Assembly (NCBI GenBank): GCA_965649825.1
Contig: OZ287694.1
Coordinates: forward strand, 62,001-126,000
Origin: Penicillus capitatus
Taxonomy: Eukaryota > Plantae > Chlorophyta
Length of the DNA: 64,000 bases
Direction of reading: 5' to 3'
Shown: positions 1-64,000 of the stretch, piece by piece
Position numbering within the stretch: position 1 is the stretch's first letter
Layout of the letters: the number at the start of each line of letters is the position of its first letter
The notes under the pieces: model-generated
Told to the model about the DNA's origin: nothing
Seen by the model: the letters and a program-made list of their open reading frames with translations, nothing else
Database searches by the model: none
Position numbers and translations under genes: made by a program

Positions 1-775
1 AGTGGACAGGTGCACGACCTTGAGATGCGAGAGGACAATTTTGGGAAGATTCCGGTGCAGTGGCGGGTGAAGTACTTGGCAATAGATGGGCTTCTCTTGA
101 TTCGCCAGGACAAAGGTCGAATGCTCACGATAGCCAAAATCCAGAAAGAAGTGCACTGCTGGCGACATCCCTTTCCCATCCACCTGACCAACGACACCAC
201 AGCTGAGACAGATCCGTGTATTCAACTGACGCGCATGCACCTCCAGGAGGCGAAATTCGATGTAGTCGACGATGACCTTGGCCGAAGCGAAGGTATCTTC
301 GAAGATTATCTTCAGTACTTGGCCACAGCAGACATTCATTCCTGATCCCATCCCATCACACCAACCGTAGGAAGGGGATGGACCTCACCGATCATTCTCT
401 GAACAACGGATTCGAGGACAGAGCCGAGCAAAGGGTGCGGTTTCTGAAGGGCAGTCGATGGATCAGAGGACAGGGGTGTGTTTCGTGGATCACTTCGCCG
501 AGGAGGTCCTTTTCGGTGGGGCCTGCCCATTTTGCCTCTTCTGCCATCAATGCTTCCTGCATCTCTTTTTCCAAATCGACAGGCTGGGGGCGGTTCGCCG
601 CCTGACGATCACGACGACGGACACGTCGACGACGCGCTGTCGTCGGTCTGTCGTCCCCTGCATCAGCAGCGCGGACCACCACGACCGGACGGCGTCTTCG
701 GTGACCCTCTGTCACCTGAACGCGTCTATTGCTCATAACAAGCGACGGCATCGCCGACCGTCGAACGCAGTGCAT
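1..775 (-). CDS. Multi-exon gene of unknown function, probably plastid-targeted; runs off the left edge
   Basis: Arg/Ser-rich transit-peptide-like N-terminus (MPSLVMSNRRVQ...RRRPVVVVRAAD), a coiled segment, then GT-AG micro-introns that link open frames (KPHPLLGSVLESVVQRMI / MNVCCGQVLKIIFEDTF / VHFFLDFGYREHSTFV). No family recognised. Confidence 0.4.
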
Positions 776-940
776 CACGTTGTGAGCGTGCGTGCGTTCG
801 GAAGGTGACCAAAACGGTGCGCGCACCGAATTCGATATCTGCGGTATGGAGTGTCGGTTTGCTCTCGGCGTGGACCGTCTCTCTTCTCTTAGACGTGCGT
901 GCGTCCCTCGCCTGCCTCGCCCACGAATGCCGTCGTTGTG

Positions 941-2791
941 ATGACAGGGTCGGTGTTTGGCCCGAGTCGTTCAGCACGTCCTCGCACTGTGCGTACGTTT
1001 GCAGCAGAAGGTAGCGAAAACGCAGTCCATCTTCGTCGCCGGCATCTTGTATTCGGTCTCTCTGTTCTCAAGGGTCACGTCAGCCGTGGGAGTTCGGTCG
1101 GTTTCTGAAGACGGTGTTATTCTTCAACGATCCTCTGCAGAGCCTTCTCAAGAACTTCACCAAACCGGCAGAAAAGCCATCGGCGCCAGCAGTCGTTGAA
1201 GAACGCTCGGGTGGAATCACAAAAGTATTCGGGCCCATGGAATCACCGTCCTCTCCGATCGTCCTGTTCGGTATACCCAGATCGACGGCATCGATCCACA
1301 TGTCTGCCAAATGTGTGTCTTCTTAGGCAGCGAGTCTGAAATTGGAAGATGTATGCTGGAAGGGATGATGAAGAAAGGAATGTCTGTTCGTGCCGTTGTC
1401 GCCAATGCTCAGCAGTCTCAGTCCGATCTCGTACACACATACCCCTCTTTCCCTGTATAGCGCTGGCGACAATGTTCCGCTTCAGGGGAATCTTGTACAC
1501 GATCCAGCCAGCATCCTGGATCTGGTCGAATGGAATAGAGGGATGCCCATGCCTCCAGCTGTTGCACGTCCAAAAGCCATTGCCGTCTGCGGTGCACTTG
1601 CTCCCTATGCAAAGTGCGCCGCCTCAGATCACGGGAGACCTTGTTTGGTAAATGGATGACCAGGATTGTGCAGAGCATGGTTCGGCCTGGCAAGGATGTC
1701 TACAATCCTTCTGAAGGCATCGAGCACATGACATGGGGACCGTTAGATGATGTGGTCATGGGCGGCTGTTCTCAAAGCTCACTGACCGTTCAGCAAGGGA
1801 AAGGCAACACAGCAGAGTACGCAGCAGTATTCAGGTGATCTCACACCTTTGCCAGATAGGGCAGAGCAGACAGACGTCCTGCATTGCTGTCAGCGGCAAC
1901 ATTACCTCTGCAAACAACGGCGGATTTGCATCTGTGCGAACAAAGAATCTGGAGCCGCCGCTGGATCTGAAAGAGTACGATGGACTGAAACTGAGAGTCC
2001 GAGGAGATGGTCAGCGCTACAAGTTCATGTTGAGAACCACTGAGAACTGGGACAGCATCAGCTTCTGCCAGTCAGCTCTCGATCCCTCTCCCTTTCGAAA
2101 GACGCTTCTCTTTTAGGAGCTTTGATACGAAAGAGGGGTGGCAGGATATCGCACTGCCCTTCAAGGATTTCTTTCCTGTTTTCCGTGCCAAATCTGTCAA
2201 TCCAGCGCCGTCGCTGAATCTGGATCGCATCAGGTCATCTCTTTCGTATGCTATGGGGATTGTTTTGTGAATACCACACCTGTGCAGTTCTCTGCAGATC
2301 ATGCTCTCGAAATTCGAGTACGATGGCAAACTGAATCCCGCCGTCAAAATGGGCCGATTCGAACTGCCCATCGAAAGCATCACGACCTTCGTCGATGAGG
2401 CCAAGGTACCCCATCGCACTCTTAACCCAAACACCTCACTGGTTTCTCGCATGAAAGGCTCCTCGAGTGTTGTGCATCGGAGAAGGAGGAGGAGACGAAG
2501 AAAACTCGCTCAAGAATATGACGGATCAGTGCTGCATCATCCACATCGATGCGGAACAGGAGGTAAAAAGAAGAAAGAAGCTCTCTCGATGAGCATTTGG
2601 ACGAATCAGGGAAGGACGGCGTTTCTTTTTGTACTCAGGTGCCGATGCAAGGCTCGACATTGGTGGCATTCGGTATGGCGTGCTTGACGGCAGAGGGGGC
2701 AGCTAAGGCAACGTTTAAGGAGAAGAAGCGCAGCATTCCAACGGAGAATCTCACATTTGATGCACTCGCTGAGAACTTCAGCAGAGAATGA
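941..2791 (+). CDS. NAD(P)-binding Rossmann-fold protein with inserted CIA30 (complex I intermediate-associated protein 30) domain, HCF173/At4g18810-like
   Basis: Spliced exons give IVLFG-SESEIGR...VRAVV (Rossmann), WGPLDDVVMGGCSQS, NNGGFASVRTKN, YDGLKLRVRGDGQRYK and MLSKFEYDGKLNP (CIA30 motifs). Stop at 2791. Confidence 0.8.
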
Positions 2792-2889
2792 ACCTCCCTC
2801 TGTATCATCATCTTTGAAAGGAGACAGATGATATCTCTTAACTCGAACAGACAGCACAGCTGACACCGTTTTGTTTTGTAAGTCCTCTT

Positions 2890-3398
2890 TTACTTTGGCG
2901 CAGCTCTCTTGGACGTACCTACTGGAACAATATACGTTGCCGCTATCCCCATCAGTGCAAATCTACACGTTCATCCCTCAGGCCAACGCGCTGTCTTTGC
3001 GAGGAGAGCAATACATGAGTGAACTCAGCAGTTGCTTGTAGTCGGCCGTGTCTGTCCTCATGTTTGCAAAGGCGACCGCCACGCAGAAAACCGAGAACCA
3101 CGCAGCGACCTTCATCTGATGCCATCCACTCAGATGTCACACTTCGAAACAGGTCACTCTTCTGGGTCTACCTTCACAATGAGCGCAATCATACCGAAGA
3201 TGAGAGCAAAGAACATCATTGGGTCTTGGGGCTGCGTATCTGGATCCACCACCGGCCTTTCATACTTCCTCGCCTCGGCAGGACGCCGCGGGTCGCTCTG
3301 CACCTGCCACCGCCGCCGAACGCCTTCGCCTCAACGACTGCGAACGAACATACTCTGATGGGTCGACTCGAACTGCCACTCGATTCGGCGCTGCGCAT
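2890..3398 (-). CDS. WDR83OS: PAT complex subunit Asterix (UPF0139/WDR83OS family), 4 exons
   Basis: Spliced product contains SDPRRPAEARKYERP, DPMMFFALIFGMIALIVK|MKVAAWFSVFCVAVAFANMR and DYKQLLSSL|IFALMGIAATY, collinear with the Asterix motifs SDPRRP, KWCAW and FANSR. Not visible in the ORF track because the exons are short. Confidence 0.8.
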
Positions 3399-3595
3399 CG
3401 TGCAGAGACGCCAGCCACTCTCGAACGAAGTTTGATGATGGGTTGGTTATACACAACGGCACAATGGTGTTCATTTTCTGGCACAAATAAATAAATTGTC
3501 ATGTCTCTTGCTGTTCCCATCCTCATGCCGCTGAGCAACCCGTTTAAATGTCTTCTCGTCACATCTACTAAACCCACGCTGCCGTCTTCTTCTAT

Positions 3596-5222
3596 TTACT
3601 GTGTTCGATTTTGCAGATTGATGATCTTCCGCTCTCCGATGTTGGCAAAGGGCGCCTCGATTATGTCTCCTCGAGCCAGACCGGGAGGAATCAACATCGT
3701 CCCTCCGTACAAACCAGTGTAGTCTCTTTCCATTTCGCTCAGTACATCTTCTAAACTCCGGACCTCAACCCGCACCGAACCTGCCAAGGCCACACGCTTG
3801 TCTTTCGGATAACGAGGGGCCGAGACTTGAAATGCTATCTGGAAGCTCTTGCACCCTCTTAGAAATTCGCCTGGCTTTTGCTTCGGCCTTTGCGGCAAGA
3901 GAAATCCACTTCTCTGCGTCATCCCCTTCCTGCTGCTTTGCCTGAACAACAGCACGCGGCATTCAAAGAGTGACCACTTGCGAAAAGAGTGATGCGCACA
4001 CATACCATGAATCGTGCCTCCTGAGCTTCTCCTTTGAGATCCTCCATCTCATCACACAATGTCGTCCGTTCTCTCTCCAGTTTTTTCCGCGTCGCCGAGT
4101 CGACAGCACAGTCCAGGTCTTCTTTAGAGAAAAACAGAGGGCGTAATCGTTGACCTCCCTGAAAACCGTCAAATCCAATCCATCGCTCAAGAGCAAAGAT
4201 CAAGGAGCGGATACCGCATTCAATCCGTCTACGTGAAAGACTGGTACACCTGTAAAGCAACTGTGCTTGAATCCATTCTGCTTCATCACCTGTACATAAG
4301 ACCACGATGGGACAGTCACTCTTTAAAGTACTGAAGGTCACACTTGAAGTGCATGGCTGATCTGATCTGGCTCCGGAACAAATCTGTAGATCACATGCTG
4401 CGCAGCAACAGTCACATCACTGTACAGATCCAGAAGATCAACAGAAGCGCGTTCGCACTTTTAAGTAGTTTTGCTCTTTATTAGAGAACATTTCGTAAAG
4501 ACTTCCCAGATCCAAACTAATCACTTGTAGGTCATTTGCCGTCTCTGGCACATCTTCCTTGACCTTCTCGGCAAAAGCGCCGCCACAATCGCGTGCGCCG
4601 CCACACTTTTCGATCTCACTTTTGTCAAGAGCTGTCGGGCACCTGACGCAGCCATAAAAAGAAGTCCAATCGGCTTCTCCATATCTTCATCTTGACTCTC
4701 CTGCACACAAACAACATTCACAGCAACTGCGATCCATCAAGGACAGCATCTCACATATGGCTTTATGTAAATAAGCTTTCCGTTCTTCCTGGTAACCAGA
4801 TAAACTGGCACGTGTGAGACCCGTCTCTTGATCTCAGCTTGATGCGGCGTCAAGCTAGCGATGGCTGTTGGCGTCGTCCATTTGCGCGAGAGAGCCTAAG
4901 GGATGAACACGGGTTTCGTTATTCGAATCGGAAATGGACGTTTGGGTGGCCGCACAGCAAAGACGTGTCGTGTTGTTGTTGGCGGATGCAATAGCGACAA
5001 ATGTTTCCCGACGCCGTTTTCAAATCCGTGTCGGATACGCGATAAAAAGACGCCAACGCGGTGTTCTGTTTGGCTCCAGTTGTGTACGATGTGGCGACGC
5101 AACTGACGAACGCCGTCGACAACGCGTTCGATAGGAGAGTCCACCGTCGGAGCGGGACGGCGAACAATTTCCACCTCCTGAACTCGAAAGACGCGGCCTC
5201 CAACACGCTTCTTACACTTCAT
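3596..5222 (-). CDS. TIC22: Tic22-like chloroplast intermembrane-space chaperone (copy 1)
   Basis: VSHVPVYLVTRKNG, IGLLFMAASGARQLL, RPLFFSKEDLD and VEVRSLEDVLSEME...MLIPPG match the Tic22 motifs PVYFSKEDIE and VGSLEDVL...FIPPG. Confidence 0.75.
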
Positions 5223-5296
5223 ATTTAAAACGGGAAATGACGAAACGGTCACTTCAAAAAAGGGTCGTCTTCTCAACGACGCGGCGCCGTTGTGCT

Positions 5297-7110
5297 TCAC
5301 ATCGTCAGCTGCTCGGGATGTTCGATCACACTCTTGAGCGACTGCAGAAATTCTGCTGCCTGTGCTCCATAGACGATTCGATGATCGCAGGTCAGATTAA
5401 CTTGCATGATCTTTTTGACACCGATCAGACCATCTTTGGTCGCCACCACTTTGGGCAAGCTGCCGCCAATGGCCAAGATTCCGGCAGTGCCCATCGGCAG
5501 AATGGCATCGAAGTTGTCGACACCGTACATACCGAGATTGGAGATGGTAAACGTGCCGCTCGTGTATTCCGCAGGGGTCAGTTTCTTCACTCGAGCTCTC
5601 TTAACAAGATCCGCCCATTCCCTGAAAGCAAAGGATCGATAAGCCTCTCCTCGCGCGTATCTGTCGCCGGGCAGACCTGGACATGGTGTAGATGTCTTTG
5701 GAATCGGCATCGCTGAGAACAGGAGTGATGAGACCTCCACCTGCCATCGTCACAGCAATGGCAACATTCACATGTTCATTGTAGGTGATGCCGTCGGCAC
5801 CAGAGGTGCATTCTGCAGATAGGGGAATGGGGATCGTGGGCAGGGCGCTGCGTGTGTCTTACGTGCGAAGAGGACTGGATGCTTGGCCAGGGCGACGCCA
5901 CATGCTTTGGCCAACAGTGCCGTCATGGTCACTCCTTTTGGCTTCAGCTGTTTGTAAAGGACATCGAACGCATCGGTTTCGATGCTGCAGGCGACCCGGA
6001 ACTCCGGAACCTGATATCCACACAGATCGTTTACCTCTGTTCCCTGCCAGATGTCTATCTCACCGCGAGACTGTCAATCATGCCTTTGGCAACAGCAGCC
6101 TCGAGAGGATTAAAAGGCACCGTTGTTCCCAACAGCTCCGAAACCCTGGTGCCTTCAACAGCAGGTGCTGTCTTCTGAGGGGATGGGGTTACTGGAGCGA
6201 GACCAGACTCGGCGGCTCCAGATGGCTTAAGCGGCGCCACGGAATGTGGCGGCGCCGCAACCTTCCCTACACCATGCTCAGTACTCCACGAAGGTGACGG
6301 CGTTCGGTCTTCGATCACTCTTTACCTGATGCAGCGTTCTCAACGTCCGCCGCTGTGATGCGACCTGCCGGACCAGATCCTGCAACTGTCTTCAGATCCA
6401 CCTAAGGATGGCGGCCTGGATGTGGATGACCAACACAGTAATCCCTGTCACTCACTTTCAATTCCTTGGCAAGTTTCTTTGCGTAAGGCGTCGCAATGAT
6501 GCGGCCATCGGAACGAGGAACCGGCACAGCAACTGGCGGCGGTGGCGGCGGTGGCGGCGGGGCCACAGGAATCGGTGTCGAGCTCTCCGGCGCTGCCGCT
6601 GGAGCAGGCGGTAGTTTAGCCTCCTCAACCTTCTGGAAGCAGATCAAGATACAGATACTGACAGATCAAGTGAGATCTCACTGTTTCTGCCGCTGCCTGC
6701 GCGACAGGGACAGCTGTTCCATTCGATGCAGCACCATCCCCTTTGTTCTGCGCCTCTGCGACATCCGCTTCGCTGTCCGCAAGATAAGCAATCGGTGCGC
6801 CCACGCCCGCAACGCCTCCCTCCTCAACCACTATCTTCCCGAGGATACCATCGTTGAAAGACTCGACGTCCATGTCTGCCTTATCCGACTCCACGACAAC
6901 GATCGGCTCTCCCTTCGCGACCTTTTCTCCTTCAGTCTTGAGCCACGACACGATCTTGCCTTCCGTCATCGTCGAGCTGAGTGCAGGCATGAAGACTTCT
7001 TTGACGGCGCAAAGAGGGACCATTCGCATTGAGCGTCGCGGTGGAGAGCATCGTATTCGGTGTGTCGTGATCGACGAGACGAGTGGAGAAGAGAGAGACA
7101 AGAAATACAT
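5297..7110 (-). CDS. LTA2: Plastid pyruvate dehydrogenase E2, dihydrolipoamide acetyltransferase
   Basis: Lipoyl domain MPALSSTMTEGKIVSW...VESDKADMDVE, E3-binding ATPYAKKLAKE...GSGPAGRI, catalytic GTFTISNLGMYG and LTCDHRIVYGA. Transit peptide present. Confidence 0.95.
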
Positions 7111-7276
7111 GCTTGCTCACAAAATGTACCACACACACCATTAGCGTCATGTCAAACGACGTATGAATAAGATAATGATATCATGTTTGATCTTGATTGC
7201 TATAGAGTGGCATAGGATTGAGCTGTTTCTTGACTTGCTTTTGTATGAACGTATGCATGTGTGTGTTTGTGTTCGC

Positions 7277-7915
7277 CTATGTTTCGCAGAGAGCGACGGC
7301 TTCGCCGACAGCTTCACCCGAAATTCGCACGCCGACATTTCCAAATGAATACTGATGGAATGGATCGCGAATGACAGCAGAGATCACTCTGGACAGACAA
7401 TCACTGCCTCTCTCATACGCTGCTGCCACAACATTGGCACGAATCCAGCCCCAAGCAAAGCCAAAATCACCCTCTGTCGAAAAGCAAATGTAAAAGAGAT
7501 GGACGGTTAGAGAAGACAACGCGGCATACCCTCGCATTCGGGTTCGCCGAAAAAGTTAATGAAGCCTTCAGAGGTTGCATAGTCTCCAAACTGCTCTGTA
7601 TTCGATAATCCAAATTCGTACTGCTTGACGAAACAGGCGTTGCCCGTCCCGACAACCTTGATTTTGAACCAGCCGCACATTCTGGTGACCGAACCCGAAG
7701 TGGCATTCTCTGCGAGCATAAAATGACCATGGATGCACATGTGGAGACAGGAGCCTCTTGCCTAAAGGTTCGACTGTGTTGTTCTCTTTCTCATTTTTTC
7801 TGCGAAGAACCCAGTCAGTGACTTTCTCCCGCGCCTCTCGGAAGTTGAAATCGAGCGCAGTGGTGGGTGCTGCGACGAGAACGATGAACAGGAGCGCGGC
7901 ACAAGCTGTCTTCAT
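7277..7915 (-). CDS. Secreted 4-Cys protein family, copy A (3 exons)
   Basis: Signal peptide MKTACAALLFIVLVAAPTTA; GWFKIKVVGTGNACF...FFGEPECE|...IRANVVAAAYERGSDCLSRVI...ALCET. Confidence 0.8.
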
Positions 7916-8390
7916 CAAAGCGCGTTTCGATTTGTGGCTCGAAGTGAAAAATACACAGAACGAACAAACAATATCAATCCGCTGACGGGGTCTGTCTCCT
8001 TATAACCAACATCGACATGTCTTGTCACGTGACGCAACCGAAGTGACCGACAGCAGCAAGCTGTGCTGCCTATCTGCTGGTGGGAACTTACTCAGGAGAA
8101 GGCTCTGAATTCAGAAACATCCCATGCGTCAGCATTTCTGCAAGGATGGCAGAGAACCGAAGATATCTTCTGCAGACATTCGCATCGGTGGCCAGTCATG
8201 CTGTTTCAGAACAATGACCTCGACGACGATCAGTATTGCCTGCCAAAGACGCGCGACAATGGAGATGATTTCTATGCAAGGTTCTCTGCGACACCGCCAC
8301 TTAAAGCAAACGTGTTAAGCGGAGCACTCTTTGGTGCATTTCACCCCCTTAATGTACGACGCACAGCTGAGATTGAGCAAATAAAAAACA

Positions 8391-9074
8391 TCAGATTTGT
8401 GTGATGCGGCTGCCCGTTTCGCACAGCGCCAGTGCTTCGCCCTCAGATTCGCCAGTGGTTTTCACACTCACGTCGCCGATCGAAAAGAAGTGGTGTGGAT
8501 CCTGGACGACCGATGAGATCACACGAGAGAGACAATCCTGTCCCTTTTCATAGGCTGCTGCCACCACATTGGCTCGAATCAGTCCAAAAGCGAGACCGAC
8601 AGCACCAACTACGTGCAGACGGAGAGAGACTCTTCAAGGCATCATGACGTAAGGATGATGGACGGACCTTTGCATTCCGGGTAACCATAGACTTTGGCAA
8701 ATGCCTCTGTCGAAGCGAATTCGCCAGACTCGTGCAAATGGGTGAAAGCGTGCTCGTCCTCAAATTCGTAGCACGCTTTACCGGTGCCCACGACTTTAAC
8801 AATGAGCCATTCGTGGAAAGTCGATACGGAGAACGAACAGCTTGGTTTTGGAAGATCTACGCGAAGGCCGGCAACTTGTCGTTGTCGTCGCGGAATCGAA
8901 AGACAGACCTTCCACATGTTTTTCGATGTCCTCAAACACTTCGTGTACTTTCTCCAAGGAGTTATGTTCGCCGTGCACGTCTTCCTGAACCGTTTCTTTC
9001 ACGGTCTCCTCGACCGCGCACGACACGCAGCAAAGACCGACAACGACAAAACAAGCAACTTTCATGAAGTCCAT
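8391..9074 (-). CDS. Secreted 4-Cys protein family, copy B
   Basis: Signal peptide MKVACFVVVGLCCVSCA; EWLIVKVVGTGKACY...YGYPECK|...IRANVVAAAYEKGQDCLSRVI...ALCET. Same intron position after the C-x motif as copy A. Confidence 0.75.
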
Positions 9075-10010
9075 GGCAGCCAGCGTCAGTGGTTGCGAAT
9101 CCGTGCTGCGTTTAAATGTGGTACGGAGCTGTCTCTGTCTGACGCAAGCTAAAGAAAGCATCTACCCTGCAGGTTGAGTAGAGCACATCCTCTGCCGTTT
9201 TCGTCCACAACGGATCCAACGTGCAGCTGAGAAAGACACATGGCTAGGCGGCTTGTTCTCTACACTATGCTGCGCAGACAAATGGCAAGCGCCTTTGGAG
9301 CCGCCCGCGATTAGACTTGCTGTCGGAAGGGTCTGTCGAAAATGACACCTGAACGACGACGGCCCTTCAGCAAAAGACGCTTGCATTACGAAGCTGCTTG
9401 CCGTCGAGCAACTTTGCGCAATGATGCCACAGCATTCGTCAAATGCATCGAGTTCAGGCCCGATGGCTGCGGCAGCATCTAGGTTCTTTGTTTGGGCCTC
9501 GATTTTCTTGGCGAAGAGATGGGAGATCTCTGTTTAGACCGTCATGAGCAGATAACACATCTCCTCCTCAATCGCAAATGCCTGTGCCTCGTTCTCTGCA
9601 TCTATTGGATCATCATTCAATACGGCAATTGGTTGCATGCTCGTGGTTCATTATCGGACAATGGCGCTCGCTGCATGACCCGTGGGACAGCATGACCTGT
9701 GCTTCGCAGTTAACGTTGTGCGTTTCGTCTCCTTTCACGCTGGCATAATGCTTCGCGTCAAAACATGGGACTTTAGACTCTGTTACAGTTTCAGAGCAAT
9801 GCCGCCTTTACAATGAATGGGCCTCCTATTAGAGGACACATTACAATGGGCCTTTGCATATGTTCCCACATTCGATGAATGCATCCATCGAACAAAGATG
9901 TCTTTTAGAGTACACAGATAAACAGGACTTCGTATATGTCCTTATATTTTCTCATTGGACGATCAGAAATGGATGACAGAACGAAATATCGTACATGTTT
10001 TTGGTCCATT

Positions 10011-10663
10011 TCACGAATCACAGAGTATCATTGCTTCGGCGACGTATTCACCAGAAGTTGTCACATTCACGTCACCACTTGAAAATACATGCAAGGGGTC
10101 AGTGATGACCGATGCTATCACACGAGATAGGCATTCAGGTCCCTCTTGATAGGCAGCGGCAGCCACATTGGCACGAATCTTCCCGAAGGATAGGCCAATA
10201 TCTCCGACTTGATGAACACAAAAATACGTTGACAGGATCATCACTTATCAGAGATGCAAACCTTCGCAGTCCGCATAGCCATAAAGATCGGCAGAGGCAT
10301 CTGTTGAGGCTGACTGACCGACCTCTCGATTGGTGATCGATTCAAAGCGAAACTCTTTGATGTAGCATGCCTGGCCAGTGCCTAAGGCGATGATGAAGAG
10401 CCAGCCGTCATAGACCGTCTCAGAGAAAGGCCCGTCAACGGATTCAGGCACTACTAAAGCATAACGTATTACTCAAGCAACGAAGCGAAGAGGAAGGTAC
10501 AAGCGCTTTCTTCGACTTCGGTGTCTGGTTCGACTTTGTCTCCGTCGGGAGAGGCATTCGTGTCGTTGCGCGTTTTGTTGAAGAATTTTCTTCCAAAATC
10601 GAATGCGTGTGAAACGGAAAAGAGAATTGCCAAAAGAAGCAACGCCGTTTTCACTTGCGCCAT
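10011..10663 (-). CDS. Secreted 4-Cys protein family, copy C
   Basis: Signal peptide MAQVKTALLLLAILFSVSHA; GWLFIIALGTGQACY...YGYADCE|...IRANVAAAAYQEGPECLSRVI...ILCDS. Confidence 0.8.
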
Positions 10664-11079
10664 AGCGAGTTAGATTCCAAAGCAGCTGCGCGAATGGTAG
10701 TTTAATAACACAAGAAAAGTCGAGGGCCCGAAGCGAACGCAAAAACTGTGATGGTCGGCCGCCAGAAACAATTGACAAACAGCTCGGATTATTTATCACG
10801 TCTGCAGGATTCGGTCATGACATTTAAAGCCCGTCAGTGATGTGACAAGGATGACATGACGTCTAAAGCCGCCTTTCGTGCTCATCTGTAGTGTCGCTGA
10901 TGGCATCTGGATGGGCAGTCGCATCCGAGCAGACAGACAAGAAAGGCGATTGCAATGTGGTGCGCAACACAGTCGACGTGGCATCTCTCCCCTCGTCAGT
11001 GCGTAGCAGGCGGAAAACACTTTGTTGATCAAGAGAGTGGCGGCGGCTGTGGTCTTTCGTGCTTGCATTTCGCTTCTGG

Positions 11080-11426
11080 ATACGGTGAGTATGGTTCGGT
11101 CTGCATACGGCGCATGTATACGGAATATACGATTAAAAGTGGGTCAATACGGTCCATTGTATACGGCAAAAATGCATACGAAATTCACAGTTTTTCTAAA
11201 ATTTCCCACAGGACCGTGTTTCCTGATCGGACACACCTCCTCAGTTTTTATACCCTTAAATGTGACGAAAAATAAGAATTTCACTTCAAATGAGTGGCGA
11301 TGCGCTAGATAGAGGACTAGATACTTTTGCAAGATACGATTTTAACCGTCGCCGTATTTTGAAAATACGGTTTTTAGCCGTATTTCCGGCCTCAAAAATA
11401 CGGAAAATACGCTACGGAAAATATGG
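11080..11426. repeat. Cluster of ATACGG/CCGTAT hexamers, possibly a DNA-transposon or MITE relic
   Basis: Nine exact ATACGG/CCGTAT copies (11080, 11105, 11118, 11147, 11161, 11352, 11365, 11378, 11398) plus several one-mismatch copies in about 350 bp of AT-rich non-coding DNA. Confidence 0.6.
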
Positions 11427-13752
11427 CCAAATCTTTGACAGTCACATCAAGAAAGGTCGATTTTGCGTCTTCGTGGCAATTAAGGCACCCGACGGAAAAG
11501 TGCTAAATGAGAGGGGAAATGCACAGAAGTGAAGTTTCAAACACGCCTTGTGAAGGAAAGGGGTTGCTATGCGATAGAACACCATACGCGAGGTACACAA
11601 GTGACCTTCCTTTCCTCTCGCCGTCCGAGCATCTCGCAACCGAACGAGCTTTTCGTCCATGATGTCTGCCGCCGGTCGGCCGAACGAAACGATTTAACAG
11701 CGGAAGACTCTTACAAGTAATCGGAGCAAGGTCCGGAAAGGTTAAGAATCAGTCATTTATACATACATGATGAAAAGACTGTCTAGGTGGATGAGTCGTC
11801 ACATGTCCAGAGCCAGAAAAGAAGGCCTCGGATGAGTCAACCAGTGCCCCTTGGCAGGAAGAATCCTTCTTCGACAAGACAGTCACATCGCCCGGCGATA
11901 GTCCCTTCCATCGCCCGCCCGCTTCCTTTCCAACAAGACAGCTCCGTTGTGACCCGTCCCTTCAAGTTTTATCGGCCTCATCTTGCCTATCTTGTCGACA
12001 CATGACGCTTTCAATTGTTGCCAGCTTGGCGTCTAGCTTGCTGATTGCACGCGCTGTGGCGTCGACGTAAGTTTGGGTCAGGCGCCGGTGTCGTGTTTGA
12101 ACGGACGAGTTAACGACGAAGGCGTAAAGCTTACAAAGACTGTTCTGACAATTACTGTTCGGTCTTTATACGCGTCGATGTGACGTTTGACGCGTCCCGT
12201 GGCAGCTGCACGAAGGTGGACAGCTGTCCACTGACACCGGTCGCTGCTTCCGGAAGCATCGTAAGGAACTAAGAAACGATATAATTAACACAGGAAGTCG
12301 TGTCTGAGAACTCACATGGATCTTCGAAGTACTCGTGTTTGTTGTTAAGAGCGTATGGTATCTGAGACAGTCTGAGCTCTTCGGTGGAGATGAGGCTGTG
12401 AAAAAACTGGTGCACAGCTTTGTTTCCTTCGAATGCGTTGTCTATACGTTTGCTTTGTTGTTGCATGATTCGATCCCTTTGAACTCTTGCGCCTCCTTTG
12501 TCCTTGTCGCCAAGATTCTCGTGAAGACGTGACTGCCTTGGAGGAGATAGGTCATGTGCGCGAAGGAGCGCTCGCTGTCTGTCTTTTCACACGAAGTCCG
12601 GCTGCGTCACGGGACGCGGTTCTCTGGTTCTGAGGCTTTGATGACGCAACTACCTAGAAAGTCACGTCATCACGCTCATACTTAATGGGCCATCAAAACT
12701 ATTCCAGACTTTGCTCTGTAAACAACACAAATCTTCCGCTGTTGAGTTCGTTTGGCGCAGCGCCTTCGCGTGACAGGTTTCTTCTTGATTGACACGAAAA
12801 TGGTGGATTATCATAGTTCACTCCGTGATCTATGTGGCAGATTCTTCTGCTCCAAACTCTTCACACGTAAGTTTGTTTGGCGTTGAAGCTTACACGCTAT
12901 ACAAACGTAGAGACTTTATACTCTTCACGAGTCAATCACCTTGGATTCTTTCTTGATGATTGCCCAGAGCTTCCTCACCTGGATCGTCTACAAAAAGCCT
13001 TCAATATTAGATAGATCTATAGCCTCAAGTGTACGACGTCTGCCAATACCAAACTTTGAATGATGCACATATCTTACTTTGCTTACACGCCCAATACGCC
13101 GACTGTATCGTTCTCCAGAGGCTGTTCATTTCTAAAATTCTCGAAATCGAGCAGAACGCGTGGTTTGTGGAGATTAAGCATTCTTTCGAATAGCTTTCGA
13201 TGAACACGTTTGAGACACAGTCACCCGAAGGAAAGGCCAGATCTATTCCCTACAGTCTAAGTGACTGTTCTCGTCCTCTTCCAAGCTAGCAGCTATCGCA
13301 GACACGCAAGGCATTCCGTCGGAGAACTGTTTCGTTTTGAATGGCGATGGTATTCAGTGTGCGTTTCTAAACTATGCCCAGCATGATCAGAAGTGTGCAT
13401 TCGGAACATACACATTCGGATGTCGACTGCGCCTTGGTTCTTGTCCACAAAAAATGAACTCTATGAGACTCTCTTATCTCTACCGAAGGCAAAGAAATGC
13501 AAAACTTCGCTTTCCCTTACAGTTGTTTGCAGGATGTCCACTAATTGTCATACCCTTGCATCTGCCGTCTGTTACGCGCAAGATGCGCTGATGTCTCCAA
13601 AAAGATGAAAGGAAACTGTCAGCGAGTAGAATTGACAGAAAACAGAGTTCCTATGGCCTCATGTACGCCTGAGTTGCTACACATTAGGTTCCGTCCAACA
13701 AAACGGATGCTCAAGACTTAGCAGACCGATCGGAAAATGCATGTTGTCGTTC

Positions 13753-14422
13753 TCAGGTGGTCAAGCACAATGCCGTAGCATCGCCACTGGCCTCAGCACT
13801 GACATCAACGGTCACATCATCATGTACTTTATGTGTCTTGATCTCTGCCTCCATAACAGAAGCGAGAACCTTTGCAAGACACTCCGGACCAATGGCATAC
13901 GCCTCAGCAACGACGGAAGCGCGGATTTTGCCCTTGGCATTTCCTTTATCTCCCGCTGGTATGGACATAGAACGCCATCTCGCCTAGTTATCGAATTCTG
14001 AAGCGCACGCACGTACCTTCGCATTCGGGTTCCCCGAAGAACTGGATGAAGGCTTCGCTCGTTGCGAATTCACCAAACAGTTCTTTTTCGGGTTTCGTCT
14101 TGTCCTTCTCTTTCACGAGGCATTTCTTCCCCGTTCCCACGACGTGGATGCGAAATTAACCCGTCAGTTTCGTTTTGGAAACGGAGTCTCCGCTTCCAAG
14201 CGCTTCTAAACAACGCGGTTCGTTGGCGACCAAACGCCCTCTCACTCTTGAGGTGGACCTACCTACCTTTGGATTACGGTCCCTTGACCTTGTCCTCTTT
14301 TTTGGCTTGGCCTGGCGGCGTTGCGGGCTTACCATTTTACTGCGACGATGCGTGGACGAGACACACGGTCGCGAGCCCACTAAGAGCACCACGAAGAACG
14401 CCTTTTTCATACTCTGCGCCAT
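13753..14422 (-). pseudogene. Secreted 4-Cys protein family, copy D; apparently disabled
   Basis: G*FRIHVVGTGKKC has TAA at 14156-14158 in place of the family Trp. There is a likely 1-nt frameshift in the signal peptide and two more TAA codons in the best exon-1 frame. The C-terminal exon is intact (KIRASVVAEAYAIGPECLAKVL...ALCLTT). Confidence 0.7.
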
Positions 14423-14711
14423 TGAATCCAAACAAACAGCGAGCTCTGGATGATGTCCGCGGATGCAGAGACGGCGGCAAGTTGACGAATCCAACGAACA
14501 GCGTACGGTTAACGACGATCTCCCGCTGCCCATAGGGAATACGCAAACTGACCCTGCAAGGCTCGACGGACCCAGCTCGTCGACAGTGACGCCGAATACG
14601 CTCGTCGCCAACATTCGCGTCTGATGTTGTCGAAGAAAACGCGTCAGCGACACGAACGGAATCTTTCTGTGCTTAACAAGATCTCCCTTCATCATGTAAA
14701 GTACTGTCCTC

Positions 14712-17700
14712 TCACTCCGCCTCACTCATTTCGACGTCCGATCCTCCCGTCTTCACATCGAGGTCGAATTCGTACTCCTGATCGCATCCCATATAAGAAT
14801 CGCACATAAAGAACAGCGTCAACCCATGCGTTCCTGCAACAACACGAACGCCGTCATCTTCAGGGCGATGATACGACGCAAGCTCACCTGCTTCCTGAGG
14901 AGCCACGAAATCCAATTTGACTTTAGATTTGAACTGGAGCGCCACTCTCTTGATCGCGTAGAGCTGGTTCTGCTTTGGCGATCCCACGACCAGCCACCAC
15001 CCTTCGTCCTTGCGCTTTGGATAGCTACACGTAAACGGAGATCAAAATCAGACAGTTGATGACCAGACGCACCGTGGCGCGTCCACTGGACGAAGGCTGG
15101 CGGTGTCTTCGTTCGCGACGTCCCGCTCCAGGAGCACCGTCATCGATACCGGATCTCCCGTTCGGATGGCGTCAGCATTGAGCACTTCGAAGTTGAGCTG
15201 GACGTCTGGATAGCGGCGACAGAACTGATCCACGTCACTCAGCTGCTTCTCGTTCATTTTGAGCAGCGCCTCGCGTTTCGACGCCTCCATGTCCACCAAA
15301 TCGAACACGGACTCCAGACCCTCCTCCGTCATCTGCTGACAGAGCTGTCGCGTGAAGTGCGGTACTTGCAGCAGCGGCGGATCCCGATCCCAAAGTCCTT
15401 GCGTCACCATCTGACTGACCTCCATAGCCGCCAGGGCAGGCGAGAGCCATCCATTGGAGGCAACCACGTCAACCATCGACTGCAAAAGACGCGTGGACTC
15501 CAGCAGCACTCGACATTGGTCCAAGTGCAAATCCGCTGCAGACAGACAACCGTCAGTCCATCAGCCAGGACAGTATTCGCGTGAGGATCTCACTTCCGAT
15601 CCGCGTCTGGGAGAAGTGTGCCTGGAGCAAGGCGTTCACTTTGACGTGGGGATCCGTGTACTTCGGCGTGTCGATGGCGATCGGTGCATGAAGCAGGAGA
15701 CGTCTCAGTACTTGGTCTTCTCCCGCCCTCACCGGCAGATCGTCAAACTCTGCCGCGGCTGAGAGAATCTCGATCAGTCCCTTCATCTTCGTCTTCTCCG
15801 TCAGAGACGCCGAAAAGAGCTCAATGGTTGTGAAGTTCACGTAGTAGTAGGCAGAGATCATTCCCAGGTTGAGAGGCGAGAGATGCATTTCGTCCTCGAC
15901 AGCAATCACTTTGGACTGCTCCAACTCAGACAGCGTCGTCTCAACCAGATCCGACAGATGGTCGGACAGGTGTCGGTGTGTGACGCCCTGGAGGTTGTAG
16001 TAGTTGGGATTCTGTCGCAGCCGACCGTAGAAAAACGTCCACGTCAGATAGTCTACGGCATCTTGCTTGTCTTCGATGGTTCGGGTCACGATCTCGGCCG
16101 CAAAGTGATTGCCGAGAAAGTGATCCAGGTGACTTTCGACGGGGAAGGGCTCGAAGAGAAACTTTTTGTAGTAGTCCTTTCGCGCTCCGTGGCACATGAG
16201 GACGCAGCGACTGATGTCGTCCTTCAGCGGGCGACTGGCATGTCCCATCATTTGAAGGAGATCGGTGATGGGGTAGTCCGTCCCGCCGGAGCCGCCAGAT
16301 CCTTCGTAGCTCTGCGTTCCCATAATGATCACCAAATGGCACGTCGCGTGGACACTCCTACGCAGAACAGACAAAAGCGCACCGTTTGAGCACGAGGACA
16401 GCGAAAAGAGAGGGGTTGGACGAACCAGCACATGGCGGCTGTGACGACCAGGACTTGAATGGCGCCTGCTCTGAAGAGGCGCAACACCGATTCGCGGGCG
16501 ACGTCTGACATCGATTCGTGCAGAAAACCGACACCGTACTTAAGAGAATGCTTCAACGCCGCCTCTTTGATGACACCTAGCGCATCACTCAATGCACTCT
16601 CCTCACACTAACAACCAGAAGAACACGTAGGCACATTCAATCACCGCCAGCCGAGACGCACACCTTGAGGAATCTGGCAGGGTCGCCGTCGGCTGCCGCG
16701 TACATCAGGAGATCGAGGGTCGTCAGTCGTGCGTGCTTGCGTGTAGGGACGAAGACAATCGTCGGCTTCGATGCCCCTGCGTAGTGATCGATGTGCGCGT
16801 ACGAGGGCCGCGACATCGCCTGCATCCTCGACTCGAAGTTGGCAATATCAAACCCCTGGATCTGGATCTCCAGTGGCACTGGACGAACGCTCGGCGGAAA
16901 ACTGAACAGACTGTGAGACGTCACTTCAATCCACTCCCCCAGATCTCTGGCATTGGCGACAGACGTGCATAATCCCACCAAACGGATCGGCCGCTCCACT
17001 TTGCTACTCATGTACCGCATACGGGACACGATGACTTCGATGATGGGACCTTTGGCGCCGCCGATCAGATGCAGCTCGTCGATGATGAAGAGATCCACGT
17101 TCTGCACGTTTTTTCTCTGCTTCCAGCGCCGACTGAGCATGTCCCACTTCTCTGGTGTGCTGCAAATGATGTTCCCTTTCTCCAAGAGCTTCAAATCTGT
17201 GGCTGTCTCGCCGGTCAACTCCACGACCGTCATCCCCAGTAACTGTCCAAATGTGGCCGACCAGGAAACGCACTGCATATGGACGACGCTGTCGAACGGG
17301 GCAACGTAGACGCAGCGGATGCCAGATTCGGCCTTGGTCATCATCATCGCCCTCAGAATGGCAAATTCGGCACAGACCGTCTTCCCGCTGCCGCTCGGCG
17401 CCGCCACCAGACAGTTGTCATCTGTCGTGTACAGCGCCGTAAAGACTTGGGTCTGGATCGGATTGAAATGCGTAAAACCTTCAAAGAGCTTCTCATACGT
17501 CGGATTCTTCAACGCCGTCGTGGGCAGCGGCTGAAGATCCAATAGCTCCGTCGGCGGCGCATACTTCTCCGGCAGAATCAGATTACGAAACGACGCCGGC
17601 AGGACGCTCTCACAGTTCAGCCAGCGATCCGAGATCACACGGATGTAGTACTGAGGCGGCATGGGGTCAAACATCGGCACAGTGAAAGAGATGTGCGTAT

Positions 17701-20700
17701 CTGCCTCATGAAACTGCTTCTTCAGCAGGAAGTACTCGTGATGCAGGACCTTCTCAGAGTCTTGATCTTCCACAATGATCCAGAACGGCTCAACGAATCC
17801 ATGCACGCTGTCCTCCCACTGATAGTCCGGCGTGATGGTGAGATCGATTTTGAGGACGGAGCGGGTGATGGGCTGAATCTGGGCCGCCAGTTCCAGTCGA
17901 GGGAATTGGTGGATCAGTCGATGGAGGAGCTTTCCGAGTCGTGGCTGTCGGATCAGCTCGCCCAGTTCCTGACTCGACAGGTCATAGTATCGCTCCCACG
18001 GCAGATCCTTTTTCTCCAGCTTCAGGAGAATGTCCCGCTGAATGTTGGGAAACTGTCTGAGGGGCGTCTGACTCGCCCACATGCGTTTCTGCACCATCTT
18101 ACAGAGATTGAGCGCCTTGTCTGCCACGGCCGCCCATCCTCTCTTGAGTGCAATCTCGAACACGCATCGCATCAAACGGGCGGCGCTCTGTGTGACGTAC
18201 ACCATGTCCGACATCAATGCCAGTCCTTCCAGTCTGAGATTGGAGATGTAGGCCTGAAGCAGGACATTGATCTTGGCAGACGGCTCCTCGACGCCTTCCT
18301 TCACAGGAATAGGCACACGTTCGATGAGCTTGGCCAGTTCCAGTTTCTCCTCCTCCCGCACCACGATGTCTTTGAATTCGTCCGACAGAGAAAAGAGGCG
18401 ACAGATCTCGATGTCCCCCATCGTGGGCTTCAGGTATTGGTTGAAGGTCGCGATCGATGTGTAAGACACGTAGTAATGGCTGGCAATTCTGCCCAGATCT
18501 GTCACCTGGAAGACTCCGGTACGTCGATCGTATTTGATGAGATTGTTGCGATCGAGTAGGACGGCGGCGGTGTGACAGAGGTCCATCATCTGCTCCTTCA
18601 GTGTGGGATCCTTGAAGGGCACGTCCAACGGAACGCTGTACAGGTCAGGGTTTTTCAGCATTCGGATGTAGAGATAGGTATATCCCAGCCATTCCACGGC
18701 GTCCTTGACGTTCTGCACCGTTCCCAGAACGATCTCTGCGTTCATGGCATTGGGAAGCGCCGCAATGAGCTGAGATTCGATGGCCAGCTGCTGGTTGAAG
18801 AGGGAGAGGTAGTACTGCAGCTCCGTTCTGCCCGTGATGATAATACCCTCTCCATACGAGTCGTACTGCGGTCGTCCAGCTCTGCCAAACATCTGCATCA
18901 CGTCCAGGGCATCGAGCTCATCCCAGCTGCCTTTCTGAGGATTGTAAACCTGTGTGCCCTTGATGATGACGGTATGCGCCGGGAGATTGACACCCCATGC
19001 CAACGTCGCTGTCGACACGAGCACCTGAACGTGGCCATCTGAAAACAGATCCTCCACCAGGGATCGATCCACTCGCGGCATTCCAGCGTGGTGAATGGCA
19101 AATCCAAAAGGAAGCAGATCTTTTAGATCAAGATCCTTGCACGCCTCCGCTTCCGTCTCCAGAATCTCCCGAGAAGCCGAGTCTTCGGGGATGAACTTGA
19201 TCAGGGCGTCATTGGCCAGCGCCTTCTGTTTAATGAACCGCGCCGTTTTGGCCGTTTCTTTGCGGGAATGCACGAAAACCAGAACCTGTTGCTGTCCAGC
19301 CGACAGCATCACTTTCTCGTAGCAGATCTCGTTCATCAGCTGGAAACGCTGAAAAGGTTTCTTGACGGTCACACCGACGTACTGCTGCGCCAAGGGACAC
19401 GGCCGATAGGAATTGTCAAAGTAGAACAGCCCCTTCCCGCTCTTGACTCTCAGTAGCGCCGCCACGTCATCGTAGTTTGGCAACGTCGCCGACAGCGCCA
19501 CGATGCGAATCATCTCCTGCGTCGATTCGATGTGACGCAGCGTCCGGGCAATGATGCTCTCGAGCACTGGCCCACGACTGTCGTGCAGCAGATGAATCTC
19601 GTCGATGATCAGCAGACGGACCAGATTCGTGTACGTCCGATCTCCAGACTTGCGTGTGATGATATCCCATTTCTCCGGAGTGGTGACAATGATCTGCGTC
19701 TCTTCGATTTCGGAGCGGGTCAAATTGATATCGCCCGTCAGTTCCCGCACCACAATGCCAAACTCCTTCAGGCGATTGCCAAAGTTGCCAACCATTTCGG
19801 CGACCAGTGCCTTCATGGGCGCCACATAGACGATCTTGAACGCGTCTTTGTCCAACTCGCCATCCGACTTCGTATGCAGACCAATCTGATGCAGAATCGT
19901 GAGCATGGCCACGTTCGTCTTGCCGGATCCCGTCGGGGCACAGAGCAAAAGATTCTCGGCCGAAAACATCGCCGTCTCGTACACGCGACTCTGGATCCTG
20001 TTCAGCGCCGTCATGCTGCTGAACGCTGGCTGTGCCCAGGCTGGCATGCTGGAGATCTTCACCAAAGACTCGTCGGCTTTGAAAGGCGTCGGCTTCGGCG
20101 CCGGGATGTGCACTTCTTCGTATCCCTTCAGCGCCGTGCGGTAGGATCCTTCGGGCAACTGACAGCTACGGTTGCTCATGAAATGCCCTTCCTGTGCGAA
20201 GCGCATCTTCTCCAGATCCAGCATCTTACGTTTGGCACCCGCCTCTCCATGATCTTCTCTGTCTTTCGCGCCGCCGTTTTTTGTGTTGCGCGATTTGAGT
20301 TTTCTGGCCTCTTCGCGAATCGAACGCTCCATGGCGTCTTGCCGCTCACGTGCACTCGACCGCGTCGTTTTGAGTGCATCGAGAATGACGCTGAGCTCCA
20401 CGGACTGCCCCATCTGCTCCTCGATCGCACTCCTCTCCTTCTCATCTTGCGCCCGGGCCAGTTTCATACACCAGACGATCTTCAAACGATTCACCACGAG
20501 CTCCTTGATCAGATCAAACTTCTCATAGTCCAACAGTGCCACCAGACGATTCTCAACCTCCCTTCCATCCTCCTCCTGGTCGGGCAAAGAGTGCGTGATT
20601 AGACATTGTAACAACTGGCAGCAGAGATCTCGAACCTGCAGTGCTTCGAACACTTCTTCTGCCAGTCTTTTCGACGTGTTGGCCTCAATCCCTTCAAAAC

Positions 20701-21800
20701 TCTTCGAAATTCGACGCTGAAGCCAATAGGCATCGATTTCCTGAACGATCGGCCCTGCAGCAGACATCCCTTTATCGACGAGGGAGTGATTCGTGGATGC
20801 CACCTGTCTTGTCACTGTCGATAGGACCTTCCCCTGTCTCCTCATCCACCTTCATGCCCATCTCCTCGGTGTCTTCCTCTCCCTCCGTTTCTGCCTTCTT
20901 CGCATCTTCCCTCTCCTCCTCTTCCTCGTCGCTTCCCTGAGACCGAATCTGGCGAATCGGATGAGAGCTACGACCCATACCATGACTTCGTCGAGTTCTT
21001 GATCGTCGTCCTCTTCGTCCTCGTCCTCAAATTCGACAGCGACGCCGAATTCTGTCTCCATGTTATCCATTTCCGCCGCATCTTGATTTCTAGTGACACC
21101 GCCGCCGTCAGCTGTCACATCAGATGTGGATGGGTTACACATACCTCTCTTCCTCTGGAACAAAATCCGTCATCAGCTTCCCGATAGCGACAAACCGTGC
21201 AAAGGCATCCGAAGACATCGATCCCAACAACGCCTCGCACTCTCGATGCTTCTCCGGATCCTAAACGTCCCATCCATCAGCGTCACTCTTTCTCACACAT
21301 CTCCCCACTTGAAGGCGATCCGTTCGCAGAACCGTCAAAACTTCTTCGGCTGCACCGAAGATGACGTCCTCAGGCTGATCCCCAAAAAAGCGCTGCAGCA
21401 TGCTGAGCAGCGCCTCGTAAGCGTCGCGCGTTTGGCGCGTCTTGGGTCGATAGAAACCAAACGTCTCGACGTCGAGCACCGACACACCCCCTCGCAGTTT
21501 CTTCGTCCTTCGCGTCTGTTGTCGTCCTTCGATGTCCACCTCCGCTTCCATCTGTTCTTGGCTCTTTCTGAGCTTCGCCTTTCGCTCTTCGAGTCCTTCC
21601 GGTTTGCTGAACTCCACTCGGTCGCCCATCTTCCCTCGCATACGTCCCCACAGCGACTCCGGCTCGCCGCTCGGTTCATGAGAATCGCGGTTGCGGGTGT
21701 CTGATGTCAGTACGAGACTCGAATTCGCCTTGTACTCATACTGCTTTGAACGCGCGTGCGCTTCTGCGCCGCCGGCCTTCTTATCTTGAGGCGTCGGCAT
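14712..21800 (-). CDS. BRR2: U5 snRNP 200-kDa RNA helicase Brr2
   Basis: [21 protein letters not shown]-terminus; two DEIH/DELH helicase cassettes ([17 protein letters not shown]); Sec63 domains; C-terminal [13 protein letters not shown]. Confidence 0.97.
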
Positions 21801-21864
21801 ACGATGATGATCCGAGAAAATCGTCGACACAATGCATTATCCAAAACGCATTACATCATTCTTT

Positions 21865-23954
21865 CTAGTTCAGGAGAAAGTCCGGAATGATGGCCGACGA
21901 TCTGTTCTTTTTCATTTTTCGCTCCCTCTCCATAAGCGCAGCTAATTCGTCATAATTATCTTCTTCTTCGTCGAAAGTCTTATAAAAGGAACCACGTGGG
22001 AAGATCTTCACTTTTGCTGCATCTTCTGGTCGCATGTTGGCCAATTTTTCCATCAGTGATTCCAAGTCCGTCACCTCAATGTTCGCGGCATCTGGCGGCG
22101 CATTAAAAGAGTGAGATAAAAAGAGTGAGAGGTAGGATCCGGCTGACTTGACATTTTTTCGGGGAAATAATAGTGCTCAAGTAAAGCCATGGACCGATAC
22201 GCCTCTATGTGTTTCAGCACTTTCCGCACATGTTCAGCTTCCTCTCCCTTGAGCTTCTTCAACTGCATCGCACGGGTGCCGATAAGTCACATCAAAGAAA
22301 GAAACTGCCGGACCTGTTTTCGACAAGTATCTTCTGCCTTCTTATAGTGTTCATTGAGAACGTCTTTGGTACGGAGCGACCTTTTAAATGAATTTTTAGC
22401 GGTTGCACGCATGAAGCAATCCAAATCTCTGTAGGACATAAAGTAAGGAACGGCCTTCTTATCGCCCTAATCCACACACACTCACAAACGCCACAGTTCC
22501 GGCAGGGTATGATGGGTTACCATTAAGAGGCCGGTACAAGCGTAAACAGGCACACCTTTGATGATGATATCCTCCAACTCCTTCTCTTGCGATTTTCTGT
22601 ATTTTGCTTCCCAAGGTGTTTCCGTTTCCCTTCTGTATTCCTCTTCTATGAGTGAAGCCAACTCTTCCTGTGATAACTCAGCCACATTTTCCGTCTCTGC
22701 AATCCTCATTGCAATTTCGTCGATCTTTCTTTCTATCTCCGCTTCCCTCTCTTGCCTTTCTTTCTCCTCAGCCTCCTTGTCTATTCCGTCCTCCTCAGCC
22801 TCCTCGTATACTCCGTCCTCCTTGGCCTCCTCGTATACTCCGTCCTCCTTGGCCTCCTCGTATACTCCGTCCTCCTTGGCCTCCTCGTATACTCCGTCCT
22901 CCTTGGCCTCCTCCGCCTCTGGTGGCGGCGCTAGTGGCGACTCGGTCTGCTCTTCGGCCGATGTTTCGGACACCGATTCCTTCGCGTCTTTATCTTTCTT
23001 CTTCTTTGCTCGCCTTGCTCGCCTCTTCTCTGCCTTCTTGAGTTCCCTCTCTGCTTTTTTGAAATACTTCTCCATTTCTTTATATTCCTCCTGGTCGATT
23101 TCTTCGTTCCTCTGCATTTGAATGAGTTTCGCAGCGTAGTAGACCTCCTGTCGATCCGGAACAAAGAAAAACGTCTGTTGCTAATACCACATCTGCATCA
23201 GGAGAGACGTTCAGAATGGGGCTGACTAAACCTTTCGACGGAAACGTCGTTTCTTGAGAAAACTCTCGTAGATAAGACTGAGCGGAAAGATACCGACCTC
23301 CAAATCAACATCTTCGTACTCATCATACTTCTTCTTTATCTAAAAGAAACACCCAATGCGTCACTCGATCCGAACACAACGCGTGCGTGCTTCTCACTTT
23401 TTTAATCATTTCGTGTGCTGACGCTTCGTTTAGAAAGACAAAGGAACCGGGACAGAACTTCTCCTGTTAACCGTTCGGGTCATGAAGAAACGATGGAAGA
23501 TGGCTTACGTCGGACGACAATGACATGAGGCCTTTATCCGGGTGCACCACAATATAAACGAAAACGGGAAAGAGCTTCTTTTCGAGATCTTTTTTGCCGA
23601 GGGCCAGTTCTCCGATAAGATTCGGACGAAAATTGCCAGAGATGGTCTAGGCGCACAGATGGTGGTTTGACGTCGATCTGGAGTGCACGGGATTGAGCGA
23701 CGTACAGCGAAGGCGGGCGCCGAAGAGATGGGACGTTCCAAATGCGACAGGCAGTTCTGTAGACGATGACCCGCTTCGCGCCGCACATGGTCGATCGCCT
23801 CCGCCACTTGGTTCTGTTTCTTCGCCGCCTCTCTGCGGATGTGACGCAGACCACCGAGCACGGCATGTGAGGTCGCCTCAAGTGCACCCTTCCATGCGAC
23901 CTCCTGAGGCAACGGCAACCGAAAAGCACGTCTTTGACGAGGTTCCGACGACAT
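21865..23954 (-). CDS. Divergent Tic22-like protein (copy 2) with an acidic repeat insertion
   Basis: Spliced exons give KKLFPVFVYIVVHP...LSSD, VGIFPLSLIY, TFFFVPDRQEVYYA, GVPVYACTGLLM|GDKKAVPYFMSYRDLD and IEVTDLESLMEKL...KIFP, collinear with Tic22 motifs. Confidence 0.6.
22790..22912 (-). repeat. 27-bp coding tandem repeat (EEAKEDGVY x about 4.5)
   Basis: Unit CCTCCTCGTATACTCCGTCCTCCTTGG on the + strand; near-perfect copies with no spacers. Confidence 0.9.
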
Positions 23955-23968
23955 AACCCTCAAATGCG

Positions 23969-25082
23969 ATGCCACGCAGGAATGGCGTCAATGGAACCGA
24001 AATGATGTTGACGCGGGAGATGTCGCGTGTGGCAACGGTCTGGCAAGGGATCGTTTTCCGAGGAGGCTGGTCGATGCGCATCGCCAAGGCGTACTTTGCG
24101 AAGAAACGTCCGCAGCACAAAATCGATCGCCCGCCGAAAAACCTGCGCTATCCGGTCGGCGAATGGTACGAAGACATGAAAGCACGCACCCTCGACGATG
24201 TTCTGACCGGAAAGAAAAGAGAGATCGCTCGCAAAAGAGTGGCAAGATGACTCCTGTACTTTATCACCTCACTCTAATATCTCACTCTTTTGCTAGATGA
24301 AGTCACTCAATGCGAAGCTGGCCCAGACCGCCAGGCGTCATCGTGAGTACCTGTCGGCGGCATCACGTCCGAAGGAAGAGAAGCCGTTAGAGGAGCGTCT
24401 GTTTCTGCTCTGCCGTGATCAGCTGGGTATCGTACTGACGACGAGCGAGCTGCCTTATATCCACGAGCGGTTGCACTTTCTCCGTCACATCATGAGTCTG
24501 ACGCCGAACGAGCTGGATTTCGTCGTCCATCGCGTGCCTCAGGTATTGAGCCTCCGTCTGCACAGGCAATTGGTGCCTCTGGCAAGTTATCTCGACAAAA
24601 AAAGCATCTCGCCGAAGGAATTGGGCCGCATCGCCCTTCGGTGTCCAGATCTGTTGCTAGTCCCCGTACATCACGATCTGGAACTCAAGGTCGAGTATCT
24701 GAAATCGGTCGGCATAGCGGGGAAAACAGTGATCCGTCTGATCCGTCAACGGACGGCGCATTTCACCTGTCACTTGGAGTTTGAGTTTCGACGCAAAGCC
24801 GATTACCTATTGGATGCTGGACTGTCGGTAGAGGCCCTTCTGAGTCTGATGCGTTACTCGGATCAACTGTTCCGTCTTCCGGTGGAGCAGAACATCATTC
24901 CCAAGATTCGGTTCTTCGAGGAGAGGGGCTACAGCGTTGAACGGACCTCGGAAATGATCCAGCGCTATCCTTTCCTTTACTTCGTCAGTCTGGACAGAGT
25001 CATCCGGCCGTTCTTTGAACAGAGATACGGTCGCACTGTTTGTGATGTGACAGCAAAGACGGACGAAGTGTTAAGAGAGTGA
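23969..25082 (+). CDS. mTERF family protein (start and last exons uncertain)
   Basis: Repeats of the type L..KVEYL..VG, ...RCPDLL, IIPKIRFF...G and RYPFLYFVSLDRVIRP. Intron 24239-24297. Confidence 0.8.
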
Positions 25083-25427
25083 GATCGCGTACCGAACAGC
25101 GACGGCTGCATCGATCGCATCGCCTCGCCGTGCTTAAGTATTGCTGAGAGGAGCTACACGGGAGAGCGATGCGATCCATGCAGCCGTTACTCTTCGGTGA
25201 CGTACATGCGTCCCGACAAAAGTGTGAGATCGTCGACGTCCGTCGGGTCACTTCCATTTGTACGACATGCCGTTGCGTTTCGCCAGTCGTATCTGCGTAG
25301 GCGTCGGCACATACTCTCCACGGAGTCCGATTACGAGCGTCGCTCAAAAGTCCATCACGATGCTCTTCGCCGACAGGATCAGAGAGCGGCGCTGTGTGAT
25401 AGACGTCGTGCGCGTCACCGAAGGGGC

Positions 25428-26619
25428 ATGCGGTTTGGAAGCTGCAGAGAAGTTGACGTTCCGGGCGCCACTCTGGAACAGAAGCTCGAACGCGCGAAGG
25501 TCAGGAGAAGACGATGCCGAGCATCTATCCCCTCAGCCAAGCTTCCATTCAGGGCTACCCTTACGCCAGGCCAGACACCTCCTTTGTCTTTGCTGACGGC
25601 AAAGCGCACTCGCTGAGCGACGACCTGTTGTGGAAAGGAACACCCGATCTCGCCAAAATCCTTTCCGTCGTGGCACCAAGCGTAAAGTGCGTGCGCTTTC
25701 GCGAGTTTGATGGTTTCGACGCCCTTGTGATGAAGCAGGTGCGATCCGGGCGCGTACACCGATGCAGAATGGCACGCCGTGTTGGCCATCGGCAGCAATG
25801 CCAGTCCGGAGCAACTCGCGCGAAAGTACCGAGACAGTGGCGGCGTCATCATTCCTGTCTGTCACATCAGCCTTCTGCAAAGAGTGATGATGTGACGTAG
25901 GTCGTGCAATGTGTGATGCGCGATTTCGATGTGGTCTATGCACCGTTGGTCTCGTCCTATGGCTCGTGCACAGCCACCCTGGCCTATGCGCCTGGCACCG
26001 TCGTCGAGGTCTTTGTGACCTATCTCACCTCTCCGCTGCTCGATCAGATGATCGAAACCGAAGGCGCCTACGATCTCGTCAAGCTCCGCAACATCGATCT
26101 CAAAACGGGCCTCTCGTTGGCGCAATTCCAGTCCGTACCCTTCTCCCAACACATGCACGCGATGCTCAACACGATGCGCATGATAGAGAGGGCAAGGAAG
26201 CGGTGGAGCAGCTCGATACCGTCCTACAGTTCAATCACCAGAAAGGAGTGCTGCACACCCCTTTCCGCCCATCGACCAACGGTGCTATCCATCCATCTCC
26301 ACAAAGATCCCTCCCTGTATCCAATTGTGTGTTCGGCATGGCAGGGAACGCCTCGCCCATTGCTCTGAGTGCTATTCCGGCGCAGCGTCGGTCGTTTCCT
26401 GTGTTGACACAAGTGGAGATGCTCACACGTATTATGCACGAGACGCGGCGATCCACAGCCGCCGTCGATTTGGACGACTGGATACGACGGAACCTTGAAG
26501 AGGAAGACAGAAGACAGTCCCTTGTCCAAGAGCTCATATCCTCCAGTTGTCCCTTCGACTATCCACACACCGAAGTGACGGTACGCATCGGTCATGTGTA
26601 TTCGAAAAACGTCCAGTAG
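25428..26619 (+). CDS. Conserved hypothetical protein with a gamma-glutamylcyclotransferase-like (GSN) motif
   Basis: Spliced KLERAK|GYPYARP, VLAIGSNASPEQLARK, DFDVVYAPLVSSYGSCTATL, TEGAYDL and PIALSAIPAQRRSFP. Start uncertain. Confidence 0.6.
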
Positions 26620-26630
26620 AGACAAAATGT

Positions 26631-28472
26631 TTAACAAGAATGCCCTTTGTCCATTCTCTTCTGCACGATCTCTTGTCGCTTGTGTCGTCTGCCCTCCCGG
26701 ATACCTTCGAGCCATTCTTCCACGGATTGCCCAGTCAGCAACGCCTGCACTTCCCGGCGACAGGCAGAACGTACAGAAGCTGAACCACAGGTCATGAGCG
26801 CGACGACGATGCTCAGTGTCTTTGCCTCGATCCACTTTTGGCACCGTCCTCGAAACACCCCTTTCCACAAAGCTTTACAAAACGCTTTGGCGGCGCCGCC
26901 ATTTTCGTCCAATGTCGACGCGTGCACGATGCGGACGATGGCGCCCTTTGAGATGCGATCCGACAGAAAAGTCTCGTCGGCACAAGCATCGACGATGGCC
27001 CGATGCACATCCCGCACGCGATCTCCGTCGAGGAGGCCTCCTTCGGCGCCTCGCGCCACCTCCACTAACACATTGCTCCCCCGGCGGCATTTCAGCAGCA
27101 CCCCAGCTTCGGTCGTGCACAGCTGCAGCAATGCCTCTTCCAACGACCCCTCGCCCTCACACAACAGCTCCTGGCGGCGTACTCCATCTTCCTTTTTACT
27201 CGCCCCGACGATGCGCGTCGACGTTGCGCCAGCGAGAGCAATCTCCAGCGTACGGGGATGGAGATGCGCATCGATCTTCTCCGGCAGATACCATCGACAG
27301 TTTGGATGCAGTAGATCCAGTATCACACATCCCCCGTAGCGATGCATACAGATCTCTTTGAGATGCTCCACGATGCCAGGCATCAATACCTTGCGCAGCA
27401 TCTTGGTATCATCCACCGCCCGGAAAGCCATAATCAATACGGTATGCCCCCAGTCGTCCAGTACCGTCTCTTTGACGTACTCCCGAAAAGCACGCAGCGT
27501 CGTTTTACGATGACTGGCATCGGAGTAGCGCAGGACGGCGACAGCGACAGCTGATCCCTCCTTCGTATGCACCATCTTGAGCAATCCATCTCCCGTCTCG
27601 GCCAACGCAGCGGCCATCGCCTCGACCTGAACCGCAGGGGCCGAACGAAAGAACTCCAGAATCAGTCGATGCACCAGTCGATTGACCAGGAGCCCTTTCT
27701 CGATCACCACCGTCAGCAGTCCATGCATCTTCTGCAATGCACTTGCCCGACGAACGGCATCCGCCTTACGGAACACCACCTCAAACGACGACGGATCCTC
27801 CACGCCCTCACGCATCTCACATTCGTCTGCCTCTGCATCAGCGTCCGCCGCCATCACTCTCTGGCCATAGCACGCCATCATCAACACGTGCTGCTGCGCC
27901 GCCGTGCATTTAAAGTACAGATCGTTGATGACATCCGTTCCGTAGGGATGCTTCAGCAGGCGAGGGGTATGCGCAGGGAAGAGGCGGAAAAGACGTGGGA
28001 AGTCTTCTCCGGGCGTACGGGCGATGAGGCGTTGCACCAAATGCTTTCCGTATTTCGATACCGAAAGCTTGGCCAGGTCGCGATGCATCTCGTCCAGAAT
28101 GGCCTGCCGATCGGAAGCCGTGCCGTATCGCAGACAGCACTGCAGCACACGCGAGGCCTTTGGATTCTGCACCAGCTCCACCATGTGACCCTTGACGCGA
28201 GACATGGCCAGAGACAGCAACTGCTGCCGCTGATGATCGGACACCTCCTTCGGCCGGAGTCTCTCCCAAACGGACGTAATATCGGCGATCACACTGTAGT
28301 TGCGATTCTTCTGCATCTTCCGACGCCGAGTGGCCTCGCGTCTCTCCTTCTTCGACATACACGGCTTGTCTTTCTCAAAGAGACGCTCCTTTGCCATACG
28401 GCGCGGCTTCTTCGCCAGCGACGGCGAGCGGGAAACGGCGGCGTCATTTCTTCTCTTGTGCGGCTTGCCCAT
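26631..28472 (-). CDS. PUF6: Pumilio-repeat/CPL-domain nucleolar protein (Puf6/PUM3/APUM24-like), intronless
   Basis: 613-aa ORF with ASRVLQCCLRYG, SKYGKHLVQRL, LKMVHTKEGSAVA, DDWGHTVL...VDDTK and SKKEDGVRRQEL. Confidence 0.9.
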   Translation of the reverse strand: MGKPHKRRNDAAVSRSPSLAKKPRRMAKERLFEKDKPCMSKKERREATRRRKMQKNRNYSVIADITSVWERLRPKEVSDHQRQQLLSLAMSRVKGHMVELVQNPKASRVLQCCLRYGTASDRQAILDEMHRDLAKLSVSKYGKHLVQRLIARTPGEDFPRLFRLFPAHTPRLLKHPYGTDVINDLYFKCTAAQQHVLMMACYGQRVMAADADAEADECEMREGVEDPSSFEVVFRKADAVRRASALQKMHGLLTVVIEKGLLVNRLVHRLILEFFRSAPAVQVEAMAAALAETGDGLLKMVHTKEGSAVAVAVLRYSDASHRKTTLRAFREYVKETVLDDWGHTVLIMAFRAVDDTKMLRKVLMPGIVEHLKEICMHRYGGCVILDLLHPNCRWYLPEKIDAHLHPRTLEIALAGATSTRIVGASKKEDGVRRQELLCEGEGSLEEALLQLCTTEAGVLLKCRRGSNVLVEVARGAEGGLLDGDRVRDVHRAIVDACADETFLSDRISKGAIVRIVHASTLDENGGAAKAFCKALWKGVFRGRCQKWIEAKTLSIVVALMTCGSASVRSACRREVQALLTGQSVEEWLEGIREGRRHKRQEIVQKRMDKGHSC

Positions 28473-28573
28473 CGGAATGTCGACGGTATAGCGAGCGAGC
28501 TGTCACATCCGTCCATGTTCTCAGGCTTATCGACTGTTGCCGTCGACGCTTCGCAACAAACCATCGTTGACAA

Positions 28574-29171
28574 ATGCTTGCGCGTGAACTCCCAGGTAGT
28601 CCAGTCAAGTGGGACGCATTTATCGGAGCCTTCTGCGGAATATGTGACCTAACGGGATGCGCCGTCTGTATCACGCCGCCCTGTCTTCTCTACGGGTAAT
28701 CCCATTCCTCAACCGAACGCTCACGTTATGCCGCTCTTCAGGGAAAACTGCGCTCGAGTGCATCATCGGTCGTGTGTTCTATGGTCGGCCATCTTTCTCA
28801 TCCCATGTCTCTTCATGTCCGCCGCCCTTGTTGGCCTTCTGCTATCTATCCCTGTGCAAGACACCTCCGATGATCCCAACCTTCCACTCCTCATCTTCTT
28901 CATCTGCCTCTTCGTCTTGTCCTTCATCGGAATCGTCGTATTGGGCGCCGTCAGTCGCGATCAAATGAAGAAGAAATTTCGAATCGCCTCGCGGTATCAA
29001 GCATCGCCTATACTGGCCTGGATTTTCTGTCCTCCCTGTGCTCTTTGCCAAGAATCGCGCACGTTGAGAATAAACAATGTCGACGCGGGTGTCTGGCAAG
29101 GTGGCACTCCGATGCGAGCGTGGACATACAAACTCAGTTCTCTCATGCATCATCCTCCAGAAACGCCGTAA
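28574..29171 (+). CDS. PLAC8-family Cys-rich membrane protein
   Basis: W...FCGICDLTGCAVCITPPCLLYG|ENCAR, a TM segment, KKKFRIA and IFCPPCALCQESR. Confidence 0.85.
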
Positions 29172-29529
29172 CACTGGACGGACGCTATCCTAAATGATCA
29201 TTTTGCTAAATACACGCTTCACTTTGCCTCCACTCCAAAATCTTTTTCAAGTCACGCCGCCAGCGGGATGCATTTTGTTGTCTGTTTTTGAGAAAGGGGA
29301 TCAGTCGGAGGACAACGCTTTTATTGCATAACTGGGCGGAGGAAGCGTCGCGTGCTTGCTCTGATGACAAGACAGATGGTTGCTGTCCATACTAATGCAT
29401 AAACAAAGCACCGCCTCTCAATAGTGTAACAATGGCATTTGTTCGATAAAAATCAATCACCGTCGTCTGCGGTATCAAAGACAAAGGGGGTTCTCTTCTC
29501 GTATCTGTGCAAAAAAGGAAACCGTTCGC

Positions 29530-30692
29530 TCATAGAGATCCGTTGGCGTTTGGACTGGGTAGCCTGAGCGTCCCGCGATCTCGCACACTTCGTTGATAGT
29601 CTCTCCAGCGACGGGCCGACGTGGCGGCCTGGGCAGCAGCCGCTTTTCTCTTGAGGTCGCTCTCGGGCGAGGGATCCGTGGAGGATGTTGATGGGACGTG
29701 GAATCCCATCTCTTCCATCCAACTCACCGTCCGTGCCGTTTCCCTCTTGGATCGCATCTCTGCCTGGCGTTTCTCAAAAGCCGTAATAGCCGCCTGCAAA
29801 AGAGTGAGATGCCCAAAAGTGTGACCAGATGACGCTTACCTGAAAGACATCCGTGCCTCCGGTGCAGCCCATGAGGAGAATGTAAGCTGAGACGCGTTCG
29901 ATCTTGGCCATGGCAGATTCGAGGAGCGTCAGCTGCGGCGCCGTCACCCAATGAATGCAGCTGACGGGACATGTGTCGATCGCCTCCTGTACGAGACTCT
30001 CCGAATCGACGCCTTGGCGAAACACACGAGCACGGCCGAAGGTATCTTCCAATCCAAACGTCGTGGGACAGACATTGATACAGTTCTTGCAACCGATGCA
30101 AGTGAACTCATCTACAAACACCTGAACGACGTCCGTCGCCACAGAGACCCACGATGTGACGGCGCTGCCTGATCGGTCGGGAAGGATGTGTCAAAAAATG
30201 GATTGACGGCGTTTTCTGTGAATCCAGCGATGCCGTCGTAAGCCGCACGTTTTTCTGGATCCATCAGTGTCTGCAGATCTCACACGTTGGTGTGTAAAGT
30301 GTGAGAAAAAGGAGGTGACCTCGTAGACCTCGTTCAGGAAAATGCAAAACTCGGTGGCCTCTTCATCCATGGAGACATCTGGATGGTAGTCACGCATGGC
30401 AGCATGGTAGGCTTTCTTGATCTTTCCGGGATCAGCATTGGGTGCCTGTCACATCAGTCCCTTCAAAAAAGTGTGACAATAGAGTGATGTGACGTGCCAC
30501 GCCCAAAACGGCATAGTAGTCCACACCGTCCTGCTCAGCCAAATCCGACGTCAGTTCGAAGTCTTCGGTCGCGGCTTTCAGACGGAGACGGCGACAGGAG
30601 GAGGGAAATAGGCCGCGACGTGGCTGCGGTGTACAATAGGCGCGCGCGGAACCATGGGTCAGTGAGGACGGAGGGACACGATGCGCCTTCAT
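29530..30692 (-). CDS. Chloroplast DnaJ-ferredoxin protein (CDJ3/4/5 or DJC76-type)
   Basis: Transit peptide; J domain DYYAVLGV...YHPD; ferredoxin VFVDEFTCIGCKNC...AIDTCPVSCIHW. Confidence 0.92.
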
Positions 30693-30777
30693 GAGATGCA
30701 GAGATCGATCCGCAACCGAAAATAGGTGTGCTGAGCGCGTGGTCGGGTCAAGTCCCATCAGTCACGGAGGCACAACC

Positions 30778-32034
<1,257 letters not shown>

Positions 32035-32160
32035 CTGTCACATCAACGCGACCATCGCTGATGAACGCGCGTCGATAGAGGTAGGTAGGTTAGTATATAA
32101 GGCACGTCACATCAAATTGGCGGCGACGGTTAGACAAATTGAAAGGAACAGGCGTTTTAC

Positions 32161-38104
<5,944 letters not shown>

Positions 38105-38186
38105 CCGAACGCGAGCAAAGGGTTTGCGAACAGAAGGGCGCCGTCTTGATGTGACGTTACATCGAAGTCGCTGTCAAGACGTCCCA

Positions 38187-39494
38187 TCATTTCGCCGCCG
38201 GCGCCGCCGAACGGCGTTTGAAAAGGATCGGCGAGATGCTTCCTTCGAGATAGAGGCCAAGGCAGAGGAAGAGAAGATAGGTGCAGAGTTGGGGAGACCC
38301 ATGGGCCAGGGCGACGATCGCGGGACCGGGGCAGATGCCACCTAATCCCCATCCGCTTCCGAAGATCAAACCTCCCGTCAATAGTTTGGCATCGACCTGT
38401 TTCACGCATGACGCGAATGCTCCTCCACGTGCTAGGGTTGATGTGACACCTGTCGGTTGGTCGGTACTTGGAATTGATCGGCACAGAGTGGGGCCTTTCG
38501 ACGAAGGATGATGTTGAAAATGGGCGTCGCGATGAAGAGAGCCGCGCCCATGACGCACATCAACGACGGATCGAATCCCTCGTGCAGTGGCGAGAGAAAG
38601 GCGGCGACCTTAGACGGCAGTGTCATGCCTGACGACAGGATATGACCCGTGATGCGAAATAACGGGACGCGCACCGGAAAGACAGAGGGCTGAGCCGAAA
38701 ACGCCGCCACAGATACCGTCGGCCAGGCCGTCGACAAATCCATCCGCAGTTTTCTCTACAGAAGAGCAGCACCGAGTGAACATCGTATAAATGAATGAGC
38801 TCACTCTTTTGGAGAAAGAGTGAGGGCAGCGTCAGTGCAAAGAGTGAGAGAAGCGCGAAGAGCGTCGTGCTCTGGACAAATGATGCGGTGGGTAGGGAGG
38901 TGCCGCCTGCAGCGACGACCCCCAGCGCCTCAGCCGTTTTAGTTAACGTCGCTGTCACGACGCCCGTCACCATGAACACACATCTACACCCAAGCGACAG
39001 CATCTCACGCAGTCACACTTTTTGGCGTCGTTACGTGTAGACGAAGCTTCGGAGTGAGAAACGCGCATTGCCGCAGATACCGTGACCCGAAGTGCAGCCA
39101 TTGCCCATAGCGCTGCCGACACCGACGAGCAACCCAGACATCGCTGCCCGAGCATGCTACCTCACACACGACCTCACTCAAGACAACCAGTCCAGACGCA
39201 ACGCACAGAGTAAGTAATCGCTTGAAAGGCAGCGGGATAGAAGAACGTCGCAGCCAGACCACTCCCGGCCAAGCCGCCGAGGAAAGACAGACGCCACGGG
39301 TCGACATTGCCCCTCAGAAGACCACTGAAAAATGCGCAGCGTTCAGCAGGAAACGCCTTCTGGGAGACATACCGTAGTGTGCCTGAAATGCCGAGAATGC
39401 GTCCAGTAGTTGCGAGTTTTGCCGCGGCGGCGGCGCCAAGGAGCGCGCCGCCGACAGAACTGTGAAAAGGTGTAAACGCAGAAAACACTGCCAT
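38187..39494 (-). CDS. YeeE/YedE (DUF395) sulfur-compound transporter, fused two-domain form
   Basis: [14 protein letters not shown]...[22 protein letters not shown]...FDPSLMCVM and [16 protein letters not shown]. Confidence 0.88.
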
Positions 39495-39628
39495 GTGGGT
39501 CAGGTTGCCGAGACGGAACGGATAAGAGAGCAGTCAGTGTCTACAGAACAGATCATGATCGATGTCGTTAACAGTGATGTGACATCCCGCTAAAGAATAG
39601 ACAGCGAAATGTATGCGTTTGGTGACGT

Positions 39629-41280
39629 CTATGCGCTTAGACATCCACAGAGTCGCCATTTCGCCGACTGAAAGACGTCCTCCGTCGTGCACTGCCCGTA
39701 GATGCTGTCCAATGTCCGCACGACCTCTTCCATCGGCGGACGTTCGTTCGGATCTTGAGCCCAGCACGAGGAGATTAACGAGATCAGCGAAGGACGCCAC
39801 TTTTTGCCGAACTCTGGGCGAAAGCCGCCGGCGACTGCCCGAGCATAGTCTTCCATCACTTCCTCATCTGCACCATCTGCACCACACCTATGACGTGACG
39901 TTGCATGTGGCGGCGCATCACCTTTGATCAAACGCGTCATCTGTTTCTTCTCGATGGCAAAGTAGATGAACGGATGGACGAGATCCAGTGCCTCAAAGGC
40001 CAAGATGCCAAAGGAGAACACATCCGCCTTGTGATTGTACTGGCGTTTTTCGTAGACCTCCGGTGCCATGTAGGCTAAGGAGCCAGTCTGGCCCGTCAGC
40101 GAAAAGAACTCCTGTCTCAAGCTACTGCCGTGCTGGCATCACAGATCGGCTGGCAATCAGTGCGGATCTGTAGGGAAGGGATCGACCGTACTCTTTGGAC
40201 GAGATTGCCGCTCCCACGTCCGCGCAGTCGAGAGGCACGACGGGATTGGACAAAGGCGTCGGCGTACTCGGACAATGTACTGAGCGAACGTACCAACATT
40301 CTTCGCTTGCTCTCCCGCTTCTGGAACACATCTCTGGAGAAAGCACGCAAGGCCAGTGTATGGCTGCTGATGGATAGGAAGACGGACGGACCCTTTTTGC
40401 GTGATGGCGGCGTTGGCCTGTCGATCATAGACGAGGACGCTGAGTCCAAAATCGGCAAGCTTGGCCGTGAGCTGTCCGCTCTCTTCGTCCTTGTGGATGA
40501 GTATGTTCGCCGGTTTCAGATCTCGATGGATGACGGAGACTCTGGAGACGTGAAGAAAAGAGAGACCGCGTGCCACTTGCAGCACCCATTCCAGAAACGT
40601 CCTGTCACATCACAAAGTGTGAGATGCGCACTTATGTACTAGAGAGGATCGTCACACTTGACCGGTATCTCCTCCTCGTGGCACCGTGCACGCTCAACGT
40701 GCGATTTCAATGTCCCATGGTTCATGCACTCTTCCAGGATACACATCGATTCTTCTGAACCTTCTTCGAGGGCACCGAAGGTGACCTGGTATGGGCAACC
40801 GTTTGGATGGAGTGGCAGAAAGGGTCAGCGTCGCACGCCGATGAATGCCAGGATGTTTGGATGACCGGCCGTTCGAGCACTGGCCAACAGTTCCGTCTCT
40901 CGGAAAAAATCCAGTACGTCCTGCTCTTCCTGAAACTTCGATGGTTCCATTTTCTTCACAGCAACGGGGCGCCGCCTCGTTCCGTCGTCCAATATCGCCT
41001 CATACACTTTGGCATAGCTCCCAGAACCGAGCTTACCCGTAACCGTTATTCTGCAAAACAGAAGAGAGCGCATACGAAGGCAGTGAGGATAACGGGGTGG
41101 CACTTGTCGACAGGAAAGTAACAGTCACCAAAGAATGACAGAAACTTTTCTTTGGCCGCCTCTCCCACTAGAGGGTTAGCATTTGATCCATAAACTGACG
41201 TTTGCGCGGTTTGTTGCATAGCGATGCGTCAAAGGGCGTTTCTGACCATCGAACGGGACGAAGGACCGGTTGAACAACAT
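39629..41280 (-). CDS. Protein kinase (TKL/Raf-like)
   Basis: KLGSGSYAKVY, VAVKKM, HPNILAFIG, IHRDLKPANIL, KLADFGLS, GSLAYMAPE and ADVFSFG. Start approximate. Confidence 0.9.
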
Positions 41281-41657
41281 CGGTTGCACGTCATCCTTAC
41301 GTTATTGGCAGAGGAACCCCATCTTCTGTGATGATGTGACGTGAACCATGGGCGAACGGTGGCTCGTTGTTGCATCCATCACACCGAACGTACCAACAAC
41401 CGACCGGCACAGATTGCCGACCATCCGTTCAGCTTGCGGATGGCTTAATACACGACGATTTCGTAAAGGACGGAGTGCGTCGCTTCGGTGTCTCGGAGGT
41501 TCCACTGATCCCGTGGGGTTTTTTACAGCCGTTGCCTCTCCATCAGTCACTCCTATCCATCGCATCGTCAAAAGTTCATCCTCCCTTATACCATTCGCCA
41601 CAGCCATTGAATTATCCTCCCCGTATCTTCACTGAACGAAAGGTGCTGTGCGAAACG

Positions 41658-42247
41658 ATGTCGGTTTTTGCAAAGGGCTCAGTTCGTTTGCTGCTTCTCT
41701 TGGCATTGGTGACGCTCACACTCACGTGCGTGCTGGCAGATAAGGGTATGTACGTTCGCTCTCTGCTCTCCCTGCATTCGACGTGTTCTCGCAGATGATC
41801 CGTTCAAAGGGAAGAAGGCCTGTGCGAGTAGCCGGATGAAAGGGTGGTATCGTATTCACGTGGTCGGTACAGGAAAGAAGTGCATTGTCAAGGAAAAGGA
41901 AAAGATACACGCGAAGACGAAAGCGGACGACGAGAGCAACTGCTACGCCTATACTGCCCTCAACTTCTTCGGCATCGCGCACTGCGAAGGTGAGATGCCA
42001 GCCGCCATAGCGACATGAAATGATATGGGTATGGTGTTTGGGGACAGAGGGTGACAAAGGGGTGGCGAGAGGCAAAGTGCGTGCGTCTGTTCTCGCCGAA
42101 GCGTACGATATTGATCCCATCTGTGCTGCCCGCGTCATCGCGTTTGTCGTTGCCGAGTCCATAGCCCACCGAAAGCACAAAGATGTGACAGTGACAGTGG
42201 GTGGAGCGTTCGAGGGATATGCGGCCGTCGACTGTAGCGATCTCTAA
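41658..42247 (+). CDS. Secreted 4-Cys protein family, copy E (unlinked copy)
   Basis: Signal peptide ...RLLLLLALVTLTLTCVLA; GWYRIHVVGTGKKCI...FFGIAHCE|...KVRASVLAEAYDIDPICAARVI...VDCSDL. Confidence 0.8.
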
Positions 42248-42454
42248 TGTCGCCCCACACCCTCTTCACGTGACTCCCAATAAAGAATAGTTAATGTCTT
42301 TGCATCGACTGTGTATGCACGATCGTGCGCTGGGATGTGATGTGACGTGACGGTTGGCGTTGCCTGGAGACCTGACAGGAGTTGGCTGTCCATATCGTGT
42401 ATTGAAAAAACTGAGCTAGCTGTTTTCTCTTATCGACGGACCCACCGGTTCATT

Positions 42455-44437
42455 ATGGAAAGGTCGCGAGGACGCCTTGCGCGGCGCGAGCATTCGCTTT
42501 CGCTGTTAACGAGGAAAGAAATGGACAAGGGAGCGACGGACAAAGGGCGTCGCCATATCCGACGCCTTGCACTGAACACCATCATCGCCCTCGTCTTCAG
42601 CGTCATCATCTACGCCGTTTCGCGTTTCGACCTGACTCAAGTACACAGTCTCGATGCTAAGCTCTCGCGTGGAGGACGCTTTCGTGGGCTTTGCCAGGAG
42701 GCATACGCGTCGACCAACTCCGTCTATCAGACGTCCAAGACATCCAAGGTCGCCAAGCGTGTGCACTCCGCGGACCGACGCACCGGTCTTTTCATTTTCT
42801 AGGTTGCTTTTATGTTCCTCTGTCGTGGAAGGATTGAGAATGAACCGGTCTGGGCCGCCTTTTTTGAAGCAGCAGGTATCCTGCCTGCTGTCTAGATCCA
42901 GACATATCGCACGGACATTTTTTTCGACTGGCAGGGAGATTGCAATTTCGTTATCCGCCGCCGGATCGCCCTTACATCAGCTACGTCACCCAGACGGGCA
43001 AAGAGTTTTTCAAACGCGTGAACAGCGTAAGGATGCATCCCTGCCTCGATCGCTTGCCCAGAGCTGCCGCCTTAGGCACCAAAACGTCGACCGCTTTCGG
43101 TGGAGAGCACGGACGATGGGATCTCGTGCGTTCGAGAGAACGAATACCTACCGGAGGAAGTTGCTCGATACCTCGCAGGTGCATCGATCTCACTCTTTTG
43201 CGCCGCCTTAAAAGCCAAGTGTGACCAGACGTCAAGCGTCCGTGGGAGATTCTTCAAAACCAAGAACTGTTCTCCGTTTACACGCATCCGGGAAAGACAT
43301 TCGTCTTTCCTGCCGACAGCCTCTTCTTCAGAACAGAGGTCAAGGAGCGTGTGGATACGAAGGACGCGTGGGCGACCTTTCGTCTTGTCGAGGCTGAAGT
43401 CGCTCTGTTGCGTGGCGCCTTGGAAGACAAGCGCAATCAGTGAGCACCTGTCCTGTCCTTGTACATAACGGGAGGATGGCGTTGCCGACAGAAAATTCGT
43501 GCTGCTGTCCGATTCCTGTCTGCCGTTCCACAGACCCGAAGTGATCTACCTGCAGCTCATGTCCGAAACCAAGAGCCGTGTGGACTCCTGTACGGCTGAG
43601 GGCGAGAAGATTATGATCCATCGGTGATGACGCCGGCGGCTCACTGGCGGCGCGCACCGAGGAGGTCTATCTGTGTCTAGATGGGACAAGGGCTTGGCCA
43701 GCGATTACATCAGCAAAGATAAATGGAGGAAGAGTTGGCAATGGTTTTGCCTGAAGCGTTCCCACGCCGAAGTCGTGGCCAAAGATCGACATGTCTACCA
43801 ACGTTTCGAGGAGAACTGCGTGTGGAAGCGCACAGTATGTGTGCCTGACGAGCATTACCTGCCGACGGCACTCGCTGTCTACGGACTGGACAACGAGGTT
43901 TTACACATGCACGTATCGGCACGGCATCGAGACACTTGTCTCTAGACGGACTGCATCGGCGAAGTGACGCATATGGAGTGGAAGCAAGTGAGTGCGTGGC
44001 ATCCGAATACGTTTACACCGGAGCAGATCCGAGAAGGCCTGTTCGAAAAGTGATCGATAGATGTCACACTTGAGTGACCTGACCGCTCCCCTGTGTCGCA
44101 GATTGAGAAACGAGACGTTCTGCCCGTCGCGAAGAGCGCTGATCTCGACCGATCGTATTTTTTATCACCGTCCAGGTCCAAAGAGCTGTTCCCCTTTCGA
44201 TGCCACCCAATCGACGATCGACGCGCCGCCTGAAGATGCCGACGACTGGGTACGGCAGATGAAATGATCATTTGGGAATGGATAGACGGTTATGGTTGGT
44301 AGATCGTTAAGAGTGGCTATCGTCCCATTGGTTACACGTGCAAACTCTTCGCCCGGAAGTTTTCAAAGAAGACGGTGAAGGTCACCCTGGAAGCGGCCCT
44401 CTCCTGTGAAGGCGGCGGATTGGGATACTGGTGCTGA
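42455..44437 (+). CDS. Core-2/I-branching-like glycosyltransferase (DUF266/BC10 type)
   Basis: Type II membrane anchor, KVAFMFL, QWFCLKRSHAE, CVPDEHYLPTAL and LFARKF. Confidence 0.85.
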
Positions 44438-45020
44438 GCCGCCAGATGGGGTGCAGAGCATAAGTCGAGAGGGTAAGATGGCTGCGGCTGGAGCTTTTGA
44501 GACGCTGGTCCATGATCGTTGCCACATAGCGATTGCTGTTCTTTTCCTTGGCGTTAGCCTCTTTTCTTGGGAGATCGATTGTATTTGTGACCGACGTTGA
44601 ATAGATGCAGCACAACGGGTTGCTTCAATAGAACGCGTGTGCGTCTTAGGCGGTGGCGGTGGCGGCGGTGGCGGCGCTGTTAGAAGACGTCTGTCGAAAT
44701 CGTCATCATGATTTAAAACTGTCAGCCGTTGTCTGTTGTCACTCTCTATCGCGTCAGCCGATCTCTCCACGACTGATCTGAAACGCGCTAGTAAAAACAT
44801 CGAACAAATCTACAGCATCGCACATCCGAGTAGTGACGTGTTTTATTACGATACACACAGATCACACGATCGGAAAAAAAAACCTGGACGATCAAAGAGG
44901 CTTTCTAGCAGACGTCGAGGAGCAACGAAGATGAGGACAGACAAAGGTAACGAACGTCAAAGACTTGATGTAGCTTGTCGCTTGGCGGACGGCCAGCCAG
45001 TATTGGCGGCTTTGTCCCGG

Positions 45021-48000
45021 TCAGATGAATTTTTCTCCGTCTTTCGAAATCGAGTTTCGCCAGTTGAGCCACCCGTCCATATCTCCCGGAGTGAAATTTC
45101 CTAAACTACAGCTGACGGATCGCGTCTTCCATATCCCGGCCATGTCCTGTTCGTAGAGCGGCTTCAAAAGCGTCGGCGAATCGACGTCGAGATGCACCAC
45201 CTACACATACCACCCAAGGCTCGGCGTTACAGACTGCCCACCTCCAAACGCACCGCGGTGTCTGGCGTGCACTCTTTCCATGTCGGCTTGAATCGCCCGT
45301 CGTAGTCTGGATTGTCCATACGATCGGCGAGCAGTATCCCGACCATCGCATCTTCAATCCCTTTCATCCGCGTGTGCCACTGAGGCGCATCTGTGGGATG
45401 GTATGTCCACCAACGGACCTTCTTCATGGCGTGGAAGACATTGTCGCGCGATACGAGATAACTCCATCCCGGTGCATAGCCCACACCCTCGATGCGTTTC
45501 TGCGTCTCCGCGCTGATCTCGTCATAGCTAAAGTACCATTTGGACGTGGGATCGCGCACCATTTCGAATCCATTGGGATTTGCCATACATCCCTTGTACA
45601 CGTACTGCATATACGCGCCGAAGGGTGGATTCGTCACCGTCCCGATGACCTTGGGCACGCGGACGTAGACGTCGTCGTCTGCCTTCATCATATGGGTGTA
45701 GATTTCGGGATCGGCCAGAACGTATTGCATCATTCCGAGCGTCTTATTCGACAGGCCGTTGTAACTGTCGTCGCCTCTCAGAATCACAATATCGTCATGC
45801 TCACGCATCTCCATCTCCAAGCGCTTCAGCATCGATGCGCTGCAGTTGACTAAACGGACAGACAGGGTGCGTTGAGGCAGGGAGACAGGGAGACGACCTT
45901 GATTGCCGACGAAGAATTTGATCTCCACGTGCGTTTCGATACTGAGGCCTTCCCGCATCCATGTCTGTCGAATCGCGTGGCGCCGCCTTCGACTCGTCTC
46001 GCTGCAGACGGCGGTGGTCACAGCAACAAACAACCGCACCTCTTCCCTCGTGTTTCTCCCCGCTTCGATATCTATCACCACGAAAGCGTTGGTCTGGATG
46101 ACTCGTGGGTCCGTTCCCTACCAGAGAGCTCTTTCATTTCCATCTTATCGAAATTAACATCTTCGGCAGAGGTCCACAGATAATCGGCACGGAAGGTATC
46201 TTGGAAGGGAACCATGTTTCCTGAACGGACAGGCACTCTATGAGAATAGAAACGCAGAGATGCGATGGTCCTTACCAGGAACAGCGAATTCGACCATGAC
46301 ATTTTTGTCCTTCGTCTCTGGCTCGTGTGTCGTCGCTTTTCGATAGAGCCAGTCGCCGGGAGAAGAAACGTGTCCCGACGAGCGCGCGGCTTGGAACGCA
46401 GGAGAGTTGTATCGACTCGCTGCTGCGTTCAGTCCCTGAGAACGACGCCTGAGACGATGCAAGCGACTGGCGGCGGACGTTGTCGCGTAGGTTTTTAGAT
46501 GGAAACAATTTTAAAGGTGGGCGCACGTAGACCTGTGAAACGTAAAGTCTTACAAACGAAAGACGAGATCTGTACATCGACAACGCTTTTATAGGGTACT
46601 TTATTTAAGGAACAAAGAAGGAATATTCTGAGAAGATTCCGGAATCTACTTGGAATCTGTGACGTAGAGCCGCGGGTCTATTTGTGGATGGGAAGTTATA
46701 GAGAACCTACGACCTGTCACTTGGAGATCGACACAAGTGTAAGTAGATGAGCGCATTATCGTGAGCGCTACGCCTTAACACGACATGGGCCCACCTATCT
46801 TCTGTCTAATCTCCGAAGGAAGTCACGATGGACATTGTGCAGCGTCGAACCATTGGGCATACGGATATCCCAACGGTGGTCACTATGTTCCTTTACTACC
46901 ACACAAGGATAGACCCATTTGGAGTATAGTTTGGAGTCGAGGCGGTCGGCCAACTTTGAGTTGTACCACGAGACCTCTGCTCCCACTTCCATGGAACGGT
47001 TCTTGACTTTCTTGTGGTGTCTTGTCTTATTTTGCTGGTGTGCCTTGATTATTCGTTGATATGCTAGTCCTCGGTCGGTGTCTAACTGTTGTGGACTAGT
47101 TGTCGTGCCGTTCCGTTGTGTGCCAGTCAGAAGGTATTGTGGACAGAACAGAGTCGTACTATGGATCGTTCGGTTGATCTCATGCACGCTCGTGCTCACA
47201 TGTGTCGTCCAATCACCTCCCTTTTCCGCCCATATCCTCCGAAGTCGATTTACGAGGTTTCGGTTGAACGCCTCGACAGTGCCCGCACTTTTGTGGGAAT
47301 AGGTTGGCGTATGTAGCAGATCTATTCCGTGCTGTGCGCAGGTACTCTCGAAGCTCCTGGCAATGAAGGCGCTTCCGTTGTCGCATAGGATTCTTTGTGG
47401 AGCCCCAAAGTTTCGTGCCCATTCGAGTACCAGCTTAATAGCCTGTGCTGCCGAGCACGTCTTACATGGGCGCCCCACGCCAAACTTAGTGAAAGCGTCG
47501 ATCCCGGTAGCGATATACCGAAACCCGTGGCTGCCACGGTTCAGCGGTCCTATGAAGTCTAGACACAGTGTGTGGTTCGGGGATGGACTGTCAATCATAC
47601 CCAAGTCCACCTCCGACCGTGGGTTGCGAAACATTTGGCACGTCTCGCAGTTATTGACGTAATCTCGCACGTCATTGAAGTCGTTCGTCCAGCGGGTTCC
47701 GTCGGACCGCAGGTTCAGGAATGTCTTCTTGACCCCGAAGTGGCCTGCATGAGCCTTTTTGATGAGCTCGGTCCGTTCGTCCGGAGTGAGGGATACGGAG
47801 TTTACCTGATATCCCTGTTGCTTCTTCTTGGTGTGAAATTCGACAGGTGCGTTGTCTCTCCATCGGCTGAGAAGATCCGCTATCACGTTGTCCTTCCCCT
47901 CTACAAAACAGAAGTGGAGACGATCATGGGAAAAGTGGTGCCGGAGCCAGCAATGCTGTCTCTGGATCCGGAGGTCCTTGAACTTGTGCAGGAATGTGGG

Positions 48001-51000
48001 CTCCTTGAGCCAATTGACCGTAGCCATGTTGTCGGAGTAAACGAATACCTCCGTCTGCTTGATCACAAAGTAACATTCCTTCAAGGCCCGTACTATTCCC
48101 ATCAATTCTCCCAGAAAACTTCCGACCCTCTGTTTCGTCGTGAAGGATCCAAAGAGAACAGGTTGCAAGGTCGAGTTAAGCAATACGTATCCGAACTGGT
48201 TGAGTGGGTTACCACACCAATCCGTATACAGATGGAATGGCCCCCTTCTTTCCAACGTCAGTCGGTACGTACTGATGCATAGAGATTGAACTGCGTCCTT
48301 GTAGATCTCGTCAGCTTTGGTGTAGTCATTGTGTTCGCGCTTCAGGAATGGCTTGAGCCGCGTAACGATCGCGTCGTATTTGTAACAGTACTGTGCCAGT
48401 TGCTGGCACAGACCCATGGCCTTCTGAACGTCGTGACGTGATGTGATTGTCGGCAACTTCTGGAGTATGGCCTGGGCCCTGTGGTAGGGGTTTAGCGTCC
48501 CGGCACTCAGCTCAGTACCCAGAAAGCTCACCGACGTCTCAAACCAGTCACACTTTTGGCAGTTGATCGTCAGGCCATATTCGTCGAAACGTTTCAATAA
48601 AAGCTTGGTCTTGTCGAGGAGTTCCTCCTCGGTTTCGCCGCCGATCAATATGTCATCAAAGTATCGGACCACATCCAACCCTTGTAGGATGTGGGTCATG
48701 CGGTTATTAAAAAGCTCCGGACTGACGTTGACGCCCTGCGGCAGTCTCCGAAAGCCGTACGTCACGCCGTTCCAATGGAGTGCAAAGAAAAGCGAAATAC
48801 TGTCATCGATGGGGATGGAGCCGTAGCCGTGAACAATGTCCACGATGGTGTATACGGTCCACTTGGGATCCACCTTCTGGATGATGTTGGACACCGGAAT
48901 GATGGTCCCCCCTTGCGTCCCTTCGAGGTACGTGTTGATGTCGCGGAAGTCAATGGTGGGCCGGATCTTGCCATTCGGTTTGCGTATAAAGTTCAAAGGT
49001 GCTACGACGGCGTGTATTGCCTCGGCAACAGACAACGGTCGTATGACACCCTCCTTGTTTAGCGAATCGATCTCTTTTGAGATCTCTTCGTTGGTGAGAT
49101 CCGAGACGTAGTTCTCCCTCCAGCATGGCTTAGGCTCGCCGTGCCAACAAAGATCCCTGTCGCGGACCCTGATGTCCCACAGCCTACTGGTCGTCGGGCG
49201 AATGGTGTCCGAAAAGACCAGGGGAAATTCTTCTCTTAGCCGAGCCACTATCGCATCCTTGTCGATTGGTGTAGTGATGCTCATGATATTGACACGTTTG
49301 GTCTTTATTCGCAGCGGGTACTCTGTCCCATCAACATCGACGATGGATTCCACGTCACCCTTGGCACAGCACAATCGCATCTTGCTGGTGATATGCTGTG
49401 GAACATCGGATTGGTTGAAGATTACCACACTGATCTGACCATTCGTGCGTACCTTGACCTTGCAGAAAATGTTTTTATTGTGGGTGCAGTCAAAGAATGC
49501 AGTCCAGGTTGTTGTTTCCGAGAACTTGAAAGGTAAGATGATACGGCGACTCCGAAAGGGTCCTAACACAAAACTTCTCCCTGCCATGAAGACGATCCAG
49601 CCGTTTTGCTTGAATGGGAATAGCTCCCGGTCAATGGATTCTGTGACTTGGAGTGGTGAAGGTGTTAGTCTTTCTTCTTGTCTATTTGGCGGTGTCTCGT
49701 CGTTCCAGTTCGATTTCACTAGTACCAGGCGTTTCACGTGCGGCTTCTGTTGTGCGTCATGCGCCTGCTGAAAAACAGGCTGGTCCCTCAGTTTTTTGAA
49801 ACAGAAACGTTGTGGATGAGTATTTTGTTACCTTTGTCGTCATAGACTGCATCCTCCTCGCAGTTGAGCTGCAACTTGAATGCCTGAAGGGCCTGCATTC
49901 CCAGAATCGGGCGTTGGACACCTTCACAGACGACAAATGGTATCTCGGCGCTCTGTTTCCCGAGGGTGCACAACAAAGAGATCTCGCCACTCGTCTTGGT
50001 CGTCTTGTTGTTAAAGCTGGTCACGTCCCGAACTTTCGACGACCTTAGGACCAAGTTGTGTTTCCTCGCCAGCTTCGCTGGAAGGACATTCGTTTGCGCA
50101 CCGGTATCCAGCAGGCAAGAGATCTTTCCGGCAATGTCCTCCATGTTGAGTGGGACATTGTACTGTAACATCCTTCGAGACTCTTGGCGCTGTACCGGAT
50201 TCGTCTGTGCCACGGTCCTTGATTCTGGTGCCTTTGGAGTTTTCGTGACCGTGGGGCAGTCCTTCCAGGAGTGGCCTTTCTGACCGCATCTTTCGCAGGT
50301 GTGCCCGACGTCTTGACGCATGTTCTTCCGGCTATCCGCCCTGGCGTGTCCTCGACTGTTCTGTTCCTGTTCCAGACACTCGTCGATGATCAGTTGCACA
50401 CGCGGCCAATTCTCTGCATTTCCCCATGGCAACCCACGCAGGCGTGACTGGATGTGTGCATTCGCGATGTTGAAGATCCGCTCAGTCGCTGTAGCGTACT
50501 TGAGTGGGTCTTGTACCAACTCAAGTAGCTTCGACATTCTTCGTGCGAACTGAGACAGATTCTCCTTTCGTTTGGGCAACAGCGTGTGCACGTCCTTCAT
50601 GGAGGGTCCCTTCTCGTTGTGTCTTGTGGGTGCGTGACTCACTGGTGTGCGTGGGGTTGCGGCATCCTTTTCCTGACGCTTTTGTCCCTCTTGCTGCCGT
50701 CGCGTGGCCTTTCGAACGTCGGGTGACAATTCAGGGTGATGCTGCTCACAGCTAACCTGCTGAATTCGTGTCCGATCCTCGACTGCTTCTAATCGTTGCC
50801 CGATACTGGTAAAGCTCGCTTCAAGACTTGCCTCCATTCTCCCTTGTCTATTGACAAGTCTCCTTTCGAGGTCTTCGGCGCGTCTCATGAGCTCCTCTTG
50901 CATTGCCTGTATACCTTCCATCAGGGATTGTATTAAGCCTCCTTGTTCAGTGTCTCGACGGGTCTCTGGTAACGGATCTGGGTGGATTTCAGTCACTATA

Positions 51001-53457
51001 TTCTGTTGGTTTGCCCGTCGTGGCGACTGCTGAGGCGGCGGAGGCGGTGGCGACTGCTGAGGCGGCGGAGGCGGTGGCGACTGCTGAGGCGGCGGAGGCG
51101 GTGGCGACTGCTGAGGCGGCGGAGGCGGTGGCGACTGCTGAGCCGACTCCTGGGTGGTCTGTTCTTGAGTCAGTTGTTGCGCCTGAGCCCTTTGTCCCCG
51201 CATCAGATTCCACACGATTCTGAGTAGCCAGCAAATCCCCTGGGTTATGGCTACGATTCGCATCACAACCTTGCGGATGTTCCTGAATACATTCAAAATC
51301 CACGCGGCGACGTTGTATAGAAGCATAGCAGCGCCTACCAACTGCCAGCCGTTCCCCGTAGCCAGGGCGCTACGAATTGCTTTGATTCCAAATTTATCCC
51401 ATAGTGAGCCTAACACCCATGTAACTGCGTTATCACGGGTACCGGTTAGCCATTTTATAGAGCGGTCGAGGAATGTATCATTCCCGTGACCGCTCTCCCA
51501 ACCGTTAGCCTGGCTTTCGCAGATGCAATCGTCTAGAGCCGTCTTCATGTTGCCTGTGTGTTCGTTGATCTTGTTTATTGTCTCGCGGATATTATTGAGA
51601 GTGTCATTGAGGTGCTGCCAATCGACGTTAGAACTCTTAGCATGTGACTCTTGTGACGTTTCAGGTCCTTGGTTGTCTGTCGACGAACCATTTACCGTGA
51701 TGTTCAGGAACTGGGTGATGCCGTCCAAGGTCTCTGCGACGTGTCGCACTTCTCCTACGAGAGAGGACTTCCTAGATGGGAAGTTGTTGATGATCGAGAC
51801 TGTCGCAGTCGTCAACAAACTCGCTGGGGAGAATACGGACAACACACCTCTGTTTGTCGCCCAGTTGACGATCCCATGAGCAGTAAGACCTACGACAGCA
51901 CTAGTGATCATTGCGTCAATATAGTCTGGCCAAGTGATGTCGATTCCCATTCTGAAGTCGGGGATCATGGACCAAGATTGCCCATCTTCGACAGGTAGAG
52001 CATCTCCCATCTCGTGCAAATTGAAGACATTTTCTGGAGGGAGTTCTTGTTCTGTCCATTGGTCTTCGGACTGTTCGGACTGTTCGGACTGTTCGGACTG
52101 TTCGGACTGTTCGGACTGTTCGGACTGTTCGGACTGTTCGGGATCGGATCGCGGAGCCTCCTCGTCGAATAGATCTTCCGCCAATTCTACCGGAATCTCG
52201 TATTCGTCATATTCGAGCTTGTAAGCTTCCGCGCTGGGTTCCGAATCCATCGGCAAGTCCGTATTAGTTTGTACGTCTTCATGTTCTGCGACGGGGATAG
52301 CGAACTCAAAACGCCTGCGGAGGGCTCTAGCTGAGCCGGCTATGGTGCGTCTGTCTTCTTCGGCATTTGTGTCTGTACACACGAGGTCATATATCTTCTG
52401 TCTAGATGCGTCCAGCACCGCTTTTGGTTCCCACGTCTGTGAATGAGGATTGCCCGGGATTAGTAGGAAGAAGGACATTCCTGTAGCCAGAATCGGCTTT
52501 CCTCCCCAATGTATCAATGAACCCTCGCCGAGAAGCATGATCAGCATATTGGCTTCCTCGTACGTAATGCCTTCGCTTGCGTCATAGAAGATGATGCCGT
52601 TAGGGCACTTTTTGACGAAGACCGCGATCTCCCTTTGAATTATTCTAGCCTCATTCACAGATTTGGATTGCGGTTTAATATACTTGAAACAGCTGCTCTT
52701 TTGCAGACTAGGCTCATTCTTGATTCCGTTAACCAGCGAGTCGCATGTACTTGTCGTACAGTAGAGAACTGTAGACGTCGCTTTATCGTAAAAATTGTTG
52801 TCTACCTTGTCGTTTATACTACGAGCAAGGTTATCGACATACTGATCTATCCAGTCTCCGCCACCGCGGATGTTTTCCTGGATGCTTGTTAGGGTTTTAT
52901 TCCGTAACCCTATTATTTCATCCTTCCAGCCAAACCATGAGCCGTGCGTGACGGCGGCAAAGTGTAGAAGAACCCACAACAGTATTGGAAGCACTCGCTC
53001 CGAAACCATGTCGCGTAGGTTTTTAGATGGAAACAATTTTAAAGGTGGGCGCACGTAGACCTGTGAAACGTAAAGTCTTACAAACGAAAGACGAGATCTG
53101 TACATCGACAACGCTTTTATAGGGTACTTTATTTAAGGAACAAAGAAGGAATATTCTGAGAAGATTCCGGAATCTACTTGGAATCTGTGACGTAGAGCCG
53201 CGGGTCTATTTGTGGATGGGAAGTTATAGAGAACCTACGACCTGTCACTTGGAGATCGACACAAGTGTAAGTAGATGAGCGCATTATCGTGAGCGCTACG
53301 CCTTAACACGACAACGTACCCATTGATAGGAGACGGTCACCAGAAGTAAACAGCTCAGAATAAAAATCACGGTGTGCGAGAAGAGAAGCGCATCTGCACG
53401 GAGATGATTATTTCCGAACAACGTGTTCAGTGCCGCAGGCAAAGCGCGCCGCTTCAT
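45021..53457 (-). CDS. GT31 beta-1,3-galactosyltransferase-like (copy 1); intron 1 carries the retrotransposon
   Basis: Exon 1 (53457-53320) encodes the TM anchor ending SYQW. Exon 2 begins at 46448. Later exons give RRHAIRQTW, DDSYNGLSNKT, MKADDDVYV, G..YLVSRD and EDAMVG. Intron-1 position matches the paralog. Confidence 0.8.
46481..46785 (-). repeat. 3' LTR
   Basis: Identical by eye to 53009-53313; terminal inverted TGTCG...CGACA. Confidence 0.95.
46790..46803 (-). promoter_or_regulatory. Polypurine tract
   Basis: AGAAGATAGGTGGG lies 4 nt before the 3' LTR and contains the pol stop codon. Confidence 0.7.
46795..49797 (-). CDS. pol: Pol: dUTPase-like domain, reverse transcriptase, RNase H, integrase (reached by -1 frameshift)
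   Basis: RT LPQG and YFDD; RNase H YTD...E...SDN...ADLLSR; integrase HHCC, LDFIG, CDNG, VEAFN and a GPY/F-like KLYSKWVYP. The frame stays open upstream to the slippery site. Confidence 0.95.
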   Translation of the reverse strand, partial: KKLRDQPVFQQAHDAQQKPHVKRLVLVKSNWNDETPPNRQEERLTPSPLQVTESIDRELFPFKQNGWIVFMAGRSFVLGPFRSRRIILPFKFSETTTWTAFFDCTHNKNIFCKVKVRTNGQISVVIFNQSDVPQHITSKMRLCCAKGDVESIVDVDGTEYPLRIKTKRVNIMSITTPIDKDAIVARLREEFPLVFSDTIRPTTSRLWDIRVRDRDLCWHGEPKPCWRENYVSDLTNEEISKEIDSLNKEGVIRPLSVAEAIHAVVAPLNFIRKPNGKIRPTIDFRDINTYLEGTQGGTIIPVSNIIQKVDPKWTVYTIVDIVHGYGSIPIDDSISLFFALHWNGVTYGFRRLPQGVNVSPELFNNRMTHILQGLDVVRYFDDILIGGETEEELLDKTKLLLKRFDEYGLTINCQKCDWFETSVSFLGTELSAGTLNPYHRAQAILQKLPTITSRHDVQKAMGLCQQLAQYCYKYDAIVTRLKPFLKREHNDYTKADEIYKDAVQSLCISTYRLTLERRGPFHLYTDWCGNPLNQFGYVLLNSTLQPVLFGSFTTKQRVGSFLGELMGIVRALKECYFVIKQTEVFVYSDNMATVNWLKEPTFLHKFKDLRIQRQHCWLRHHFSHDRLHFCFVEGKDNVIADLLSRWRDNAPVEFHTKKKQQGYQVNSVSLTPDERTELIKKAHAGHFGVKKTFLNLRSDGTRWTNDFNDVRDYVNNCETCQMFRNPRSEVDLGMIDSPSPNHTLCLDFIGPLNRGSHGFRYIATGIDAFTKFGVGRPCKTCSAAQAIKLVLEWARNFGAPQRILCDNGSAFIARSFESTCAQHGIDLLHTPTYSHKSAGTVEAFNRNLVNRLRRIWAEKGGDWTTHVSTSVHEINRTIHSTTLFCPQYLLTGTQRNGTTTSPQQLDTDRGLAYQRIIKAHQQNKTRHHKKVKNRSMEVGAEVSWYNSKLADRLDSKLYSKWVYPCVVVKEHSDHRWDIRMPNGSTLHNVHRDFLRRLDRR
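49763..49797 (-). promoter_or_regulatory. -1 programmed ribosomal frameshift signal
   Basis: In-phase A_AAA_AAC (49797-49791) directly before the ORF1 UGA, a 10-nt spacer, then the hairpin GCCUGUU-UUUC-AGCAGGC. The -1 frame is the pol frame. Confidence 0.85.
49788..53009 (-). CDS. gag: Membrane-protein/Gag/protease fusion polyprotein (1073 aa)
   Basis: Signal peptide, N-glycosylation sequons, TM helix, MHR-like [14 protein letters not shown], CCHC knuckle [14 protein letters not shown] and protease LLDTGA, all in one ORF. Confidence 0.9.
   Translation of the reverse strand: [1073 protein letters not shown]
51021..51140 (-). repeat. 27-bp coding tandem repeat (QQSPPPPPP x about 4.5)
   Basis: Perfect units GGCGACTGCTGAGGCGGCGGAGGCGGT on the + strand. 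Confidence 0.9.
52065..52140 (-). repeat. 9-bp coding tandem repeat (SEQ x about 8)
   Basis: TTCGGACTG x8 on the + strand. Confidence 0.9.
52991..53008 (-). promoter_or_regulatory. Primer binding site (initiator-Met-like)
   Basis: TGGTTTCGGAGC directly abuts the 5' LTR and differs at 2 positions from the plant iMet PBS TGGTATCAGAGC. Confidence 0.7.
53009..53313 (-). repeat. 5' LTR with TATA box and UGUAA poly(A) signal
   Basis: TATAAAAG at 53121-53114 and TGTAA at 53082-53078 on the minus strand. Confidence 0.92.
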
Positions 53458-53976
53458 TTTCTGAATAATATAGGAGACCGTGAGCATTGTCGATTGACGG
53501 CACGGTTGTTGGGCCTTCTGAAATACCCGCTTCTTTTTATCCGTCGGATCAGCGGCATTTCAGTTCGATCGACTGGACAGCGGAACCGTTTTGCACGCGG
53601 CTTGTTTTTAATGGGATTAAGACGATCGCTTGCGTGGCGAATTCGAAAACGTCTTCTATAAAATGCCTTTCGTCATTAAAGACGCCGCCTCTCTTCCTGG
53701 CGGCGGCTTTATTTCGAATGTGCACCATGCAGTGATGGTGGACACTAGCAGACAGACGAAGTTTATTGCATAGACGAAAACTGAATCATTATCACGACGG
53801 TTAGAACATGCTAAAAACACAACAGAAGCTGATGGCAGTTATATCCTGTACACTACGGCATGAACTCAACAAACGACGGCAGAAAAGAATGAAAGATGTT
53901 CTATGTCAGATGGGACAAGGAATGTGGAAAAGGTCATTCGTGGCGCCGACCTTGGTCAGTACTTTAGGTTTCTGGA

Positions 53977-55805
53977 TCACAATGTCTTCTGGCCATCTTC
54001 AAATCGCGAGTTGCGCCACTCGTACCAGGCAAACCAATCACCCGAAACAAAATCTCCAGAACTGCATCGAACCGTTTTGCTATCCCAAACGCCGTTTCTA
54101 TCTAATGTATGCAATGCATCGAAGCGCTCCGGAGCGTCAATATCGAGATGGATCACCTAGAAACCCAGCCATCGAAAAACGGAAGAGATGTGGCGGCGGC
54201 GGGGCATACGGCAGTCGCAGGTGTGCATTTTCGCCAGGAAGGTTTAAATCGGTAGTCGGAGTCCGGTGAAACGTAGTTGCTCACCAAGATGCCGACCATA
54301 ATGTCTTCGAGGTTGTGAAACTTGTGCTGCCATCTCGGCGCCGTTGTCGGCGTCAATTCCCATTTCTGATATCTCTTCAGCGCATGAAAGGCCACATCGC
54401 GGGAAAGAACGTAACCCCATCCAGCCAGATAAAGTGTCCCAGTCACCTCCTTAGCCATGTCGGCGTCAAACTCCCCGTACGGTTGATACCATTTCGACAT
54501 CGGATCGCGGAACGGCTTGAAGCCTCTTTGGTTTTCGATGTACCCTTTGTACACGTGTCGCATACGGGGCACCATATGTTCGTCGTTCAAGCTATTCAGC
54601 ACTTTCTTGATGCGGACGTAGACATCTTCATCCGTCTTCAGAACGTGTGTGTACTTGGCAGGATGTGACAGATAGTACTTAAGCATGCTGTGTGTCTTGT
54701 TGAAGAGATTCTCGTAGACGTCGCGCTGTCGGATGAAAGCAATATCGCCATGTTCGCGTATCTCTTTCTTCAGACGTCCAATCATCGTTCTATTGCATCC
54801 CTCTGGATCACACAAAAAAGAGTGAGATCCGAAAGCGCGCTCCTCAAAGACGCACCCGGTTGTCCGATGAAGAATCGGACCTCGATATCGACGCCCATCT
54901 CCTCGGCATCGCGCATCCACGTGCGGCGAATACCGTGACGGCGTTCTCGACTTTGTTCGCTGCAGGCGGTGGCCGTGACGGCAATGAACAGACGGATGTT
55001 GTCCATCTCGAGTCGACCTTCTTTGACATCTGTCCAGTAGATCAGCAAGCACACCGGGTGAGCAACGCAGGCTGTCACATCGCGTGCATCTTGCCTTGGA
55101 TCTCTGCCTGCTCGAGCTCTTCGTAGCGTATGTCTTCTTCGTGGGTGTAAGGGCGTCCAGGATAGAAGGCCTCCGAGAAGTCGACTTCGTTTCCTGCACC
55201 GCATAACGTTTTTTTCCTGGCGGCGGGCGATAAGGGTGGGCACCGGCAACTCCGAAATCTACCAACAGATCCTTCCGCTGAGAACGGTGCGTTGCAAAGG
55301 ATGCCGGGCGTATTTCTTTTGTCAGATTGCCAATGGCCATGGTTCTCGATAAGCCTCTCGATATCTGGTTCTCTGCCACGAAGAGACCTCGCTTCTCATT
55401 CACGGCGGCATCCTGACGCCCCTTGCGCTGTACCTCGACATGCATTCTCTGCACAGCACAGGAAACGATCCCTTATCATCTCCCACGATAGCGGAAAGGT
55501 CGATAGAGGTACCCATTCGTAGATAGTGCCTAGCAAAAAACCGCAGGAGGTGGCAAGGAAAAGACACACGAGGAGCATCGATTTCTTGGAACATAGGAAA
55601 TGCACATAGGCGTTCCATCGCCCTGAAGGGAATTCCCCATATAGAGCGTGCAGAGATATAGAGAGAGCGTCGGTCGACTTTGCTTGCTCGTGTCTTCAAC
55701 ATCCACCAGGTGCCGCGCATTGCTGTTGAGGCCCAGGTTAAAGAAGCTCTGCGTTGCGTCGAAGGTCTTGGGTCCTCGCGTCCTTGCCGAATAGCCGTAC
55801 GTCAT
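53977..55805 (-). CDS. GT31 beta-1,3-galactosyltransferase-like (copy 2)
   Basis: TM anchor ending IYEW|, RRHGIRRTW, DVYENLFNKT, LKTDEDVYV, GWGYVLSRD and LEDIMVG. Paralogous to copy 1. Confidence 0.88.
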
Positions 55806-56512
55806 GGTGCGGAAATGGAGGGCGCCTTCTCCGTAGCTAAAGCGAGAAGAAACGATGGATCGAATTCGGCCTGTGGTCAAATTTAGGCATCGGCGTTTTG
55901 CTAGCCGTCGGTTACATCGTCGTCCACGGATCTAAAGGTTCGAACGCGGCGAGGCCTTTGGTAATCGACCTTCCGACAACTGCCTCCATCGGCACAGCCA
56001 CGCGTCGCCCAAGGCAGAGATATGAACAAGGCAAAAGATCCAACGCCTCGTTGCCAAACCATAAACCATATGCTGTGGACGGACGCGAATTGGATAGGGA
56101 AAGGCTGTCCTGTACGCTGCCATTCCCGAAAGGCTGCGTTCCGAAGCCGTCGGGACGGAATTGGCGCAGACGCTCAGTATCGATCCACCCAGCGCGTCTC
56201 GTCAGGAGAGCGACCCTGAAGGCAGTCGTGACGTCTTTGACAGACGTGTCGGTCGTCTATCGCCGTCGACGCTGTCCAGCGGCAGTCGATGGGTAGGGTC
56301 TTCTGTACCAGGCCCAGCATCCGATGGGGGAGAAACCGTCATTAAAACGCGCCTTGGCAAACCTCCCGCTTATTGACATTCGGCAGCGACGGCCTCGTGA
56401 TATTCGTCTTCTCCGGGACAACGGTCCATCCGACGTCAGCGCAGAGAACGGAGCACACATTGTCTGCGTCTCTCTCCCAGTTTTGTGTTCCGTCCGTTAC
56501 GAAGAGCGGACG

Positions 56513-59500
56513 ATGTCTCGCGGGAGGCGGTTGCTGTTTTTCACGTGCCTGACGTGCCACACGGTATGGACTGCCGCCTTCGAGACGGGTCAGGAGCGGA
56601 TGGATGGGGAGCCTAACGGACGGAGCGGTAAGAGAACGCCGGACGGGCGAACTCCGCATCGCTACCGCGAGCGTTGTATCGAACCGTCGAACGAACTGCC
56701 CTGCGCGATACCGAACGCACTCACCAAGTTGTGAGATCGGTATGGCTGTGCAGATGATCGTCCCTGTCGTCTCACCAGAGAACAGCGGGATGGGATGCGG
56801 AACAAGAGCGAGGGCGTTTGGACGCTGACACGAACCTATCTCGAAGGACAGGAGAGCGACGTGCAGGCTGTGGTCAACTGCACCCGCAAAGGAGACCGTG
56901 TGCGATTACCAGCAGGGGCGACATTTGAACTGACCCACAGAATCGAGATTCCGTGGAAACTCACGCTGAGCAGTTTTGCCGAGTCTACGGGCAGGGCAAG
57001 CTCCACAGGCTCCCGGCAGCATGAAGGTGTGGTGTTGAGATGTCGACCAGGCGAAGGTGCTTTTCTCATCAAGTGATGTTCTCTCCTTTGCGGCGTCTGC
57101 GTCTGATGACGTGGGGGTTTAGATCTGGGGATGTTGTCTTGGAGGGCATCACGTTTGCGAACTGCTCTTTGGATGATGCGAGGGTGCATGGCGCCATTGT
57201 GGAGGTGGCGGATTGCTCGATGGCGTCTCGGTCTAACGACATCGTCCTGCGTCACGTGCACTTCCAACAGAACGCATTGCGAGGCGGCGCGGCTATCGAT
57301 GTCGGGCATCCCGCATGCGCCTCGGTTGAGATGCGTGATGTGACCTTCTCCCTTAACGAATGCTCGGGTGCGTGCTTCGGTCGTCTGGCCGCTAACAATA
57401 TCCTGAAGAATGTGAGAATGGAGCGGAATATGAAGTCTGATGATGACGAGCACGTCTTTGCTATGCTCTCCCTGCCGTCGGAATCCGACACGCAAGCCAC
57501 TGGACTGATCGCAAAAGGAAACGAATTGACGGTGGTGCTCGATGACTCTGGCGCAGCTAAATTGGAATTGAAGAAGTCGAAGTTTGTCGGGAATCGTGGA
57601 CGAAGCGCCATTCACTTGATGGGGACGAAAGAGGTTATGATCTCGAATTGCAGTTTTTCCAGGAATGCAGCAGAGGGGCTGAGTGGGGCTGGGCTCTTCT
57701 CCAAGAGCGTCGAGCGTCTCGACATGTCTAACTGCAATTTTGAGGAGAACGTTGCGAATGAAGGAGGAGCGATCACCTCTGAAAACACTTCGCTGAGAAT
57801 CGAGCACTGCGACTTCATCGGCAACCGTGCAGAGGAAAACGGCGGCGCGATTTTTGTCAGAGGTGGAGATTTGAAGATGTCCTCCTATTCTCGATGCACT
57901 ACCAACACAGCAAACACGTCTGCTGGCTGCATCTATCTCTCGCAGATGGATCGCTTTCGCATTGAGAGGACCAACTTCACTCAGAACAAGGCGATCGAGG
58001 AAGGCGGGGCATTAACCGTCAGGGAATCGAAAGGCAGAATGCAACACTGTATCCTCGAAAAAAACCGAGCCAATAGCGGTGGGGCAATGAGCATTGCTCG
58101 TCGGTCGAAGATCAAGATCATGGAGTCAGACATCCTCGCCAATAACGCCTCTCTCCATGAAGGCGGCGGTATCTGGATCAAAGAAGAATCCAGTATCACC
58201 CTTATCAATGTGACGTTGGATGAAAATTCTGCGGCGAAGTATGGAGGGTCTATCAGTATGTCGCACTCTAACTTGATCGCCCGAAACATGACGATTCAGA
58301 ATGGGTCTTGCGCGATGAACAAAGGCTGCGGCGGCGGAGGGATCCGAGCGAACGACGGCAGTCAGCTTAGGATATTTGACTCGACGTTCCTAAACAATAG
58401 CGCCAGTTATGGTGGAAGCTTGAGCTTCAAGAAGGCATCCGTGCACGTACGCCGTTCCGACTTCAACGATTCTCATGTCACGGCGCGTGGTGGGGCACTG
58501 AATGTCGAAGTGGGGTCCACATTGGTCCTCAAGCAATCAAAGATCAAAGGAAATGCAGCGAATCTAACCGGAGGGGGAATCCGATGTCGATCTGCGAACG
58601 TTACCATGCATCGTGGTCACTTACTCGACAACAAGGCTGACAAGCACGGCGGCGGCATCATTGCCTCAGACGCGTGTACTGTGATGATGAACGGGACTGT
58701 CGTTCGCCGCAATCGAGCAAAGCGTTACGGTGGAGGCCTCTGCCTTAAACTGAAAACCGTGACGAACCTCGCGGACATCATTTTTGAGGGAAACACTGCG
58801 GAGGCGAATGGTGGAGCCATCTACGTGAACGTAACACCCTCAGCGCCCATCACCATCACAACGTGCACGTTTGGCCGCAATGCAGCCAAGAACGGCGGAT
58901 CCATTGCTCTCAGGGAATCAACTGCCAAGATCGAAGATTCAGACTTCGCAAGAGGATCTGCCGAGTCGGGTGGAGGGTGCCTTTATATGGATCATCATAG
59001 CGACGTGGAGCTTTATGAGGTGAAAATGGCCAGATGCCGGTCAGACAACGGAGGTGCGATTCATGTCAAAGAATCTGTCCTGTCAGCCGAGCAGCTCAAA
59101 ATCCGTCACTGCCGGGCAAACCGATCGGGAGCTGGCGTCTTCTCAGCTCAGCGATCCAAGATGCGGTGCAGCTTCTGTAGATTTGAGGAGAATCATGCCG
59201 ACAGTACTGGCGGCGCCATATCGATTCTGTCACACAGCGATCCGCTGAGGCGGGCGTATCAGTTCTTCCACTGTCGCTTCCGCGAAAACCGTGCTCTCGT
59301 GGGAGGTGCGCGACGAAGAGATGCGTGCAAAAAGTGTAACCGTAGCACCTTTGTGTAGGGGCCATCCATTTGCTGAACGAGGAGGACGAGCACTGTGATG
59401 ATCCCATGGGGAACTGCACGTTCGTTGCGCTCGTTCGCAGCGCCTTCATCCAGAATTCCGCATCATTGGCCGGCGGCGCCGTCTTCGCCAGCAATCCAAA

Positions 59501-62025
59501 TGCCTTTTGGTACCATTGTTCCGCCGCACTGGGAAAGCCCCCTTACCATCGACACGATTTCTCTTCGATGCGGCCAGTCAACTCAACAAAAGAGCCCTGT
59601 CGAGCAAGGAACAATAGTGCCGTGCAGTTTGGGAAGTTCGTTGGATCCTACGCTCGACGAGTGAACTTTACTGAGCAGTACTTTGGCAGCGGCAGAACAA
59701 CGCATCCAAACAGCACGACGCTGGTGATTGAAGATCACAGGAGTGGCGGGCCACTGCCCGCGATCACCGTAACTGTGATGGATGCCTTTGGACAGGGCCC
59801 AGCTTTCAGGACAGCGAACAAACCGGTCGAAGCCGTCATGACTTCGGAGGATGAGAAATTGGTCAGTGGGCAACGACACGCTAACATGTCTGGCGGCAGT
59901 GCTACATTTCTTGTAGAGGCCATTTCGTTGCCTCCGGGAAACTACTCTATGACGATCTTTTTCCGCAAGACGACGGCCTTGCCACGCATTCATATTTTTG
60001 TCCATTTCCGTAACTGTGCTCTCGGCGAACGGACGGAATTGGAGAATATCTGTTCGGCGTGCGGTGCCACGGCGTTCAATTTCGACCCCGAATCTGGGCA
60101 ATGCCAACCGTGTCCCGAAAACGGCAACTGCACAACGAACGTCATCCATCCCAATCCCGGCCACTGGCACAGCGATCCCTGCTCGGACCACATCCAGGAG
60201 TGCCTCACACACGAGGCCTGCGATTATGAGGAGCGACAACAAAGACTGGTGAATGCTTCAAGGGACATCCACAGCTGCGAAGAGTGCGATGCAGTCCTGC
60301 TGGGCAACTACAGCGACGCCCAGTGCCGACAGGCACGAAGCCGTTCGTGATGACGTGCCTTGGTATCCTGATTGTGTGTTCTAGGGATACAAGGGTCCCC
60401 TCTGTGGTTCGTGTGAAGATGGATATGGACGTACGCGGACACTGGAATGTGCAGAGTGCCGTCAACGTCAACTGAATGTCCTGCTGTACTTGCTCTCGGT
60501 CTTGCTGCTGCTTTTTCTGGCGAGTTTTGCCGTCAAGAGCAACCTTGTCTCCACTGTCGCCATCTGTCATCCGACTGTTCGTCTTGGCAGTTCCTCGGCA
60601 GAGAGCGAACCGGCTGACAGAGGGGAAGCATTCGTCCAGATGACTGAGATAAGGGAAGCATCTTCCACGGACGCCATCGACCGTCAAGAGTCTTCACAAC
60701 ATCGTGCATCACCTGAAGATCTGTTATGCAAGATGCATCGCGCCAAGGAACAACTGGTAGAAGTGTTCAAGGTGACCAGCCACGCACTTCTGCTAAAGGT
60801 TTTTTGAAATTCTCCGTAGATTTCGATCAACTTCTTCCAAGTCGTCGCCATCGCTGTTTCCCTCAACATGAACTGGACAGCGTCCATCATTAGGCTTTTT
60901 TCAGTTGTAGGTCAGTGGTGTTCCATAAGAGGGACGTGCAGATTCCATTTTCTTTTGCGCGCAGATTTTCTGGGTGGTGCGGCAACGGAGACGGTGACGC
61001 TGCCAATCGATTGCTTTCTTCCCTCCGATGCCAGCATTCCAAGGTCCGTGCTGAGGACGATCATCTTCATGGCCATCCCAGTTATGGTTGCCGTCTTCTT
61101 CGCTGTCTTCTGGGCCATCGCCCTTTACAAGTTCGCCAAGACCTGGCAATACTTAGCCAAGAGACTCCTCTTGAGTTACTTGGTCATCGCCTACATCTCC
61201 TACGAATCCGTCACCAAGACAGCCGTCAACATCCTGGTGTGCGTGACGGCCGACGTCTCGTGTGGCGGCGCTGTCAAACCATCCCACGACTACTGGGCGG
61301 TGGACACCTCTGTCGAGTGCTATGAAGGCGCCCATTCCGTGCTGGTCGGCACATTGGGCTGGCCCGTGGTGCTCCTCTTCTCCCTGGGCTTTCCCGTTGG
61401 CCTCGCTTTCGCCCTGGTGTCCGTCCGTCGGTACGCTCCGGAGCGCGATGTGTGGTACAACGAAGCCACTGGGTTTCTGTACCGCGCCTATGATGACCGA
61501 TTCTTCTTCTGGGAGTCGATGATCATGCTCAGGAAATCGCTCCTCGCTGTCATCGTCGCCTTTGGCTATACTTTAGGACCGAACATCCAGGGCGTCCTCG
61601 CTATCAGCGTTTTGACGGCGGCGTTATATTTCCACACCCTCTTTCGTCCTTTTGATCGAGCGTTTGATCAACTTAACGCTTATGAAAGCGCCTCACTCGT
61701 TGTTTCTCAGTTAGCTTTTATCAGCGGTCTTCTGCTCAGTGATGATCGTGTGTCCGAGGAGGTGCACATTCTCCTCAGCATCTTTCTGATCACGGCCATC
61801 GGCGGGTTGTCTTTTTTCTTCTTTCGATCCTTCTGTCGCACTTTTGTCAGCTATGCGCGTATTCAATTCAAACTCGATGGGGTCGAAGACGTCGAAGCCT
61901 GGAGCCAGGCTCGTGTCCTTTTTACTTTTCTAGCCCTTCGTGTTCAGAAATATTTTCGTTTCTTAAGCAACGATCGTGTCCAACGACGAGAAACCGATTC
62001 GACTCGTCCAACCAGTGCAGCTTGA
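56513..62025 (+). CDS. Large secreted/membrane protein: Pmp-like parallel beta-helix repeats, Cys-rich region, multi-TM C-terminus
   Basis: Signal peptide; many GGA(I/L/V) and FxxN repeats (57040-59358); C-x2-C EGF-like/TNFR-like segment; GYKGPLCGSC; about 7 TM helices (60868-62025). Confidence 0.8.
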
Positions 62026-62098
62026 TGTCGCTGGTGCACGGTGGACAGAAACATTAGCTGTCGTTTGAGATGCACATCAGCCACATTAGGTCTCTTCG

Positions 62099-64000
<1,902 letters not shown>

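Follow-up and report, generated by a model that had tools for sequence, protein, structure and literature searches.

An AAA+-like domain without a P-loop at the head of the Gag polyprotein of a Penicillus capitatus LTR retrotransposon

An intact LTR retrotransposon and its first gene

The window, the whole 64,000-nucleotide stretch of Penicillus capitatus DNA analysed here (contig OZ287694.1, positions 62,001 to 126,000 of the forward strand), contained a complete LTR retrotransposon of 6,833 bp on the minus strand. Direct repeats, a reading of the ends and Pfam domains placed ORF1 (membrane module, gag and protease) before pol (RT, RNase H and INT), a gene order of the Ty3/gypsy type.

46481..53313 (-), complete LTR retrotransposon
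53009..53313 (-), 5' LTR, 305 bp, TGTCG...CGACA termini, TATA-like box inside
46481..46785 (-), 3' LTR, 305 bp, 100% identical to the 5' LTR
53314..53317 (-), target-site duplication ACGT, upstream copy, 4 bp, read directly
46477..46480 (-), target-site duplication ACGT, downstream copy, matching the upstream four bases
52991..53008 (-), putative primer-binding site, starting with TGG right after the CA of the LTR
46790..46807 (-), putative polypurine tract, purine-rich, 4 nt upstream of the 3' LTR, read directly
49788..53009 (-), ORF1, first gene of the element, 1,073 amino acids and stop, ATG at 53009
49791..49797 (-), A_AAA_AAC heptamer in the ORF1 frame, directly preceding the ORF1 stop
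46795..49827 (-), pol reading frame (RT, RNase H, zinc-binding and core domains of integrase), intact

The element is intact and recently inserted, and the LTR pairs of four family copies were 99.7-100% identical. Pol matched RVT_1 (E 2.9e-22), rve (1.9e-15) and Integrase_H2C2 (4.9e-11) of Pfam; its frame is -1 relative to ORF1 and open from 49827, and the heptamer motif suggests that pol is reached by -1 frameshifting at this site. The putative primer-binding site doubles as codons for the start of ORF1 (MVSER...), a peptide kept among element copies otherwise ~34% identical, and no tRNA gene matching it was found in the DNA examined.

ORF1 encodes, in order, a signal peptide, an AAA+-like domain, an acidic linker, a hydrophobic/helical glycoprotein-like region, Pro/Gln repeats, a gag-like region with a CCHC knuckle, and an aspartic protease.

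52941..53009 (-), predicted signal peptide, aa 1-23, with a hydrophobic core and T-H-G ahead of the putative cleavage site
52290..52940 (-), nucleotide-free AAA+-like domain, aa 24-240 (AlphaFold, Foldseek PDB, PDB profile search, dN/dS)
51924..52289 (-), acidic low-complexity linker, aa 241-362, in the place of the AAA+ lid
52065-52141 (-), 9-bp tandem repeat, 8.6 copies, within the acidic linker, encoding (SEQ)n
51201..51923 (-), membrane/glycoprotein-like region, aa 363-603 (hydropathy and sequons)
51020..51142 (-), 27-bp tandem repeat (4.6 copies) coding for (PPPPPPQQS)n, in varying copy number among element copies
50256..50297 (-), CCHC zinc knuckle, aa 905-918, C-x2-C-x4-H-x4-C, nucleocapsid end of the gag-like region
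49866..50165 (-), aspartic protease of retroviral type with D-T-G, aa 949-1048 (Pfam)

The signal peptide was predicted from a hydropathy peak (aa 2-20) and a small-residue cut site; its hydrophobicity was retained in the divergent copies P0005, P0006 and P0010 despite sequence change. The linker (122 amino acids; 31% Asp+Glu and 2% Lys+Arg) varied in length between copies, with 39-67% identity. The region of aa 363-603 consists of a hydrophobic pair (363-407), a helical stretch with four N-x-S/T sequons and CxC, and a second hydrophobic pair (557-603); three of the four sequons were kept in copies 57-71% identical. AlphaFold rendered this region all-helical with an unusable pLDDT of 38.6, and a PDB sequence search gave no match, including any solved fusion protein. 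The zf-CCHC match at the knuckle (E 0.013) was below the curated Pfam cut-off, while gag-asp_proteas, Asp_protease_2 and RVP all exceeded theirs at the protease. The proposal of the first-pass annotation that the domain is carried by a retrotransposon was thus borne out, because the same ORF continues into the knuckle and protease, followed by pol, with identical LTRs flanking. The Gag polyprotein opens with an accessory module, composed of the signal peptide and the nucleotide-free AAA+-type domain, that has not been reported for such elements.

Fold, degenerate motifs and conserved residues of the domain

The four peptides on which the domain had originally been proposed are all present in the minus-strand translation (aa 79-93, 128-146, 156-183 and 229-240). 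The interval then assigned to it, 52290-52790 (aa 74-240), corresponds to the b1-b5 core; two N-terminal helices precede this core, and the folded domain begins earlier, at aa 24 (52940). The AlphaFold model (pLDDT 78, pTM 0.81), based on six aligned sequences, has the order a(-1), a0, b1, a1, b2, a2, b3, a3, b-hairpin, b4, a4, a4' and b5. In Foldseek against the PDB, this model gave 84 matches at E < 1e-3, and the 50 listed were Hsp100-type D2 domains (one ClpX), TorsinA (6oif_A and 5j1s_A) and LULL1 (5j1s_B). The probability was 1.00 for the D2 domains of Skd3, ClpB and ClpC, TorsinA and LULL1; E values for torsins were 9e-6 to 4e-5, and the best TM-scores among the 50 listed were those of LULL1 (0.59/0.56, rmsd 5.8). 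Against viral models (BFVD), the top matches were Clp/AAA proteins only. A family profile of six aligned sequences retrieved from the PDB, at E <= 0.1, only Hsp100-type D2 chains (ClpB/Skd3/ClpC; 19 distinct sequences) in a single register spanning Walker B to sensor 1, with a best E of 4e-4. The domain of ~217 amino acids therefore has the AAA+ alpha/beta fold of the Hsp100-D2/torsin/LAP1-LULL1 group, as the first-pass annotation had recognized by eye.

Membership of a named family, on the other hand, was not found: no Pfam family matched the domain at E <= 1, and hence neither Torsin, LAP1_C nor AAA_2, the families proposed for comparison in the first-pass annotation. A single-sequence PDB search with the domain gave no match, the torsin, LAP1 and LULL1 chains present in the PDB were not retrieved by the family profile, and identity to known AAA+ proteins in the Foldseek alignments was 10-15%. 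The link to torsin and LAP1 is a fold resemblance, not sequence-level family membership.

52743..52760 (-), C84-x4-C89 at the former P-loop position, b1/a1 junction (family alignment)
52689-52691 (-), C107, third conserved Cys (family alignment)
52578..52583 (-), D143-A144, Walker B position (b3 end, IIFYD-A), aligned on D-E of Skd3 (human CLPB)
52311..52319 (-), R231-R232-R233, where the last helix ends, immediately ahead of b5 (alignment; position from the model)

The losses of catalytic motifs described in the first-pass annotation were confirmed. GxxxxGK is missing, with b1 and a1 only ~1 residue apart in the model; in the profile-PDB alignment, D143 and A144 match the Asp and Glu of Walker B, respectively (DE to DA), and the sensor-1 Asn of Skd3 aligns with a Gly; and the acidic, length-variable linker follows where a helical lid would be. 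Since the P-loop, Walker B Glu, sensor-1 Asn and lid are all lacking, the domain should not bind or hydrolyse ATP. C89 was invariant in all family sequences, and C84 and C107 were kept in the five of six rows covering them, including both repeats of a Chlorella homologue (see below), in which the Walker B Asp is replaced by R/N. R233, one Arg of the RRR box, was invariant in every family sequence covering that position, again including both repeats. The box had been named an Arg-finger box; conservation across element copies held for R233. The Arg box alone found no match in the PDB, and R233 is a candidate equivalent of the Arg finger of LAP1/LULL1 by location only, since it lies where the last helix ends.

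Selection and relationship to cellular proteins

The dN/dS value of the domain was 0.21 against copy L001 and 0.21-0.29 against L004 (RT, 0.07; INT, 0.14). The domain was found in element copies down to 34% identity, with its open frame retained across lineages 34-58% identical. Purifying selection thus keeps the domain in several diverged element lineages.

The only cellular homologue found was Chlorella ohadii P0008 (hhalign 95.3%, E 2e-8; phmmer E 2.7e-6), the product of a cellular intron-containing gene. P0008 carries the domain twice in tandem, alongside a SAP domain and one membrane span, and used alone it matched Skd3 in the PDB at E 0.086. Together with the fragments P0011-P0017, it represents an unnamed cellular family truly homologous to the element domain. 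The Cys motif, the hhhh strand at Walker B, the FLL motif of b4 and the A-L-x-x-R-I/F-x-x-x-V/I-P box are common to both, although identity is 17-23% and P0008 lacks the Asp at the Walker B position. Its layout (SAP DNA-binding domain, membrane span and domain) is that of LAP1 (PMC4358337), and points toward the nuclear envelope and away from the cell surface.

LAP1 and LULL1 are, as the first-pass annotation had stated, nucleotide-free, lid-less luminal AAA+ folds that donate an Arg finger to torsins; they have no Walker A, a degenerate Walker B, conserved cysteines and a strictly conserved Arg (PMC4358337, PMC4999309). The element domain resembles them (TOR1AIP1/2; PDB 4TVS and 5J1S chain B) in its AAA+-like fold, in its predicted membrane tethering facing the ER/perinuclear lumen, in lacking Walker A and a C-terminal lid, in the degenerate Walker B, in the conserved Cys, and in a strictly conserved Arg near its C-terminal end. 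It differs in having no sequence relationship detectable by Pfam or profile, in preceding its membrane segments and following a cleavable signal (the LAP1/LULL1 domains come after a single span), and in being part of a retrotransposon Gag polyprotein. Furthermore, LAP1 has no hairpin and two terminal helices pinned by a disulfide (PMC4358337), whereas in the model a b-hairpin precedes b4 and the last element is a strand, so that the C-terminal arrangement around the Arg is not identical. The D2 domains of Hsp100/Clp proteins (ClpB, ClpC and human CLPB/Skd3; Pfam AAA_2), the top Foldseek matches, are the sole sequence-detectable relatives and are collinear with the element domain over a2, Walker B, a3, the hairpin and b4; however, the element domain is Cys-rich and signal-peptide-led, lacks their catalytic motifs and lid, and its single sequences miss AAA_2. 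Torsins (Pfam Torsin; 5J1S chain A and 6OIF) resemble it in having a luminal HCLR-type large domain after a signal peptide and in their conserved cysteines, but keep Walker A/B, the sensors and the small domain without an Arg finger (PMC4358337), the reverse of the element domain.

Possible role at the membrane and alternative explanations

That the element encodes an active torsin- or ClpB-like ATPase motor, in accord with the HCLR-type fold and a b-hairpin ahead of b4 such as TorsinA and Clp proteins possess, was rejected on sequence, there being no GxxxxGK[ST] between b1 and a1 and an Ala for the Walker B Glu; the replaced sensor-1 Asn and the missing lid, hence no sensor 2, make such a motor barely credible. 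A functionless passenger, either a captured host fragment or an arbitrary leader that looks AAA+-like by chance, is also very improbable: the failure of Pfam and single-sequence PDB searches and the low identity to known AAA+ proteins would fit, but dN/dS of 0.2-0.3 at shallow and deep divergence, the retained open frame, the agreement of profile and fold searches and the existence of a homologous cellular family argue against it.

Gammaretroviral glyco-Gag has an N-terminal extension that places Gag itself in the ER membrane, and env-like ORFs of known LTR retroelements are, to our knowledge, separate genes 3' of pol. The present element likewise adds a signal-bearing, putatively glycosylated membrane module to a gag-pol core, but at the 5' side, in frame with gag, over ~600 amino acids and with an AAA+-like domain at its head. 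These ~600 residues might be an envelope-style type I ectodomain fused to Gag, with the AAA+-like head, a helical/hydrophobic stalk or fusion part, one anchor and Gag-PR as the cytoplasmic tail; the module would then be exposed on the outside of particles after budding and act in transfer between cells or outside them, not at the nuclear envelope. The signal peptide, conserved sequons, helical stretch with CxC, hydrophobic segments followed by basic residues (RNIRK) and all-helical AlphaFold prediction are consistent with this, and an ectodomain outside with Gag inside would have the topology of an enveloped particle. We nevertheless consider it unlikely: the model of the middle region is unusable, no solved fusion protein matches in sequence, the head matched no viral glycoprotein in BFVD (only Clp/AAA proteins at the top), a basic cleavage site is missing ahead of the first hydrophobic pair, the RRR box is part of the fold and adjoins a core strand, and the cellular homologue is a SAP-domain protein pointing to the nuclear envelope. 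AAA+ large domains are oligomerisation modules, and the dead domains might instead pair via the Arg-bearing face without a host ATPase, clustering ORF1 molecules in the membrane and nucleating a Gag lattice on the opposite side. The position of the best-conserved motif at a subunit interface and the tandem pair in the cellular homologue, which makes domain-domain contacts plausible, favor such a self-assembling luminal scaffold; it is equally doubtful, as the lid-less LAP1/LULL1 reportedly engage in heterodimers, and the lid matters for building rings (PMC4999309).

Our tentative preference, with a probability of roughly 0.45, is that the domain is a non-catalytic luminal docking subunit tying Gag assembly to the ER/nuclear-envelope membrane. 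The signal peptide would place it in the ER lumen, continuous with the perinuclear space, and the later hydrophobic segments would anchor the protein, leaving Gag-PR cytosolic; the side on which Gag lies would depend on the number of true spans. The face with R233 and the Cys cluster would be offered to a luminal AAA+-type partner, which could be a host ATPase or further copies of the domain. Gag assembly would thereby be tied to the ER/nuclear envelope, as LAP1/LULL1 tether and activate torsin, and the element protease could afterwards release Gag from the anchor. Luminal placement is favored by the hydrophobic signal with its cut site, the three Cys near the former P-loop and the conserved downstream sequons. 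Demircioglu et al. doubt stable ring formation by lid-less domains (PMC4999309). Against a torsin-cofactor reading, torsins are described as present in most metazoans and absent from both plants and fungi, and the chains retrieved by the profile are of the ClpB type, none of them LAP1, LULL1 or torsin. Because of the reported absence of torsins, we infer a torsin-cofactor mechanism at the nuclear envelope only as one that the element may use; the first-pass annotation had put forward either an oligomerising ring or such a cofactor mimic, for passage or budding at that envelope.

Separately, the host Brr2 was closest, among named proteins, to those of land plants.

The retrotransposon and its first gene

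The interval 52290-52790, which the first-pass annotation had described as a torsin/ClpB-D2-like pseudo-ATPase domain carried by a retrotransposon, was coding on the minus strand and corresponded to amino acids (aa) 74-240 of a 1073-aa open reading frame (referred to as ORF1; ATG at 53009, stop at 49788). All four peptides quoted for it were found in the minus-strand translation, and its carriage by a retrotransposon was confirmed, since ORF1 was the first gene of an element flanked by long terminal repeats (LTRs):

53009-53313, minus strand: direct repeat (LTR), 305 bp
46481-46785, minus strand: direct repeat (LTR), 305 bp, 100% identical to the other

Read directly on the minus strand, the LTRs started with TGTCG and ended with CGACA, and a 4-bp target duplication (ACGT) was present on both sides of the element. 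A TGG-initiated, primer-binding-like sequence (putative PBS) directly followed the 5' LTR, and a purine-rich tract (PPT) was located just before the 3' LTR. The C-terminal part of ORF1 contained a CCHC knuckle and then an aspartic protease (PR), while RT, RNase H-like, and integrase (INT) domains were assigned by Pfam to the following ORF; PR followed by RT-RNase H-INT is the order of Ty3/gypsy. The element is thus a Ty3/gypsy-type LTR retrotransposon by its gene order (PR-RT-RNase H-INT), TG..CA LTRs, target duplication, PBS, PPT, and CCHC gag. No Rfam families or tRNA genes, including a tRNA matching the PBS, were found in the DNA searched.

The pol gene was in the -1 frame, open from 37 nt before the ORF1 stop (49788-49827, minus strand), and the heptamer A_AAA_AAC, a canonical-looking, putative -1 frameshift site, was located in the ORF1 frame directly before this stop. 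At the opposite end, the ORF1 start codon straddled the junction between the 5' LTR and PBS (52991-53009, minus strand), and, therefore, the first residues of the signal peptide (MVSER) were encoded by the PBS. MVSER was kept even in element copies that were ~34% identical elsewhere; the PBS and the N-terminus of the ORF1 protein are mutually constraining.

The usual description of an LTR retrotransposon is a gag-pol unit, to which an env-like gene is in some cases added downstream of pol. The element described here belongs to an intact, recently inserted family with approximately 600 aa ahead of gag and in frame with it, comprising a signal peptide, a dead AAA+ domain, and a membrane region with predicted glycosylation. 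ORF1 was divided as follows:

aa 1-23: signal peptide, hydrophobic and probably cut after T-H-G
aa 24-240: globular AAA+-like domain (referred to as the N-domain)
aa 241-362: acidic linker (31% Asp+Glu) with a 9-bp repeat coding (SEQ)n, variable among copies
aa 363-407: first hydrophobic pair
aa 408-556: stretch predicted to be helical, carrying four N-x-S/T sequons (three conserved) and CxC
aa 557-603: second hydrophobic pair, with basic residues after it
downstream of aa 603: Pro/Gln repeat, gag-like region with zinc knuckle, and protease

Two perfect in-frame tandem repeats were observed in ORF1, at 52065-52141 (9 bp x 8.6, coding (SEQ)n) and at 51020-51142 (27 bp x 4.6, coding (PPPPPPQQS)n), and the copy number of both differed among element copies. 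The AlphaFold model of the middle region (aa 335-612) had a pLDDT of 38.6 and was not used for fold searches, and a profile of this region gave no match in the PDB. By standard rules, cleavage of the signal would place both the N-domain and the stretch with the sequons in the lumen of the ER; this lumen and the perinuclear space are continuous. Gag-PR would be cytosolic if an odd number of the later hydrophobic segments span the membrane. We conclude that the element combines an ordinary Ty3/gypsy-type core with a previously undescribed luminal, membrane-bound N-terminal module, headed by a new, divergent, nucleotide-free AAA+-like domain.

Fold and catalytic motifs of the N-domain

As a single sequence, the N-domain gave no Pfam match at E <= 1 and no useful PDB match at E <= 10. 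The likeness to Torsin (PF06309), LAP1_C (PF05609), and AAA_2 (PF07724) implied by the first-pass annotation consequently did not extend to Pfam, and P0008, P0005, P0007, and P0003 also gave no such match at E <= 5. The resemblance to torsin was one of fold only, and neither LAP1 nor LULL1 chains were among the PDB matches of the family profile; judged from these searches, the N-domain does not belong to the Torsin or LAP1_C families at the level of sequence. An exhaustive HMMER search of 1.8 billion representatives yielded only eight relatives, seven of which were copies or fragments of the element family and one a cellular protein (P0008; see below), and a profile search of a large protein collection added only fragments of the Chlorella-type gene. 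One weak 40-residue match in a JGI metagenome scan, located in an unrelated laminin-like locus, was discounted.

On the other hand, the proposed AAA+ fold (ClpB-D2/torsin-like) was borne out by a six-sequence alignment of the family (A2), used as a profile and for structure prediction. At E <= 0.1, the A2 profile matched only Hsp100-type D2 modules in the PDB (19 distinct sequences in one register), with E-values of 4e-4 to 8e-4 for Skd3 (human CLPB), 0.01 for ClpC, and 0.013-0.1 for ClpB; the ClpB D2 chains were reached by the family profile, but not by the single-sequence search. P0008 alone had a sole PDB match, again Skd3 (E 0.086). In the A2-PDB alignment, [10 protein letters not shown] was placed on the Walker B strand, [17 protein letters not shown] on the hairpin region, and SFFLLIPG on the sensor-1 strand.

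The AlphaFold model of the N-domain built with A2 (mean pLDDT 78.3, pTM 0.81) had the order helix, helix, β1, α1, β2, α2, β3, α3, β-hairpin, β4, α4, helix, β5, which, when the succession of elements was compared, matched that of the AAA+ core (β1-α1-β2-α2-β3-α3-β4-α4-β5). The HCLR clade (Hsp100 D2, ClpX, Lon, and torsin) is marked by a β-hairpin inserted before sensor 1 (PMC4999309); this hairpin was present in the model, with strands 142-145 and 148-151 between α3 and β4, aligned to the Skd3 stretch. Foldseek returned 84 PDB matches at E < 1e-3, with a probability of 1.00 to many AAA+ D2 domains, and the 50 of these 84 that were listed were Skd3, ClpB, ClpC, one ClpX, TorsinA (6oif_A and 5j1s_A), and LULL1 (5j1s_B). 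LULL1 had the top TM-scores among the 50 matches listed by both normalisations (TMq 0.59, TMt 0.56; rmsd 5.8 over 225 columns). Against viral models, the top matches were generic Clp/AAA proteins, including phage Clp/AAA.

The losses of catalytic motifs noted by eye in the first pass were all found again. Helix α1 began one residue after β1 (aa 78-84), with C84-T-T-S-T-C89-D at this position, leaving no space for GxxxxGK[ST]. The change of Walker B from DE to DA was seen in IIFYD-A, in which, by the A2-PDB alignment, D143 corresponded to the Asp and A144 to the catalytic Glu; the Walker B Asp was not kept in the cellular homologue P0008. The sensor-1 Asn of Skd3 aligned with Gly, and β5 was followed by the acidic linker and not by a helical lid; hence, sensor 2 was also missing. 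On these grounds of sequence, the N-domain is a pseudo-ATPase. C89 was invariant across the whole family, and C84 and C107 were shared by the element copies and the two repeats of the cellular homologue, a Cys cluster that fits an oxidising, luminal location.

Comparison with LAP1, LULL1, and torsins

In the model and by Foldseek, the N-domain was, like LAP1/LULL1, a nucleotide-free, lid-less AAA+-like fold, and its signal peptide places it in the lumen; the lid-less domain of LULL1 is of nearly the same length. LAP1 lacks Walker A, has α1 extended into the pocket, a degenerate Walker B, no C-terminal domain, and a conserved disulfide (PMC4358337). This disulfide pins the C-terminus of LAP1 to α1, whereas the N-domain has no C-terminal Cys, and its conserved Cys (C84, C89, and C107) are all near β1/α1/β2. 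Differing from LAP1, the N-domain also kept the pre-sensor hairpin and ended in a strand. The membrane span is immediately N-terminal to the domain in LAP1/LULL1, but the membrane segments of ORF1 are C-terminal to it, past a 122-aa linker. Torsins have intact Walker A/B and a small domain with a Cys-containing sensor 2, none of which motifs were found in the N-domain.

The RRR sequence (R231-R232-R233) had been read as an Arg-finger box. R233, alone of the three, was invariant in all covering sequences (the second Chlorella repeat has Q-H-R at this position), and no stretch of the family other than the C89 region and 'FLL' of β4 was as well conserved as the surrounding A-x-A-L-x-x-R-[IF]-x-x-x-[VI]-P. 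Equivalence to the Arg finger of LAP1/LULL1 was not, however, demonstrated by sequence, since the Arg-box half of the domain used as its own profile gave no AAA+ match in the PDB. R233 was located in the model just past the end of the last helix, three residues ahead of β5, while LAP1 R563 is at the end of helix α5 and LULL1 R449 at the base of α5, both ~20 residues before the domain end (PMC4358337, PMC4999309); the modelled position of R233 appears comparable with these. RRR as a dibasic processing site was considered unlikely because its place is inside the fold, adjacent to a core strand, and because Q-H-R replaces it in one of the Chlorella repeats.

The cellular homologue, P0008, is a 727-aa protein encoded by an intron-containing gene of Chlorella ohadii (GCA_025026875.1; locus L003, 6001-12125, JADXDR010000023.1). 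A SAP domain was assigned at its N-terminus (Pfam E 6e-4, short of the curated cut-off), and the protein also contained a single hydrophobic span and the AAA+-like domain twice in tandem. When the profile of the element domains was compared with that of the two Chlorella repeats, a probability of 95.3% (E 2e-8) was obtained over 165 columns, from β1 to β5. LAP1 has the same layout as P0008, in which an N-terminus that binds DNA/chromatin is combined with a single membrane span and a nucleotide-free, AAA+-like part in the lumen. Torsins and their cofactors have been reported in most or all metazoans, and torsins to be absent in plants and fungi (reviews and recent work); the LAP1-like layout of P0008 was observed in a green-algal lineage reported to lack torsins. 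Other GC-rich assemblies contained fragments of genes closely related to that of P0008, and no cellular homologue from the host of the element was found at this search sensitivity.

Constraint, proposed function, and genomic context

Five loci were compared: the element described here, three other full-length copies (L001, L002, and L004), and L005. ORF1 and pol were intact in the present copy and L001; a single frameshift broke ORF1 in L002 and pol in L004, and L005 had one large internal deletion. LTR pairs were 99.7-100% identical in the four full-length copies, and the family has, therefore, been active recently. L005 (6001-7548, from a second assembly, ERZ26696514; protein P0005) was a divergent relative with 34% domain identity, in which the open frame kept the N-domain and integrase in spite of the internal deletion.

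dN/dS of element regions
N-domain, present copy vs L001 (dS 0.23): 0.21
N-domain, vs the more distant L004 copy (pN 0.27, pS 0.58-0.66): 0.21-0.29
RT: 0.07
RNase H region: 0.08
Integrase: 0.14

As judged from substitution patterns, these ratios showed constraint on the N-domain, and we count selection on the domain as established. The 90% identity of the N-domain between the present copy and L001, against 53-67% in most of the remaining ORF1, had to be rejected as a sign of exceptional constraint because dS was low both there (0.23) and in RT-INT (0.25-0.30). In DNA, the LTR, N-domain, and RT-INT were 90-92% identical between these two copies (dS 0.23-0.30), and ~90-94% identical when L002 and L004 were also compared with the present copy, whereas the linker, membrane region, gag, protease, and pol start were ~70% identical to L001 (dS 0.8-1.4). 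The copies are therefore mosaics, a pattern that indicates recombination between diverged lineages of the family, and a more distant lineage was the source of the linker-to-protease part. Recombination history, in addition to constraint, is thus reflected in the high N-domain identity.

The established properties of the N-domain (fold, loss of catalytic motifs, signal peptide, and selection), taken together with the luminal topology, were best explained by a non-catalytic docking subunit, and we assign a probability of roughly 45% to this statement as a whole. Through its Arg-bearing face, the domain would connect membrane-anchored Gag with a luminal partner, either at the ER or at the nuclear envelope. 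The signal peptide and sequon-bearing membrane region may also be read as an Env-like ectodomain fused to Gag, an explanation that we regard as unlikely. A self-assembling scaffold is likewise rather improbable. Demircioglu et al. argued that lid-less domains are poor ring formers (PMC4999309), and this weighs against the 'oligomerising ring' proposed in the first pass. With dN/dS of 0.2-0.3, a functionless passenger is very improbable, and, with Walker A, the catalytic Glu, sensors, and lid lost from an otherwise AAA+-like core, an active ATPase is hardly credible.

In the most far-reaching reading, the element would encode an activator or adaptor of its own, of the LAP1/LULL1 type, that serves a luminal AAA+ machine at the nuclear envelope; with it, Gag particles anchored in the membrane would be brought into the perinuclear space, or across it, in a non-animal host. 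We consider this quite doubtful; the documented role of torsins in nuclear-envelope budding and herpesvirus egress is background to this speculative reading. If true, and with the Chlorella protein (SAP, span, and two domain copies), torsin-like remodelling of the nuclear envelope, or an analogue made of Hsp100-type parts, would exist beyond Metazoa and be tapped by a retroelement. In full-text literature searches, no paper was found that connects torsin- or LAP1-like domains with LTR retrotransposons. Docking of the N-domain onto a luminal partner, if it occurs, would give a retroelement a new means of selecting where it assembles or of handling the nuclear envelope. The nucleotide-free AAA+ domains described here also make up a small non-animal family, and one member, from a green alga, is arranged like an inner-nuclear-membrane protein, which makes the Metazoa-only status of LAP1-type adaptors directly testable.

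Several host genes were observed around the element copies:

15553-20845, minus strand: Brr2/SNRNP200 spliceosomal helicase, split over at least two long ORFs
45227-46081 and 54153-55454, minus strand: paralogous Galactosyl_T-type ORFs
57040-60350, plus strand: large beta-helix protein with Chlamydia-PMP-type repeats

The identity of the host Brr2 was 71-73% with land-plant proteins and 59-67% with those of animals; since it had no close named relative (maximum 73%), the host seems to be an intron-poor eukaryote that has been poorly sampled, the long ORFs suggesting few introns. The element was located between the two Galactosyl_T-type ORFs, on the same strand; this assignment was made by Pfam for 54153-55454 only, 45227-46081 being similar by eye. 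The beta-helix protein (Pfam Beta_helix E 2e-32, Chlam_PMP E 3.5e-18), in a eukaryotic context, appears to run on into the next ORF (59370-60350). The L004 copy of the element was adjoined by a host gene with VWA and C-type lectin domains (L004 2809-5028, minus strand), a possible lineage clue.
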